A stretch of DNA of 51,522 nucleotides from an uncultured Candidatus Saccharibacteria bacterium (GCA_964483915.1 CAZADL010000002.1:1-51522); one strand, 5' to 3'; shown: positions 1-51,522, counted from the first letter of the stretch. Translations and numbers: made by a program. The notes: generated from the sequence alone by a model not told the origin.

Positions 1-16
1 GCGCCAAGAAACGGAG

Positions 17-403
17 CTAAGTCACTATGTTTTCGTAGTGACTAATCGTGTTTTCTCCGTCTTCATTAAGCGTCACGGCGATTAGATCTATTCTCCATCC
101 CCTACTGGTGTCAATAAATTCTTTGTGGAAACCAACAAATAACCGGCACGCGCGGCTTATTTTCTTAAGTTTATCCTTTGTCAAATTATCTTCCGGCATC
201 AAATCTGCTGCATTTCTTGCTTTTAACGTCTTTACCTCAATAAAAACAAGAACGCCCTCAAACGACCTTGCAATGATGTCAATTTCATCGAATTTCTCGC
301 GATAATTCTGGAATAGAATCTTATACCGCTTTTTAATGAGAAAACTGCAGGCAATGTCTTCGCCATTTTTTCCCGTAGCTTTATTATTGTTTGATCTTGT
401 CAT
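17..403 (-). CDS. YraN family (UPF0102) endonuclease-like protein
   Basis: The ORF-track protein shows the YraN pattern (GEDIACSFL.., EIDIIARS, LVFIEVKT). I moved the start to the internal ATG (reverse complement of 401-403, MTRSNNN...) because the 8 upstream codons lie inside a perfect palindrome. Confidence 0.75.
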   Translation of the reverse strand: MTRSNNNKATGKNGEDIACSFLIKKRYKILFQNYREKFDEIDIIARSFEGVLVFIEVKTLKARNAADLMPEDNLTKDKLKKISRACRLFVGFHKEFIDTSRGWRIDLIAVTLNEDGENTISHYENIVT

Positions 404-406
404 TTT

Positions 407-524
407 AATGTGTTTGTCGACAAACACATTTAATTCAGATTTAAATGTGTTTATCGCTAAACATATTTAATTCCTATTTAAATATGTTTGTCGCCAAACA
501 TTTTGATAAACAAAAATGTTTGTC
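407..524. promoter_or_regulatory. Phased array of 3 palindromes plus 1 half-site (putative operator or iteron array)
   Basis: A perfect 24-bp palindrome AATGTGTTTGTCGACAAACACATT lies at 407-430. Degenerate copies lie at 443-468 (AAATGTGTTTATCGCTAAACATATTT) and 480-504 (AAATATGTTTGTCGCCAAACATTTT). A half-site AAATGTTTGTC lies at 514-524. Centre spacing is about 36 bp, within the divergent yraN / dksA-like intergenic region. Confidence 0.5.
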
Positions 525-703
525 AGAACGAAAAATCAAGTAAAATGTGCATTATTGACTCATAATTTTTTTAATAAATTGATCCTGCAATCTAAAAAAT
601 CCGGCAAAATGATGATTCTTCAATTGCCACATTATTGCAGAATTGCCTGATCGAAGAATTTTGTCGAATTGACTTATGAGAAAAGTGGAAGATAATAATC
701 TGC

Positions 704-1036
704 ATGACAAAAGAAAAGGCGGAGGATTATAAAAAGAAACTTCAACACGAACGTCTGCTCATAGTCCGCGAGATCAAGGACCTTAGAAAACCGGTGGATC
801 TTGGCGCCGACATCGACCATGGCGACGAAAAAACCGACGAAGTTGAGGAACTCAGTAATCGTTTTGGAGAAGAAAACGACCTTAAAAAACGACTTGATGA
901 GGTTGATACGGCTCTCGAAAAGGTAGAAAGGGGAACTTATGGCGTTTGCGAATCATGCGGCCAAGAAATAGGGGAAGATATTCTTGATATAGATCCCGAG
1001 TCGAGCCTTTGCAGAGAATGTAAGATGAAGCGATAG
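704..1036 (+). CDS. TraR/DksA family C4-type zinc-finger protein
   Basis: An N-terminal coiled-coil-like region is followed by a C-terminal CxxC-x17-CxxC motif (GVCESCGQEIGEDILDIDPESSLCRECK). Confidence 0.75.
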   Translation: MTKEKAEDYKKKLQHERLLIVREIKDLRKPVDLGADIDHGDEKTDEVEELSNRFGEENDLKKRLDEVDTALEKVERGTYGVCESCGQEIGEDILDIDPESSLCRECKMKR

Positions 1037-1089
1037 TTTGCAAATATTCTTTAAGATTTTTTTAATGTCTCGTCTGGTAGAAATGAGGC

Positions 1090-2628
1090 ATGTCGGTGAA
1101 AAGTATCGCAAAAGTATATTCAGCGGAGCTTGAGGGCATCAACGCAAAGCTCATTGAAGTAGAAGTTGACATCAACGCCGGCCTGCACGCGTTTAACATT
1201 GTCGGCCTTGCCGATAAGGCGCTCAACGAAGCGAAGGATCGGGTAAATTCCGCGCTCAAAAATTCCGGCATCAAACCGCCGAACCGCGAGAATCGAAAAA
1301 TAACGGTCAATCTTGCGCCGGCAGACCTCAAAAAGAACGGTTCGCATTATGATCTCGCCATCGCGCTTGGATATCTCCTTGCGACAAAACAAATTGCCGA
1401 GTTTGATGCGCGCCATAAGATTTTTCTGGGAGAGCTCGCTCTCGACGGAAGATTGCGTCCGATAAACGGCGCATTAAATATTGCGCAGATGGCGGTCGAA
1501 TCAGGATTTCGTGAACTTTTTCTTCCTGAACAAAGCGCGAACGAGGCGGCGGCGATAGAAAATGTTGTCGTTGTTCCGATAGGTTGCCTCCAAGAAGCAA
1601 TTGATATTTTAGAAGAAAAAATTTCAGCTGCGCCATTTCGATTCCGTCCTTTAAACAACGCGATAGTTTCTTATCCGAATTTTTCGGAAATAAAAAGCCA
1701 GGAGAATGCTAAGCGCGCGCTTATGATTGCCGCAGCCGGAGCGCACAATATTCTTATGATAGGCTCCCCAGGCGTCGGAAAAAGCCTGGTTGCGCAGGCC
1801 CTTGGCGGCATTCTTCCCGAACTTGAACGACGGGAGGCGATTGAAGTCACAAAGATCTGGAGCGCGGCAGGGCTGAGCCCCGGAGGCCTTATCATGAGCC
1901 GCCCGTTTCGTTCACCGCACCAAACTTCATCACAAATCGCCCTCATTGGCGGCGGGTCGGATCCGAAACCGGGCGAGATCAGTTTGGCCCATCGCGGCGT
2001 GCTTTTCCTCGATGAACTGCCCGAATTTCAACGTGCGACGCTCGATGCGCTCCGCCAGCCGATGGAAGCGGGAACCGTCCATATTGCCCGCGCGAGACAC
2101 AGCCTGGTGCTTCCCGCAAAGTTTATGCTCGTCGCGGCGATGAATCCCTGCCCGTGCGGCTACTACGGTGATTCTGACCGTGAATGCCGCTGCACTGCGC
2201 GCGAGGTTATAACCTATCAGAAAAAAATTTCCGGCCCGTTTCTGGATCGCATTGACCTGCAAATAAAAGTGAAAAAAATAGCCATTGGCGAATTGCGGGC
2301 TCGCGATGGGGACGCGACAGAGAGCGCAACGATAAAAACAAAAGTTATCGCCGCGCGCCGCGTCCAAGCCGAACGTTTCAAAAAAATATCGGGCGGAGAA
2401 AAACTGGCCACCAACGCCGACCTCAGCGCGCGGCAGATCGAGCGCGTCGCAAACTTTGACGCCTCGGCTGAAAAATTTTTAGAAACGCTCGGCAGATCGT
2501 TTCTCACGCCGCGCGGCTATTATCGAATGCTGAAGGTTGCCCGAACTATCGCCGACATTGAAGGAGCAGAACGAGTGAGCGCCGACCATCTCGCTGAAGC
2601 GTTCAGCTATCGACTGAAAGAGGACTAG
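1090..2628 (+). CDS. comM: YifB/ComM family Mg-chelatase-like ATPase
   Basis: 512 aa. It has an N-terminal Lon-protease-like ChlI domain, Walker A GSPGVGKS, a VLFLDELPEF Walker B/arginine region, a CPCGYYG..CRC zinc motif and a C-terminal ...ADHLAEAFSYR typical of ComM/YifB. Confidence 0.9.
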   Translation: MSVKSIAKVYSAELEGINAKLIEVEVDINAGLHAFNIVGLADKALNEAKDRVNSALKNSGIKPPNRENRKITVNLAPADLKKNGSHYDLAIALGYLLATKQIAEFDARHKIFLGELALDGRLRPINGALNIAQMAVESGFRELFLPEQSANEAAAIENVVVVPIGCLQEAIDILEEKISAAPFRFRPLNNAIVSYPNFSEIKSQENAKRALMIAAAGAHNILMIGSPGVGKSLVAQALGGILPELERREAIEVTKIWSAAGLSPGGLIMSRPFRSPHQTSSQIALIGGGSDPKPGEISLAHRGVLFLDELPEFQRATLDALRQPMEAGTVHIARARHSLVLPAKFMLVAAMNPCPCGYYGDSDRECRCTAREVITYQKKISGPFLDRIDLQIKVKKIAIGELRARDGDATESATIKTKVIAARRVQAERFKKISGGEKLATNADLSARQIERVANFDASAEKFLETLGRSFLTPRGYYRMLKVARTIADIEGAERVSADHLAEAFSYRLKED

Positions 2629-2630
2629 AT

Positions 2631-2677
2631 CCTATCTCAAAAATCTCCAGCCCGCGATCGTTGATTTTTGAGACAGG
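2631..2677. repeat. Hairpin repeat, 'CTATCTCAAAAATC' family
   Basis: The sequence cctatctcaaaaatctccagccc...gatttttgagacagg has arms tctcaaaaatc / gatttttgaga. Related copies lie at 21611, 26939 and 28167. Confidence 0.45.
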
Positions 2678-2679
2678 CT

Positions 2680-3027
2680 CTAATCTTTTATCGCACCGAG
2701 GGTTGCGGAAAAGGTTGGTTTTGAATCCGATGCGTCGTTGCCGTCAAAAATAACCGCACCCGAAGAGAGGTTTTGTGTGTCTAAAAGCGCCGTGCCGTTT
2801 TCGGCGCCTTGTGCGGTGGCGATAAAGAGTTCCGCGTTTCGGCGGGCCGAGATCGTGTCTCCTGCTCCAGTTTTATTGGCAAAAACAAAAATTCCCGAAA
2901 ACAGTCCGCCAATCACTAAAAAAACAGCCACGACCAATGGACTGTTGTCTCTTTTCACTTTTTTAAAGATTGTGTTAATGCGTGTATAATACCAGAACAA
3001 TTGAAATCCGCAAATGAAGACCATCAA
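2680..3027 (-). CDS. Small membrane-anchored hypothetical protein (start uncertain)
   Basis: The ORF has one clear TM segment (LVVAVFLVIGGLFSGIFVFA). The annotated ATG would overlap the divergent helicase start, so an internal GTG (reverse complement of 2956-2958) is an alternative start. Confidence 0.35.
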   Translation of the reverse strand: MMVFICGFQLFWYYTRINTIFKKVKRDNSPLVVAVFLVIGGLFSGIFVFANKTGAGDTISARRNAELFIATAQGAENGTALLDTQNLSSGAVIFDGNDASDSKPTFSATLGAIKD

Positions 3028-4891
3028 GTCGTTTCGGTTGAATGAGGCTCAGGAAGGCGCGGTGCGTGCGCCCGCGGGCCCGCTTTTGATCGTCGCGGGA
3101 GCCGGAACGGGGAAAACGAGCACGCTCACAAACCGTGTGCTCCACTTAATAAAAGAGGGGGTTCTGGCTCGAAAGATCTGTGCAATCACTTTTACGAATA
3201 AAGCCGCGAACGAGATGGCCCATCGTTTGGCGTTAGGCGCTCGAAAGCCCTACGTCGGGACCTTCCACGCGCTCGGCGCGAAGATATTGAGAAAAGAATG
3301 CCGCTTTTTCGGCCGCACGCCGAACTTTACTATCTTCGACGATCATGACTCGTTTGATCTTATCAAAAAAGCGGCTAAGGGCGTCTCCCCAAAAAAACAA
3401 AATGACGACGAAGAAAAATCAAGGCTGGCGAAAAAAGAAGAATCGCCTGCTTTTTTCGCGCAAAAGATCTCGGAAATAAAAAATGACGTCTTCATGAAAG
3501 AGAACCGACAGACTCATATTTCACCAGAGAAAGAACATCGGATCAAAACTGTTGTGGGGATTTATGAAGCTGCCCTTGAGCGGAACAATGCTTTCGATTT
3601 CGACGACCTCATCCAAAAACCGGTTCTCTTGTTCAGAAAAGATCCTGTTGTGCTCAAAAAATATCAAGCAATGTTCGACGCTGTGCTCGTTGATGAATGG
3701 CAGGACGTGAGTCCGATGCAATATGAATTTGTAAAATTGCTTGCCGGCGGCCACCGGAATTTAACCGTCGTGGGAGACGACGAACAAACTATTTACACGT
3801 GGCGCTATGCAGACATTAAAACTTTCTTGAACTTTGACAAGGACTGGAAAGGCGCGTCGGTGCGTTTTCTTGAAGAAAATTACCGTTCGACCGCAACGAT
3901 CGTGAATGCCGCGCAAGCTGTTGTACAGAATAACCGTTTTCGCACGCCGAAGAAATTGTGGACGGCAAACCCAGAAGGGGAACCGGTCACGCTCTTTGAA
4001 GGATGGGGTGAAAACGAGGAGGCCATGTGGATTTCAGAGCAAATCGCTCATCGCCTCTCGACAAAGCTCGGGACAGGCGAATCGCTAATCGCTAACGAAT
4101 CCGTCGGAGTCCTCTACCGGACGAATGCGCAATCACGCGCTATTGAACAGGCGCTGATCCGCGAAAATATTCCGTATCGCATCTTTGGCGGGCTGAAATT
4201 TTACGAACGGCGGGAGGTAAAGGATGCGGTCGCCGCGCTCCGGTATGCCGCAAATCAAAAGGACGAATTGAGCAGGGAACGCCTGGAAAAAAATTTTTCG
4301 CGGAGAAAATTCGCCGATTTTCAAGAAGTGCTTACGGCGGCGAAAAAACCGACCCCCGCCGAAATAGTGAGCATGTTCCTCGAAACGTTCGGCTATTTTG
4401 ATTATCTTGACCAGAATTTCATAAACGCAGAAGAGCGGGCAGAAAATGTTTCCGAGCTTGCCGCGTTTGCGATGGAATTCAAAACGCTCGCCGAAATGCT
4501 CGAAAAAATATCTCTCGTTCAATCGACCGACGCGCCATCCGGCGGAACCGCAGAAAAGAAGATTGGGCGCGGAGACAAAGATACTCCCGTTGTGCATCTT
4601 TCAACCATCCATCTCGCAAAGGGCCTTGAATTTGACGCGGTGTTTATTGCCGGCGCCGCGGAAGGCGTCTTGCCCCATGTCCGGTCAATGGACACGGACG
4701 AAGCGCTTGAGGAAGAACGTCGCTTGATGTACGTCGCCATGACGCGCGCGCGAAAAAAACTATTCATCGGTTTTTCCGGCATGCCATCGCGATTCTTGAG
4801 CGAAATACCGGAGGAATATCTGCGCGTTGCAAGCCAAGAAGACAAGGGCGACGGAGGTGTTAACCAGGAACCGAGAGGGGGTTATTTCTAG
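3014..4891 (+). CDS. UvrD/PcrA/Rep family ATP-dependent DNA helicase
   Basis: It has Walker A AGAGTGKTS, the DEWQD motif (VDEWQDVSP), VGDDEQTIYTWRYA, YRTNAQSR, HLAKGLEFD and the YVAMTRARKKL motif VI. Confidence 0.85.
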   Translation: MKTIKSFRLNEAQEGAVRAPAGPLLIVAGAGTGKTSTLTNRVLHLIKEGVLARKICAITFTNKAANEMAHRLALGARKPYVGTFHALGAKILRKECRFFGRTPNFTIFDDHDSFDLIKKAAKGVSPKKQNDDEEKSRLAKKEESPAFFAQKISEIKNDVFMKENRQTHISPEKEHRIKTVVGIYEAALERNNAFDFDDLIQKPVLLFRKDPVVLKKYQAMFDAVLVDEWQDVSPMQYEFVKLLAGGHRNLTVVGDDEQTIYTWRYADIKTFLNFDKDWKGASVRFLEENYRSTATIVNAAQAVVQNNRFRTPKKLWTANPEGEPVTLFEGWGENEEAMWISEQIAHRLSTKLGTGESLIANESVGVLYRTNAQSRAIEQALIRENIPYRIFGGLKFYERREVKDAVAALRYAANQKDELSRERLEKNFSRRKFADFQEVLTAAKKPTPAEIVSMFLETFGYFDYLDQNFINAEERAENVSELAAFAMEFKTLAEMLEKISLVQSTDAPSGGTAEKKIGRGDKDTPVVHLSTIHLAKGLEFDAVFIAGAAEGVLPHVRSMDTDEALEEERRLMYVAMTRARKKLFIGFSGMPSRFLSEIPEEYLRVASQEDKGDGGVNQEPRGGYF

Positions 4892-4892
4892 A

Positions 4893-4990
4893 ACCCATCT
4901 CAAGGGTCACGCCCTACCTCCTTGATCATTCCGAGCTCCGCGAGGAACATCCTTCAATTTTCTCAGGATGACGCGAGAAGGTTTCGAGAT
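4893..4990. repeat. Intergenic hairpin repeat (GTCATTCCGAGC...CAGGATGAC family)
   Basis: The sequence gatcattccgagctccgcgaggaacatcc...ctcaggatgacg shares its termini with elements at 7050, 40279 and 50870. Confidence 0.45.
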
Positions 4991-4995
4991 GGATT

Positions 4996-6249
4996 TTAGG
5001 GGACAAGACTTGTGCCTGTCATAATGATCGTCTGTGTTCCTGCGGAATAGAGACCCAGCCACCACGATCCGACTGCAAATGTTTTTGTCGGAAAGAAAAG
5101 CGGCGAAGCCAAAAACGCCCACGGAACAAAAACAATGGTTGGAACGGGCGGTCCGATAGTCACATAGGATCCAAAGAGAAAGGGCATGGGGAAAATCGCC
5201 AAGACGGGACCTCCAAAAGGAACTTGCGCGTGTGCCACGGCCCCGAGGCCAAGAGTATCCCAGAGAAAAGAAAACGGATTGTTGGTTGGGGAGTTTTTTT
5301 GCGCCGACGCCAAGGCCCGCATAGTATCAACATACCAACCGTTCGCCTGTGATGCCGTTAGGGAAAATGACGCATAAAAATCGCCGAATTCTTTTTGGGA
5401 CGCAGCGCCAGAAGCGACCGCGAGTGCCTTATCCGCAAGGTCAACCGTTAGTTCTTCTGCGCCGATCGCTTTTTTGTTAAGGATGATCGCGTCGCCCGTT
5501 ACTTTTATCGACCTCATGAAAACAATTTCCGCGTTCGCGAATTTTTTTTGGATTATGATGGAGTTTTTTATCTCTGAGAAATTATTATCAGCAATGGCTT
5601 TCCCTGCGAGCGACGGAATGAAAAGCGGGATGCCGTTTTCGTCTTTGAGAACGGTGCTAAATTGATTGCCGTCAAAAACAATATCTTTATAGTGGTTGTT
5701 AAAAAAAATGATATATGCAAGGGACGACGAGGCGCCGGCGGCGTCAATGGTTAATTCGGCATCGGAAACGTCGGGCAACGGCAGTTGATTTATGTTGGCC
5801 GAACTATGGGGGGGCGGGTTCGTGGGCGCGGGGTTTGTGGTGACGCCCAAGAAGGTTGATGTCTCTTTATTATTGCCTGGCAACGCGCTACCATTGCCAG
5901 CCCCGCCGGACGCATTGTTTGTTTCTGAGTTTGGCAAGAAAACGTTGTCCTTTGGAGATCCGGCGAAGGCGCCGCCCGTGGTGGCGATGGGCGACGAGGA
6001 AATAATCGTCTCGCTCGGGCCGAAGGCGCCGATTGTGGATGATTGTCCGCCCGACGACGACTGACCCGCGGCGAGGAATTGTTGGTTTGCGGCGCCGGGG
6101 AGCAGGCCGGTTTGGTTCGCGCCCGCTTCCAGGGAAATATTATTGTTCGCGCGATAGGCAAAATGATAGACGGTAAATGCCGCGACGGCGATCATCGCGA
6201 AAGCTACGGCAGCTACCACAAATAAAGGAGTCAGCCCTTTTTGATTCAT
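4996..6249 (-). CDS. Membrane-anchored secreted hypothetical protein
   Basis: 417 aa. It has an N-terminal TM anchor, a Gly/Ser/Asn-rich linker and a hydrophobic Pro/Phe-rich C-terminus. The N-terminal ~60 aa is paralogous to the product of 19760-20983. Confidence 0.6.
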   Translation of the reverse strand: MNQKGLTPLFVVAAVAFAMIAVAAFTVYHFAYRANNNISLEAGANQTGLLPGAANQQFLAAGQSSSGGQSSTIGAFGPSETIISSSPIATTGGAFAGSPKDNVFLPNSETNNASGGAGNGSALPGNNKETSTFLGVTTNPAPTNPPPHSSANINQLPLPDVSDAELTIDAAGASSSLAYIIFFNNHYKDIVFDGNQFSTVLKDENGIPLFIPSLAGKAIADNNFSEIKNSIIIQKKFANAEIVFMRSIKVTGDAIILNKKAIGAEELTVDLADKALAVASGAASQKEFGDFYASFSLTASQANGWYVDTMRALASAQKNSPTNNPFSFLWDTLGLGAVAHAQVPFGGPVLAIFPMPFLFGSYVTIGPPVPTIVFVPWAFLASPLFFPTKTFAVGSWWLGLYSAGTQTIIMTGTSLVP

Positions 6250-6266
6250 GATAATATCAGTATACC

Positions 6267-7046
6267 ATGCAGAAGCTTGGCCAACATTTTCTGAAAAATA
6301 AATTTGCCCTACGGCTCATCGCGGAATCTCTCGATCTCGCGCCGGACGATGTCGTGATTGAGATCGGTCCCGGCCACGGTGAGCTGACGGAATTCCTGCG
6401 AAGCGCGCATTGCAAATCGCAAATCATCCTTGTTGAAAAAGATAAAAAACTTTCCGACCTTTTAAAAGAAAAATTTGCCGGCGACAGCCGCATAACGGTT
6501 ATGGAGGGAGATGCACGAAGGATGCTCGCGGAGACTGGTCGCAAGTCGCTCATCGCAAATCACAATTACAAAATTGTCGGTAACATTCCGTATTACATCA
6601 CCGGCCATCTTTTGAGAATTCTTGGCGAGCTTGGCCATAAACCAAGCCGGTGCGTTTTCACGATTCAGAAAGAGGTTGCGGAACGGGTTTGCGCCGCGCC
6701 GCCGCGCATGAACCGCCTCGCGGCGAGTGTTCAATTTTGGGCGAACGTAAAAATAATAAAAACGCTTCCTGCAAGTGATTTTATTCCTCCACCAAAAGTC
6801 TCTTCGGCGATCGTTGCTTTGGAAACGATCAGACCGACAAAATCCAATACTCAAGAATACTATGCTGCCGTTCGGGCTCTTTTTACCCAGCCGCGGAAGA
6901 CCGTTGTGAACAATCTTGCGGTGGCGATCGGGAAAAAGAAGGATGTGGTGGCGGAAAAATTATCTATCGTCGGCATACATCCAGGCGGTCGGGCGCAAAA
7001 CCTCGGCGTTGATGACGTCATAACTGTCGCAAAGACGTTTTTCTGA
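6267..7046 (+). CDS. rsmA: 16S rRNA (adenine1518/1519-N6)-dimethyltransferase RsmA/KsgA
   Basis: It has the LGQHFL opening, SAM motif VIEIGPGHGELT, the GNIPYYIT motif and a FxPPPKVxS motif. Confidence 0.9.
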   Translation: MQKLGQHFLKNKFALRLIAESLDLAPDDVVIEIGPGHGELTEFLRSAHCKSQIILVEKDKKLSDLLKEKFAGDSRITVMEGDARRMLAETGRKSLIANHNYKIVGNIPYYITGHLLRILGELGHKPSRCVFTIQKEVAERVCAAPPRMNRLAASVQFWANVKIIKTLPASDFIPPPKVSSAIVALETIRPTKSNTQEYYAAVRALFTQPRKTVVNNLAVAIGKKKDVVAEKLSIVGIHPGGRAQNLGVDDVITVAKTFF

Positions 7047-7049
7047 CTT

Positions 7050-7117
7050 GTCATTCCGTGCCGCGGCACGGAATCCAGATTTTTATTCCTGGATCCCGTT
7101 TTTCAGCAGGATGACAG
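7050..7117. repeat. Nested-hairpin repeat (GTCATTCCG...GGAATCC...GGATGAC family)
   Basis: The sequence is gtcattccgtgccgcggcacggaatccagatttttattcctggatcc...caggatgacag. It contains the internal palindrome attccgtgcc-gc-ggcacggaat. Confidence 0.6.
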
Positions 7118-7164
7118 AAAAACCAAAGTCATCCACATGTACTTGACTTTCCATTTGCGGTACA

Positions 7165-9717
7165 ATGGAAATAATGCTGGATGTCAAAAAACTCATCACA
7201 GGCTTTCTTATTTTGACGCTCGGCGCGAGCACGGCGGCGTGGATATTGTCCGGAACAAATAATCAACCGCGTGCGGTTTCAGAGGCGGAAAATCCGGCGG
7301 TAACACAGCCCCTCAATAACGCTTTTATAAATACCACGAGCACCGTCCCGCAGGACGTTGCGAATCTTCTTGCCGGAGCATTGCCGCCCGCGACAGAGGC
7401 GGCGCTCAACGATTCGAACAATCTCACGGCGGCAATGGGCAATTCTCTGCTTGACGGGCTGGTTTCCGCGAACCCCGACGGCATCCCAACCGACGCAAGC
7501 GGCAACGGGCAAATCAACCAGCCGGACGCCGGGGCGATCCTCGCGGAAATTTCCCAAAGCCCGTCCATTCAAAACCTCCGCGCCCCGAACTGGGAAGCTG
7601 ATGTTGCCGATAACCTGGCGAAGATAAAAATTTCTTCGGCGTCTTCGCGGCAAAGCATGGTTGATTACCTAAACGCGTTCGTCAGTATAAACAACAAATA
7701 TTTCGTTCAATCGGGCCTTCAGCAGATCGCGGACGAAGCATCAACGACAGATCCGTCTAGCCTCACCGTGGATCCCTCGGTCATGGCGAGCGCTGAAGTT
7801 TCCGTCACCCATGCGCTCGCCGACACGACACAGCTTGCGGTTCCCGCGCCCTTCGTGCCGTTTCAAAAGGCATGGATCCGTCTTTTGACCTACGAAAAAA
7901 ATACGGCGGATCTTTTTAACACAACGCCGACGGATCCGGCGCGAACCGCGGTTGCTCTTTCCCTTGAAAAAAACAACTACAATGGCGCACTGGCCGACCT
8001 TAGCACAACGTTTCAGAAAACACTGCGGGAAGAAAAAATTTCTATAAAGACGAACGAATCAGGGCAGGGTTCCATAACCGCATTCATAGGCGACTTATTC
8101 TTTGTCAAAACCGCCGACGCCGCCGTGGGCGTGAGCGTCCCCGTATATGACCCCCTCGTTGAAGCCGCGATTCACGGGAATACGGCCTCTATTCATGCCG
8201 TTGGTTGGGGAACGTTTTTCAAAAACCTTGCACTGGATATGGTGCTCCAGATTCTCAAAAACACGCTCATGGCCCAACTGCAAAATCACGTGCTCAAGTG
8301 GATCCAAAACAGCGGCGCTCCGCGGTTCGTCCAAAACTGGATGGACGACTTCGCGAACGCCGGCATCATGGCGGCGACGAACGCCATTGATAAAAATTTT
8401 GAATGTGTCTCAAGTGTCGTATTCCCGCAAATTCAAATCATCATGAACGCGATCTACAAGCCCGGAAACAGTGCTTGCGCGGCGCAATTCTCAAGTTTGC
8501 TTTCAGGCCATGATCTCCAAAATTTTTATGATAATTTCGCGAACGGAGGTTTTGTGACGTTCGGCCAAACTCTCTTGCCAAGCAATGACTTTTACGGGGG
8601 TCTTTTCTTCACGGCGCAGGTAGCCGGACAGGCGGCGTACCAAAGCCAAAACGTTTTGGGCGTCAAGATGACGGCCCAGCAGGGATTCAAAGGAACGGAG
8701 GTGTGTCCGCAGGGCGACGGCGACCCGAACGGATTCCATCTCACCTGCCCTGACGGCGCGCCGCCAAACACAACCTATAGCTGTCCAGGTGGTTATACGC
8801 TTAATAATTCCGACAATATTTGTAATAGTCCCACTGGCGACATAGCGGCAATACCGAACGATACCTGCAGCGGAGGTCTGCTTCCAACTAATGAAGCAAA
8901 CAACGGCTTCTGTAATGATGGGGCATCTCCTAAAACCACTACTCCTGGCCAGCTTACCGGCATGATGCTCAACCAATCGCTCGGCACGGCGCCGAAGCTT
9001 ATCGCCGGAGCCACAACCATTGACGGACTTATAAACGCTTTCACTATTTCCCTTATTGAATCCATTGCTTCCCAACTCGTAACCTCCGTTTCGGGCGCTA
9101 TAAATAATTCCATAAACAACCTTTCAAGCGGCGGCCTGACCGGCATTAACCCCGGAAGCATCGTCGCCTCAACCAGCACGGCTTCGGCCTTGAGTTGTTC
9201 TCCTCTCACGACAATTGCTTCGCCGGGAGACCTTGTTGAGTTTACCGCCGGTGGCGGCACCTACGATACCGTGAACGGAAACTTGCCGGACTATGCCTGG
9301 TCATCGTCCGACGGGCAGACCGGAACGGGGCCTGTGTTTGACGTAACCTATGCCGCCACCGGAACCTATTCGGTCGCGCTCGGCGACTTACAGGGAGACG
9401 CGCCGGCGGTATGTGTCGCGCAAATCGGCGGAGGAGAAGGTTCGCAGAGCAGTGGCGTGGCATGTTCGCCAGCCACCCAGACCGTGACCTTCGGTACCAG
9501 CCATACGGTAACGCTCACCGCCACGGGCGGAGCGATCACCACGAGCGGCGGGAATCCGACCTACACGTGGTCAGCACCCGGTTCCACGGCGGCGAGCGGC
9601 GGGTTACATCCGGGCGATTCTTTCCAAGTAACATACAATGCCACGGGAACATATAACATATCTGTCGTCGCCTCGACGGACAACAGCAGCTCAACCTGCA
9701 CGGTCATTCTCCAATAA
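7165..9717 (+). CDS. Large secreted surface protein of the T4SS-like locus (N-terminal anchor, Cys-rich module, two C-terminal PKD/Ig-like repeats)
   Basis: 850 aa with an N-terminal TM/signal (ITGFLILTLGASTAAWIL) and a Cys-rich stretch (CPQGDG..CPDG..CPGG..CNSP..CSGG..CNDG, about 8701-8930). An internal duplication is present (...YAWSSSDGQTGTGPVFDVTYAATGTYSVAL versus ...YTWSAPGSTA..FQVTYNATGTYNISVV). The true start may be ATG 7174. Confidence 0.75.
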   Translation: MEIMLDVKKLITGFLILTLGASTAAWILSGTNNQPRAVSEAENPAVTQPLNNAFINTTSTVPQDVANLLAGALPPATEAALNDSNNLTAAMGNSLLDGLVSANPDGIPTDASGNGQINQPDAGAILAEISQSPSIQNLRAPNWEADVADNLAKIKISSASSRQSMVDYLNAFVSINNKYFVQSGLQQIADEASTTDPSSLTVDPSVMASAEVSVTHALADTTQLAVPAPFVPFQKAWIRLLTYEKNTADLFNTTPTDPARTAVALSLEKNNYNGALADLSTTFQKTLREEKISIKTNESGQGSITAFIGDLFFVKTADAAVGVSVPVYDPLVEAAIHGNTASIHAVGWGTFFKNLALDMVLQILKNTLMAQLQNHVLKWIQNSGAPRFVQNWMDDFANAGIMAATNAIDKNFECVSSVVFPQIQIIMNAIYKPGNSACAAQFSSLLSGHDLQNFYDNFANGGFVTFGQTLLPSNDFYGGLFFTAQVAGQAAYQSQNVLGVKMTAQQGFKGTEVCPQGDGDPNGFHLTCPDGAPPNTTYSCPGGYTLNNSDNICNSPTGDIAAIPNDTCSGGLLPTNEANNGFCNDGASPKTTTPGQLTGMMLNQSLGTAPKLIAGATTIDGLINAFTISLIESIASQLVTSVSGAINNSINNLSSGGLTGINPGSIVASTSTASALSCSPLTTIASPGDLVEFTAGGGTYDTVNGNLPDYAWSSSDGQTGTGPVFDVTYAATGTYSVALGDLQGDAPAVCVAQIGGGEGSQSSGVACSPATQTVTFGTSHTVTLTATGGAITTSGGNPTYTWSAPGSTAASGGLHPGDSFQVTYNATGTYNISVVASTDNSSSTCTVILQ

Positions 9718-9729
9718 CGCGCCCAAGCC

Positions 9730-12378
9730 ATGAAAAAAATATCTTATAAAAAAATCTTTGCGGTCGCGGCGATTGTTTCGGTGTTTCTGCCGATTGCAGC
9801 TTTTGCACAGAACTCACCTTCGCCACCAACGGCACCAACACCACCAATAGTATCGCTGCCACTGCCACCAGCAACGGGGGCGCCAATAACGCCAACGACA
9901 GTAACACCACCACCAACTTCATCGCAATCGGCCGCGACCCCAAACAATCCTAACAATTCCCTCGATTGTAAGGGCAGCCTCGCAACGTGTGCGGTATATT
10001 TTGTAGCATATTTTATTAACAAGCTGCTCGGGGTTTTTGTTGGGCTTGGTGCATCAATAACCGTCGGCGTTCTTGGACTCAACCTTACACAACTTCAGTC
10101 TTCTCCGTTAATCCTTGCGGGGTTTTCCATTAGTTTGTCGCTCGCAAACTTAGGTTTTATTCTCCTCATAATCATTATTGCAATTGCAACAATCCTAAGG
10201 GTTCAGAATTATAACATAAAAAAACTCCTTTGGAAATTGGTGGCTATGGCGATACTGATTAACTTTGGGCTTGTCATTGCGATGCCCATAATAAGTTTTT
10301 CCGACGGCTTGTCATTATATTTTGTCAACTCTATAGGAAAGGGAGGTGATTTGTCTACCCAGCTCACCACTGCGTTCAGTCCGGAAAAATTTACCTCTTC
10401 CGCCATTACGAACGGCATTCCAGTTGATGACTCCAAATGGAGCACTGCCAACTATGTGGCGACGGGCGTAGTTGGAGTGGCGTGGGCGGGGTGGGGATAT
10501 GCCGGGGGAGCGGCTGTTTGCGCGGCGGGTGGTGTCACTATCATCGCGGCCCCTGCTTGCGGGTTTATCGGTGCCGCCATTGGAGGAGTCTTAGGAGCTT
10601 ACGTCGGTCATGGTGCCGGGAGCCTCTACGACTTAATAAAAAATGGTAATTTCAATGATGCGTTTGTCTCCATGATTATCGGACAGGTAACTGCTGCGGC
10701 TATCCTAGCTATTATCGCGCTCACCATGATAGCTTTCGGGGTAATGCTTTTGGTCCGCTATGTTTATCTCACCATTCTTCTTGTCGTCTTACCCCTTGCG
10801 TGGCTCTGTTGGGCGTTCCCTGGTCTCGGTGGTCATTTTCAAAAATGGTGGCGTCTTTTTCTGCGTTGGACATTTTTCCCTGTTATAGCGCTCTTCTTCG
10901 TCTACTTGGCGCTTTTGGTGGTAATGGGCCAACAAGCTATAGTGCCCAAAGACACCTCAATAAGCCTCTCCGCCCAAACACTAAATAATATCGCCCTTGC
11001 CGCCATGATGCTCGGTGGCCTTTATGCCGCAAACGCGCTCGGCATCGCCGGCGCGGATATCGCGATGGGATATGCGAAGGCAGGAGGTAAGTGGGTCGGT
11101 GCCTATGCCGGAAAACAAGGAAAGAAAACTGCCCGGTTGGGCTATCAGAAGATGGGGGGCGAAAGGTTTAATAAAGTATTACAGGAGGGGAACATTCTTG
11201 GCGTGCCAATACGAAAAATTCCGCTTCTCGGCAGAGGGGCGTCCCTTCTTGGTCGCGGCATTGCGAGCGTATCAACCAACGAAAAATTAGTGGATGATGC
11301 AAAGAAAAATGTTCCCAAAGACCCAAAGCAAACCAAACAACGTCTGGCCGGGTCTATGAACAAACAAGATCAGTTTGCCCATATCGCCGCACTGGTTGCG
11401 TCGGGCGATCTAACGGGAGACGAGATGATAAATGGACAAAATATAAAGGACTTCATGGATTCTAATGAAAACACCGTCAGGCGCTACGGCCAGGGCAAAC
11501 TTTCAAAAGACGTCGACAAAGCGCTCTTTAGTAATAAAGAAATGCGTGATGCGGCGAAGGTGGGCAACCAAGAGAAGCTGGGCGAGGCTGGAAAGAAGTT
11601 CCGCGCTAATTTTTCCAGGGGCGACGCTTCAAAATCGGTTAATGTTGATACTGTCTTTGCTGATCCAAATAGTCTCTTGGCGCAATCCCAGTGGCGCGGA
11701 GTTGAGTTGGAACGCCCGGATTTGATGTCGACCATTTTTGCCAAGGCGAAGGGCACAACAATGGAAAACATCAGCAAAATGCACGAGGGCGTTAAGCTGG
11801 AATCAGAAACGGCGGCGAAAACAGAAGAGGCCAAGCTTAAAGCGCAAAAAGAATCGATTATTCAAAACGAGGAATCAAAGATGACCAACGAACATAATAA
11901 CGCAACAGAGGCGATCAGAAATAAAAATTCTGACAAAGACAATGAGAGTAACCAGTTGCTTTCGAAAATCGCCCATGAAATAGAGGGACTAAAGAAAGAG
12001 CATGATATAACCAACAAGGAGATTGGGCCGGACGGTCTTCCTACTATCGGAAGTACAAGAAAACTTGAGGCAATCGGGGAACGACAGATTGGGTTGGAAA
12101 AACAGCGTGCCGAAATACAATCTTCAATAGACCAAAGAAGGGACTCACTTGATAAGGCCGCAGCCGACGGACTGAGGGGGATAAAAGAAAAAATAACCAT
12201 TATGCGCGATAAACTATATGGCGACGCCGCTCGCGAAGCCAGAATTAATGTGGGGGTCGACCACTATGACAGGACTTTGGCCAATAGCATTCTTAATTAT
12301 GTCCCTGGTCCAACAAGCCCCGAGGCGGCTCCTTCGACACCACCGCCGCCGCCAAGCCCAGGCGGAGGAAATAAATAA
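9730..12378 (+). CDS. Polytopic membrane protein, VirB6/TrbL-like, with long cytoplasmic coiled-coil tail
   Basis: 882 aa. It has a signal peptide plus Pro-rich linker, many TM helices across about 10000-11060, then a K/E/Q-rich coiled-coil and a PPPPPSPGGG end. The VirB6 assignment rests on topology and context only. Confidence 0.6.
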   Translation: MKKISYKKIFAVAAIVSVFLPIAAFAQNSPSPPTAPTPPIVSLPLPPATGAPITPTTVTPPPTSSQSAATPNNPNNSLDCKGSLATCAVYFVAYFINKLLGVFVGLGASITVGVLGLNLTQLQSSPLILAGFSISLSLANLGFILLIIIIAIATILRVQNYNIKKLLWKLVAMAILINFGLVIAMPIISFSDGLSLYFVNSIGKGGDLSTQLTTAFSPEKFTSSAITNGIPVDDSKWSTANYVATGVVGVAWAGWGYAGGAAVCAAGGVTIIAAPACGFIGAAIGGVLGAYVGHGAGSLYDLIKNGNFNDAFVSMIIGQVTAAAILAIIALTMIAFGVMLLVRYVYLTILLVVLPLAWLCWAFPGLGGHFQKWWRLFLRWTFFPVIALFFVYLALLVVMGQQAIVPKDTSISLSAQTLNNIALAAMMLGGLYAANALGIAGADIAMGYAKAGGKWVGAYAGKQGKKTARLGYQKMGGERFNKVLQEGNILGVPIRKIPLLGRGASLLGRGIASVSTNEKLVDDAKKNVPKDPKQTKQRLAGSMNKQDQFAHIAALVASGDLTGDEMINGQNIKDFMDSNENTVRRYGQGKLSKDVDKALFSNKEMRDAAKVGNQEKLGEAGKKFRANFSRGDASKSVNVDTVFADPNSLLAQSQWRGVELERPDLMSTIFAKAKGTTMENISKMHEGVKLESETAAKTEEAKLKAQKESIIQNEESKMTNEHNNATEAIRNKNSDKDNESNQLLSKIAHEIEGLKKEHDITNKEIGPDGLPTIGSTRKLEAIGERQIGLEKQRAEIQSSIDQRRDSLDKAAADGLRGIKEKITIMRDKLYGDAAREARINVGVDHYDRTLANSILNYVPGPTSPEAAPSTPPPPPSPGGGNK

Positions 12379-13419
12379 TTGTTACCCATGGTTACGATAA
12401 CCAAAAATCGAGCATTGGAACGTTGGGATTCTCTTCCTCCTGTTTTAAGAGAAGCCCTCTGTTCCGACATTAATTCTGACTTTGTCTGGAAAACCTGTGA
12501 GGCGGAGTTCGTGCCGGATGAAAAAATATATTCGGTTGCCCGGCTTGTGGGCTATGTCCTCATGGGATTTCTTCATCCCGAGGACATGGCTTCGGAAATC
12601 AGAAGTACTATTGGCGTTGACTTACGGATTGCGACACCCATCGCGAACGCCATCAATCAACGAATATTCGTCCCGATTCGAGGAGATATAGATAAAATCT
12701 ATGGGCCGGCCGCGGCGATAGCGCCGAAAATTATTGAGGAAATTCGGCCAGCCGCAAAAATATCCCCGCCTGTTCCTGCGCCGTTTCCTATTGTTCCTTC
12801 TGGAGCTCCACGGCCATCGGCAATTCCGCCGCCGCCAAAAAAAGAGCCAACGAGAATTGTTTCCGAAAAACCACCTTCGCTTGATGAATTTGCAAACCTT
12901 AAAAAACCTGTCCCGCCCTCATCGCCGGCGCCATCCCTCAAACCGATCGTCCTCCAGACCGAATCGGTTTCTCGGCCCATACCGAATGCCCCGAATTTCA
13001 AGATACCAACGATTGCAGAAAATGTTATGGGCGGAGAGAAGGCGACCGTACCACTGCCCACCGCACCGGCTGTCATTGAAATCGGCGGTGTGCCAACTCC
13101 GAAAGCCGCTCCCGCGCCGAAATTTTCTGTCTCTCCTCCTAAATCAACGGGCGCTACTCCAATAATGCCGCCGACACCGGAACCCATGAGAACCATAACA
13201 GAAATAACGCCGGACACGCTAAAAAGAGCGGTTCCTACGCCAAAGGCGCCACCACCGCCACCGCCATTTGCGCCGCTTTCACAAATTCCTGTTCCCTCGT
13301 CGAGTGTGCCGAAACCTCCTGCTCCAAGCGTACCTCCACCGCCAAAACCGTCCGTTCCGCCAGGGCCAATACCGAAGCCAGGAGACCAAAGCGGAGGAAT
13401 CGTCCAGAAAAATTATTGA
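12379..13419 (+). CDS. Hypothetical protein: globular N-domain plus ~230 aa proline-rich tail
   Basis: The ORF abuts the previous stop codon (TTG 12379 or ATG 12388). About 40% of the C-terminal two thirds is Pro/Ala/Ser/Lys (PPPPKKEP..., PPAPSVPPPPKPSVPPGP). Confidence 0.55.
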   Translation: MLPMVTITKNRALERWDSLPPVLREALCSDINSDFVWKTCEAEFVPDEKIYSVARLVGYVLMGFLHPEDMASEIRSTIGVDLRIATPIANAINQRIFVPIRGDIDKIYGPAAAIAPKIIEEIRPAAKISPPVPAPFPIVPSGAPRPSAIPPPPKKEPTRIVSEKPPSLDEFANLKKPVPPSSPAPSLKPIVLQTESVSRPIPNAPNFKIPTIAENVMGGEKATVPLPTAPAVIEIGGVPTPKAAPAPKFSVSPPKSTGATPIMPPTPEPMRTITEITPDTLKRAVPTPKAPPPPPPFAPLSQIPVPSSSVPKPPAPSVPPPPKPSVPPGPIPKPGDQSGGIVQKNY

Positions 13420-13481
13420 GAAAGAGAGAATCCCACGAAGGTCGCCCTCGATCCAGTCGAGGGTCCGTGCTCCTTCCAATC

Positions 13482-13769
13482 TTAAAAATCGTCTGATAAA
13501 TCTTTCCACTCTGGATTTTCGGTTTTAATAAGACGAATTTTCCATGCCCGATTCCAGTGTTTGAGTTGTTTCTCTCGTCGTATTGCGTCTAATGGATTTG
13601 AATAAAATTCGTAATACACAAGACGGCAGAGGTGATATTTTTTTGTAAAACCATCTATGGCCTCGCGTTTATGTTCTTCCGCCCTACGAACCAGATTGTT
13701 CGTAATCCCGATATATAATAATCCTCCCGGATGGTCGGCGAGTATATAAACGTAATATGACTTATTCAT
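13482..13769 (-). CDS. GIY-YIG nuclease family protein (95 aa, stand-alone)
   Basis: It has YYVYILADHPGGLLYIGITNNLVRRAEEHK and ..REKQLKHW.., the classic GIY-YIG motifs. It is the only minus-strand gene inside the plus-strand T4SS-like block. Confidence 0.85.
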   Translation of the reverse strand: MNKSYYVYILADHPGGLLYIGITNNLVRRAEEHKREAIDGFTKKYHLCRLVYYEFYSNPLDAIRREKQLKHWNRAWKIRLIKTENPEWKDLSDDF

Positions 13770-13810
13770 TTTTCTTATTCTCGGAAAGAAATATTAAAAT
13801 ATTCTTAAAG

Positions 13811-14000
13811 CACGGATGGTCCGTCTCCACGGACCATGACAAGGGATATCTGAATTCCGGCTTTGGTTCGACTACGCTCACCATAAGTCGCTGGAATGAC
13901 AGAGAGAAAATATGGATTTCGGCGTTCGCCGGAATGACAGAGGGGAAACATGGATTCCAGCTTTGGTTCGACTACGCTCACCACAAGTCGCTGGAATGAC
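13811..14000. repeat. Repeat cluster: 9-bp-stem hairpin plus two ~49-bp direct repeats 100 bp apart
   Basis: A hairpin atggtccgt-ctcc-acggaccat lies at 13815-13837. The sequence gaattccggctttggttcgactacgctcaccataagtcgctggaatgac (13852-13900) repeats at 13952-14000 with 3 mismatches. The motif cgttcgccggaatgacag is also found at 21085. Confidence 0.65.
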
Positions 14001-14007
14001 TGATTCT

Positions 14008-14016
14008 TGATATAAT
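14008..14016 (+). promoter_or_regulatory. Extended -10 promoter (TGaTATAAT), 6 nt upstream of ATG 14023
   Basis: TGATATAAT is followed by aaaaat and then ATG. No Shine-Dalgarno is possible, so this is the leaderless geometry. Confidence 0.45.
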
Positions 14017-14022
14017 AAAAAT

Positions 14023-14505
14023 ATGCAATTCCAAGTTCCTCAATTCATTGAAACAGAGGATAAGGTCGTGGGACCGTTCACACTCCGGCAGTTTATGTAT
14101 GTCGCTGGGGCGGGCGTTCTCAGCGCTGTTCTCTATTTTACCGTTGCGACGTGGATCTGGTTTATCCTTACTGTCGTCATCCTTGGCGGAGCGATTGGCG
14201 TCGCTTTTGTCAAAATTGAAGGTCGGCCGCTCGGCAACGTGATCCTTTCGGCGCTCGGTTTCTATTGGAAGCCGCAAACATACATTTGGAAATCAAAAGA
14301 GGAACTTACCGCGACAGCACAAAGCCAAGAAGGTGGCGGTCTCTCGCTGGAAAAAATTATTACCGGTACGTTGCTCCATAAACGCTGGGAAGGCCTTCAG
14401 GGCGGACAAAAGATGCCCGTTGAAAACAAAATGAACTCGCGATATCAAATCTTTCGGAGGATCAGCGGGGCACGCGACGCCGCAAAGAGGGTGGACTATA
14501 GGTGA
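14023..14505 (+). CDS. PrgI family (VirB3-like) small T4SS membrane protein
   Basis: The N-terminus (QVPQFIETEDKVVGPFTLRQFMYVAGAGVLSAVLYF) is followed by two TM helices, matching the PrgI-family pattern. It sits directly upstream of VirB4. Confidence 0.7.
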   Translation: MQFQVPQFIETEDKVVGPFTLRQFMYVAGAGVLSAVLYFTVATWIWFILTVVILGGAIGVAFVKIEGRPLGNVILSALGFYWKPQTYIWKSKEELTATAQSQEGGGLSLEKIITGTLLHKRWEGLQGGQKMPVENKMNSRYQIFRRISGARDAAKRVDYR

Positions 14506-14636
14506 AAAGAGTCGCCCTCGATCAAGTCGAGGATCCATACTTTAAATGCGGGTGCCAAAAACACGGGTGGTCCGCCGGAGTTTATCCCGAGCGTGCCGAG
14601 GGACCGACCATGACGCTGCTTTCGCCGGAATGATGG
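14506..14636. repeat. Composite hairpin repeats
   Basis: The sequence gtcgccctcgatcaagtcgaggatcc is related to 13439-13468. The sequence ccgccggagtttatcccgagcg has its reverse complement inside tsaD at about 45475. The cluster ends in ttcgccggaatgatgg. Confidence 0.55.
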
Positions 14637-15362
14637 ATGGATTATACTACAACCATGCCTGCCCCTCTCTCGAAACAAAATGCGGGGAACTCGCTTGATC
14701 TTGTTGATATCAAGGAAATCCGCGGCAATGTTGTCGTCGTACAAGACGGCAGTTTGCGGCAGGTTGTGATGGTTGGAGGCGTCAACTTTGCGCTGAAATC
14801 GGACGCGGAACAGACGCTCATCGTCCAGGCATATCAAAACCTTTTGAATAGTATTGGTTTCCCGCTTCAGATCATTATACATTCCCGAAAGGTGAACATT
14901 GATGCCTACCTCGCGTCCTTGTTGCGCCGCAAAGAGACCGAGCCGTCACCGCTCCTCCAAAGCCAGATTGATGAATATGTAAGCTTTGTTCGGGAGTTCG
15001 TGGAGAAGAACTCTATCATGGAAAAAATGTTTCTGGTTGTTGTGCCGTTCTATCCGGAGGGGGGCGCCATCGCGGGAACCGCGAAAGCCGCATCGGGCGT
15101 TTTCTCTTCTGTTTTCCACAAGAAGAAGCCCGCACTCGCTCAAAACGCGGCGCCAAAAACCGACGAGGAGGCGGATCATATTTTCAAAGAAAACGTTCAG
15201 CAGCTTACCCAGCGGGTGGCCCAGGTTATCAATGGCATCATGGGCATCGGTCTTGATGCAAGTGTTCTTGAAAACCAGGAGCTGGTCGAGCTTTTCTATA
15301 ATTTCTATAATCCCCAAACTGTTGAGCGGGGGAACATCGTCGCACAGCAGAAAACACAATAA
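14637..15362 (+). CDS. VirB4/TrbE-like protein, N-terminal domain fragment
   Basis: The pattern DIKEIRGNVVVVQDGSLRQVVMVGGVNFALKSDAEQTLIVQAYQNLLNSIGFPLQIIIHSRKVNIDAYL is typical of the VirB4 N-terminal region of monoderm systems. The ORF ends at TAA 15360-15362, in the same frame as the next ORF. Confidence 0.65.
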   Translation: MDYTTTMPAPLSKQNAGNSLDLVDIKEIRGNVVVVQDGSLRQVVMVGGVNFALKSDAEQTLIVQAYQNLLNSIGFPLQIIIHSRKVNIDAYLASLLRRKETEPSPLLQSQIDEYVSFVREFVEKNSIMEKMFLVVVPFYPEGGAIAGTAKAASGVFSSVFHKKKPALAQNAAPKTDEEADHIFKENVQQLTQRVAQVINGIMGIGLDASVLENQELVELFYNFYNPQTVERGNIVAQQKTQ

Positions 15363-15371
15363 TTTTCATCC

Positions 15372-17126
15372 ATGCCCGTGGAACAAAACAAACAAAGCAA
15401 TCAGGCCCAGTTCGGCGACGTTAAAAAAATCATCGCTCCTGCGGGTGTGCAGGTTTTTTCCAATTATCTCAAGATCGGCGACAAGTTTGCTAAAACGTTC
15501 TTTGTATTCTCCTATCCGCGCTATCTCACCACGGGCTGGTTTGAACCCTTGATCAACCTGCCCAATCTTTTTGATATTTCAATTTTTATCAATCCGATTG
15601 ACACCGGCACCGCGCTCAAAAATCTGCGAAGGAAGGCAGGCCAGCTTGAGTCGCAAAGGAACGATGAGGCGGAAAGGGGGCTGGTGCGGAATCCAGAACT
15701 TGAAACCGCCATTCAAGATATTGAAACCCTCCGCGACTCGCTCCAGCAATCCGAGGAAAAACTTTATAGCACCGGCGTCTATATCACTATTTATGCAGAC
15801 AACGAAGAAGAGTTGGCGCGCCTTGAAAGTAAAATTACGAGCATGATGGAGGCGAAGATTGTTTATATTAAGCCGGCGCTCTTTGAACAGCTTGAAGGTC
15901 TTTTTTCCATTCTGCCGCTTGATGAAGACAAGATTGATGTTACGACCCCCATGGACACAGGCCCCATTTCTTCATTCTTTCCGTTTATTTCCGAAGACCT
16001 TACCTCAAATCAGGGAATTATGTATGGCATCAATCTCCACAACAGCAATCTCGTCATCTTTGACCGCTTCTCGCTTGAAAATGCAAACCAAGTTGTCTTT
16101 GCGAAGGCCGGTTCGGGGAAATCATACGCAACAAAACTGGAAATCATTCGCTCGCTTATGGCGGGCGTTGATATGGTCCTCGTCATCGATCCCGAGAACG
16201 AATACCAGCGGCTCACCGAAACCTTCGCCGGCAGTATGTTTAACATTTCGCTCTCGTCGCATGAACACATCAATCCGTTCGATATCCCGCTCATTCCGGA
16301 AGGCGAGGACCCGTCCGACGTGCTTCGCTCTCACATCGTGACCCTCGCGAGTTTATTAAAACTCATGCTCGGCAAAGTAACACCGGAAGAAGACGCGCTT
16401 CTTGACCGGGCAATCACGGAAACGTACGCCTCGCGCGAGATCGTCCCGGGCATGGATTTCGCCGGTAAAGAAGCGCCGCTCTTGAGCGACCTTGAGTCCG
16501 TCCTTCGCAATCTTGAAGGCGGAGGCGCCATGGCCGAAAAACTTTACAAATACACCAAGGGGAGCTTCTCGGGATTTATCAATCAGCCAACCAACATCGA
16601 CGTCAATAACCGCCTTATTGTTTTTTCAATCCGCGATCTTGAACAGGAGCTCCGGCCCATCGGCATGTTTGTGGTCCTCAATTACATTTGGAATATTGTC
16701 CGCGCGAAACTTGAGAAGCGCCTGCTCTTTATTGATGAGGCATGGATCATGATGCAAAATGACGATAGCGCGACATTCCTCTTCGGCCTCGTAAAGCGAT
16801 GCCGTAAATATTATCTTGGGGTTACTACCATTACCCAAGACGTCGAGGACTTTTTGCGTTCGCCGTATGGCCGCCCCATTGTAACCAACTCCTCCATTCA
16901 ACTGCTCCTAAAGCAGTCCCCGGCAACCATTGATATCGTGGCAAAAGCGTTTGATCTCACGGACTACGAAAAAAATTTTCTTTTGGGCGCCGAGATCGGC
17001 ACGGGAATATTCTTTGCCGGCAAACGCCATGTCGCGATCCAGATCGTTCCTTCTTATTTTGAGGATCAAATCATCACAACCAATCCTGAACAGCTTCTCG
17101 AAGAGAAGGAGGCTGGCACTGCGTGA
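15372..17126 (+). CDS. virB4: VirB4/TrbE-like T4SS ATPase (middle and C-terminal ATPase domains)
   Basis: It has Walker A FAKAGSGKSYATK and Walker B LLFIDEAWIMM. It also has YLGVTTITQDVEDF and a ..SYPRYLTTGWFEPLI.. segment typical of VirB4. Confidence 0.85.
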   Translation: MPVEQNKQSNQAQFGDVKKIIAPAGVQVFSNYLKIGDKFAKTFFVFSYPRYLTTGWFEPLINLPNLFDISIFINPIDTGTALKNLRRKAGQLESQRNDEAERGLVRNPELETAIQDIETLRDSLQQSEEKLYSTGVYITIYADNEEELARLESKITSMMEAKIVYIKPALFEQLEGLFSILPLDEDKIDVTTPMDTGPISSFFPFISEDLTSNQGIMYGINLHNSNLVIFDRFSLENANQVVFAKAGSGKSYATKLEIIRSLMAGVDMVLVIDPENEYQRLTETFAGSMFNISLSSHEHINPFDIPLIPEGEDPSDVLRSHIVTLASLLKLMLGKVTPEEDALLDRAITETYASREIVPGMDFAGKEAPLLSDLESVLRNLEGGGAMAEKLYKYTKGSFSGFINQPTNIDVNNRLIVFSIRDLEQELRPIGMFVVLNYIWNIVRAKLEKRLLFIDEAWIMMQNDDSATFLFGLVKRCRKYYLGVTTITQDVEDFLRSPYGRPIVTNSSIQLLLKQSPATIDIVAKAFDLTDYEKNFLLGAEIGTGIFFAGKRHVAIQIVPSYFEDQIITTNPEQLLEEKEAGTA

Positions 17127-17129
17127 TTT

Positions 17130-18023
17130 ATGGACGAACAGAAAAAAACTTTTGATGAGGTTTCGATTGTCATTATGGTGCTTCTCGCGCTCGGAAACGA
17201 TGGTGCCGAGATTTTTTTTGACCTTCTTGCCGCAACCGTAATTGGTCTTCCGGGAGAAGCGATCATGGAACCTGTCAATCTCGCGCTGGATGGAGTCTTT
17301 ACCGTCTGGTTCTTCGCGAAATGCGGTTTTGGTGTACCGTCCGTCTTACAACTTCTTGACGATGGTCTCCAGCTGGTCGGCGTCCCGGGGCGGACCATTT
17401 GTGTCATTGCTGGCATTCTTATCGCAAATAATCCGAAGTTTAAGAAAATTGCAGAAGCCGTTGCCGCGGTTGAGGGCGGTGGTGTTGCCGGAGAAATCAA
17501 GGGAGCAGGGGGGGCGGCACAAGCCGAAGGAGTTGTCGCAAAAGAAACAAAGCTGGGGGCCGGAGGGGTAAAAACAGAAGAAGGGGTTCCCGTTGGCGCC
17601 GAAGGTGGGACGGGACGCGTCGAAGAAGAAAGAAAAAGAGTTGGCGCGGCACCTTCAGAAGGGAGGCCGGAAACTGGCGGCGAAGAGGGAGGCAAAGAAA
17701 AAACCCAGGAAGAGCTGGATAAAGAAGCCCGAGAAAAGAAGGCGGAGGAAGAAATGAGGCAACCGGGAGAAGTGCCGCCAATGGAGGCCCTCCAGCAAGA
17801 GACCCTTGAACAAACACCGCAAGCGCCAGGACAAGAAACCGAAGAGGGCGAAGAGGTGTCCTCTGGATCGCAACCACGGCAACCAATTTCAATTGAAGAT
17901 ATTAAACGCATACAAGCCGCCAAAACAAAAGAGGGCCTTGAACATCCAAAAGCTCCGCATGACGTCACACAAGAAAATACAGAAGAAAACAAAAAAGACG
18001 TCGATCTGCCAAGGGCGGCGTAA
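17130..18023 (+). CDS. Membrane protein with Gly/Glu/Lys-rich low-complexity tail (T4SS-like locus)
   Basis: It starts 4 nt after the VirB4 stop. It has 3-4 N-terminal hydrophobic helices, then a GGGVAGEIKGAGGAAQAEG...EEERKR...EEGEE tail. I preferred it over the antisense 333-aa shadow ORF. Confidence 0.55.
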   Translation: MDEQKKTFDEVSIVIMVLLALGNDGAEIFFDLLAATVIGLPGEAIMEPVNLALDGVFTVWFFAKCGFGVPSVLQLLDDGLQLVGVPGRTICVIAGILIANNPKFKKIAEAVAAVEGGGVAGEIKGAGGAAQAEGVVAKETKLGAGGVKTEEGVPVGAEGGTGRVEEERKRVGAAPSEGRPETGGEEGGKEKTQEELDKEAREKKAEEEMRQPGEVPPMEALQQETLEQTPQAPGQETEEGEEVSSGSQPRQPISIEDIKRIQAAKTKEGLEHPKAPHDVTQENTEENKKDVDLPRAA

Positions 18024-18079
18024 CTACATGAAATTTTTAACGAGATCCATATCGTTTCAGGCCGCACGAGAAATCCTCA

Positions 18080-18170
18080 GTTGTCGTTCTGTGCCCCGAC
18101 ACGGACTCAAGGGAGGGCGATCCTGGATCCCGGATAAATTGCGCAATGCAATTTTCCAGGATGACAAACA
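18080..18170. repeat. Hairpin repeat sharing a ~46-bp core with 21706-21751
   Basis: The core cctggatcccggataaattgcgcaatgcaattttccaggatgacaa compares with cctggagcccggataaattgcgcaacgcaattttccgggatgataa. It has an inner stem aaattgc/gcaattt and an outer stem tcctgg/ccagga. Confidence 0.6.
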
Positions 18171-18219
18171 ATTGTCTGAAAATTGTAAATTGCTAAATTG
18201 AAAATTTCTTTATCGGATT

Positions 18220-18228
18220 TGCTATAAT
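18220..18228 (+). promoter_or_regulatory. Extended -10 promoter (TGcTATAAT), 6 nt upstream of ATG 18235
   Basis: The motif tgctataat is followed by aacagc and then ATG. Confidence 0.45.
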
Positions 18229-18234
18229 AACAGC

Positions 18235-18933
18235 ATGAAGGTTCGCGTTAAAATCCTTTTGTCGGTTCTCGCGGTAGCGTTGCTTGCGGTGACGTTTTCC
18301 TTGAAAACCAACGCCCAATCCGCCACGCCGCAGATGATAGTAACCTGGCAGGCATATGGAAGTTATGTCCCGCCGGAGTATCGTGGTAAGGCGCTCCCCA
18401 ACCAAGAATCAACCCTTACGGCGTCGCTTGAACTTCTTTCGAATGGAAAATCTGTTGATCTCTCCAGTCAAACTATCTATTGGTATCTCGATAATACGCT
18501 TATCGGAGGCGGCGTCGGCAAACAATATATTGTTTTTCCTCCGTTCGGCGCCGCGCCGGCGTTTCTTATTCTCAAAACGGAATTGTCAAGCTATAACGGA
18601 GGCCTTCTGTCCCATCAGGTTCAAATCCCCTTGGTCGATCCGAAAGCGGTAATTGAGGCCCCCCATCCCGCCGGACAGTTCTCGGAGAATCCGATAACGG
18701 TTGGGGGGACCCCATATTTCTTTTATGTCTCGGATCCCGGGGCGCTTTCTTACGCGTGGTCGGTAAACGGCCAGACGTCGGCGGCCGCGGAAAATCCGCA
18801 GACGCTCCAGATTAATCTGGATCCCTCGATGCCGTCGGGGTCGTCATTCAATGTTTCCCTCGCTATCACAAACCCCAACGACTCAATGAGCGGAAATGAT
18901 TCAACGAATGTGATTTATGTAAAACAACTATAA
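18235..18933 (+). CDS. Secreted hypothetical protein (two Ig-like-looking modules)
   Basis: It has a signal peptide MKVRVKILLSVLAVALLAVTFSLKTNAQS. Two segments are related (TIYWYLDNTLIGGG.. and LSYAWSVNGQTS..). Confidence 0.65.
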   Translation: MKVRVKILLSVLAVALLAVTFSLKTNAQSATPQMIVTWQAYGSYVPPEYRGKALPNQESTLTASLELLSNGKSVDLSSQTIYWYLDNTLIGGGVGKQYIVFPPFGAAPAFLILKTELSSYNGGLLSHQVQIPLVDPKAVIEAPHPAGQFSENPITVGGTPYFFYVSDPGALSYAWSVNGQTSAAAENPQTLQINLDPSMPSGSSFNVSLAITNPNDSMSGNDSTNVIYVKQL

Positions 18934-18940
18934 TCCTCGT

Positions 18941-19029
18941 GTCGTTCCGGCGCATGCCGGAATCCATACCATGAACACAACAATTAAAAAAACGTTTTGG
19001 TTCTGGATTCCCGCCTTCGCGGGAATGAC
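18941..19029. repeat. Inverted pair of hairpin repeats bracketing the pilin start codon
   Basis: The sequence gtcgttccggcgcatgccggaatccat lies at 18941-18967. The inversely oriented ctggattcccgccttcgcgggaatgac lies at 19003-19029. The second copy is translated as WIPAFAGMT. Confidence 0.55.
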
Positions 19030-19714
19030 GTGGTTGTTGGCGTTGCCTGCTCTCGCCATCGTCATCTCGCCCGCCATACCCGGCATGACTACGGCCGTCA
19101 CCTCAAACACCTCCTCGGGGGCGTTTGTCTCGGGGTTCTATAACTTCGCCCTCATGATCGGCGGGGTTCTCGCGTTCGGGGCCATTGTCTATGGAGGCAT
19201 TCTCTATGCGGCGTCCGCCGGAAATCCGAGCAAGCAGTCCGAGGGAAAGGAATGGGTCAAAAGCGCCCTCTTAGGTCTCCTCCTCCTTGCCGGATCCTAT
19301 CTGATTCTCTATACCATAAATCCCAACCTCGTGAACCTGAATTTGCCGACCTTGGAGGCGATCAATATTGCGGCACCGCCGGCCACATGTACTAATGTTT
19401 GTCCAACAGGAAGCTCTCCCATTAATGCGCCGAGTCGCCCGGGAGGCGCGCTCGACTGTACCTGCACAAATGCTTCTGGAGATGTTTTTTGTGGGGGGGT
19501 ACACAACGCCAGGTGTCCCAACGACGCCAATGGCAACGCGCAGACGTGCACTAACCAAGGATCTACTGTCGCCCCTAATTGGCAGTGTATAAAAACGTCG
19601 CCAGGCACGCCGACCACCTACAAGTGTGGGGATTCGTCACACAATATAGTAAATTGTCCGATAGGAGTGGGCTGTTGGTATCAGAACGGAGAGTACCGAT
19701 GCGCCCCTCATTAG
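18971..19714 (+). CDS. TrbC/VirB2-like T4SS pilin with Cys-rich C-terminal extension
   Basis: It has a long signal region, then two TM helices flanking a short loop (FYNFALMIGGVLAFGAIVYGGILYAASAGNPSKQSEGKEWVKSALLGLLLLAGSYLILYTINPNL). This resembles the VirB2/TrbC fold and the CPR 'T4SS pilin' family. About 115 aa with 14 Cys follow. Confidence 0.7.
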   Translation: MNTTIKKTFWFWIPAFAGMTWLLALPALAIVISPAIPGMTTAVTSNTSSGAFVSGFYNFALMIGGVLAFGAIVYGGILYAASAGNPSKQSEGKEWVKSALLGLLLLAGSYLILYTINPNLVNLNLPTLEAINIAAPPATCTNVCPTGSSPINAPSRPGGALDCTCTNASGDVFCGGVHNARCPNDANGNAQTCTNQGSTVAPNWQCIKTSPGTPTTYKCGDSSHNIVNCPIGVGCWYQNGEYRCAPH

Positions 19715-19759
19715 GGCAAGCACAAAGAAAAATATAAGTTTGGGTATTAAAATAAAACC

Positions 19760-20983
19760 ATGAAATCAAAACTTCTCTTGTATCTTTTAATAGCCGTCGC
19801 TATTGTCGCCGTTGCAGCATTCGTCGTCTATCAGCTTGTTTACCGTACAAGCAATAACGTTCCCGTGGAAACGGGCGCGGGACAAGCTGGTCTGCTTCCT
19901 GGTGCGACAAGCCAACCATTTCCGTCGACCGGGCAACCTTTGCCATCAAGCTCGGCAGTCGGGACCTTCGGTGCGAGCGGGACAAGCGCGTCATCATCCC
20001 AATTCGGCATCATCTCAAACCATCCCACACTTGATTATTTTGTGAGTGTGGCGAACATCGTAACGCTTATCAAACCGGACGGAATTATTGAATCAATAGC
20101 CAACAATGAGACGAATGTTTTAAGCAGTTCTACGGTGCCAAACATCATAAACGCCGCGTTTTCTTATGACGGTAAAAAAATTTTCATAGCCTACCGCGCT
20201 GGGACCACGACACAATCCAGCGTGTTTGATCTTGCCGCGCGGGCGTGGACCCATCTCCCGAATGGCATGCTGAGCCCCGTGTGGTCGCCCACAAATTATC
20301 AAATCGCATATCTCGTGCCGTCAAACCAAGGATCTGAAACGTTGATGACAATTGACGCGGGAACAGCAAATGCAAAACCCGCCACTCTTACCTCTCTCAC
20401 CATGGAAGATATGGCGCTCCAGTGGCCAAACAAAAACACCGTAATCATTTCCGATCGCCCAAGCGCTTTCACGGCAGGATCGGTTTGGCTCTTTGATATT
20501 CCTTCTAAAACATTGTCTTCGGTTTCTTATGAGAATCTTGGCGCGGAAAGTTCATGGAACGCTTCTGGTTCGGCGCTCCTCTTTTCGGCAGGATCAAACA
20601 ATGCCGGCGGACGGTTGATGTTTCGAGACGCCGCAGGAAATCAAAAAACACTTTCTTTTGTGACACTTCCCTCCAAGTGCGTTTTCGAACCGCCCGTGGC
20701 GGCAGCTTCTGGAACTGCCAATCCGCCGGTCCTTGTTTATTGTTCCGTGCCGAGCGACCAGGGCACGCTTTTGCTCGCCCGCCTCCCCGATGAATATGAC
20801 CAAAATATATATTTCACGAATGATGATTTCTACCGCATTGACACCGGCAGCGGATCGCTCACAAGAATCTTCTCATCCGCAACAATAAACCAAACCATTG
20901 ACGCCACGCGTCTCAAAATATTCAACAACATTCTTTTCTTCGTCAATCGCTACGACGCGAAACTTTACGCGCTGGTGCTATAG
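19760..20983 (+). CDS. Membrane-anchored TolB-like beta-propeller protein
   Basis: The N-terminal anchor is paralogous to the product of 4996-6249. PD40/WD40-like beta-propeller repeat signatures are present (FSYDGKKIFIAY, SPVWSPTNYQIAYLV, SSWNASGSALLFSA). Confidence 0.65.
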   Translation: MKSKLLLYLLIAVAIVAVAAFVVYQLVYRTSNNVPVETGAGQAGLLPGATSQPFPSTGQPLPSSSAVGTFGASGTSASSSQFGIISNHPTLDYFVSVANIVTLIKPDGIIESIANNETNVLSSSTVPNIINAAFSYDGKKIFIAYRAGTTTQSSVFDLAARAWTHLPNGMLSPVWSPTNYQIAYLVPSNQGSETLMTIDAGTANAKPATLTSLTMEDMALQWPNKNTVIISDRPSAFTAGSVWLFDIPSKTLSSVSYENLGAESSWNASGSALLFSAGSNNAGGRLMFRDAAGNQKTLSFVTLPSKCVFEPPVAAASGTANPPVLVYCSVPSDQGTLLLARLPDEYDQNIYFTNDDFYRIDTGSGSLTRIFSSATINQTIDATRLKIFNNILFFVNRYDAKLYALVL

Positions 20984-21125
20984 AACGTCGTTTCGGAAGC
21001 CCAACGGGGCTATCCGGAATCCATGCCACTCGAAACATTATCTTCGTTGAAAATGCGAATGTTCTATAAGGTATGGGTTCCGACGTTCGCCGGAATGACA
21101 GGGGGAAAGACATGAATTCCGGCTA
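20984..21125. repeat. Hairpin repeat cluster
   Basis: The sequence cgacgttcgccggaatgacagggggaaagacatgaattccggct parallels 13922-13962. The motif ggctatccggaatccatgcc is also present. Confidence 0.5.
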
Positions 21126-21142
21126 AGACGGAGTAAAAATAA

Positions 21143-21601
21143 CTATTCTCCGGCGGTTTTTTTATCTGCCTCAATCGGCTTAATAATAACGTACCGCTCT
21201 TTCCCGGCGCCGATACTCTCCGTCTTCACGTCGGGATGGATTGCGAGCTCCACGTGAACCAACCGCCGCTCATAGGAATTCATGGCCGGCAAAGAAACCT
21301 GTTCTCTTGTTGCGGCGACGCGTTTCGCCGCGGCGCGCGCAAGCTCGGCGATAATATTCTCCCGATCGCGGCGGTAATTATTGATGTCCAAAAAAAATGT
21401 TTTCGCTTGGTTCTTCCTCGCGACCATCTGAACAATGTGATTCATTGATTCCACAATTGCCGGAAGGCTCTCTTTGATAAAGGGGTTGTCTTCGTAAATA
21501 AAAAGTGAGCCGCGCCCTTCCTCGGCGTCGATCTCAAGGTGATAATCGCGGAACCCCATCTGGTCTACCAGTTTTTTTATAAAAATTTCCCAGGCGTCCA
21601 T
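21143..21601 (-). CDS. jag: Jag/KhpB-like R3H-domain RNA-binding protein
   Basis: It has a KH-like N-region and an R3H motif (SYERRLVHVELAIHPDVKTESIG). It lies downstream of yidC, as in the canonical rpmH-rnpA-yidC-jag cluster. Confidence 0.85.
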   Translation of the reverse strand: MDAWEIFIKKLVDQMGFRDYHLEIDAEEGRGSLFIYEDNPFIKESLPAIVESMNHIVQMVARKNQAKTFFLDINNYRRDRENIIAELARAAAKRVAATREQVSLPAMNSYERRLVHVELAIHPDVKTESIGAGKERYVIIKPIEADKKTAGE

Positions 21602-21643
21602 GCCTGGTACTATCTCAAATTTTCACCAAAAAATCAAGTAAAT

Positions 21644-21751
21644 GTCATTCCGTGCGGAGCCTGCCCCGTACGCCGATACGGGGACGCGACCCCGGAAAAA
21701 ACGTCCTGGAGCCCGGATAAATTGCGCAACGCAATTTTCCGGGATGATAAC
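21644..21751. repeat. Composite hairpin repeat between yidC and jag
   Basis: It contains gtcattccgtgcgg..., the stem ccccgta-cgccga-tacgggg, and the 46-bp core shared with 18122-18168. Confidence 0.6.
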
Positions 21752-21765
21752 AATTGAAAATTATC

Positions 21766-22479
21766 TCATTCTCCATACTTGTCGCGCAAATGTTTGTTGA
21801 CGATAAGCTGTTGAATAATCGAAAAGAGCGACGAGATCAGCCAGTAGAGTCCCACGCCCGCAGGGAGATTATAAAAAATAACCACGGTGATGATGGGTCC
21901 GATGAACACCATTTGCCGCGCCATCCGTTCCGCGGGGGACGGCGGCCCGGCATTGGGGGCGCGATAGATCGCAAGTTTTGATTGAAAGTATTGTGCGAGC
22001 GCGGCAAGGAGGACGAGGATGATGCTTCTTTGTTTTAAATCGAGGATACCGAGGAAGAGCGCGTTGATGGCGTGTGGCTCGGGAATAAAAGAATACAGGC
22101 CGCTCCCGATCCCTCCCGCACCAAGCCCCGAAAGAATAATACGGTAGAGGGCGATGAGGATTGGCAACTGAACGACGAGGAGGACGATGCTGAGGAACGG
22201 ATTGACGCCGTGCTCTTTGTAGAGCCCCATCAGGGCCTCCGTTTGTTTTTGTTTGTCGTTCTTATGAAGTTCCTGGATTTTTTTTATTTTGGGTTGGAGC
22301 CGCTGAAGCGCCATCTGGTGTTTCGCTCCCTTATGAAACAACGGGTAAAGAACAAGGCGAATAAGAAGCGTGACCAAAATGATAGCGATGCCGAAATCGT
22401 GTCCCGCGATCGTCTCATAGAAGTAGACGAGAACATTGAGAATCGGCCGGTAGAATATTATTTGGTAGAGATAGATCAT
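21766..22479 (-). CDS. yidC: YidC/Oxa1 family membrane protein insertase (short form)
   Basis: 237 aa and polytopic. It has a LYPLFHKGAKHQMALQRLQPKIKKIQELHKNDKQKQTEALMGLYKEHGVNP segment, the conserved YidC hairpin region. Confidence 0.9.
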   Translation of the reverse strand: MIYLYQIIFYRPILNVLVYFYETIAGHDFGIAIILVTLLIRLVLYPLFHKGAKHQMALQRLQPKIKKIQELHKNDKQKQTEALMGLYKEHGVNPFLSIVLLVVQLPILIALYRIILSGLGAGGIGSGLYSFIPEPHAINALFLGILDLKQRSIILVLLAALAQYFQSKLAIYRAPNAGPPSPAERMARQMVFIGPIITVVIFYNLPAGVGLYWLISSLFSIIQQLIVNKHLRDKYGE

Positions 22480-22799
22480 AGCTTGGAAACGAGCGAGGTT
22501 ATCGCGCTGTTTAATTCTTTTTTAAAAATATTCTTTGGTGTGGGCGCCGTCTGCCGCTTGAGGATGATCAAAAGATCAATTCCTTTTTGTGGGAGCGCAA
22601 GGAAGACGGATTTCACCTGGCGCTTCCAGAAATTTCGGCGAGCGGCGCTTTTTATGGAGGAAACGCCCACGACCACGCCAAGCCGGTTCATGTTCAAGAA
22701 ATTTCGCCTTGCCTTTATGGAAAAATATTGCGTTACTGCCGACCGATAGCCGCCCGCGCGAAATTCTGTGTAGGGGAGGCGCAATTTTTTTGGTACCAT
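22476..22799 (-). CDS. rnpA: Ribonuclease P protein component
   Basis: It is a small basic protein with the RNase P signature region (RLGVVVGVSSIKSAARRNFWKRQVK). It lies between rpmH and yidC. Confidence 0.85.
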   Translation of the reverse strand: MVPKKLRLPYTEFRAGGYRSAVTQYFSIKARRNFLNMNRLGVVVGVSSIKSAARRNFWKRQVKSVFLALPQKGIDLLIILKRQTAPTPKNIFKKELNSAITSLVSKL

Positions 22800-22813
22800 A
22801 CGGCGAAAAACCG

Positions 22814-22948
22814 CTAGAGCACAAGCTTCCTGCGGCCTTTGGCTCTCCGGCGCGAAAGAACGCGCCGGCCGGTCGCCGTAGCCGTTCTTGCCAGAAACCC
22901 ATGCGTCCTGCGCCGTTTTTTCTTTTTGGGATTATAGGTGCGCGACAT
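22814..22948 (-). CDS. rpmH: 50S ribosomal protein L34
   Basis: The internal ATG (reverse complement of 22946-22948) gives [44 protein letters not shown], 44 aa, a canonical L34. Confidence 0.9.
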
Positions 22949-23071
22949 GTTGCGAATGATACCATCCCGCGCTCCAAAAATCCAACCGCAAAAAATGCGT
23001 TCTGGTTTCCACAGATAATGCACAGGTTATAAGATTGCGGCGTTTTGACTTCAAAAAAAGAAGGGTCCATA

Positions 23072-24442
<1,371 letters not shown>

Positions 24443-24490
24443 TGCACAATTTTTTTTCTGGCAGAAGGCGCTTTGTTTGTTTTATTCGCG

Positions 24491-24499
24491 TTATCCACA
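24491..24499 (+). promoter_or_regulatory. Perfect DnaA box TTATCCACA in the AT-rich dnaA-dnaN spacer
   Basis: This is an exact consensus 9-mer. Weaker boxes lie upstream of dnaA: TAATGCACA at 23016-23024 and GTTTCCACA at 23005-23013. Confidence 0.6.
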
Positions 24500-24559
24500 T
24501 AATTCAGTTCTCAATAATATCAGCAATAATCTTAAAATGATCTTATACTTATAGTTGCT

Positions 24560-25672
24560 ATGAAATTCGTTTCTCTGAGATCAAACATAAAAGAGGCTGT
24601 TGGCGCGGTCCAGCGTGCCGCGAGCGAAAACGCGAACCTTCCCATTCTGAAGAATATTCTCATAAACGCGGGGGATGGAGGAATTTCTGTCACTGCCACC
24701 AACTTGGAACTCGCCGTGACAGCAACGATTTCTGGAAAAGTTATAGAAAGCGGAAAGGCAACGGTTCCCGCGGGACTGCTCGCCAACCTGGTTCTTAATC
24801 TCCAAAGCGATCGGCTTAATTTTGAAGGGCGGGGCGACAATCTTGAAATAAAAACAGACAATTACACCGCTACACTCCAAGGGCTTGCGGCCGAAGATTT
24901 TCCTATTACCCCAAAGATCTCAGACCGCGGACACTACCTCGAAATAAAAGGAGCGTTTATTAAGGAAGCACTCCAGCAAACCATCGTTGCCTCACAAATC
25001 TCAGATCTGCGGCCGGAGCTCAGCAGCACCCTTTTTGATTTTTCACTTGAGGCACTGAAACTCGTATCCACCGACGGTTTTCGTCTGGCTGAAAAGACGA
25101 TCGCCGCCAATCTTTTTACCGCAAAGCTTCCCGACCCGTTTCGCCTCCTTGTGCCATTGCGGACGACGCAAGAGCTTCTCCGGATCATTGGAAACGATGA
25201 CACGGTGCGGCTCTATCACGATCCCAACCAAATTCTTTTTAAAACAGAGAACATTGAACTTATCTCGCGGCTCAGTGAAGGCAGCTTTCCGGATTATGCG
25301 GCGATCATGCCCTCGTCTTTTACCACCGAGATTGTGATGAGCCGGGAAGAATTTTTAAACGCGATCAAACTCGCCGCCATCTTTGGCCAGAAGAACAACG
25401 AACTGAAGATTGTGGTGCATCCCAACAAGAAATCAATTGAAGTTGCTTCGGCCGATCAGGCCTTCGGCGAAAACAATTATTTTCTTCCCGCAAAAATAAA
25501 AGGGCAGCAAACCGAAACCCTTTTTAATGTTCATTATCTTTCCGATGCCGTGCGGAGCGTTGTCGGGGAAGATATTTTTGTTGGGCTGCAAGAAGAGACG
25601 AACCCCGCTCTCATCAAGTCCGTCTCGGACGAATCCTACCTCTATGTTCTCAAACCAATTCTGAAAGCGTAG
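24560..25672 (+). CDS. dnaN: DNA polymerase III beta sliding clamp
   Basis: 370 aa and follows dnaA. It has a typical three-domain clamp sequence (ILKNILI.., STDGFRLA.., ETNPALIKS). Confidence 0.95.
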   Translation: MKFVSLRSNIKEAVGAVQRAASENANLPILKNILINAGDGGISVTATNLELAVTATISGKVIESGKATVPAGLLANLVLNLQSDRLNFEGRGDNLEIKTDNYTATLQGLAAEDFPITPKISDRGHYLEIKGAFIKEALQQTIVASQISDLRPELSSTLFDFSLEALKLVSTDGFRLAEKTIAANLFTAKLPDPFRLLVPLRTTQELLRIIGNDDTVRLYHDPNQILFKTENIELISRLSEGSFPDYAAIMPSSFTTEIVMSREEFLNAIKLAAIFGQKNNELKIVVHPNKKSIEVASADQAFGENNYFLPAKIKGQQTETLFNVHYLSDAVRSVVGEDIFVGLQEETNPALIKSVSDESYLYVLKPILKA

Positions 25673-25689
25673 TCATGCGCCCCGCCCGC

Positions 25690-25719
25690 TTGTGTAAAAA
25701 AGGGCAGATTTGCTATAAT
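25690..25719 (+). promoter_or_regulatory. Putative promoter (TTGTGT-N18-TGcTATAAT) for hup
   Basis: The sequence is ttgtgtaaaaaagggcagatttgctataat. It would give a ~55-nt leader before ATG 25781. Confidence 0.4.
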
Positions 25720-25780
25720 AATAAAGAACCTCATCATCTTAGGGGGAGTCCAAAGGTCGGACAAAACAATTTTTATTACT

Positions 25781-26056
25781 ATGAACAAGCGTGGATTAGT
25801 TGAGGCCGTTATGAAGGCAACCAGCATGGAAACCAAGGCGGCGGCCGAGCGTGCGGTTGACGCGGTTTTTGACACCATTGTAAAGACCATGGCGCACGGC
25901 GAGGAAGTCGCAATCACGGGATTCGGAACGTTCCGCGTCGCCAAGCGTGCAGCGCGGGAAGGGCGGAACCCAAAGACCGGCGAGAAAATCCAAATAAAGG
26001 CCTCCATCAAACCAAAGTTCCGTGCCGGAAAATCACTGAAGGAAGCAGTGCTCTAA
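25781..26056 (+). CDS. hup: HU family DNA-binding protein
   Basis: It has the ITGFGTFRVAKRAAREGRNPKTGEKIQIKASIKPKFRAGKSLK beta-arm signature. Confidence 0.9.
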   Translation: MNKRGLVEAVMKATSMETKAAAERAVDAVFDTIVKTMAHGEEVAITGFGTFRVAKRAAREGRNPKTGEKIQIKASIKPKFRAGKSLKEAVL

Positions 26057-26081
26057 AATTAAAAGCAAATATTCTTATAAG

Positions 26082-26115
26082 AAAAACACCCTTGTGAGGA
26101 GGGTGTTTTTCTTTT
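26082..26115. terminator. Bidirectional rho-independent terminator
   Basis: The sequence is aaaaaCACCCTtgtgaggAGGGTGtttttctttt. It has a 6-bp GC stem flanked by an A-run and a T-run, between convergent genes. Confidence 0.7.
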
Positions 26116-26124
26116 GAAATTTTT

Positions 26125-26919
26125 TTAGTGTGGCAGGAGCGATTGAATGAGATTGCTGATAGCAAAAAAGTGTTGATAGGTGGAAGAGAGAGAATCCAAA
26201 GATTGTTTTATGAGCAGGAGCGACTGATCGGGCGCAAGGGACTGGGCCAGAGCGTTTTTGGCGGAGATATTTTGATCATTCGCCGTTTTCAAGGAGACCG
26301 CAGCTTCTTCATAGTCACTCTGAACATCCAGGTTTTCCGAGAACAGCGGCGAACCCGCCAAATTATTGATTTGGGCAAGCCGGGTCGCTGCCACGGCAAA
26401 GAGCGGTTGGTTGTTGGACCATGTTACAAACCCTAAAACGCTTTCGGCAAGCGGCGCATAGTTGTTTTGTCGCCAGGACAGAACTTCTCTTGCAATGGAC
26501 TCCGTTCCTCCAATGCCAACCTCCCCAATTTTTTGGAGCTGGAGCTCATAATAGGAAACGGCGCTTCCCAAACGATCAGACCATTGATTTTTTAGGTTTT
26601 CCAGGTCCGGACCTACGTTGACGCCGTCGAGATTCGCTTTTGCTTGTTGAGCGCTCGCCTCGGCGCAGAGGATCGTCTTGGAGAGTAAGCCCCTGCGCAG
26701 GGCAAGCTCATTCTTAATTTCACTGAGATAATCCAAAGAGGGATCGTTTTGTACGGCCTTAATCGCCGCAAGGTCGCCCTCAACGATGCCGCAAGCATTA
26801 TCACCGGAGGAAGGGGCAATATCGGAAGGGCCCGCGGGAGCCGTCGCGGCCCAGGAGCTTGGCGTCCGAACAAGCGTCGCGAGACAGACAACAAGCGCAA
26901 CAAAAGACAGCTTTTTCAT
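26125..26919 (-). CDS. Secreted hypothetical protein (downstream of the sigma/anti-sigma pair)
   Basis: It has a signal peptide MKKLSFVALVVCLATLVRTPSSWA and a helical-looking mature part. Confidence 0.6.
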   Translation of the reverse strand: MKKLSFVALVVCLATLVRTPSSWAATAPAGPSDIAPSSGDNACGIVEGDLAAIKAVQNDPSLDYLSEIKNELALRRGLLSKTILCAEASAQQAKANLDGVNVGPDLENLKNQWSDRLGSAVSYYELQLQKIGEVGIGGTESIAREVLSWRQNNYAPLAESVLGFVTWSNNQPLFAVAATRLAQINNLAGSPLFSENLDVQSDYEEAAVSLKTANDQNISAKNALAQSLAPDQSLLLIKQSLDSLSSTYQHFFAISNLIQSLLPH

Positions 26920-26938
26920 AGTGTTTTGATTTTAGAAC

Positions 26939-26980
26939 CTATCTCAAAATTGCGCCAGTCTGCGTAGTTTTGAGATAGAT
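26939..26980. repeat. Hairpin repeat, 'CTATCTCAAAA' family
   Basis: The sequence cctatctcaaaattgcgccagtctgcgtagttttgagatag has 11-bp arms. Confidence 0.45.
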
Positions 26981-27057
26981 TCTCACCATGGTGTTCAAAA
27001 GGATTCTGGTTTGGAACAAAAATGCGCCCCAGCGCGCGCATTGTGGGCGGATGATTT

Positions 27058-27513
27058 CTATTTGGAAAGTCCCTGGAGGACCTCGTCAACGGAAACAGGG
27101 GCTGCCGGAGTTGAGCTTGCCGTGGTGCTTGCGACTCCCAAAGAAGCCCCATCCACAACGATCTGCCCCTTGGCCTTGACGGGTATCGATATCGGTGCGG
27201 TACTTACGGCATAATTTATATTGAGCAGATTGATCTCTGTGTCGATTGCCTGAGCCTCCGCGCGGAGAGCCGTCGGATCAATGCTTGAAAATTGGGGAGT
27301 CAGGTTGGTTGCAGAAAGCCCGCCGGTGATTATGAAAATGAGAGCGCCGGCAAGAACGAGCGATCCAGCGGCAGCAAGGGACCGCGCAAAGACGTGGCGC
27401 GGCGAGAACGGCTCGGCCGGCGTAAATGCCAAAACAGCCCGCCGCGAATTCTCGCTGAAGATCGTGTCCGGCTGGATCTTTTTTAATTCTCGCAACGTCT
27501 CCAAAAGATTCAT
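27058..27513 (-). CDS. Putative single-pass anti-sigma factor
   Basis: It starts 6 nt after the ECF sigma stop. It has one TM helix (AAAGSLVLAGALIFIITGG). The assignment rests on position and topology only. Confidence 0.45.
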   Translation of the reverse strand: MNLLETLRELKKIQPDTIFSENSRRAVLAFTPAEPFSPRHVFARSLAAAGSLVLAGALIFIITGGLSATNLTPQFSSIDPTALRAEAQAIDTEINLLNINYAVSTAPISIPVKAKGQIVVDGASLGVASTTASSTPAAPVSVDEVLQGLSK

Positions 27514-27518
27514 GAATA

Positions 27519-28067
27519 TTATTTTTTTGTTTCCGCGTCCATTTTTTTTCTGAGTTCCTCGATGGCGCGGTGTTGTATCAGTTTTACGGCGCCTTCGGTT
27601 TTATGCATCGCGGCCGCAGTTTCTCTGATCGAAAGGTCTTCGATAAAGCGGAAGATGATGGCGTCCTGATACTCTGGTTTGAGAAGGCGGATCGCGGCCA
27701 TCACCCTTTCCACGTCCATTTGCAGCGAAGCATCGTGATGCTCCACCTCGATCGCGGCGCCTTCCACGTCGGCCATCTCGAGAGACACATCGTCCCGCCG
27801 AGAGCGATAGTGGTCAATAACCTGATTGCGCGCAATTCGATAGAGCCAACTGCCGAATGGATATCCGCGGTGGCGGTATCCTCGGATGTTCTGCCATGCC
27901 TGAAGGAAAACTTGGTGGGTGATGTCCTCGGCTTCCTCACGCCGGCCAACCTTAACAAATACAAACCGATAGATCATCGGCTGGTAGTGATCATAAAGTT
28001 TGCCAAAAGCCGAGGAATCACCAACCTTGACGGCGTCTTGTATTAACTTTTCCTCACCGTCTAACAT
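27519..28067 (-). CDS. ECF-type RNA polymerase sigma-70 family factor
   Basis: Region 2 is present (AEDITHQVFLQAWQNIRGY...WLYRIARNQVIDHYR), as is region 4 (LSIRETAAAMHKTEGAVKLIQHRAIEELR). Confidence 0.85.
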   Translation of the reverse strand: MLDGEEKLIQDAVKVGDSSAFGKLYDHYQPMIYRFVFVKVGRREEAEDITHQVFLQAWQNIRGYRHRGYPFGSWLYRIARNQVIDHYRSRRDDVSLEMADVEGAAIEVEHHDASLQMDVERVMAAIRLLKPEYQDAIIFRFIEDLSIRETAAAMHKTEGAVKLIQHRAIEELRKKMDAETKK

Positions 28068-28221
28068 GGAAAACGTTTAAATAATGGTTTAGTTACACAT
28101 TCCAAAACAACGACCGATATCAAATGATATCAAAAACGCCCCATCGGGCATACCATGAGTATAGAATCTATCTCAAAAATCCTCCAGCCCCACCCTTTTT
28201 CGTGATAAAATAGAACCAACC

Positions 28222-29325
28222 ATGAAGCGGTCTTTGGAAATTATCTTTATTGTCGCTGCGGCGACCATCGGTTCGGGTATTTTCGCCCTGCCCTACGTCA
28301 TTCAAAAAACAGGATGGTTGCTGTCCCTCGGTTATTTTGTTGCGCTTGTGGCCGTTGTCTCTCTGGCACACGTCCTTTATTTGAAAACACTCGAGGCGGT
28401 TCACGAAAAAGAGCGCCTGCTTGGCCTCGCGCGAAACTATTTCGGCGGCGCAGGATTTTGGATAGGATTTTTTGCCATTGTGATCGGGCTCCTGCTCGGC
28501 TTTGTGGGATACCTTGTGCTTGGACAACAATTTCTGCACGTTATTATTCCGGGGATGCCGTTGTCCTTCGCCTTCGTTTTGTTTTGGCTGGTTCTCGCGG
28601 TTCTGATTTTTGTGAGCGAAGGGAAGGTAACCAGTCTCGAGACGGTCGGTGTTTCGCTTATCCTTTGCGCCATCTTTTTTATTTTCCTTTCAGGAAACCC
28701 TGTTCGAGCGTTTGTAAACATCCCGCTCGCGGATGCTCAAAACGCCCTCCTTCCTTTTGGCGCAATACTTTTTTCGCTTGCAGGATGGACAAGCGTTGAG
28801 CAGGTGTATGAAATAAAAAAAAGAAAAGGGGAAAAGAAAAACATTTTTCTTCTTTTTGTAGGCGGATCAGCTCTCGCGGCTGTTCTTTATTGGCTCTTTA
28901 CGCTTGGCGTCCTTGGTTCGGCGCCGCACGTTGCCGCGGACACCATCTCCGGCATCGGAGGATGGCCCTTCTGGAAAAAAGACATCCTTGCCTTGATCGG
29001 GCTTCTTGCCATGGGGGTTGTTTCTCTTCCACTTGCCCGCGAGATCCGCGGCGCACTCGAAAAAGACCTCAAATGGAACAGCTTTATCTCCCGCCTTCTT
29101 ATCGTTATCCTTCCCCTTGTCGTTGTGCTCGCCGGCTTTAATAATTTTTTAATGATTATTGGCCTTGCGGGAGGGGTTTTTTTAGGAACCCAATATCTTC
29201 TCATCATTGCGGTTGCCCGCCGCACGCTTTCGCTTTCACGACGCGAAAAGATACTTCTTGATATTCTTGTCGTAATCTTTGCCTGCGCGGTGATGTATGA
29301 AATCATTGCGTTTGTCGTGCGCTAG
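28222..29325 (+). CDS. Amino-acid permease-like polytopic membrane transporter
   Basis: It has about 11 TM helices and an N-terminal TIGSGIFALPYV motif like aromatic amino-acid/APC-type permeases. Confidence 0.65.
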   Translation: MKRSLEIIFIVAAATIGSGIFALPYVIQKTGWLLSLGYFVALVAVVSLAHVLYLKTLEAVHEKERLLGLARNYFGGAGFWIGFFAIVIGLLLGFVGYLVLGQQFLHVIIPGMPLSFAFVLFWLVLAVLIFVSEGKVTSLETVGVSLILCAIFFIFLSGNPVRAFVNIPLADAQNALLPFGAILFSLAGWTSVEQVYEIKKRKGEKKNIFLLFVGGSALAAVLYWLFTLGVLGSAPHVAADTISGIGGWPFWKKDILALIGLLAMGVVSLPLAREIRGALEKDLKWNSFISRLLIVILPLVVVLAGFNNFLMIIGLAGGVFLGTQYLLIIAVARRTLSLSRREKILLDILVVIFACAVMYEIIAFVVR

Positions 29326-29429
29326 CCCGCGGGCCGTTAGAAAATCAATCGGCGTAATTGCGTTGAAAAAAAGCGCCCAAACACATATGCTATATTTGTG
29401 GCGGCGTTCGGAATGTTGATTTTCTAACG

Positions 29430-29503
29430 GCCCTCGTAGCTCAACTGGATAGAGCGCTTCCCTCCGAAGGAAGAGGTTGGAGGTTCAAATCCTCTCGAGG
29501 ACA
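29430..29503 (+). tRNA. tRNA-Arg (anticodon CCG)
   Basis: Manual cloverleaf:
- acceptor GCCCTCG/CGAGGAC with one C-A mismatch at 2:71
- D arm GCTC-AACTGGATA-GAGC
- anticodon arm CTTCC-CTCCGAA-GGAAG
- variable loop AGGTT
- T arm GGAGG-TTCAAAT-CCTCT
- discriminator A; no encoded CCA. Confidence 0.85.
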
Positions 29504-29594
29504 CAATGCGCCGGGCGCGCGCCTTTTGCCTCCCGCGACGACGAAGTCGGCGAGAAGGCACACCTCTCGGCACTCATTTAAAATTGAACAAACA

Positions 29595-30830
29595 ATGGTG
29601 CTTTCCTCAAAAATTTATCTTGATTATGCCGCGACGACGCCGGTTGACCCGGTTGTTGTGCGCGCTATGCGGCCGTATTTTTCGGAAAAGTTCGGAAACG
29701 CGGGATCGCTTCACTCGTTCGGCCAGGATGCCATTGCGGCACTCGACGCGTCACGGGAGACCGTTGCGGTTGCGACCCACGCTGATTTTCGAGAAATAAT
29801 TTTTACCGGATCGGCAACCGAGGCGAATAATCTTGCGCTCCGCGGGACACGAAGCGGGCCGCTCATCGCTCATCGCAAATCGCTCAAACCTAGAATTATT
29901 GTTTCCGCCATTGAGCACGAATCGGTTCTTGAAACGGCGCGGGACATGGAAAAAAACGGCACAGAGGTTGTTTATCTTCCCGTCAACAAAGTCGGCGTTG
30001 TCGATTTGAAAAAACTGGAGACAAGCCTGAATGAAAACACAGTTCTCGTTTCCATTATGTATGCGAATAACGAGATCGGCACCATCCAGCCGATCGCGAG
30101 CGCCGCAAAGATAATTAACGATTTCAAAAATAACCAGCAACCGGTTTCCATCAACCAGCATCCGCTGTTCCATACCGACGCCGCGCAAGCGCTCCAATTT
30201 CTTGATTGTGATGCCCGCGCGCTCGGCGTTGACCTCATGACGCTCTCGTCACACAAAATCTATGGGCCGAAAGGAGCGGGAGCGTTGTATGTGAAAGAGC
30301 ACACACGGCGCTTGGCGCCGAGCGCTGTGCCGTTGATTCCCCACATAACGGGTGGCGGCCAGGAATTTGGCCTGCGCGCTGGTACGGAAAACATTCCCGC
30401 GATCGCCGGTTTTGCCAAAGCGATAGAACTGGCGGGCGACGTGCGCGAAAAAGAGGCAAAACGCACCGCGGCGCTCCGCGCCGGACTCTGGTGCGGAATC
30501 AGAAAAATATATTCAAAAGCAAGAACAAATGGTGTTTTATCTCCATGGGCATCTGGCGGCAAGCGGTGGGCATGTTTGCCGAACATTCTGAATGTTTATT
30601 TCCCGGGACGCGACGCACAAGACCTTCTTGCAAAGTTTTATCTCGCGGGGCTTGCCGTTTCTTCTGGTTCGGCCTGCCGCGCGCGAGTATCGACATCATC
30701 ACGTGTTCTTGAAGCGATAGGATGCTCAAAAGAGCAAGCTCGATCAAGTGTTCGGTTTAGTTTGGGACGGCCAACCACAAAAGAGGAAATTGCCCGTGCG
30801 ATCGGTATTGTCAAAAATGCGTTGAGGTAA
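29595..30830 (+). CDS. Cysteine desulfurase (NifS/IscS class V aminotransferase)
   Basis: It has IYLDYAATTPVDP, a PLP lysine motif SSHKIYGPKGAGALYV, the GGGQEFGLRAGTEN motif and the active-site loop SSGSAC. The start is set at ATG 29595; the TTG 29526 extension is unsupported. Confidence 0.9.
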   Translation: MVLSSKIYLDYAATTPVDPVVVRAMRPYFSEKFGNAGSLHSFGQDAIAALDASRETVAVATHADFREIIFTGSATEANNLALRGTRSGPLIAHRKSLKPRIIVSAIEHESVLETARDMEKNGTEVVYLPVNKVGVVDLKKLETSLNENTVLVSIMYANNEIGTIQPIASAAKIINDFKNNQQPVSINQHPLFHTDAAQALQFLDCDARALGVDLMTLSSHKIYGPKGAGALYVKEHTRRLAPSAVPLIPHITGGGQEFGLRAGTENIPAIAGFAKAIELAGDVREKEAKRTAALRAGLWCGIRKIYSKARTNGVLSPWASGGKRWACLPNILNVYFPGRDAQDLLAKFYLAGLAVSSGSACRARVSTSSRVLEAIGCSKEQARSSVRFSLGRPTTKEEIARAIGIVKNALR

Positions 30831-30938
30831 GCAAACGAGTCGGCATAATGCAGGTTTCTCTCCGCACGGAGATATTTTCCGCATTAGAAAACCCATAGAA
30901 AACTCGCGCGTTTTTGCAAGCGGTTTATAATAAGAATC

Positions 30939-31193
30939 ATGAAAATGTTTTCAGACAAGGTGCTGGATATTGTTTCAAAAATCCCGCGCGGAAAAACACT
31001 AACCTATGCCGAGGTTGCGCGTCGCGCCGGCAGCCCGCGCGTGTACCGTGCGGTCGGAAATATTTTAAACAAGAATTACGATTCAAGAATCCCTTGCCAC
31101 CGCGTTATGAGGGCCGACGGAACTCTCGGCGGGTATAATCGCGGCACAAAACTAAAAAGGAAAATTCTTCGTCGGGAAGGAGCGCTAAAATAA
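30939..31193 (+). CDS. MGMT-family DNA-binding domain protein (methylated-DNA-protein-cysteine methyltransferase-like)
   Basis: 84 aa with YAEVARRAGSPRVYRAVGNIL and the active-site motif IPCHRV. Confidence 0.8.
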   Translation: MKMFSDKVLDIVSKIPRGKTLTYAEVARRAGSPRVYRAVGNILNKNYDSRIPCHRVMRADGTLGGYNRGTKLKRKILRREGALK

Positions 31194-31208
31194 ACAATAT
31201 AGATTTTT

Positions 31209-31670
31209 ATGAAAAAAACAGCTCGATTTATCGTAATCACTTTCGCCGCGATCATTGTCGTTCTCTTGGCGGGGCTCTTTTTTGTTCCGGCAAAAAAAGT
31301 TTCATCGCCCACGATCTCCGGCGCGGGCCAAGAAATAGAGACCTCGCCGGACAAAACGATCTCCGTCGCTTCACCGAAGATGAACGCGATCATTGTTTCG
31401 CCGATCGTTGCAAGCGGAACCGCGAAGGGCAATTGGTTTTTTGAGGCGACGTTCCCGATAAAAATTTTAGACGGCGATGGAACGGTTTTGGGCCAAGACC
31501 AGGCGCGTGCGGAGGCGGACTGGACCACAATGGGAGACGTGCCATTTTCGGCAACCTTTTCCTTTTCCGCGCCGCGCTACGCGACCGGAACCATTGTTTT
31601 TTCAAAGGACAATCCCTCCGGCCTGCCGCAATATGCCGAATCATTCAGCGTTTCTGTGCGTTTCCGATAA
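31209..31670 (+). CDS. Secreted Gmad2 Ig-like domain protein
   Basis: It has an N-terminal TM/signal. The pattern GTAKGNWFFEATFPIKILDGDGTVLGQDQARAEADWTTMGDVPFSATFSF is typical of the Gmad2 Ig-like domain. Confidence 0.6.
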   Translation: MKKTARFIVITFAAIIVVLLAGLFFVPAKKVSSPTISGAGQEIETSPDKTISVASPKMNAIIVSPIVASGTAKGNWFFEATFPIKILDGDGTVLGQDQARAEADWTTMGDVPFSATFSFSAPRYATGTIVFSKDNPSGLPQYAESFSVSVRFR

Positions 31671-31698
31671 CGACTTTGTAATTTTCTCATTTGCTCAT

Positions 31699-32268
31699 TC
31701 AATTGAATGAGCAAATGAGAGTGAATCGATAAGGTTTGTTTTTCCAGACGGGGCCGGCGTAGTCCACACCGATCCTTTTTCGTGCGGTAATCCCCTTTTT
31801 TTGAATTTTGGCATGCCGATCTTCAAACCAGAGCCCGGTTTTTCGAGCGGCAACCTTTCCGTTCTGTGCGCCGGTAATATGCAGAAATTTTGTGAGCCGC
31901 GCAGGTCCGTTTAAAAATATCCATTCGTGTTTTTTGATGTCGTAATATTTTCCGGCACGGAGGAGAACCGCCGCGGGATAGTCTTTTGGTCCCGTTACGA
32001 CATTTACGAGCCAATGTATCCCATAGGTGAAATAGACATAGAATCGGCCCGCTGGCCCGAACATGATCTTTGTGCGGGGCGTTTTGCCCCGCGATGCATG
32101 GGAAGCAAGGTCATGCGGTCCATCATACGCCTCGACCTCGGTGATGAGCACGGAAATCGTTTTGCCGCGATATTTTCTGACAAGATATTTGCCGAGAAGT
32201 TCGCGTGCGACCACGATTGTAGGCTGGCCAAAAAAATACGGAGACAATATCTTTCTCATGCGATTCAA
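31699..32268 (-). CDS. mpg: DNA-3-methyladenine glycosylase (Mpg/AAG family)
   Basis: It has VVARELLGKYLV, ITEVEAYDGPHDLASHASRGKTPRTKIMFGPAGRFYVYFTYGIHWLVNVV. Confidence 0.9.
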   Translation of the reverse strand: MNRMRKILSPYFFGQPTIVVARELLGKYLVRKYRGKTISVLITEVEAYDGPHDLASHASRGKTPRTKIMFGPAGRFYVYFTYGIHWLVNVVTGPKDYPAAVLLRAGKYYDIKKHEWIFLNGPARLTKFLHITGAQNGKVAARKTGLWFEDRHAKIQKKGITARKRIGVDYAGPVWKNKPYRFTLICSFN

Positions 32269-32273
32269 TTATA

Positions 32274-32930
32274 ATGGTTAATATGATTAATCCCAAAGAT
32301 CTTCCGCGGCTCAAAAAAAGATGGCAAAAAATATCGAGAGTGCTTCGGAAGCTTTTCCCTCGAGCGCATATCATGCTTGGATTTTCAAATAACTGGGAGC
32401 TTTTGGTAGCGGTGGAACTTTCGGCGCAGTGCACGGATAAGAAAGTGAACGAGGTAACACCATCGCTCTTTAAGAAATATCCAAAACTGGATGATTATGT
32501 GCGCGCGAATCCACGCGAGTTCGAGAAAGACATCCATCAGTGCGGGTTTTACCGGGCGAAGACGAAAAATATTCTTGCCGCGGCAAAGGTCGTTCGAGAA
32601 AAATTTCGCGGGAAATTACCGAAGACCATGGCAGAGATAACGACCATCCCCGGTGTCGGCCGGAAGTCGGCGAATGTGATCCTTGGCAACGCCTATGGTG
32701 TGGTCGAGGGGATCGCGGTCGACACGCACGTGAAGCGCTTGTCGCGCGTGCTGGGACTTTCGAACGAAAAAACGCCCAAGAAGATCGAGCAGGACTTGAT
32801 GCGGGTTATCCCCCAAAAAGACTGGTTTCACGCGACATACGAGATCATCGAATATGGCCGAAAATATTGCGTCGCCCGTCCGCACCGGCACGAACTCTGC
32901 CCGCTCACGAGAGTTCTCGGAAAACATTGA
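32274..32930 (+). CDS. nth: Endonuclease III family DNA glycosylase (lacks the usual 4-Cys Fe-S motif)
   Basis: It has an HhH-GPD core: LVAVELSAQCTDKKVN, IPGVGRKSANVILG (catalytic Lys) and VDTHVKR (Asp). The C-terminus has only two Cys (CVARPHRHELC). The start may be ATG 32283. Confidence 0.85.
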   Translation: MVNMINPKDLPRLKKRWQKISRVLRKLFPRAHIMLGFSNNWELLVAVELSAQCTDKKVNEVTPSLFKKYPKLDDYVRANPREFEKDIHQCGFYRAKTKNILAAAKVVREKFRGKLPKTMAEITTIPGVGRKSANVILGNAYGVVEGIAVDTHVKRLSRVLGLSNEKTPKKIEQDLMRVIPQKDWFHATYEIIEYGRKYCVARPHRHELCPLTRVLGKH

Positions 32931-32942
32931 TTTTGTTATGAT

Positions 32943-33542
32943 ATGGCCATGGACAAAGCAAAAAGGATAGTCAATTTTCTCTTTGAGATCGGGACAATGC
33001 GGAAGTTGATGCGCATACACCGGCAGACCTTCCTCACGGACGACACATCGGACAATATTGCATCGCACTCGTATCGGGTTTCGCTCATCGGATGGCACCT
33101 CGCGAAAATGGAGAACGCCGATCTCTATAAGGTGGTCATGATGTGCCTTCTTCATGATGTGGCCGAGGCGAGAACCGGCAACCATAACTGGGTCCACAAG
33201 AAATATGTGAAAATCTTTGAAGAAGAGATCACCAAAGAACAACTTGGCTCTTTGCCACATCCAGATTTTGAGAAATTGGTTGGAGAATACAATAAGCGCA
33301 AAAGCAAGGAGGCCGTTCTCGCGAAAGACGCCGATCTCCTTGACCAAATACTGTTACTCCGCGAATACGAGTGGCAGGGAAATCGCGAGGTCGGCATCTG
33401 GCTTCGCGGCAAAAGCGGGCGCAAAAAGAACAATCAGCTTGCGATGCTGAAATCAAAAACCGCCAAGAAACTGGGCGCAGCGATTCTTCTTGAGGACCCC
33501 TCGGCATGGTGGAACAACATCTGGACCCCTAAAAATAGGTAG
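32943..33542 (+). CDS. HD-domain phosphohydrolase (YfbR-like 5'-nucleotidase family)
   Basis: It has SHSYRVSLIGWHLA and LLHDVAEARTGN (the H...HD...D metal motif). The start may be ATG 32949. Confidence 0.8.
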   Translation: MAMDKAKRIVNFLFEIGTMRKLMRIHRQTFLTDDTSDNIASHSYRVSLIGWHLAKMENADLYKVVMMCLLHDVAEARTGNHNWVHKKYVKIFEEEITKEQLGSLPHPDFEKLVGEYNKRKSKEAVLAKDADLLDQILLLREYEWQGNREVGIWLRGKSGRKKNNQLAMLKSKTAKKLGAAILLEDPSAWWNNIWTPKNR

Positions 33543-33592
33543 TCCTTAAATACGTGGAGGATTTCTTTTCCGGAAGATTATCATCCCCTGCG

Positions 33593-33733
33593 AAGGAGGT
33601 GCCATTCCTCTGCGACTCAAACTCACAGTCATAGAGGAATGGCACCTCCTTTACGCCCCCGTCTTCATGGGGAATAAGCGTAGGTTTCTTGTTCTGGGCG
33701 ACCGTGAGTTTGAGTCGCACAGAACAAGAAACC
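33593..33733 (+). other. Three-hairpin structured element with complementary terminal loops
   Basis: Two perfect stems flank a small hairpin: a 19-bp stem (33593-33611 / 33633-33651), the small hairpin at 33652-33682, and a 14-bp stem (33683-33696 / 33720-33733). Loop 1 (gcgactcaaactcacagtc) is complementary in 18 of 19 positions to loop 3 (gaccgtgagtttgagtcgc). Confidence 0.5.
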
Positions 33734-33740
33734 GGAGCCG

Positions 33741-33770
33741 TTGACAAAGAGCCCGCATTTCCTGTATTCT
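33741..33770 (+). promoter_or_regulatory. Putative sigma-70 promoter of the rpsL-rpsG-fusA operon
   Basis: TTGACA, then an 18-nt spacer, then TATTCT, about 40 nt upstream of the rpsL ATG. Confidence 0.5.
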
Positions 33771-33811
33771 TTTTTCCATAGACGGGATCCTGCCGTCCTT
33801 TATTTTTATCA

Positions 33812-34228
33812 ATGCCAACCATTCAACAATTGGTCAAAAGAAAAAGGAAATCAGTAAAGGCGAAAACCAAAGCGCCGGCGTTGTCTTTTTATTTCAATAC
33901 CTTAGAAAATCGTCCCGTGAATTCCGGCTCGCCATTCAAGCGCGGTGTTTGCCTTAAAGTTTTTACGACGACCCCCAAAAAGCCGAACTCGGCGCTTCGG
34001 AAAGTAGCGCGCGTGCGCCTCACGAATGGCATGGAAATTACAGCGTACATTCCGGGAGAAGGGCACGCCCTCCAAGAACACTCGATCGTGGTGGTGCGCG
34101 GCGGCCGCGTGAAAGATCTTCCCGGTGTTCGCTATCACGTGGTGCGCGGCGTCTTGGATGCGACGGGCGTGGCGAATCGGAAACAGCAGAGAAGCAAGTA
34201 TGGAGCAAAAAGACCAAAGGCAAGCTAA
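33812..34228 (+). CDS. rpsL: 30S ribosomal protein S12
   Basis: It has [12 protein letters not shown]..., [16 protein letters not shown] and HNLQEH-like GHALQEHS; this is unmistakably S12. Confidence 0.97.
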
Positions 34229-34310
34229 AAGGAAAGAAGCGATTAGCGACCGGCGATGAGAAAAGTTAAAACCCTAATCGCTCGCCACTAATCGCCAATC
34301 GCTAAATTCC
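34229..34310 (+). repeat. Intercistronic hairpin element ('CGCTAATCGC' family), paralogous to 34779-34857
   Basis: The 3' 34 nt (cctaatcgctcgccactaatcgccaatcgctaaa) are nearly identical to the segment preceding fusA. The 5' part (gcgattagcg, ggcgatgag) is complementary to it. Confidence 0.5.
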
Positions 34311-34778
34311 ATGAGAAAGAAACGAGTTTATAAAAAATATCATACGCCGGATGCCACGCACGGTCGCATTGACCTTGGACGGTTCATCAATTACGTGATG
34401 AGGAACGGGAAAAAGTCCACGGCCGAACGCGTGGTCTATGGCGCTTTTGAGGAAATAAAGAAATTGGCAAAAGAGGAACCGGTCGTCATTTTTGAGAAGG
34501 CGCTTGAGAACGCTTCGCCGGTCGTGGAGGTTGTCTCAAAGCGCGTCGGTGGCGCCAACTATCAGGTGCCGATGGAGGTGCGCCCGGAGCGGAGGTTCGT
34601 CCTCGCAACGCGCTGGATCATCGGCGCGGCGCGGTCAAAGAAAGGAAAACCGATGGCGACGAAACTTGCGGAAGAACTGATCGCCGCCTCAAAGAACGAA
34701 GGCGCTGCGATCAAAAAGAAACAGGACACGCACCGGATGGCCGAAGCCAACAGAGCATTCGCGCATTTCGCCCGGTAA
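34311..34778 (+). CDS. rpsG: 30S ribosomal protein S7
   Basis: It has GKKSTAERVVYGAF, VEVVSKRVGGANYQVPMEVRPERR and a AEANRAFAHF end. Confidence 0.97.
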   Translation: MRKKRVYKKYHTPDATHGRIDLGRFINYVMRNGKKSTAERVVYGAFEEIKKLAKEEPVVIFEKALENASPVVEVVSKRVGGANYQVPMEVRPERRFVLATRWIIGAARSKKGKPMATKLAEELIAASKNEGAAIKKKQDTHRMAEANRAFAHFAR

Positions 34779-34857
34779 GAAAAAGCGATGAGCGACTAGC
34801 GATTAGCAAAATCGAAGACCTAATCGCTGATGACTAATCGCCAATCGCTCAAATTTT
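34779..34857 (+). repeat. Intercistronic hairpin element ('CGCTAATCGC' family), paralogous to 34229-34310
   Basis: The sequence is gcgatgagcgactagcgattagc ... cctaatcgctgatgactaatcgccaatcgctcaaa, directly before the fusA ATG. Confidence 0.5.
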
Positions 34858-36963
34858 ATGTCCCGTAAATATCCTATAGAAAAAGTCAGAAATATCGGAA
34901 TCATCGCACATATTGACGCCGGCAAGACGACCGTCTCCGAGCGCGTGCTTTTTTATACCGGCGTTTCGCACAAGATCGGCGAGGTGCACACCGGCGACAC
35001 GGTGATGGACTGGATGGAACAGGAGCGCGAGCGCGGCATCACGATCACCTCGGCCGCAACGACGGCATTTTGGTCACCGAGCTATCACGGCCACGACAAA
35101 GCATATGAACATCAGATCAATCTTATTGATACCCCGGGGCATATTGACTTCACGGTCGAAGTGAAGCGTTCACTCCGCGTGCTTGACGGCGCGGTCGTCG
35201 TTTTTGACGGCGTCGCGGGCGTAGAACCGCAATCCGAAACAAACTGGCGCTACGCGGACGAATATAATGTGCCGCGCATCTGCTTCATCAATAAGCTTGA
35301 CCGAACAGGGGCAAGCTTCAAAAAAAGCTTCCAGTCGATCATTGACCGCTTAACGCCGAACGCGATGCCGATACAGTTGCCAGTCGGCCTGGAAACGAAT
35401 CTCAGGGGTGTCGTGTGTTTACTTGAAAATAAGGCATATGGTTTTGAAGGCGAACATGGAGAGAAACTTGTTGAGATTGAGATTCCGGCCGATATGGCGG
35501 CCGACGTCCAAAAAGCGCGCCATGAACTTATCGAAAAGATAGCAGAGAACGACGACGAGATGATGTCTGCGTATCTTGACGGCAAGGAGCTCGCGCTCCA
35601 CGATCTCCGCCGTGTTTTGCGGAAAGCCGTTATCGCGAACAAGATCGTGCCGGTCTTGTGCGGCTCGGCCCTGAAGAACAAGGGCGTCCAGTTCATGCTT
35701 GATGCCGTGATCGACTATCTGCCCGCGCCGACGGACCTGCCGCCGGTCAAGGGCCACGATATGAAAACGGGTGCCGATAGTGTGCGCCACGCGTCCGACA
35801 CAGAACCGTTTTCGGCGCTTGCGTTTAAGATCGCAACCGACCCCTACGTGGGGACGCTCGCCTATTTCCGAAATTATTCGGGCATCATAAAACGGGGATC
35901 CTATGTTTTGAATTCAACCAAAGACAACCAGGAGCGCGTCGGCCGCATCGTCCGCATGTACGCGAATGACCGCGAAGAAGTGGAAGAGATCTACGCCGGC
36001 GAGATCGCGGCGATCGTGGGGCCGAAAAATACGACGACCGGCGACACGCTTTGCGATCCGGACAAAGCCATTATTTTAGAAAAGATCACGTTCCCCGAAC
36101 CCGTCATCGGCATCCGTATCGAACCCAAAACGAAAGCCGACCAGGAAAAAATGGGCACCGCACTCCACCGCCTCGCTGAGGAAGATCCGACGTTCCGTGT
36201 GGCGGGCGATCCTGATACGGGCGAGATGATCATCAGCGGCATGGGTGAGCTTCATCTTGAAGTTATCGTGGACCGCATGAAGCGCGAGTTCGGCGTGGAA
36301 GCGAACGTTGGCCGGCCACAGGTGGCGTATAAGGAGACGATTATGGGCGAAGCCGAAGCCGAAGGAAAATATATCCGCCAATCGGGAGGCCGCGGCCAGT
36401 ATGGCCATGTCTGGCTCCGCGTAAAACCCTTGGAACGCGGGCAGGGCTTTGTATTTCTCAACGAGATCAAAGGAGGCTCGGTTCCCCAGGAATTCATCAA
36501 TCCCACCGAGAAAGGCGTCCGTGAAGCGCTTGATAAGGGTGTGGTCGCGAATTATCCTCTGACCGACATTGAGGTCACGCTCTACGACGGATCGTTCCAC
36601 GAAGTGGACTCGTCAGAGGCGGCGTTCAAGATCGCGGGCTCCATTGCTCTTCAGGAAGCGGCGAAGCGGGCGAAGCCGGTCATTCTGGAGCCGATCATGA
36701 AAATTCAGGTGATCGTCCCGGCCGACTTTATGGGCGAGGTGACGGGCAATTTGAATTCCAAGCGCGGCCGCATTGAAGCGATGAACGATCGCCCGGGCTT
36801 AAAAGTTATCGACGCGAAAGTTCCGCTTTCCGAAATGTTCGGCTATGCGACAGAACTCCGTTCCATGTCGCAAGGGAGAGGATCGTTCACTATGGAATTT
36901 GATCACTACGAACCGACACCGCAGAACGTGGCGCAGCTTATTATTGAAGGAAAGAAAAGGTAG
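34858..36963 (+). CDS. fusA: Elongation factor G
   Basis: It has G1 AHIDAGKTT and G3 DTPGHIDF, with NKLDR as G4. The protein is 701 aa. Confidence 0.97.
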
Positions 36964-37027
36964 GCATTTATATGATTTTTAAAAAATAAGGGCCGAGTTG
37001 GTTGGACTCGGTTCTGTGGTGCAACCA

Positions 37028-37261
37028 TCAGCCAATCTCAGGTCTTGGTTGCCATTTCGTTCCGTTCGCCGCGAGCAAATGATCGACATATTTGGCCACA
37101 AAGTATTCGCACATAAGCCGTGGCGTTTCCTCATTGAAACAAGGATAATATGCCGAGTATTTATCGCCCGACGTAAAGACAAACGGCTCCAGGGCGGCAT
37201 ATCGAAAAAGAAAATAGGCGAGCGCCCTTCCTATTCTGCCATTCCCATCCTGTTCTGCCCG
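37028..37261 (-). pseudogene. Fic-domain gene remnant (C-terminal part only, no start codon)
   Basis: The minus-strand frame reads ..AEQDGNGRIGRALAYFLFRYAALEPFVFTSGDKYSAYYPCFNEETPRLMCEYFVAKYVDHLLAANGTKWQPRPEIG*. The DGNGRxxR half of the Fic HPFxxGNGRxxR motif is preserved. The frame is closed by a stop immediately upstream (reverse complement of 37262-37264), and a hairpin plus T-run follows the stop codon. Confidence 0.45.
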
Positions 37262-37364
37262 TCAAGCTCCCATACTCTGCTTATCGGAGTCGACCACCGA
37301 CAATTATTGAGACACGATTTTAATATTCTTGACATGGAGAGCGGCTTTTTTTGTTTGTTGTATA

Positions 37365-39092
37365 ATGAAACCAATGACCGACGACCAACTGCTTGATCAG
37401 ATTCAAAAACAGGGACTCATCCCTGCGGCGGCGGTGGCGCGCCTCAAGCGCGAGATGGTGGTGAGCGACGAACCCGCGGAAGCGATCATCCAGCGTGAAC
37501 GTTTGGTTCCGGACGTAAAGATTGCCGAGCTCAAGAGCTCGCTCATGAACGTTCCCTATCAAAAGATAGACGCAGAAGCCATTGACGTAAAACTTTTGGA
37601 ATTGATTCCCGAAGATACGGCGCGGACCTATGGCACGGTGCCGATTTCGCTTGCGGAAAACCTTTTTGTGGTCGGCATGCTGCACCCCGACAACGTAAAA
37701 GCGCAGGATGCGGTGAAATTCGTTGCGCGGCAAAACCATCTGAATCTCGGCGTCTATCTCATTTCCTACGGCGACTGGGAAGCGGTCATCCGCCGCTATT
37801 CGCCGTATCGTTCAGAAATTGCACGGGCGGTCCAGTCGTTGAATGTCCAGGAAGGAGCCTCGGGCCAAAAAGCCGTTGATCTTGCTGCGGCGCGGGGGAA
37901 CGAAGATGCGCCGATCATTAAAATCGTCGCGGATACCCTGAAAGAAGCCGTCTATAGCCGCGCATCGGACGTGCACATTGAACCGGAAGAAAAATTTCTT
38001 CGCATACGGTTTCGCATTGATGGCGAGCTCCAACAAACCGCATCCCTGCCGGTAGAACTTGCCCAGCCGGTTATTTCCCGCGTGAAAGTCATCTCCAGTT
38101 TGAAAATAGACGAGACCCGCATTCCGCAGGATGGGCGTTTTCGGTCGCGGCTTCTTGATAAAGACATCGACTTCCGCGTCGCGACATTTCCGACGCCCCT
38201 GGGCGAAAAGGTTGCGATTCGTGTGCTCGACCCCTCAACCGGACTCAAAAATTTTGACAGTCTCCAGCTTCGTTTCAAGAATCTTGAAGCAGTGAAAGAA
38301 GGGCTCCAGAAACCCTTCGGCATGATCTTGCTGACGGGGCCGACCGGATCCGGCAAAACAACGACGCTCTACGCGTTCCTCCAGGAGCTGAACAAAGAAA
38401 GCGTGAATATCGTTTCGCTGGAAGACCCGGTGGAATATTTTGTATCCGGCGTGAACCAGTCCCAGGTGCGTCCGGAGATCGGGTACGATTTTGCGTCGGG
38501 CCTCCGCGAAATTCTCCGGCAAGACCCCGACGTCATTATGGTCGGCGAGATTCGTGACGACGAAACGGCCGGGCTTGCCGTCCAGGCGGCCCTCACGGGC
38601 CACATCGTCCTTTCGACGCTCCACACGAACAATTCCGCCGGCGTCGTGCCGCGCCTCATTGATATGAAGGTAGAGCCATTTCTTTTGCCGGTTGCCTTAA
38701 ATCTCATGATTTCCCAGCGGCTTGTGGGGGTGTTGTGCCCGAATTGCAAAGCGCCGGAAGAAGCGTCGGCTCAGATGCAAAAAATAATCGAGAGCGCTCT
38801 CGCCGGCCTGCCTGATGAGATTACGGCAACATATAAAAAACCCTACAAGATTTGGCACGCGAAGGGATGCAATGTTTGCAAAGGAAGGGGAATCCAGGGG
38901 CGCGCGGCGATTTTTGAAGTGCTCCAGATGACGCCGGAACTTGAGGATGTCATCACGAGCAATCCGACCATTCAGAAGATAACCCAAGAAGCGAAACGAC
39001 AGGGAATGATTACGCTCCGGCAGGACGGAATTCTGAAGGCCCTTGACGGGTTCGTATCCATTGAGGAAATCTTGCGCGAGACGGAGGAATAA
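37365..39092 (+). CDS. pilB: Type IV pilus assembly ATPase PilB (GspE family)
   Basis: It has an N-terminal T2SSE_N/MshEN-like domain, Walker A GPTGSGKTTT, Asp box, Walker B IMVGEIRD, His box and a tetracysteine motif CPNCK...CNVCKGRG. Confidence 0.9.
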   Translation: MKPMTDDQLLDQIQKQGLIPAAAVARLKREMVVSDEPAEAIIQRERLVPDVKIAELKSSLMNVPYQKIDAEAIDVKLLELIPEDTARTYGTVPISLAENLFVVGMLHPDNVKAQDAVKFVARQNHLNLGVYLISYGDWEAVIRRYSPYRSEIARAVQSLNVQEGASGQKAVDLAAARGNEDAPIIKIVADTLKEAVYSRASDVHIEPEEKFLRIRFRIDGELQQTASLPVELAQPVISRVKVISSLKIDETRIPQDGRFRSRLLDKDIDFRVATFPTPLGEKVAIRVLDPSTGLKNFDSLQLRFKNLEAVKEGLQKPFGMILLTGPTGSGKTTTLYAFLQELNKESVNIVSLEDPVEYFVSGVNQSQVRPEIGYDFASGLREILRQDPDVIMVGEIRDDETAGLAVQAALTGHIVLSTLHTNNSAGVVPRLIDMKVEPFLLPVALNLMISQRLVGVLCPNCKAPEEASAQMQKIIESALAGLPDEITATYKKPYKIWHAKGCNVCKGRGIQGRAAIFEVLQMTPELEDVITSNPTIQKITQEAKRQGMITLRQDGILKALDGFVSIEEILRETEE

Positions 39093-39106
39093 TGAACGTG
39101 CCCCTT

Positions 39107-39165
39107 GATCCGAGGTGATCCGAGGTTCGACCTCGATAATATCGAGGTCGAACCTCGATAATATC
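39107..39165. other. pilB-pilT intergenic repeats and 14-bp-stem hairpin
   Basis: A tandem gatccgaggt x2 lies at 39107-39126. A perfect hairpin GGTTCGACCTCGAT-aat-ATCGAGGTCGAACC lies at 39124-39154. A direct repeat cctcgataatatc occurs twice. Confidence 0.5.
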
Positions 39166-39170
39166 AATTG

Positions 39171-39179
39171 TGCTATAAT
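39171..39179 (+). promoter_or_regulatory. Extended -10 promoter (TGcTATAAT), 6 nt upstream of ATG 39186
   Basis: The motif tgctataat is followed by ctttct and then ATG (pilT). Confidence 0.5.
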
Positions 39180-39185
39180 CTTTCT

Positions 39186-40262
39186 ATGGATGACTACAAA
39201 CAAAAACTGACCGATCTTTTGACAGAAACGGCGCGGCAAAACGCATCGGACCTGCATCTTGCCGTAGGGCGAAAACCAACCCTGCGCGTGGACGGTATTT
39301 TGGTCCCTCTTGAGAAAGAACCGGTTATGACCGCGGCGGCAGCGGAGGGAATTATCTCGGAGCTTATGATCGTGCCGGGACAGAAAGAAAAACTGGCAAA
39401 AGATCGGCAGATCGATCTTGCCTACAGTTTTGAGGACAAGGCCCGGTTCCGCGTGAACGTTTACTATCAGCGCGGGTATCTCGCGGCAGCGCTCCGCCTT
39501 ATTCCTTCACGGATCAGGACCGTTGAGGAGCTCAATTTGCCGCCGATCATGCACGATTTCACAAATCTTTCTCAGGGGTTTATTTTGATCGTCGGTCCCG
39601 CGGGCCATGGCAAGTCAACGACGCTTGCGGCGATGCTTGACGAAATAAACCACTTGCAATCGGATCATATTATCACAATCGAAGATCCGGTGGAATATCT
39701 TTTCACGCAGGACAAATGTATCATCTCGCAACGCGAAGTCGGCAGCGATACGATGGGGTTCCACGCCGCCCTGCGGACGGTTTTGCGCCAAGATCCCGAC
39801 GTCATCATGATCGGTGAAATGCGCGATACGGTTTCCATTGCGACCGCCATGACGGCGGCCGAGACCGGCCACCTGGTTTTCGCAACACTTCATACGAACT
39901 CTGCGTCACAAACCATTGACCGCATCATCGATTCCTTTCCTGCGGAACAACAGGGCCAGATCTCGTCTCAGCTCGCGGCGACCCTCGTTGCCATCGTTTC
40001 ACAGCGGCTTCTCCCGCGCGTCTCCGGCGGCCGCGTGCCGGCGCTTGAGATCATGATCGTGAATCCTGCGATCCGAAACCTCATTCGCGAGCGCAAGGTG
40101 TATCAGATCGACCTTGTCATAGAAACCAGCCTGCAGGAAGGCATGGTAACGCTCAATCGCTCCCTCGCCAATTTGGTAAAGAACAAGGAAGTTACCTTTG
40201 ATAATGCGAGCTTGTATTCATTGAATCCCGCGGAGCTCCAAATTCTTTTGGAAAAAATGTGA
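39186..40262 (+). CDS. pilT: Type IV pilus retraction ATPase PilT
   Basis: It has ASDLHL.., Walker A GPAGHGKSTT, IMIGEMRD, ETGHLVFATLHTNSA and a PilT-type C-terminus. Confidence 0.9.
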   Translation: MDDYKQKLTDLLTETARQNASDLHLAVGRKPTLRVDGILVPLEKEPVMTAAAAEGIISELMIVPGQKEKLAKDRQIDLAYSFEDKARFRVNVYYQRGYLAAALRLIPSRIRTVEELNLPPIMHDFTNLSQGFILIVGPAGHGKSTTLAAMLDEINHLQSDHIITIEDPVEYLFTQDKCIISQREVGSDTMGFHAALRTVLRQDPDVIMIGEMRDTVSIATAMTAAETGHLVFATLHTNSASQTIDRIIDSFPAEQQGQISSQLAATLVAIVSQRLLPRVSGGRVPALEIMIVNPAIRNLIRERKVYQIDLVIETSLQEGMVTLNRSLANLVKNKEVTFDNASLYSLNPAELQILLEKM

Positions 40263-40263
40263 T

Positions 40264-40340
40264 GCCGCCACAGGCGGCGCCATCCTGAGCCGCGCGAAGG
40301 ATCTTTTCAGAAAGGATTCCTCACAAAGCTCGGAATGACC
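40264..40340. repeat. Hairpin repeat (CATCCTGAGC...GAAGGATC / ...CGGAATGAC family)
   Basis: A hairpin gccgcc-aca-ggcggc is followed by gccatcctgagccgcgcgaaggatcttttcagaaaggattcc...ctcggaatgacc. Confidence 0.5.
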
Positions 40341-40361
40341 AGAGTCCCAAGATGAACGGTT

Positions 40362-41573
40362 ATGAAATTCAAATACCAAGCAAGAACTAAAGATGGGGAA
40401 TTGCAGGCAGGATTTGTTGAGGCCGGCAGTCGCGATACGGTACTCCAGATTTTGGCGGGGCACGACCTTTTTGTGTTGAGCGTTGTTTCCGCCGAAGAGA
40501 AACATTGGTATGACGTGATCGCGGGCTTCATGGGCCGGGCCCGGCGGCGGGATCTGGTTGTCTTCGCGCGCCAGCTTGCGACGCTCCTTGAAGCACGACT
40601 GCCCTTGAACAACGCCCTCGTGACGCTTCGGGACCAGACGACGAACGCGGTTCTCAAAGAGGCAATCACCCAAATATCCCAAGATGTGAACGGGGGCCTC
40701 TCTTTCTCCCAAGCGCTGGAGCGCCAGGGAACGATTTTCCCATCCTATTATACAGCGATGATCCGGGCGTCGGAGATCACCGGAAATCTGAACGAAGCGG
40801 CAACATTCCTTGCCGATTATACGGAGCGCGAAGGAAACTTGGCATCCAAAGCCGCTTCCGCGCTCATCTATCCGGGTGTCCTCCTTGGGCTGTTTCTCGT
40901 GGTCGGATTTATTCTTCTTGTTTTCGTATTTCCTCAAATTGAACCGATCTTCCAAGAAAGCAATGTTTCCATTCCATGGTACACGCAGGGATTTTTGTCC
41001 GCGGGAGTGTTTTTGCAAAAATGGTGGCCCGTGGCGATTCTTGCGGTTTTCTTCCTCATCACGATCATCATCAATTATTTCCAGTCAAAGGAAGGGAAAG
41101 CACTCTGGGACGAAGGAGAAATACGCCTGCCGGTTTTCAAAAAAATATACCTCCCGCTCCTCATGGCGCGGTTCGGCAATGCCATGGCGCTCCTCATTCA
41201 CGGAGGCATTCCCATCGCGCAGTCGCTTGAAATCATGGAAGTGATGATGGAGAGCGCGCCGTATGCCGAGATTCTCCATCACGTGACAGAGGACGTCCGG
41301 CAAGGACAGCTGCTTTCGGAAAGTTTGGCGCGTTATCCCGATTATTTCCCCACGCTGGTGCACCAGATGATCGGCATCGGGGAGACGACCGGAAAAACCG
41401 AAGAGATGTTTGGCCGCCTCGCGGCCATTTATACCCGCCAAGCGAATCAGGTCATGGACAACCTTGTCGATCTTATCCAGCCGGTTCTCCTTATCGGCAT
41501 GGGAGCTTTGGTCGGACTGCTCTTTGCCTCGATCCTGGTTCCGCTCTATAGCTTAACGGCGAGCATACAATGA
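40362..41573 (+). CDS. pilC: Type IV pilus platform protein PilC (GspF family)
   Basis: 403 aa with two T2SSF repeats (FARQLATLLEARLPLNNAL.., FGNAMALLIHGGIPIAQSLE..) and 3 TM segments. Confidence 0.9.
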   Translation: MKFKYQARTKDGELQAGFVEAGSRDTVLQILAGHDLFVLSVVSAEEKHWYDVIAGFMGRARRRDLVVFARQLATLLEARLPLNNALVTLRDQTTNAVLKEAITQISQDVNGGLSFSQALERQGTIFPSYYTAMIRASEITGNLNEAATFLADYTEREGNLASKAASALIYPGVLLGLFLVVGFILLVFVFPQIEPIFQESNVSIPWYTQGFLSAGVFLQKWWPVAILAVFFLITIIINYFQSKEGKALWDEGEIRLPVFKKIYLPLLMARFGNAMALLIHGGIPIAQSLEIMEVMMESAPYAEILHHVTEDVRQGQLLSESLARYPDYFPTLVHQMIGIGETTGKTEEMFGRLAAIYTRQANQVMDNLVDLIQPVLLIGMGALVGLLFASILVPLYSLTASIQ

Positions 41574-41636
41574 AGACCTACGATACGCGACGTTGTGATA
41601 TACTATAAAAAAGCGTCGAAAAAATATTAGATCATT

Positions 41637-42098
41637 ATGCAAAAAAAGCAATTTGGGCCAACTCACGGATTTACTCTTATTGAAATTCTCATTGTGGTCG
41701 CGATCATTGCCATTCTTGCCTCGGTTGTGCTGGTTGGCTTGGGGCCGACGCAACAGCAAGGCCGCGACGCCAGGCGCATTTCAGACCTCCGCGAGGTGCA
41801 AACCGCACTCGAGCTGTATTACAACAAGAACGGCACGTATCCGAGCGCAAGCACGTGGAGCGCGATGACAGGAGCGCTTACCGGCGCAAGCATCGGGGTG
41901 TCGCAGATTCCAAACGATCCGAGTTCCGGGCAAACCTATTACTATCAATCTGCCGCCGACAACTCCTCGTACGTCATCGGAGCGAAGCTTGAGAGCGCGA
42001 ACAATTCGGTGTTTACCGGCTACGCGCCGCCCTCGGGCACTCTGCCAAGCGGTTTGAGCTGCCTCGCGGCGGACAAGCAGTATTGCCTTTCCCTCTAA
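41637..42098 (+). CDS. Type IV major pilin (prepilin)
   Basis: It has a class III signal, G/FTLIEILIVVAIIAILASVVL, with Glu at +5. A C-terminal Cys pair is present (SCLAADKQYC). A strong terminator follows. Confidence 0.85.
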   Translation: MQKKQFGPTHGFTLIEILIVVAIIAILASVVLVGLGPTQQQGRDARRISDLREVQTALELYYNKNGTYPSASTWSAMTGALTGASIGVSQIPNDPSSGQTYYYQSAADNSSYVIGAKLESANNSVFTGYAPPSGTLPSGLSCLAADKQYCLSL

Positions 42099-42115
42099 AT
42101 TTTTTGGTGAGATTG

Positions 42116-42148
42116 CAAAAACCTCAGCACAGCCGTGCTGGGGTTTTT
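42116..42148 (+). terminator. Rho-independent terminator after the pilin gene
   Basis: The sequence is aaaaaCCTCAGCACagccGTGCTGGGGttttt. Confidence 0.7.
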
Positions 42149-42151
42149 GTG

Positions 42152-42160
42152 TGTTAAAAT
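42152..42160 (+). promoter_or_regulatory. Extended -10 promoter (TGtTAAAAT), 6 nt upstream of ATG 42167
   Basis: The motif tgttaaaat is followed by gaaccc and then ATG (pilD). Confidence 0.45.
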
Positions 42161-42166
42161 GAACCC

Positions 42167-43015
42167 ATGACCGTTTTCGTGCTTTTTGTTCTCGGCCTCG
42201 CGATAGGCAGCTTTTTGAACGTTGTTTCTTTGAGATACGACGGCGAACATTTTATCTTTGATCCGCGCGTCATCGGCGGCCGGTCGCATTGTCCGTCGTG
42301 CAAAAAGACACTCAGATGGTTTGAGCTTGTCCCGCTCGTGAGTTTTCTTGTGCAGGGAGGCCGTTGCCGCCGTTGCGGCATGCGGCAGAGCACGCAATAT
42401 CCGATCGTCGAGCTTGTTTCGGGACTGCTGTTTGTCTTTGTTCCGTGGCGCGTGGCAGGGTTCGGCGGCGCAGGCCTGCTTACGTGGTTTTTTTCGGGAC
42501 TTTGGATGCTCGTGTTCCTTACGCTTCTTCTTGTGTCGGTGATCGACATGCGCCGTGGCATCATACCCGACGAGCTCAATATTACGCTTGGCATCTTGGC
42601 TTTCTGTCTCGGCATTTTCCTCACGGCATTTCCCGCCGCGAGTTCGTTTATGGGACCGCTTGGCAATACGCTCGGCGTTTTTAGAAATGTTTGGGCGGGC
42701 AGAGTGCTCGGCGCCATCTTCGGATTCATATTTTTTGAATTTCTGGCCCTCGTCACGCGCGGAAGGGGCATCGGTATGGGAGACGTAAAACTTGCTCTGC
42801 CGCTCGGCTTTCTTTTTGGCTGGCCAGACATCCTTTCCCTCATAATCGTTTCGTTTTTTTGTGGCGCGATGGTAGGCATTGTTCTCATTGCGCTGAAGAA
42901 AAAGACAACGCAGGGGACGCTCCCGTTTGGGCCGTTTCTCGCGCTTGGCGCGACCATCGTTTTTTTCTTCGGCGCACCCTTGGCACAGTGGTATCTGCGG
43001 ATGATGGGAATGTAG
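42167..43015 (+). CDS. pilD: Prepilin peptidase PilD (A24 family)
   Basis: It has an N-terminal CPSC..CRRC zinc/methyltransferase-type region and is polytopic. Catalytic Asp contexts are present (VIDMRRGIIPDE and GMGDVKL). Confidence 0.9.
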   Translation: MTVFVLFVLGLAIGSFLNVVSLRYDGEHFIFDPRVIGGRSHCPSCKKTLRWFELVPLVSFLVQGGRCRRCGMRQSTQYPIVELVSGLLFVFVPWRVAGFGGAGLLTWFFSGLWMLVFLTLLLVSVIDMRRGIIPDELNITLGILAFCLGIFLTAFPAASSFMGPLGNTLGVFRNVWAGRVLGAIFGFIFFEFLALVTRGRGIGMGDVKLALPLGFLFGWPDILSLIIVSFFCGAMVGIVLIALKKKTTQGTLPFGPFLALGATIVFFFGAPLAQWYLRMMGM

Positions 43016-43039
43016 ATCTCTCTTTCGTTGTGCGACATG

Positions 43040-43048
43040 TGTTACAAT
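43040..43048 (+). promoter_or_regulatory. Extended -10 promoter (TGtTACAAT), 6 nt upstream of ATG 43055
   Basis: The motif tgttacaat is followed by taaaaa and then ATG. Confidence 0.45.
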
Positions 43049-43054
43049 TAAAAA

Positions 43055-43606
43055 ATGTCGAGAAACGGCTTCACGCTTATCGAAGTTCTTATCGTAGTTG
43101 CCATCTCGGCGATGCTTGCGGCGATAACCATTGGCTATAACGGCGTCGCGAGGAACCAAACCGCGCTTTCCGTAGAGGAAACAAAAGTATCCCAATTTAT
43201 TTTGCAGGCTCGCGCGCTTTCCATTGCGACCTATGGCAATCCCGCGGGGTCCGCGTGCGGCTACGGCGTCGCAATTGATCCCGCTGCCAAAACCTATTCA
43301 CTCTTTGCCTATGTGAGCAGTCCGCCCTGTCCGGCGCTTCAAAACATCACTTTCGATTCAACGGTCCATGCCGAAACAAGGTATACGGATGAAACATGGA
43401 ACGTGCATCCTCAAAGCGGCATCTCTTTTTCTGCGGCAAGCACAAGCGCGCTTTCACTCATTCTCTTTTATCCTCCGGACCCCGTGACGCTCCTTTTCGA
43501 CGGATCGGGAAATCCAATAAGCGAAGCATCCATTAACCTTGTTACGGCGGACGGAAAGTCGTCGCGCACGATTTTAATAAATTCGGCGGGCCAGTTGAGC
43601 TTTTAG
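43055..43606 (+). CDS. Minor pilin / pseudopilin (prepilin-type N-terminal domain)
   Basis: The N-terminus is MSRNG/FTLIEVLIVVAISAMLAAI. Confidence 0.8.
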   Translation: MSRNGFTLIEVLIVVAISAMLAAITIGYNGVARNQTALSVEETKVSQFILQARALSIATYGNPAGSACGYGVAIDPAAKTYSLFAYVSSPPCPALQNITFDSTVHAETRYTDETWNVHPQSGISFSAASTSALSLILFYPPDPVTLLFDGSGNPISEASINLVTADGKSSRTILINSAGQLSF

Positions 43607-43650
43607 AACGAAGAACGAAGAATGAAAATTAAACAATAAAGAAATTTTTT

Positions 43651-44202
43651 ATGAGGAACCTCCATTCTCCACCCTCCGTTCTCCATCCTTCGTCTCAAAA
43701 AGGCCAGTCGCTTATTGAAGTGATGGTGGCGATCACCATGCTTACCGTTGGATTTCTCGGAATTTCGTCGCTCCTTTCGCGGTCGCTTGCCTTGAACAGG
43801 GTTGTTACGAACCAGCTGACCGCCACCTACCTTGCCTCGGAAGGCATCGAGATCGCCAAAAATCTGATCGACCATGACGTTTACGGGCAAAGTTCCGGCG
43901 CGACAACCGGCTGGGGATCTTGTTTTAACAAAGGAAGGACAGATTTTGAGCTTGATTACACAACAATCGATTGCAGTACGCTCGCATCGTTCGTTTTCCC
44001 GGGAGATCCATTGTGGTATCACCCCGACACGCATCTCTACGATTACAACGAGAGCGGCGGGATCGCAACAAGCTTTACGCGGAGAATTAGGGTAGAGATG
44101 AGCGGAGACGAGATCACGGTGATCGCCATTGTCTACTGGCCGGGCTTTGGCGGAAGTGCGGGGAGCATCAACCTAGAAGACCATTTTTATAAGTGGTATT
44201 AA
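43651..44202 (+). CDS. Minor pilin-like protein (prepilin-type N-terminal domain)
   Basis: It has ..SSQKG/QSLIEVMVAITMLTVGFLG with Glu at +5. Confidence 0.7.
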   Translation: MRNLHSPPSVLHPSSQKGQSLIEVMVAITMLTVGFLGISSLLSRSLALNRVVTNQLTATYLASEGIEIAKNLIDHDVYGQSSGATTGWGSCFNKGRTDFELDYTTIDCSTLASFVFPGDPLWYHPDTHLYDYNESGGIATSFTRRIRVEMSGDEITVIAIVYWPGFGGSAGSINLEDHFYKWY

Positions 44203-44219
44203 ATTTTAAATCATTCACC

Positions 44220-44813
44220 ATGCCGCCACGCTCCAACCACCATCGCTCGCGAGGATTCACGCTTGTGGAACTTTTGATCGCCATAGCGCTTTTTTCAATT
44301 CTCGTTTCGCTCGCGGCGGGAGGCTTTGTGCGGGCATTGCGCTCGGAGCGCGAGGTCTCGGCCATGATGTCCGCGGAAAGCAATATCAGCAACACCTTGG
44401 AGGAAATGAGCCGGGAAATGAGGACGGGATATTACTTCTGCCAAAACGGCGCGTGCGATTGCGGAAGCAATAATGCGCAGACGCCCACGCTCACATGTTC
44501 CAATATTGAATTTTACAACGCGAACGGAGAAAAAGTGGATTACGTTCTCCAAAATGGCATCCTTGAGCGGAGCGACAGCGCGGAGAACGGCGGAGCGCTC
44601 ACGCCGCTTACGAGCAGCAACGTTGCCACCACCTATCTTGGATTTACCATCCTTGGCAATACTGAAAACGACCACTGGAATCCGCGCGTCACGATTGCCG
44701 TGAGCATAGAGCCGAACGACAGCACTGTTTCATGGCCAACCGCCAACTTGGAAACGACCGTCTCCGCCCGCAATATTGATTGCGTCCCCGGCACATCACC
44801 GCCGCAATGCTGA
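44220..44813 (+). CDS. Minor pilin-like protein (prepilin-type N-terminal domain)
   Basis: The N-terminus is MPPRSNHHRSRG/FTLVELLIAIALFSILVS. Several Cys are present in the mature part. Confidence 0.75.
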   Translation: MPPRSNHHRSRGFTLVELLIAIALFSILVSLAAGGFVRALRSEREVSAMMSAESNISNTLEEMSREMRTGYYFCQNGACDCGSNNAQTPTLTCSNIEFYNANGEKVDYVLQNGILERSDSAENGGALTPLTSSNVATTYLGFTILGNTENDHWNPRVTIAVSIEPNDSTVSWPTANLETTVSARNIDCVPGTSPPQC

Positions 44814-44818
44814 AAATT

Positions 44819-45937
44819 TTAGACATCCAGCGTTCCGTTGGCTCGTAACGGATATTTTTTCCTTCGGCAATGCGCCATATATCCCGCCGCGCCGATCATG
44901 GCGGCATTGTCAAGGTTATAGGTGTTTTGTGGAACAAACAGAGGAATATGCAAATTGCTCATCGCTAATCGCAAATCGCCTTGGAGTTTTTTATTCGCCG
45001 CCACGCCTCCGCAGAGAATCACCGAGTTTGCGTCATATTTTTCCACTGCGCGTATGGTTTTAAAAACAAGCACATCAATGGCAGCTTGCTGAAACGAGGC
45101 CGCCACATCGCACATAAATCCTTTCTCCATTCTCCTTTCTCCGTTTTCCTTTAAATAATACAGCACCGCGGTTTTGAGTCCCGAGAAACTGAAATCATAA
45201 TTTTTTTCATGGAGCATCGGCCGCGGGAATGCCACGGCGTTCGGATTGCCATTTCTTGCGAGTTTCTCGATTTCCGGACCTCCCGGATAGGGAAGATCAA
45301 GCAAGCGTGCGACCTTGTCGAACGCTTCCCCTGCGGCATCATCGCGCGTTTCACCGAGCCGCCGCCATTTTGAAAATGATTCCATGCGAAGGAGCACCGT
45401 GTGCCCGCCGCTTACAATGAGCGCAACGGCCGGAAAAACGACGTTCTTGTCGCCCCCGTCCCTCGGTTTCGCTCGGGATAAACTCCGGCGGGGGTCCGTG
45501 CTTTTCTCGCGCTGTCCGGGAAGAAGAAAGCTGTAGAGGTGCCCCTCCAAGTGGTTCGCGCCAACAAGCGGCTTCTTATATTTTTTTGCGAGAACCTTTG
45601 CGAATTCAATGCCAGTCCAGAGCGCTGGTTCAAGTCCCGGCCCAACTGTTACGGTAATAAGATCAATGTTCTTCCACAAGCGATTAGCGATTTGCCCGCC
45701 CTGAGCTGCGCCGAAGGGCGATTCGCCGAAAATCTTCCGATAGAGCACCGGAAGATTTTTGAGATGTTCCCGTTTTGCGAGGTTCGGTACGACGCCGCCG
45801 AAAGGACGGTGGATCGGTATTTGCGAAGCAACCAGATTTTTAAGAACAGAGAATTTCGGCGCACGAAGTCCGCCATGCGCCTCAATCAAGGCGACGCCAG
45901 TCTCGTCGCAACTGGTCTCAATCGCAAGAATCTTCAT
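44819..45937 (-). CDS. tsaD: tRNA N6-adenosine threonylcarbamoyltransferase TsaD (with repeat-derived insertions)
   Basis: It has MKILAIETSCDETGVAL, GPGLEPALWTG, HLEGHL and VSGGHT. Two or three extra segments coincide with genome-wide repeat sequences. Confidence 0.9.
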   Translation of the reverse strand: MKILAIETSCDETGVALIEAHGGLRAPKFSVLKNLVASQIPIHRPFGGVVPNLAKREHLKNLPVLYRKIFGESPFGAAQGGQIANRLWKNIDLITVTVGPGLEPALWTGIEFAKVLAKKYKKPLVGANHLEGHLYSFLLPGQREKSTDPRRSLSRAKPRDGGDKNVVFPAVALIVSGGHTVLLRMESFSKWRRLGETRDDAAGEAFDKVARLLDLPYPGGPEIEKLARNGNPNAVAFPRPMLHEKNYDFSFSGLKTAVLYYLKENGERRMEKGFMCDVAASFQQAAIDVLVFKTIRAVEKYDANSVILCGGVAANKKLQGDLRLAMSNLHIPLFVPQNTYNLDNAAMIGAAGYMAHCRRKKYPLRANGTLDV

Positions 45938-46010
45938 CTGAAAATAAGTTGACTATTTACGGCAGATGGACTATAACACATTCAGGAATTTTTCCTAAAA
46001 GGAGATATTT

Positions 46011-46316
46011 ATGAACAAGTCGAAGTATGCCTTGAAGACGATTGTCACGTTGGCAATTGTCTTCGTGATTTCGCTCTTGGTCGCGGCGAAGAGCGTTCCC
46101 CTGTCGTCCTTCGCGTGCGCGGCAGGAATTATTTGCGTTTTCCTGGCGCACATTCACAGGTGTAGGTTCTGCGGTAGTTGGCGAACCTACACAGAGGAAG
46201 AAATATTTGGCGGCGGGTTGTCAGGATATGTGAGGGCCATAGTTCGCCGCATCTGTAAAAGATGTGGTGAATGCGAGACTCACTACGAACTCCGCTGTGA
46301 TTCGGGCCATCGCTAA
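46011..46316 (+). CDS. Small membrane protein with C-terminal zinc-ribbon-like Cys pairs
   Basis: A canonical AAGGAG RBS lies 7 nt upstream. It has two hydrophobic helices, then CRFCGSW...CKRCGEC. A terminator follows. Confidence 0.5.
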   Translation: MNKSKYALKTIVTLAIVFVISLLVAAKSVPLSSFACAAGIICVFLAHIHRCRFCGSWRTYTEEEIFGGGLSGYVRAIVRRICKRCGECETHYELRCDSGHR

Positions 46317-46329
46317 CGCTTTTTATATC

Positions 46330-46364
46330 GGGTCGTTGCGCAAAGCGACGGCCCTTTTCTTTTC
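46330..46364 (+). terminator. Rho-independent terminator
   Basis: The sequence is gggtcgttgcgcaaagcgacggccc followed by ttttctttt. Confidence 0.55.
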
Positions 46365-46426
46365 AACAGTGTTATTTCGTTTTATGATAGGGAAACACGG
46401 GGCGAATGTCGGGACAAGCATTTTTC

Positions 46427-48955
46427 ATGAAATACGACCATAAAAATATCGAGGACAAGTGGCAGAAGAAATGGCTTGCTGAACGCGTTTATGAACCGGA
46501 CTTAGATAAACCCAAGAAGCCGTTTTATAACCTGATGATGTTCCCGTATCCGTCGGCGGAGGGGCTTCATGTCGGCAATATGTACGCGTTCACCGGCGCC
46601 GATATCTACGGACGGAAAAAACGCATGGAAGGATACGATGTTTTCGAGCCGATCGGCCTCGACGGGTTCGGCATCCATTCTGAAAACTACGCGATGAAAG
46701 TCGGCGCCCACCCGGTGGATCAAGCAAAAAAATCGGAGCAGCATTTTTACGACCAGCTCCAGAAAATTGGCAACGGGTTCGCGTGGGACGAGCGCCTCGA
46801 AACCTATAAGCCGGAGTATTACCGGTGGACGCAGTGGCTGTTTTTACAGATGTGGAAACACGATCTTGCTTATCGGAAGAAACAGTCGGTCAATTGGTGT
46901 CCGAAAGACCAGACCGTGCTTTCCGATGAGCAAGTGGAGAATGGCAAGTGCGAGCGGTGCGGGACGGTCGTTGTAAAGAAAAACCTTGAACAATGGTCAT
47001 TCCGCATTACAAAGTATGCCGATCGATTGCTCGACAATCTTGAGAAATTAGATTGGTCGGAAAGAGTGAAGGTCGCGCAAAAAAACTGGATCGGCCGCTC
47101 CGAAGGAGTGCTGATAAAATTCAATCTGTCGTTCCGGCCCGCTTCGCCAGAGCGTGAGCGAGGCGAGCGAACGCCGGAATCCACATCAATCGCTGTTTTC
47201 ACGACAAGACCCGACACGCTTTTCGGCGCAACGTATCTGGTTCTGGCGCCGGAGCATGAGGTCATCGCTAATGGCAAATCGCTAATCATCAATCGCCAAG
47301 AAGTTGAGAAATATGTTACCGAGGCGAAGAGTAAAAACAACGAAGAGCGGAGCGCGGAGGGACGCGAGAAGACCGGCGTTGAGTTGAAAGGAATTAAAGC
47401 AATAAACCCCGCGAACGGCGAGGAAATCCCGATCTGGGTTGCGGATTATGTCTTAGGTTCCTACGGCACGGGCGCCATCATGGCCGTCCCCGCGCACGAT
47501 GCGCGCGACTGGGAATTCGCGAAAAAATTTAACCTGCCGATTAAAATGGTGGTCTGTCCCAATGATCCCGACAAAACATGCCCGATTTTAACCGAGGCAT
47601 ACACGGGCGACGGGCATCTTGTGGGTTCGGGTAAGTTCGATAGTATGGATTCGGAAACGGCAAAATGGGAAATCATGAAGTCCGTTCACGGAAAAAAGAA
47701 GACGCAATTCCGGCTCCGCGATTGGCTCATCTCGCGCCAGCGCTATTGGGGACCGCCGATCCCGATGATTTTTTGCGGGAAATGTGAAAAGGAAAACAAA
47801 GGCGAGCATAAGGATATGCCGGGCTGGTATGCGGTGGACGAAAAAGATTTACCCGTCATGCTTCCCTATATTGAGAATTTCCGGCCGACCGGAAGCGGCG
47901 TCTCGCCCCTCGCCACGGACAAGGAATTTTATGAAGTGAAGTGTCCCGCGTGCGGAGAGACGGCGCGGCGGGAAACGGACGTTTCAGATACGTTCCTTGA
48001 TTCGGCATGGTACTATTTGCGGTATTTGGACAATAAAAATAAAAAAGAGCCATTCAGCAAATCAAGAATTAAAAAATGGCTGCCGGCCGCGCTCTACACG
48101 GGTGGCGCGGAGCATTCGGTCCTGCATTTGCTCTACGCACGGTTCGTCGCGATGGCGCTCCACGATTGGGGATTCACGCATTTTGACGAGCCGTTCAAGA
48201 AATTCCGCGCGCACGGGCTCATCATTAAAGACGGCGCGAAGATGTCGAAATCGAAAGGAAACATTGTAAACCCCGACGAATATATCGCGAATTTCGGCGC
48301 AGACACGCTTCGGATGTACCTGATGTTCCTCGCGCCCTTCGAACAGGGCGGTGACTTTCGTGATTCGGGGATGCTCGGTATCGAGCGGTTTTTGAACCGC
48401 GCATGGGGATATGCTTACCATGTCATTCCGGCGAAAGCCGGAATCCACGGCGGGGCGATTGAAAATTCTGGATCCCGGGTCAAGCCCGGGACGACAGACC
48501 TGACAACCCTTCTCCATAAAACGATCAAGAAAGTGACCGAAGACATTGAAAACCTCCACTATAACACCGCGATTTCGGCGCTTATGATCCTCTTAAACGG
48601 ACTGGAAGAACGTGAAACCACGAAGGATTATTTTGAAATCTTTCTTCTCCTTCTTGCGCCATTCGCGCCTCATATTGCCGAAGAACTTTGGCGCGAGCAT
48701 CTTGGGCATAAAACTTCAATTCACCGCGAGCCATGGCCGAAATACAATCCGAAACTGCTCGCAGAAGACACGATTACCTTAGTGTTGCAGGTAAACGGCA
48801 AAGTGCGCGATACTATAAAGGTATCTGCGTCAGTGACCGAGACGGAAGCAAAGGCGGCAGCGCTTACGAACGAAAAAGTAAGCCGGGCGGCGGGAGCCGC
48901 AACGCCAAAAAAGGTCATTTATGTCGTGAAAAAATTAGTGAATATTGTTACTTAG
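46427..48955 (+). CDS. leuS: Leucine--tRNA ligase (with two repeat-derived in-frame insertions)
   Basis: It has the N-terminal MKYDHKNIEDKWQKKW and a HVGN (HIGH-type) motif. It also has TTRPDTLFGATYLVLAPEH and KMSKSKGN. An alternative upstream ATG lies at 46406. Confidence 0.95.
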   Translation: MKYDHKNIEDKWQKKWLAERVYEPDLDKPKKPFYNLMMFPYPSAEGLHVGNMYAFTGADIYGRKKRMEGYDVFEPIGLDGFGIHSENYAMKVGAHPVDQAKKSEQHFYDQLQKIGNGFAWDERLETYKPEYYRWTQWLFLQMWKHDLAYRKKQSVNWCPKDQTVLSDEQVENGKCERCGTVVVKKNLEQWSFRITKYADRLLDNLEKLDWSERVKVAQKNWIGRSEGVLIKFNLSFRPASPERERGERTPESTSIAVFTTRPDTLFGATYLVLAPEHEVIANGKSLIINRQEVEKYVTEAKSKNNEERSAEGREKTGVELKGIKAINPANGEEIPIWVADYVLGSYGTGAIMAVPAHDARDWEFAKKFNLPIKMVVCPNDPDKTCPILTEAYTGDGHLVGSGKFDSMDSETAKWEIMKSVHGKKKTQFRLRDWLISRQRYWGPPIPMIFCGKCEKENKGEHKDMPGWYAVDEKDLPVMLPYIENFRPTGSGVSPLATDKEFYEVKCPACGETARRETDVSDTFLDSAWYYLRYLDNKNKKEPFSKSRIKKWLPAALYTGGAEHSVLHLLYARFVAMALHDWGFTHFDEPFKKFRAHGLIIKDGAKMSKSKGNIVNPDEYIANFGADTLRMYLMFLAPFEQGGDFRDSGMLGIERFLNRAWGYAYHVIPAKAGIHGGAIENSGSRVKPGTTDLTTLLHKTIKKVTEDIENLHYNTAISALMILLNGLEERETTKDYFEIFLLLLAPFAPHIAEELWREHLGHKTSIHREPWPKYNPKLLAEDTITLVLQVNGKVRDTIKVSASVTETEAKAAALTNEKVSRAAGAATPKKVIYVVKKLVNIVT
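47132..47182. repeat. 51-bp hairpin repeat inserted in frame in leuS
   Basis: The sequence TTCCGGCccgcttcgccagagcgtgagcgaggcgagcgaacGCCGGAAtcc is translated as ..FRPASPERERGERTPES... Its core matches the intergenic 51074-51106 (cttcgccaaatcgcgagcgaggtgagcgaat). Confidence 0.55.
48422..48497. repeat. ~76-bp hairpin repeat inserted in frame in leuS
   Basis: The sequence gtcattccggcgaaagccggaatcc...ctggatcccgggtcaagcccgggacgacag is translated as VIPAKAGIHGGAIENSGSRVKPGTT. It belongs to the same family as the intergenic 7050 and 18941 elements. Confidence 0.6.
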
Positions 48956-48956
48956 C

Positions 48957-49886
48957 ATGGGAAGCAAAATCATCGTCGTTCTCTTTGGCGTTTTTGTCCT
49001 CGGCCTCGTGATCTACGCGGTGAATTCTAATTTTTTGGGAAAGCTTGGCTCGCCCATGGGATCGCTTTTTCATTACAGCACGTCAAGCTGGTTTCTGCCA
49101 ACGTCATCTACCATCGCGCCCGCCCCTCAACCTGTCCATCAGGCTTCTCCTTTGCCGCCAAGCACCACGGCGCCGTCCGGCGCAACGACGACCATAAGCC
49201 CGGATCAGATACCGGCCGGGTTCACGCTCGGCGAACTGTCGCCGCACTTCAAAAAAATAACCTTCGGAAGCATGCTTGCGGGGAGCTATTATTCATACGG
49301 CGAAATATCGCTTTCCACCTACGGGCTCGGCGCGAGCGACACCGTGGACATCACGGGATGGCAGATAAAAACGAATCGGAGCGGCGAATATATTCCGCAA
49401 GCGATCAACCTCTACGATCCGTCGGGGCTCGCGGCGCAGGGCGACGTCGTCGTGCGCCAGGGCCAATATGTGAATATCTATTCCTCGTCGGGACCGTTCA
49501 ATCTGCGCCTCAATAAGTGCATCGGCTACATCGGAAATTCAAATAAGTTTACGCCGGCGCTGCCGACAAGCTGCCCCTACATCGACGAGTCCGCGGTTTC
49601 CAAAATGGGCTTCACCGGCGCCTGCGAAAGCTATATCTATTCGCTGGGTTCATGTGAGGTTCCTAACTTGAACAGCGCGCAGGTTCCACAGAACGACTAT
49701 GCGTGTCGAGATTATCTCGCGAACAATTTCAACTATAAGGCGTGTTTCACGGCGCATGCCGGCGACGCCGATTTTCTCTCAAACGAATGGCGCATTTTTA
49801 TGGGTTCCAGTCCGCTGGATCAAAACCACGACACCGTGGATCTTTTTGACGGGAACGGATTGCTCGTGGATCAGTACACGTACTAA
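48957..49886 (+). CDS. Membrane-anchored secreted protein with lamin-tail-domain-like module
   Basis: It has an N-terminal TM (IIVVLFGVFVLGLVIYAV) and a Pro/Thr linker. A segment ..GEISLSTYGLGASDTVDITGWQIKTNRSGEYIPQ..VVVRQGQYVNIYSS resembles an LTD. Six Cys are present downstream. Confidence 0.6.
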   Translation: MGSKIIVVLFGVFVLGLVIYAVNSNFLGKLGSPMGSLFHYSTSSWFLPTSSTIAPAPQPVHQASPLPPSTTAPSGATTTISPDQIPAGFTLGELSPHFKKITFGSMLAGSYYSYGEISLSTYGLGASDTVDITGWQIKTNRSGEYIPQAINLYDPSGLAAQGDVVVRQGQYVNIYSSSGPFNLRLNKCIGYIGNSNKFTPALPTSCPYIDESAVSKMGFTGACESYIYSLGSCEVPNLNSAQVPQNDYACRDYLANNFNYKACFTAHAGDADFLSNEWRIFMGSSPLDQNHDTVDLFDGNGLLVDQYTY

Positions 49887-49901
49887 TTTTCATTCCCGGA
49901 T

Positions 49902-50792
49902 ATGGAAGAGAGGAAAAAGAGAGAAGAGCTGCTTCGCTTGATCAAGGAGAAAGAGCCCGTGGTAGCCAAATTCAATCGCTATATCGGCGGTGGGATTGCC
50001 GAGAAACTTCGGAGAATTCTCGCGTTTGGGCCGAACTATGCCGCATTCTATATCCTCAAGGCATTTACCCCCGCTCCCCGCGGGCGATTGTTTTTTGGAA
50101 AAAGATTCTTTTCAACCGACGGCGGGACGCACCTCGTTGGTTTTATGCCTGACGTTGCGGAACTAAAATTGACCAAATTTCTCATAAAAAATTTGAAAGA
50201 GGATGCTGTTTTTTATGACGTCGGCGCCCACGTTGGATTCTATACTATGCTTGCGGAAGAGATGCTGACGTCCGGAGAAATCCATGCATTTGAACCAAAT
50301 CCCAAAACCTTCCCGGTCCTTTTTAAAAACACCTCTTCGTTTGGTAATGTGCACGTGAATCAAGTGGCGGTTTCAGACGTCGTGGGCACGGCGGACTTTT
50401 ACGCCGACCTGAAGAAGCTCTCAACCGGCAGCGGTTTTTATGAAAGCGCCGGTTATAAGAAAGTAACGGTTCGCGCGGTGACGCTCGATGAATACGCAAA
50501 AACCCATCGCTCGCCATCGCTTATTAAAATTGACGTTGAGGGAGCCGAGGAAAAGGTTATTCGCGGCGCCCGGCGCATGCTCCAAGAAAAGAACCCTATC
50601 GTCATCATCGAAGTGTGGGAAAAAAATAACGACCTCCACAAAAAAGCGATCCGTGAACTTTATAGTTTGGGATACCAATCATATCGGATAACCTCGGAGG
50701 GCGACATGACATTATTCGAAAATATGGACCGAAGCACCGACATTGCCCGCGGCATCAGCTTCGACAATTTTGTATTCGTGAAAGAGAAGTAA
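49902..50792 (+). CDS. FkbM family methyltransferase
   Basis: It has FYDVGAHVGFYT (SAM motif I), IHAFEPNPKTF and IKIDVEGAEEKVIRGA. Confidence 0.8.
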   Translation: MEERKKREELLRLIKEKEPVVAKFNRYIGGGIAEKLRRILAFGPNYAAFYILKAFTPAPRGRLFFGKRFFSTDGGTHLVGFMPDVAELKLTKFLIKNLKEDAVFYDVGAHVGFYTMLAEEMLTSGEIHAFEPNPKTFPVLFKNTSSFGNVHVNQVAVSDVVGTADFYADLKKLSTGSGFYESAGYKKVTVRAVTLDEYAKTHRSPSLIKIDVEGAEEKVIRGARRMLQEKNPIVIIEVWEKNNDLHKKAIRELYSLGYQSYRITSEGDMTLFENMDRSTDIARGISFDNFVFVKEK

Positions 50793-50799
50793 GAAATGC

Positions 50800-51170
50800 C
50801 TCATTCCTCTCGGCACGGCAATCCTACCCTGATATTCCGAGCGTCGTGAAGAATTTTGTTTTTAAGAAAAGATCCTTCGCTATCGCTCAGGATGACAATG
50901 TTTCGCTCAGCATGACAATACTTTTTCTCTCATGCTGAGCCCTGCGCCGGGCTCAGGATAAACTCCGCGAAGAATCTTTTCTCTTTCTGTCATTCTGAAC
51001 GAAGTGAAGAATCTTTTCTGCTACTGTTGTACTGAACATCGCGGAGCCTGCCTACTTGCCTCACTTTCGCCCTGGCCCACTTCGCCAAATCGCGAGCGAG
51101 GTGAGCGAATCGGGCCGGCAGGCAGGAATCCTTTCTTTAAGAAAGATTTAATCCGTCCCAGGCATGATGA
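50800..51170. repeat. Dense cluster of hairpin repeats (GTCATCCTGAGCG..GAAGGATC / GTCATTCTGAACGAAGTGAAGAATC types)
   Basis: It contains aagatccttcgctatcgctcaggatgac, cgctcagcatgac, catgctgagccctgcgccgggctcagg, ggataaactccgcgaagaatc, gtcattctgaacgaagtgaagaatc, and the SPNRERGER-type core shared with leuS. Confidence 0.6.
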
Positions 51171-51174
51171 AGCA

Positions 51175-51462
51175 ATGGATAAAATCTATTACGTCTACAT
51201 CATGGCGAATATCCACAATACGGTTTTCTATACAGGCGTTACGAATGACCTCCGGCGGAGAACCGAAGAACATACCTCTTTGGGAGAGCGTGGATTTACG
51301 CAAAAATATCACATTACCAAAGTTGTTTGGTACGAGACGTTTTCCGAGCCGATAATGGCCATCGCCGCAGAAAAGAAAATTAAAGGATGGAAGAGGAGCA
51401 AAAAGATCGCTCTTATTAAGGATGCAAACCCGACATTTTCCGATCTATTGAAGGAGAGTTGA
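51175..51462 (+). CDS. GIY-YIG nuclease family protein (95 aa, paralog of 13482-13769)
   Basis: It has IYYVYIMANIHNTVFYTGVTNDLRRRTEEH and ..AEKKIKGW... The start is set at ATG 51175, because the upstream part of the ORF-track frame is translated repeat DNA. Confidence 0.85.
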   Translation: MDKIYYVYIMANIHNTVFYTGVTNDLRRRTEEHTSLGERGFTQKYHITKVVWYETFSEPIMAIAAEKKIKGWKRSKKIALIKDANPTFSDLLKES

Positions 51463-51522
51463 AAAATTTTCTATTCAAGAAAAGATCCTTCGGCTAACGC
51501 CTCAGGATGACCGCGCCAAGCG
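51463..51522. repeat. Hairpin repeat (reverse orientation GATCCTTCG...CTCAGGATGAC)
   Basis: The sequence aagatccttcggctaacgcctcaggatgacc belongs to the same family as 50870-50903. Confidence 0.45.

Follow-up and report, generated by a model that had tools for sequence, protein, structure and literature searches.

A T4SS-like system has been described across 2,417 genomes of Patescibacteria, with TrsD, PrgI, VirB6, and VirB2-like pilins and almost no relaxases (PMC12102498). Its gene neighborhoods are rich in dnaA, dnaN, rnpA, and ksgA (Quinonero-Coronel 2025, PMC12102498). In the saccharibacterium Southlakia epibionticum, Tn-seq showed that the homologous cluster SEML1_0005-0019 is essential for epibiotic growth (Wang 2023, PMC10633639). 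A recent preprint reports that a Gram-positive T4SS requires VirB2-like pili (bioRxiv 10.64898/2025.12.18.695078).

The block of genes analyzed here occupies positions 7165-20983 of a 51.5-kb stretch of DNA, referred to as the window. Like the Patescibacteria-clade T4SS, it combines VirB4, TrsD, PrgI/VirB3, a likely VirB6, and a VirB2-like pilin, has no relaxase or T4CP nearby, and is chromosomal, lying beside dnaA, dnaN, rnpA, and ksgA in Paceibacteria. It very probably represents the core chromosomal T4SS-like system of Paceibacteria-type Patescibacteria (CPR), within the published MPF_FATA-derived Patescibacteria clade. The order VirB6-x-PrgI-TrsD-VirB4 follows that of SEML1_0013 to 0008 in S. 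epibionticum. In where it lies and how it is built, the exported two-Ig protein encoded beyond virB4 is comparable to the essential SEML1_0005, which has two Ig-like domains. The two loci differ in their pilins, with a six-pilin array in S. epibionticum and a single pilin gene with a Cys-rich tail in the block. The lysozyme or peptidase SEML1_0006 downstream of virB4 and the NTF2/VirB8-like SEML1_0012 are both missing from the block, which instead encodes a PKD-tailed protein from a large family along with 3-TM, Pro-rich, and beta-propeller proteins.

Outside the CPR, pGO1/pSK41/pIP501-type systems (MPF_FATA; trsB-trsC-trsD-trsE) share with the block the local order VirB3-like, TrsD, VirB4 as well as a small CagC/VirB2-like and a TrbL/VirB6-like protein. 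However, they also encode a relaxase, the VirD4-like TrsK, the CHAP hydrolase TrsG, TrsH, a topoisomerase, and SSB, all of which are absent from the block. The block also departs from the canonical Gram-positive MPF_FATA T4SS (pCF10, pIP501, pGO1) in that the VirB1-like cell-wall hydrolase belonging to such clusters was found among neither its proteins nor their orthologues. In the plasmid collection searched, the closest non-CPR VirB4 was of the Pontibacillus sp. ALD_SL1 megaplasmid/Mycoplasma ICE Mbov_0395-0397 type, the Pontibacillus protein being 35% identical over 97%. In the Pontibacillus cluster, genes for a pilin-like protein, a polytopic protein of 779 aa, and a small protein of 116 aa follow the order seen in the block, but the cluster's VirB4 is followed by a 1,050-aa peptidoglycan endopeptidase, and all five accessory families described below are missing from it. 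Bordetella Ptl, Brucella VirB, Helicobacter ComB, and archaeal Ced work without coupling protein and relaxase (PMC12857230), neither of which was found near the block. Unlike the block, Ptl, Brucella VirB, and ComB, though not Ced, are of the diderm type, have a VirB7/9/10 core, and lack TrsD. None of these T4CP-less systems has sequence affinity to the block beyond the VirB4 superfamily (CedB, 33 bits).

Gene Organization and Chromosomal Setting

ORF calling in the 51.5-kb window yielded 10 intact ORFs, all co-directional on the + strand, that span positions 7165-20983. An earlier note on this DNA had described eleven plus-strand genes; the co-directional block stands, but the count does not, as the extra + ORF at 13757-13999 (80 aa) consists of tandem repeats and is unlikely to be a real gene. 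The block is flanked by ksgA on one side and by jag-yidC-rnpA-dnaA-dnaN on the other. Comparisons were made with a set of 80 related loci including 10-kb flanks. The same flanking order was seen again in Paceibacteria-type genomes of many species, with the synteny kept in Liptonbacteria-, Harrisonbacteria-, Jorgensenbacteria-, and Azambacteria-labeled genomes, among others. In one Wolfebacteria locus (L022), the block from ksgA to the propeller gene was retained and the downstream flank was not detected. Because the flanking order recurs across many species, the block was considered a core chromosomal locus and not an integrated element. Its GC content of 0.48-0.54 is uniform with the flanks. 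The window scan revealed no integrase, and the sole tRNA, at position 29430, lies 8 kb away and does not mark a block boundary.

The block is interrupted at 13420..14022 by an insertion, as had been noted earlier, consisting of a GIY-YIG nuclease ORF (13482-13769, - strand; 6.6e-15) flanked by REP/MITE-like repeats, which lie at 13441-13471 and, as two ~100-nt units, at 13843-14003. The repeats within the insertion are D3, D7, D9, D11, and D17 of the repeat search. GIY-YIG was found in none of the related loci (0/80), and the same gap measures ~140 nt in locus L001. The insertion is unique to this genome and is not part of the apparatus.

Core Components of the Apparatus

Pfam or NCBIfam cut-offs were exceeded in the window by the PrgI/VirB3 protein, the VirB4 ATPase, the VirB2-like pilin, and the PKD-tailed exported protein. 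The VirB4 ATPase (15372..17126, +) covers the C-terminal three quarters of canonical VirB4. It matched the NCBIfam model CD1110 with 401 bits against a cut-off of 325 (positions 185-734 of 752) and the Pfam families P-loop_TraG (4.8e-24), AAA_10, DUF87, and TraC_F_IV. The Walker A (GSGKS) and Walker B (LLFIDEAW) motifs are intact in the translation. More than 594 relatives were found, and the best 80 (53-92% identity) are all from Patescibacteria MAGs.

The preceding ORF (14637..15362, +) ends in a TAA stop 9 nt before virB4 and encodes a TrsD/TraD-family protein that corresponds to a detached N-terminal domain of VirB4. In NCBIfam, it matched VirB4_plasma at positions 98-196 of 894 (4.4e-10), TrsD (1.7e-6), and TIGR00929 at positions 21-170 of 792. 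By hhalign, the family aligned with staphylococcal TrsD at a probability of 90% and with the Pontibacillus ORF upstream of VirB4 at 99.8%. The gene is present in 78 of the 80 loci, as a separate gene in 74 and fused to virB4 in 4; the natural fusions are 768 aa long. TrsD was read as the N-terminal part of VirB4 because of the complementary model coverages, the hhalign results, and these fusions. The VirB4 in two pieces listed in the earlier note is no peculiarity of the locus, since TrsD/TraD plus VirB4 is how pGO1/pIP501-type systems and those of Patescibacteria are normally arranged. Judged from the sequences, the two ORFs are a conserved TrsD/TraD gene plus VirB4 and not a broken gene.

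The PrgI/VirB3-like protein (14023..14505, +) has 2 TM segments, matched PF12666 with 37.2 bits (cut-off 27), and has an orthologue in 73/80 loci. The 882-aa product of 9730..12378 (+) is a polytopic membrane protein with ~7 TM segments at aa 84-439, followed by a K/E-rich, coiled-coil-like tail of ~440 aa and a Pro-rich C terminus. The protein itself gave no Pfam or NCBIfam match to VirB6/TrbL, and its PDB profile matches were generic coiled coils only. However, TrbL/VirB6 (PF04610) was matched by 10 of 51 syntenic orthologues (best 6.8e-10). In addition, the family profile aligned weakly, over the same 72-73 columns, with staphylococcal TrsL and the Pontibacillus polytopic protein (hhalign, 52-55%). 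The protein is thus likely homologous to VirB6, a relationship that is transitive, through the orthologues and weak profile alignments.

The VirB2-like pilin (18971..19714, +) matched T4SS_pilin (PF18895) with 33.7 bits against 26.6 and, weakly, the Mbov_0395 pilin. It is composed of a signal peptide, a two-helix hairpin with 2 TM segments (aa ~52-118), and a C-terminal extension with 12 Cys (aa ~140-247). In the multiple alignment, it has the hairpin columns in common with the Pontibacillus and staphylococcal CagC-family pilins. The tails of orthologues range from none to long, with ORF lengths of ~117-537 aa. The earlier assignments of the VirB4 ATPase, the PrgI/VirB3-like protein, and the VirB2/TrbC-like pilin hold in these profile searches, and that of the VirB6/TrbL-like protein holds by way of the orthologues. 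The proposed monoderm-type T4SS-like apparatus is borne out, with VirB3, VirB4, a likely VirB6, and a VirB2-like pilin present and conjugation genes locally absent.

Accessory Partners

The remaining genes encode five accessory proteins, four of which have N-terminal anchor or TM segments. The first (7165..9717, +) is an 850-aa exported or membrane-anchored protein with 12 Cys. Its N-terminal part has a hydrophobic segment (aa 10-29) and a lineage-specific extension, and its conserved core at aa ~347-661 (nt 8203-9147) is followed by a region rich in Cys and by a C-terminal pair of PKD domains. Orthologues lie immediately 5' of the VirB6-like gene in 27/80 loci. The core belongs to a large uncharacterized Patescibacteria family (68 proteins; 6072 representative clusters) and matched nothing in Pfam, NCBIfam, PDB-sequence, or Foldseek searches; AlphaFold modeled the core family with modest confidence (pLDDT 64 and 73), and the models gave no fold match.

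The 346-aa protein encoded at 12379..13419 (+) contains 75 Pro and has a conserved N-terminal domain of ~110 aa. It is predicted to be cytoplasmic because it lacks a signal or TM segment. Syntenic orthologues sit between VirB6 and PrgI in 37/80 loci. At 17130..18023 (+), a 297-aa membrane protein is encoded with a conserved 3-TM N-terminal domain of ~110 aa and a variable acidic, Gly/Glu-rich tail. Because this tail is of low complexity, blastp detected the protein in only 4/80 loci; with jackhmmer, its N-terminal domain was found directly 3' of virB4 in 51 related loci. Neither the 346-aa nor the 297-aa protein matched Pfam or NCBIfam.

The 232-aa exported or anchored protein (18235..18933, +) has a single N-terminal hydrophobic segment and, judged from the domains of its orthologues, two Ig-like beta-sandwich modules. 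Orthologues occur in 47/80 loci; the Ig-like domain BiPBP_C was found in 14 of 36 of them and PKD in 3. The more than 483 relatives are all unnamed save one, which carries the JGI label PapD. The 407-aa protein (19760..20983, +) is anchored in the membrane by an N-terminal TM segment, from which a linker rich in Ser, Gly, and Pro leads to a PD40/TolB-like beta-propeller. The protein itself gave a weak TolB match (E 0.0099), whereas PD40 was found in 10 of 42 orthologues, besides other propeller families and, in 2, PG_binding_1. Orthologues are present in 43/80 loci.

These features agree with the earlier descriptions of a secreted Cys-rich/PKD protein, a proline-rich protein, a membrane protein with an acidic Gly-rich tail, a secreted two-module protein, and, through its orthologues, a TolB-like propeller. 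The view of the large proteins as adhesin-like cargo was not supported. They are more likely, from sequence and synteny, to be envelope or structural parts of the machine than T4SS substrates, because they carry a Sec-type anchor at the N terminus and are kept as partners of the machine in syntenic loci. No counterpart of the five families was found in the two Firmicutes clusters compared (staphylococcal and Pontibacillus).

Missing Functions and Alternative Explanations

As stated in the earlier note, the ORFs scanned across the 51.5-kb window include no relaxase, coupling protein (T4CP), VirB11, or wall hydrolase. A relaxase, coupling protein, or oriT-associated gene adjacent to the block was looked for on the 51.5-kb contig and none was found. 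A TrsK (T4CP) query gave no match in the window or in the 80 related loci with their 10-kb flanks (tblastn, phmmer). Lysozyme, CHAP, and M23 domains were detected in none of the block proteins or their orthologues. No sequence match to a VirB8-like (NTF2-fold) bitopic protein was obtained in the block, where the bitopic 232-aa protein reads as Ig-like.

An import machine, in which a T4SS lacking T4CP and relaxase takes up DNA or host macromolecules, is unlikely. Its resemblance is to Helicobacter ComB and archaeal Ced, which operate without T4CP and relaxase, and uptake would feed a bacterium unable to make nucleotides. Nucleotide synthesis is indeed missing in Patescibacteria (PMC10633639). 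The VirB4 matched the CedB model weakly (E 2.6e-8), but with 33 bits against a cut-off of 700, compared with the 401 bits for the CD1110-type conjugative VirB4, and ComB- or Ced-specific partners are absent; identity with a DNA-import T4SS was rejected on these grounds. Moreover, deletion of comEC in S. epibionticum abolishes competence with viability kept, while the T4SS is essential (PMC12857230, a 2025 review), so the essential role of the T4SS is not ComEC-linked DNA uptake.

It is quite unlikely that the block serves functional conjugation or effector translocation with a T4CP, and possibly a relaxase, encoded elsewhere in the chromosome. Most Patescibacteria genomes do carry VirD4-like genes, generally at a great distance from virB4 (PMC12102498), and the inspected part of this genome is 51.5 kb. 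However, relaxases were found in just 103 of 3,035 Patescibacteria genomes, and the distant T4CP of S. epibionticum is not essential while the T4SS is (PMC12102498). None of the 80 related loci has a T4CP within 10 kb, and the fixed place beside oriC among housekeeping genes is unlike a mobile element. Identity with an ICE or plasmid T4SS was likewise rejected, since relaxase, VirD4/TcpA-type T4CP, and mobile-element boundaries were not found in the 51.5-kb window. A decaying integrated conjugative element that lost its transfer genes, to which the two VirB4 ORFs and the nuclease and repeat insertion might point, is highly improbable and is contradicted by the TrsD plus VirB4 split conserved in 74/78 loci, ten intact ORFs in an order conserved in many species, intact Walker motifs, an insertion that falls between genes, a GC content uniform with the flanks, and the absence of an integrase or tRNA-linked boundary.

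Discussion

With the block read as the core Patescibacteria system, VirB4 would form an assembly, by analogy with canonical systems a hexamer, to which TrsD adds the missing part and which VirB3 ties to the VirB6 platform; this assembly would pull pilin out of the membrane. The pilin may polymerize into a short pilus or conduit across the cell wall, with the variable Cys-rich tail on the pilus surface. The 850-aa, two-Ig, and beta-propeller proteins, being membrane-anchored, could form the wall-spanning or surface part that touches the host cell. For the five accessory proteins, roles were assigned solely on gene position, topology, and domain type. Rather than conjugation, the machine would serve the interaction of an epibiont with its host, by protein export or contact-dependent exchange. 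A cell-contact or host-interaction role in a small-genome CPR bacterium, as the earlier note had proposed, is the same inference as that drawn in the literature (PMC10633639, PMC12102498).

A relaxase-free T4SS-like cluster beside the replication origin in most ultra-small Patescibacteria has already been described in papers from 2023-2025 (PMC12102498, PMC10633639, PMC12857230), and the missing relaxase, the pilin, TrsD, and the ksgA/rnpA/dnaA/dnaN neighborhood are published. These descriptions cover the system except for its lineage-specific surface partners. What is new here is the set of five accessory families that were matched in neither of the Firmicutes clusters compared, of which one is very large and without model or fold match, together with the variable, Cys-rich tail of the pilin.

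Organization of the T4SS-like block

ORF calling placed ten long plus-strand ORFs, with small gaps between them, over the region 7165-20983. They encode an 850-aa protein with a PKD tail (7165-9717), an 882-aa VirB6-like protein (9730-12378), a Pro-rich protein (12379-13419), a PrgI/VirB3-like protein (14023-14505, Pfam), a 241-aa TrsD-like protein (14637-15362, NCBIfam and hhalign), a 584-aa VirB4 (15372-17126, Pfam and NCBIfam), a 297-aa protein with three transmembrane (TM) segments (17130-18023, jackhmmer), a 232-aa protein with two Ig-like domains (18235-18933, orthologue domains), a VirB2-like pilin (18971-19714, PF18895) and a 407-aa propeller protein (19760-20983, orthologue domains). 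The earlier note had counted eleven co-directional genes. The common direction was retained and the number was reduced to ten, because the additional 80-aa plus-strand ORF at 13757-13999 is composed of repeat units and is probably not a gene. The GC content is even over the block and the flanking DNA. Two features are suggestive only: a hairpin resembling a terminator 3' of ksgA (7053-7074) and, at 7148-7175, a weak site resembling a promoter. A promoter scan performed no better than on shuffled sequence.

The block is preceded by dksA/traR-like, comM-like and uvrD/pcrA genes, a minus-strand ORF of unknown type and ksgA/rsmA, and is followed by jag (R3H), yidC and rnpA, then dnaA and dnaN. The remainder of the window consists of housekeeping genes and a type IV pilus cluster (37329-44813) with pilB, pilT, pilC and four N-methyl prepilins, located 16 kb downstream of the T4SS beyond dnaA/dnaN and ribosomal genes. 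No relaxase, VirD4/TraG, VirB11, integrase or wall-hydrolase domain was detected among the scanned ORFs of the 51.5-kb window, which assembly look-ups indicate to be the complete contig, in agreement with the initial reading that relaxase, coupling protein, VirB11 and hydrolase are missing.

Conservation among related loci

Scanning genomes with VirB4 yielded >594 confirmed relatives, and the best 80 of these were used for locus comparison. All 80 derive from Patescibacteria MAGs, with VirB4 identities of 53-92%. The MAG labels include Paceibacterota, Parcubacteria, Wolfe-, Lipton-, Harrison-, Azam-, Jorgensen-, Portnoy-, Nealson-, Specht-, Nomura- and Moraniibacteria; some are generic. ORF-level BLAST revealed a conserved order of ksgA, 850-aa family, VirB6-like, Pro-rich, PrgI, TrsD and VirB4, continuing with the 3-TM protein, the protein with two Ig-like domains, pilin, propeller, jag, yidC, rnpA, dnaA and dnaN. 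Many of the loci are incomplete, and with this limit orthologues were counted in 78 of 80 loci for TrsD, 73 for PrgI, 55 for the VirB6-like protein, 53 for the pilin, 47 for the two-Ig protein, 43 for the propeller, 37 for the Pro-rich protein and 27 for the 850-aa family. For the 297-aa protein BLAST detected orthologues in 4 loci only; with jackhmmer, its N-terminal 3-TM domain of ~110 aa was found directly 3' of virB4 in 51 loci. A query with the coupling protein (T4CP) TrsK gave no match in the window nor in the 80 loci with their 10-kb flanks. In the uvrD-ksgA interval, a 417-aa minus-strand ORF (4996-6249) has a hydrophobic segment at each end and no Pfam match; it was detected in only 2 of the 80 loci.

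The only interruption of the block, already recognized in the earlier note as a GIY-YIG/repeat insertion, is the gap 13420-14022, which separates the Pro-rich gene from prgI and contains a minus-strand GIY-YIG ORF (13482-13769, Pfam 6.6e-15) flanked by tandem or dispersed repeats. This ORF is a recent local insertion, because it is found in 0 of the 80 loci and a 49% identical paralogue is present at the contig end (51004-51462). Similar repeats flank the paralogue (50847-50879 and 51460-51492), and the arrangement suggests a mobile GIY-YIG element. Families of REP/MITE-like palindromic repeats (core GGATTCCGGCGTTCGCCGGAATGACA) were observed intergenically around the T4SS genes, with copies at 13911-13947, 19002-19038, 21072-21108 and 48418-48447 and further pairs at 18121-18167/21704-21750 and 13441-13471/14511-14541. 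A diverged copy lies within the codons of the pilin signal peptide, where it is read as IPAFAGMT. Short repeats rich in AATCGC/ATCGCT occur intergenically around rpsL, rpsG and fusA and elsewhere (34234-34306, 34780-34852, 6397-6568, 29853-29888, 44949-44984 and 47259-47287).

Core components

The assignment of VirB3, VirB4 and the VirB2-like pilin was borne out by the window proteins themselves. The PrgI match reached 37.2 bits against a cut-off of 27, and the pilin matched T4SS_pilin (PF18895) with 33.7 bits against 26.6. VirB4 matched P-loop_TraG (4.8e-24), AAA_10, DUF87 and TraC_F_IV in Pfam and the NCBIfam model "VirB4-like, CD1110 family" with 401 bits against a cut-off of 325; its translation contains Walker A (GSGKS) and Walker B (LLFIDEAW) motifs. 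The proposed VirB6/TrbL-like identity of the 882-aa protein was reached indirectly. The protein itself had no match in Pfam or NCBIfam; TrbL/VirB6 was matched by 10 of 51 syntenic orthologues (best 6.8e-10), and the family profile aligned with a TrbL-family protein of staphylococci and with a polytopic protein of Pontibacillus, covering the same set of 72-73 columns in both cases, at a probability of 52-55%. It has ~7 TM segments and a K/E-rich tail of ~440 aa, which matches generic coiled coils only. Sequence-profile searches of the PDB with the VirB6-like, TrsD, two-Ig and 850-aa families returned coiled-coil noise or nothing.

The earlier note had regarded VirB4 as being in two pieces. This peculiarity dissolves, as the 241-aa ORF belongs to the known TrsD family. 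The ORF stops at TAA 9 nt 5' of the VirB4 start and covers N-terminal parts of the VirB4 models, namely positions 98-196 of 894 in VirB4_plasma (E 4.4e-10), 21-170 of 792 in TIGR00929 and 15-118 of 752 in CD1110; the 584-aa ORF spans CD1110 positions 185-734. The 241-aa ORF also matched the TrsD/TraD family model (E 1.7e-6). In profile-profile comparisons its family was related to staphylococcal TrsD (probability 90%, E 1.7e-6) and to the ORF 5' of VirB4 on the Pontibacillus megaplasmid (probability 99.8%). Where a TrsD-like gene was present, it formed its own ORF in 74 loci and a continuous frame with VirB4 in 4, namely L043 (9368-11671, 768 aa), L032, L045 and L048. Because of the separate ORF in 74 loci, the N-terminal model coverage and the TrsD profile matches, the split is an ancient conserved arrangement and not damage. 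Recoding or read-through at the junction was rejected in view of the TAA stop and the conservation of the split among loci. Split and fused TrsD-VirB4 thus coexist within one lineage; no mention of this coexistence was met in the sections consulted of the 2025 survey (PMC12102498).

Accessory proteins

The earlier note had described adhesin-like cargo. The 850-, 232- and 407-aa proteins each have one N-terminal hydrophobic segment and the pilin bears a signal peptide, so Sec export is expected for all four. Such export is at odds with a role as T4SS cargo, and the cargo label is unsupported.

Pfam identified two PKD domains, both C-terminal, in the 850-aa protein. This tail is restricted to the closest relatives, with PKD matches in 6 of 27 orthologues. 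The conserved core of ~315 aa (8203-9147) contains, in order, the motifs WIQGGGxPxFVTNW, CTL, FYxNFxNGGWxAY, PxNNxYG, TPG and INRL. A word-indexed search gave 68 matches, mostly of 460-580 aa and all "hypothetical" wherever the source gives a name. An exhaustive search yielded 6,072 representative clusters (50% identity) at E<=1e-3 and 3,501 at E<=1e-30, and no match was obtained in Pfam, NCBIfam or PDB sequences. AlphaFold2 modelled the window core at pLDDT 64 and the typical member P0021 at pLDDT 73, with long helices and a confident beta-hairpin appendage; typical members were also modelled with a confident C-terminal three-helix region. Foldseek against the PDB gave nothing better than E 0.2, so neither a VirB5-like nor another identity could be assigned. 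DUF4141 was dropped, with a weak match in one orthologue and one database relative and no informative literature found.

The 232-aa family has >483 relatives, and Ig-like BiPBP_C was matched in 14 of 36 orthologues. It was considered as a VirB8 analogue and rejected, as it reads as two Ig-like sandwiches. The TolB-like beta-propeller proposed for the 407-aa protein was upheld by a weak TolB match (E 0.0099) and by PD40 and other propeller families in 10 of 42 orthologues; two orthologues contain a peptidoglycan-binding domain. The pilin has the VirB2 hairpin in common with Pontibacillus and staphylococcal CagC-family proteins, followed by a C-terminal extension (aa 140-247) with 12 Cys. In orthologues the tail may be absent or reach several hundred residues, and the tail sequences are unrelated to one another.

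Comparison with published systems

The block is the system already published by Quinonero-Coronel et al. 2025 and Wang et al. 2023, so the earlier observation, accurate and right in its main interpretation, is a re-discovery. In the 2025 survey (PMC12102498), VirB4 is reported in 2,417 of 3,035 Patescibacteria genomes; its sequences there are monophyletic and branch within MPF_FATA. TrsD is the commonest associated component and PrgI/VirB3, VirB6 and VirB2-like pilins occur near virB4; VirB8 and VirB1 are rare, relaxases almost absent and a T4CP rarely nearby. The Paceibacteria virB4 neighborhood is rich in dnaA, dnaN, rnpA, ksgA and rpmH (same source). By Tn-seq, Wang et al. 2023 (PMC10633639) found the homologous cluster SEML1_0005-0019 to be essential for epibiotic growth of Southlakia epibionticum, and drew attention to its pilins and to its lack of a relaxase and a coupling protein. 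SEML1_0005 is essential, exported and has two Ig-like domains; it lies on the far side of virB4 with two genes between, and the 232-aa protein may be likened to it in position and architecture only. A 2025 review (PMC12857230) sums up these findings and adds that S. epibionticum tolerates loss of comEC-dependent competence. It describes the Patescibacteria T4SS as the first shown to be essential to its bearer, with a pilin in a monoderm and an unknown substrate, and ranks it with the most intriguing recent additions to the T4SS superfamily. Nor is the pilin anomalous any longer, because VirB2-like pili are reported for most Gram-positive T4SSs in a 2025 preprint (bioRxiv 10.64898/2025.12.18.695078).

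The closest non-CPR relative found, in a plasmid collection, was a cluster on the Pontibacillus sp. ALD_SL1 megaplasmid (NZ_CP062975, 351-361 kb). Its order is pilin-like, 779-aa polytopic, 116-aa, TrsD-like, VirB4 (35% identical) and a 1,050-aa peptidoglycan endopeptidase. The megaplasmid is typed as non-mobilizable, flagellar and chemotaxis genes adjoin the cluster, and the annotation of the 351-361 kb stretch shows neither a relaxase nor a coupling protein. The 850-aa core, 3-TM, two-Ig, propeller and Pro-rich families had no counterpart in the two closest Firmicutes T4SS clusters compared.

Proposed function

Gene content, topology, conservation and a fixed chromosomal place were established here. 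By what is established for T4SSs, TrsD would complete VirB4, VirB3 would dock it on VirB6, and this complex would dislocate the Sec-inserted pilin and polymerize it into a pilus or conduit. The wall-spanning and host-contact parts would be supplied by the anchored extracellular proteins, and the function would be host interaction, not conjugation. Less probably, the apparatus may be an import machine, or a T4CP and a relaxase may be encoded in trans. A decaying ICE is contradicted by the intact ORFs and the conserved synteny. It is possible, and in our judgment somewhat unlikely, that the five accessory families form an undescribed wall-spanning and host-contact module replacing the VirB8, VirB1 and adhesins of Gram-positive T4SSs, with the hypervariable Cys-rich pilin domain displayed along the pilus as host-specificity determinant.

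The window adds nothing to the core picture of the Patescibacteria T4SS. The remaining interest lies in the accessory proteins, which are conserved but undescribed, in the large family without a name, in the split versus fused TrsD-VirB4 and in the variable pilin tail. As a clean Paceibacteria example with fixed synteny, the block provides a shortlist of conserved unknown partners, one of which belongs to a family of thousands of representative clusters without a Pfam or NCBIfam match. Together with the split and fused TrsD-VirB4, this shortlist offers leads on T4SS passage through the monoderm wall and on bacterial-host recognition.
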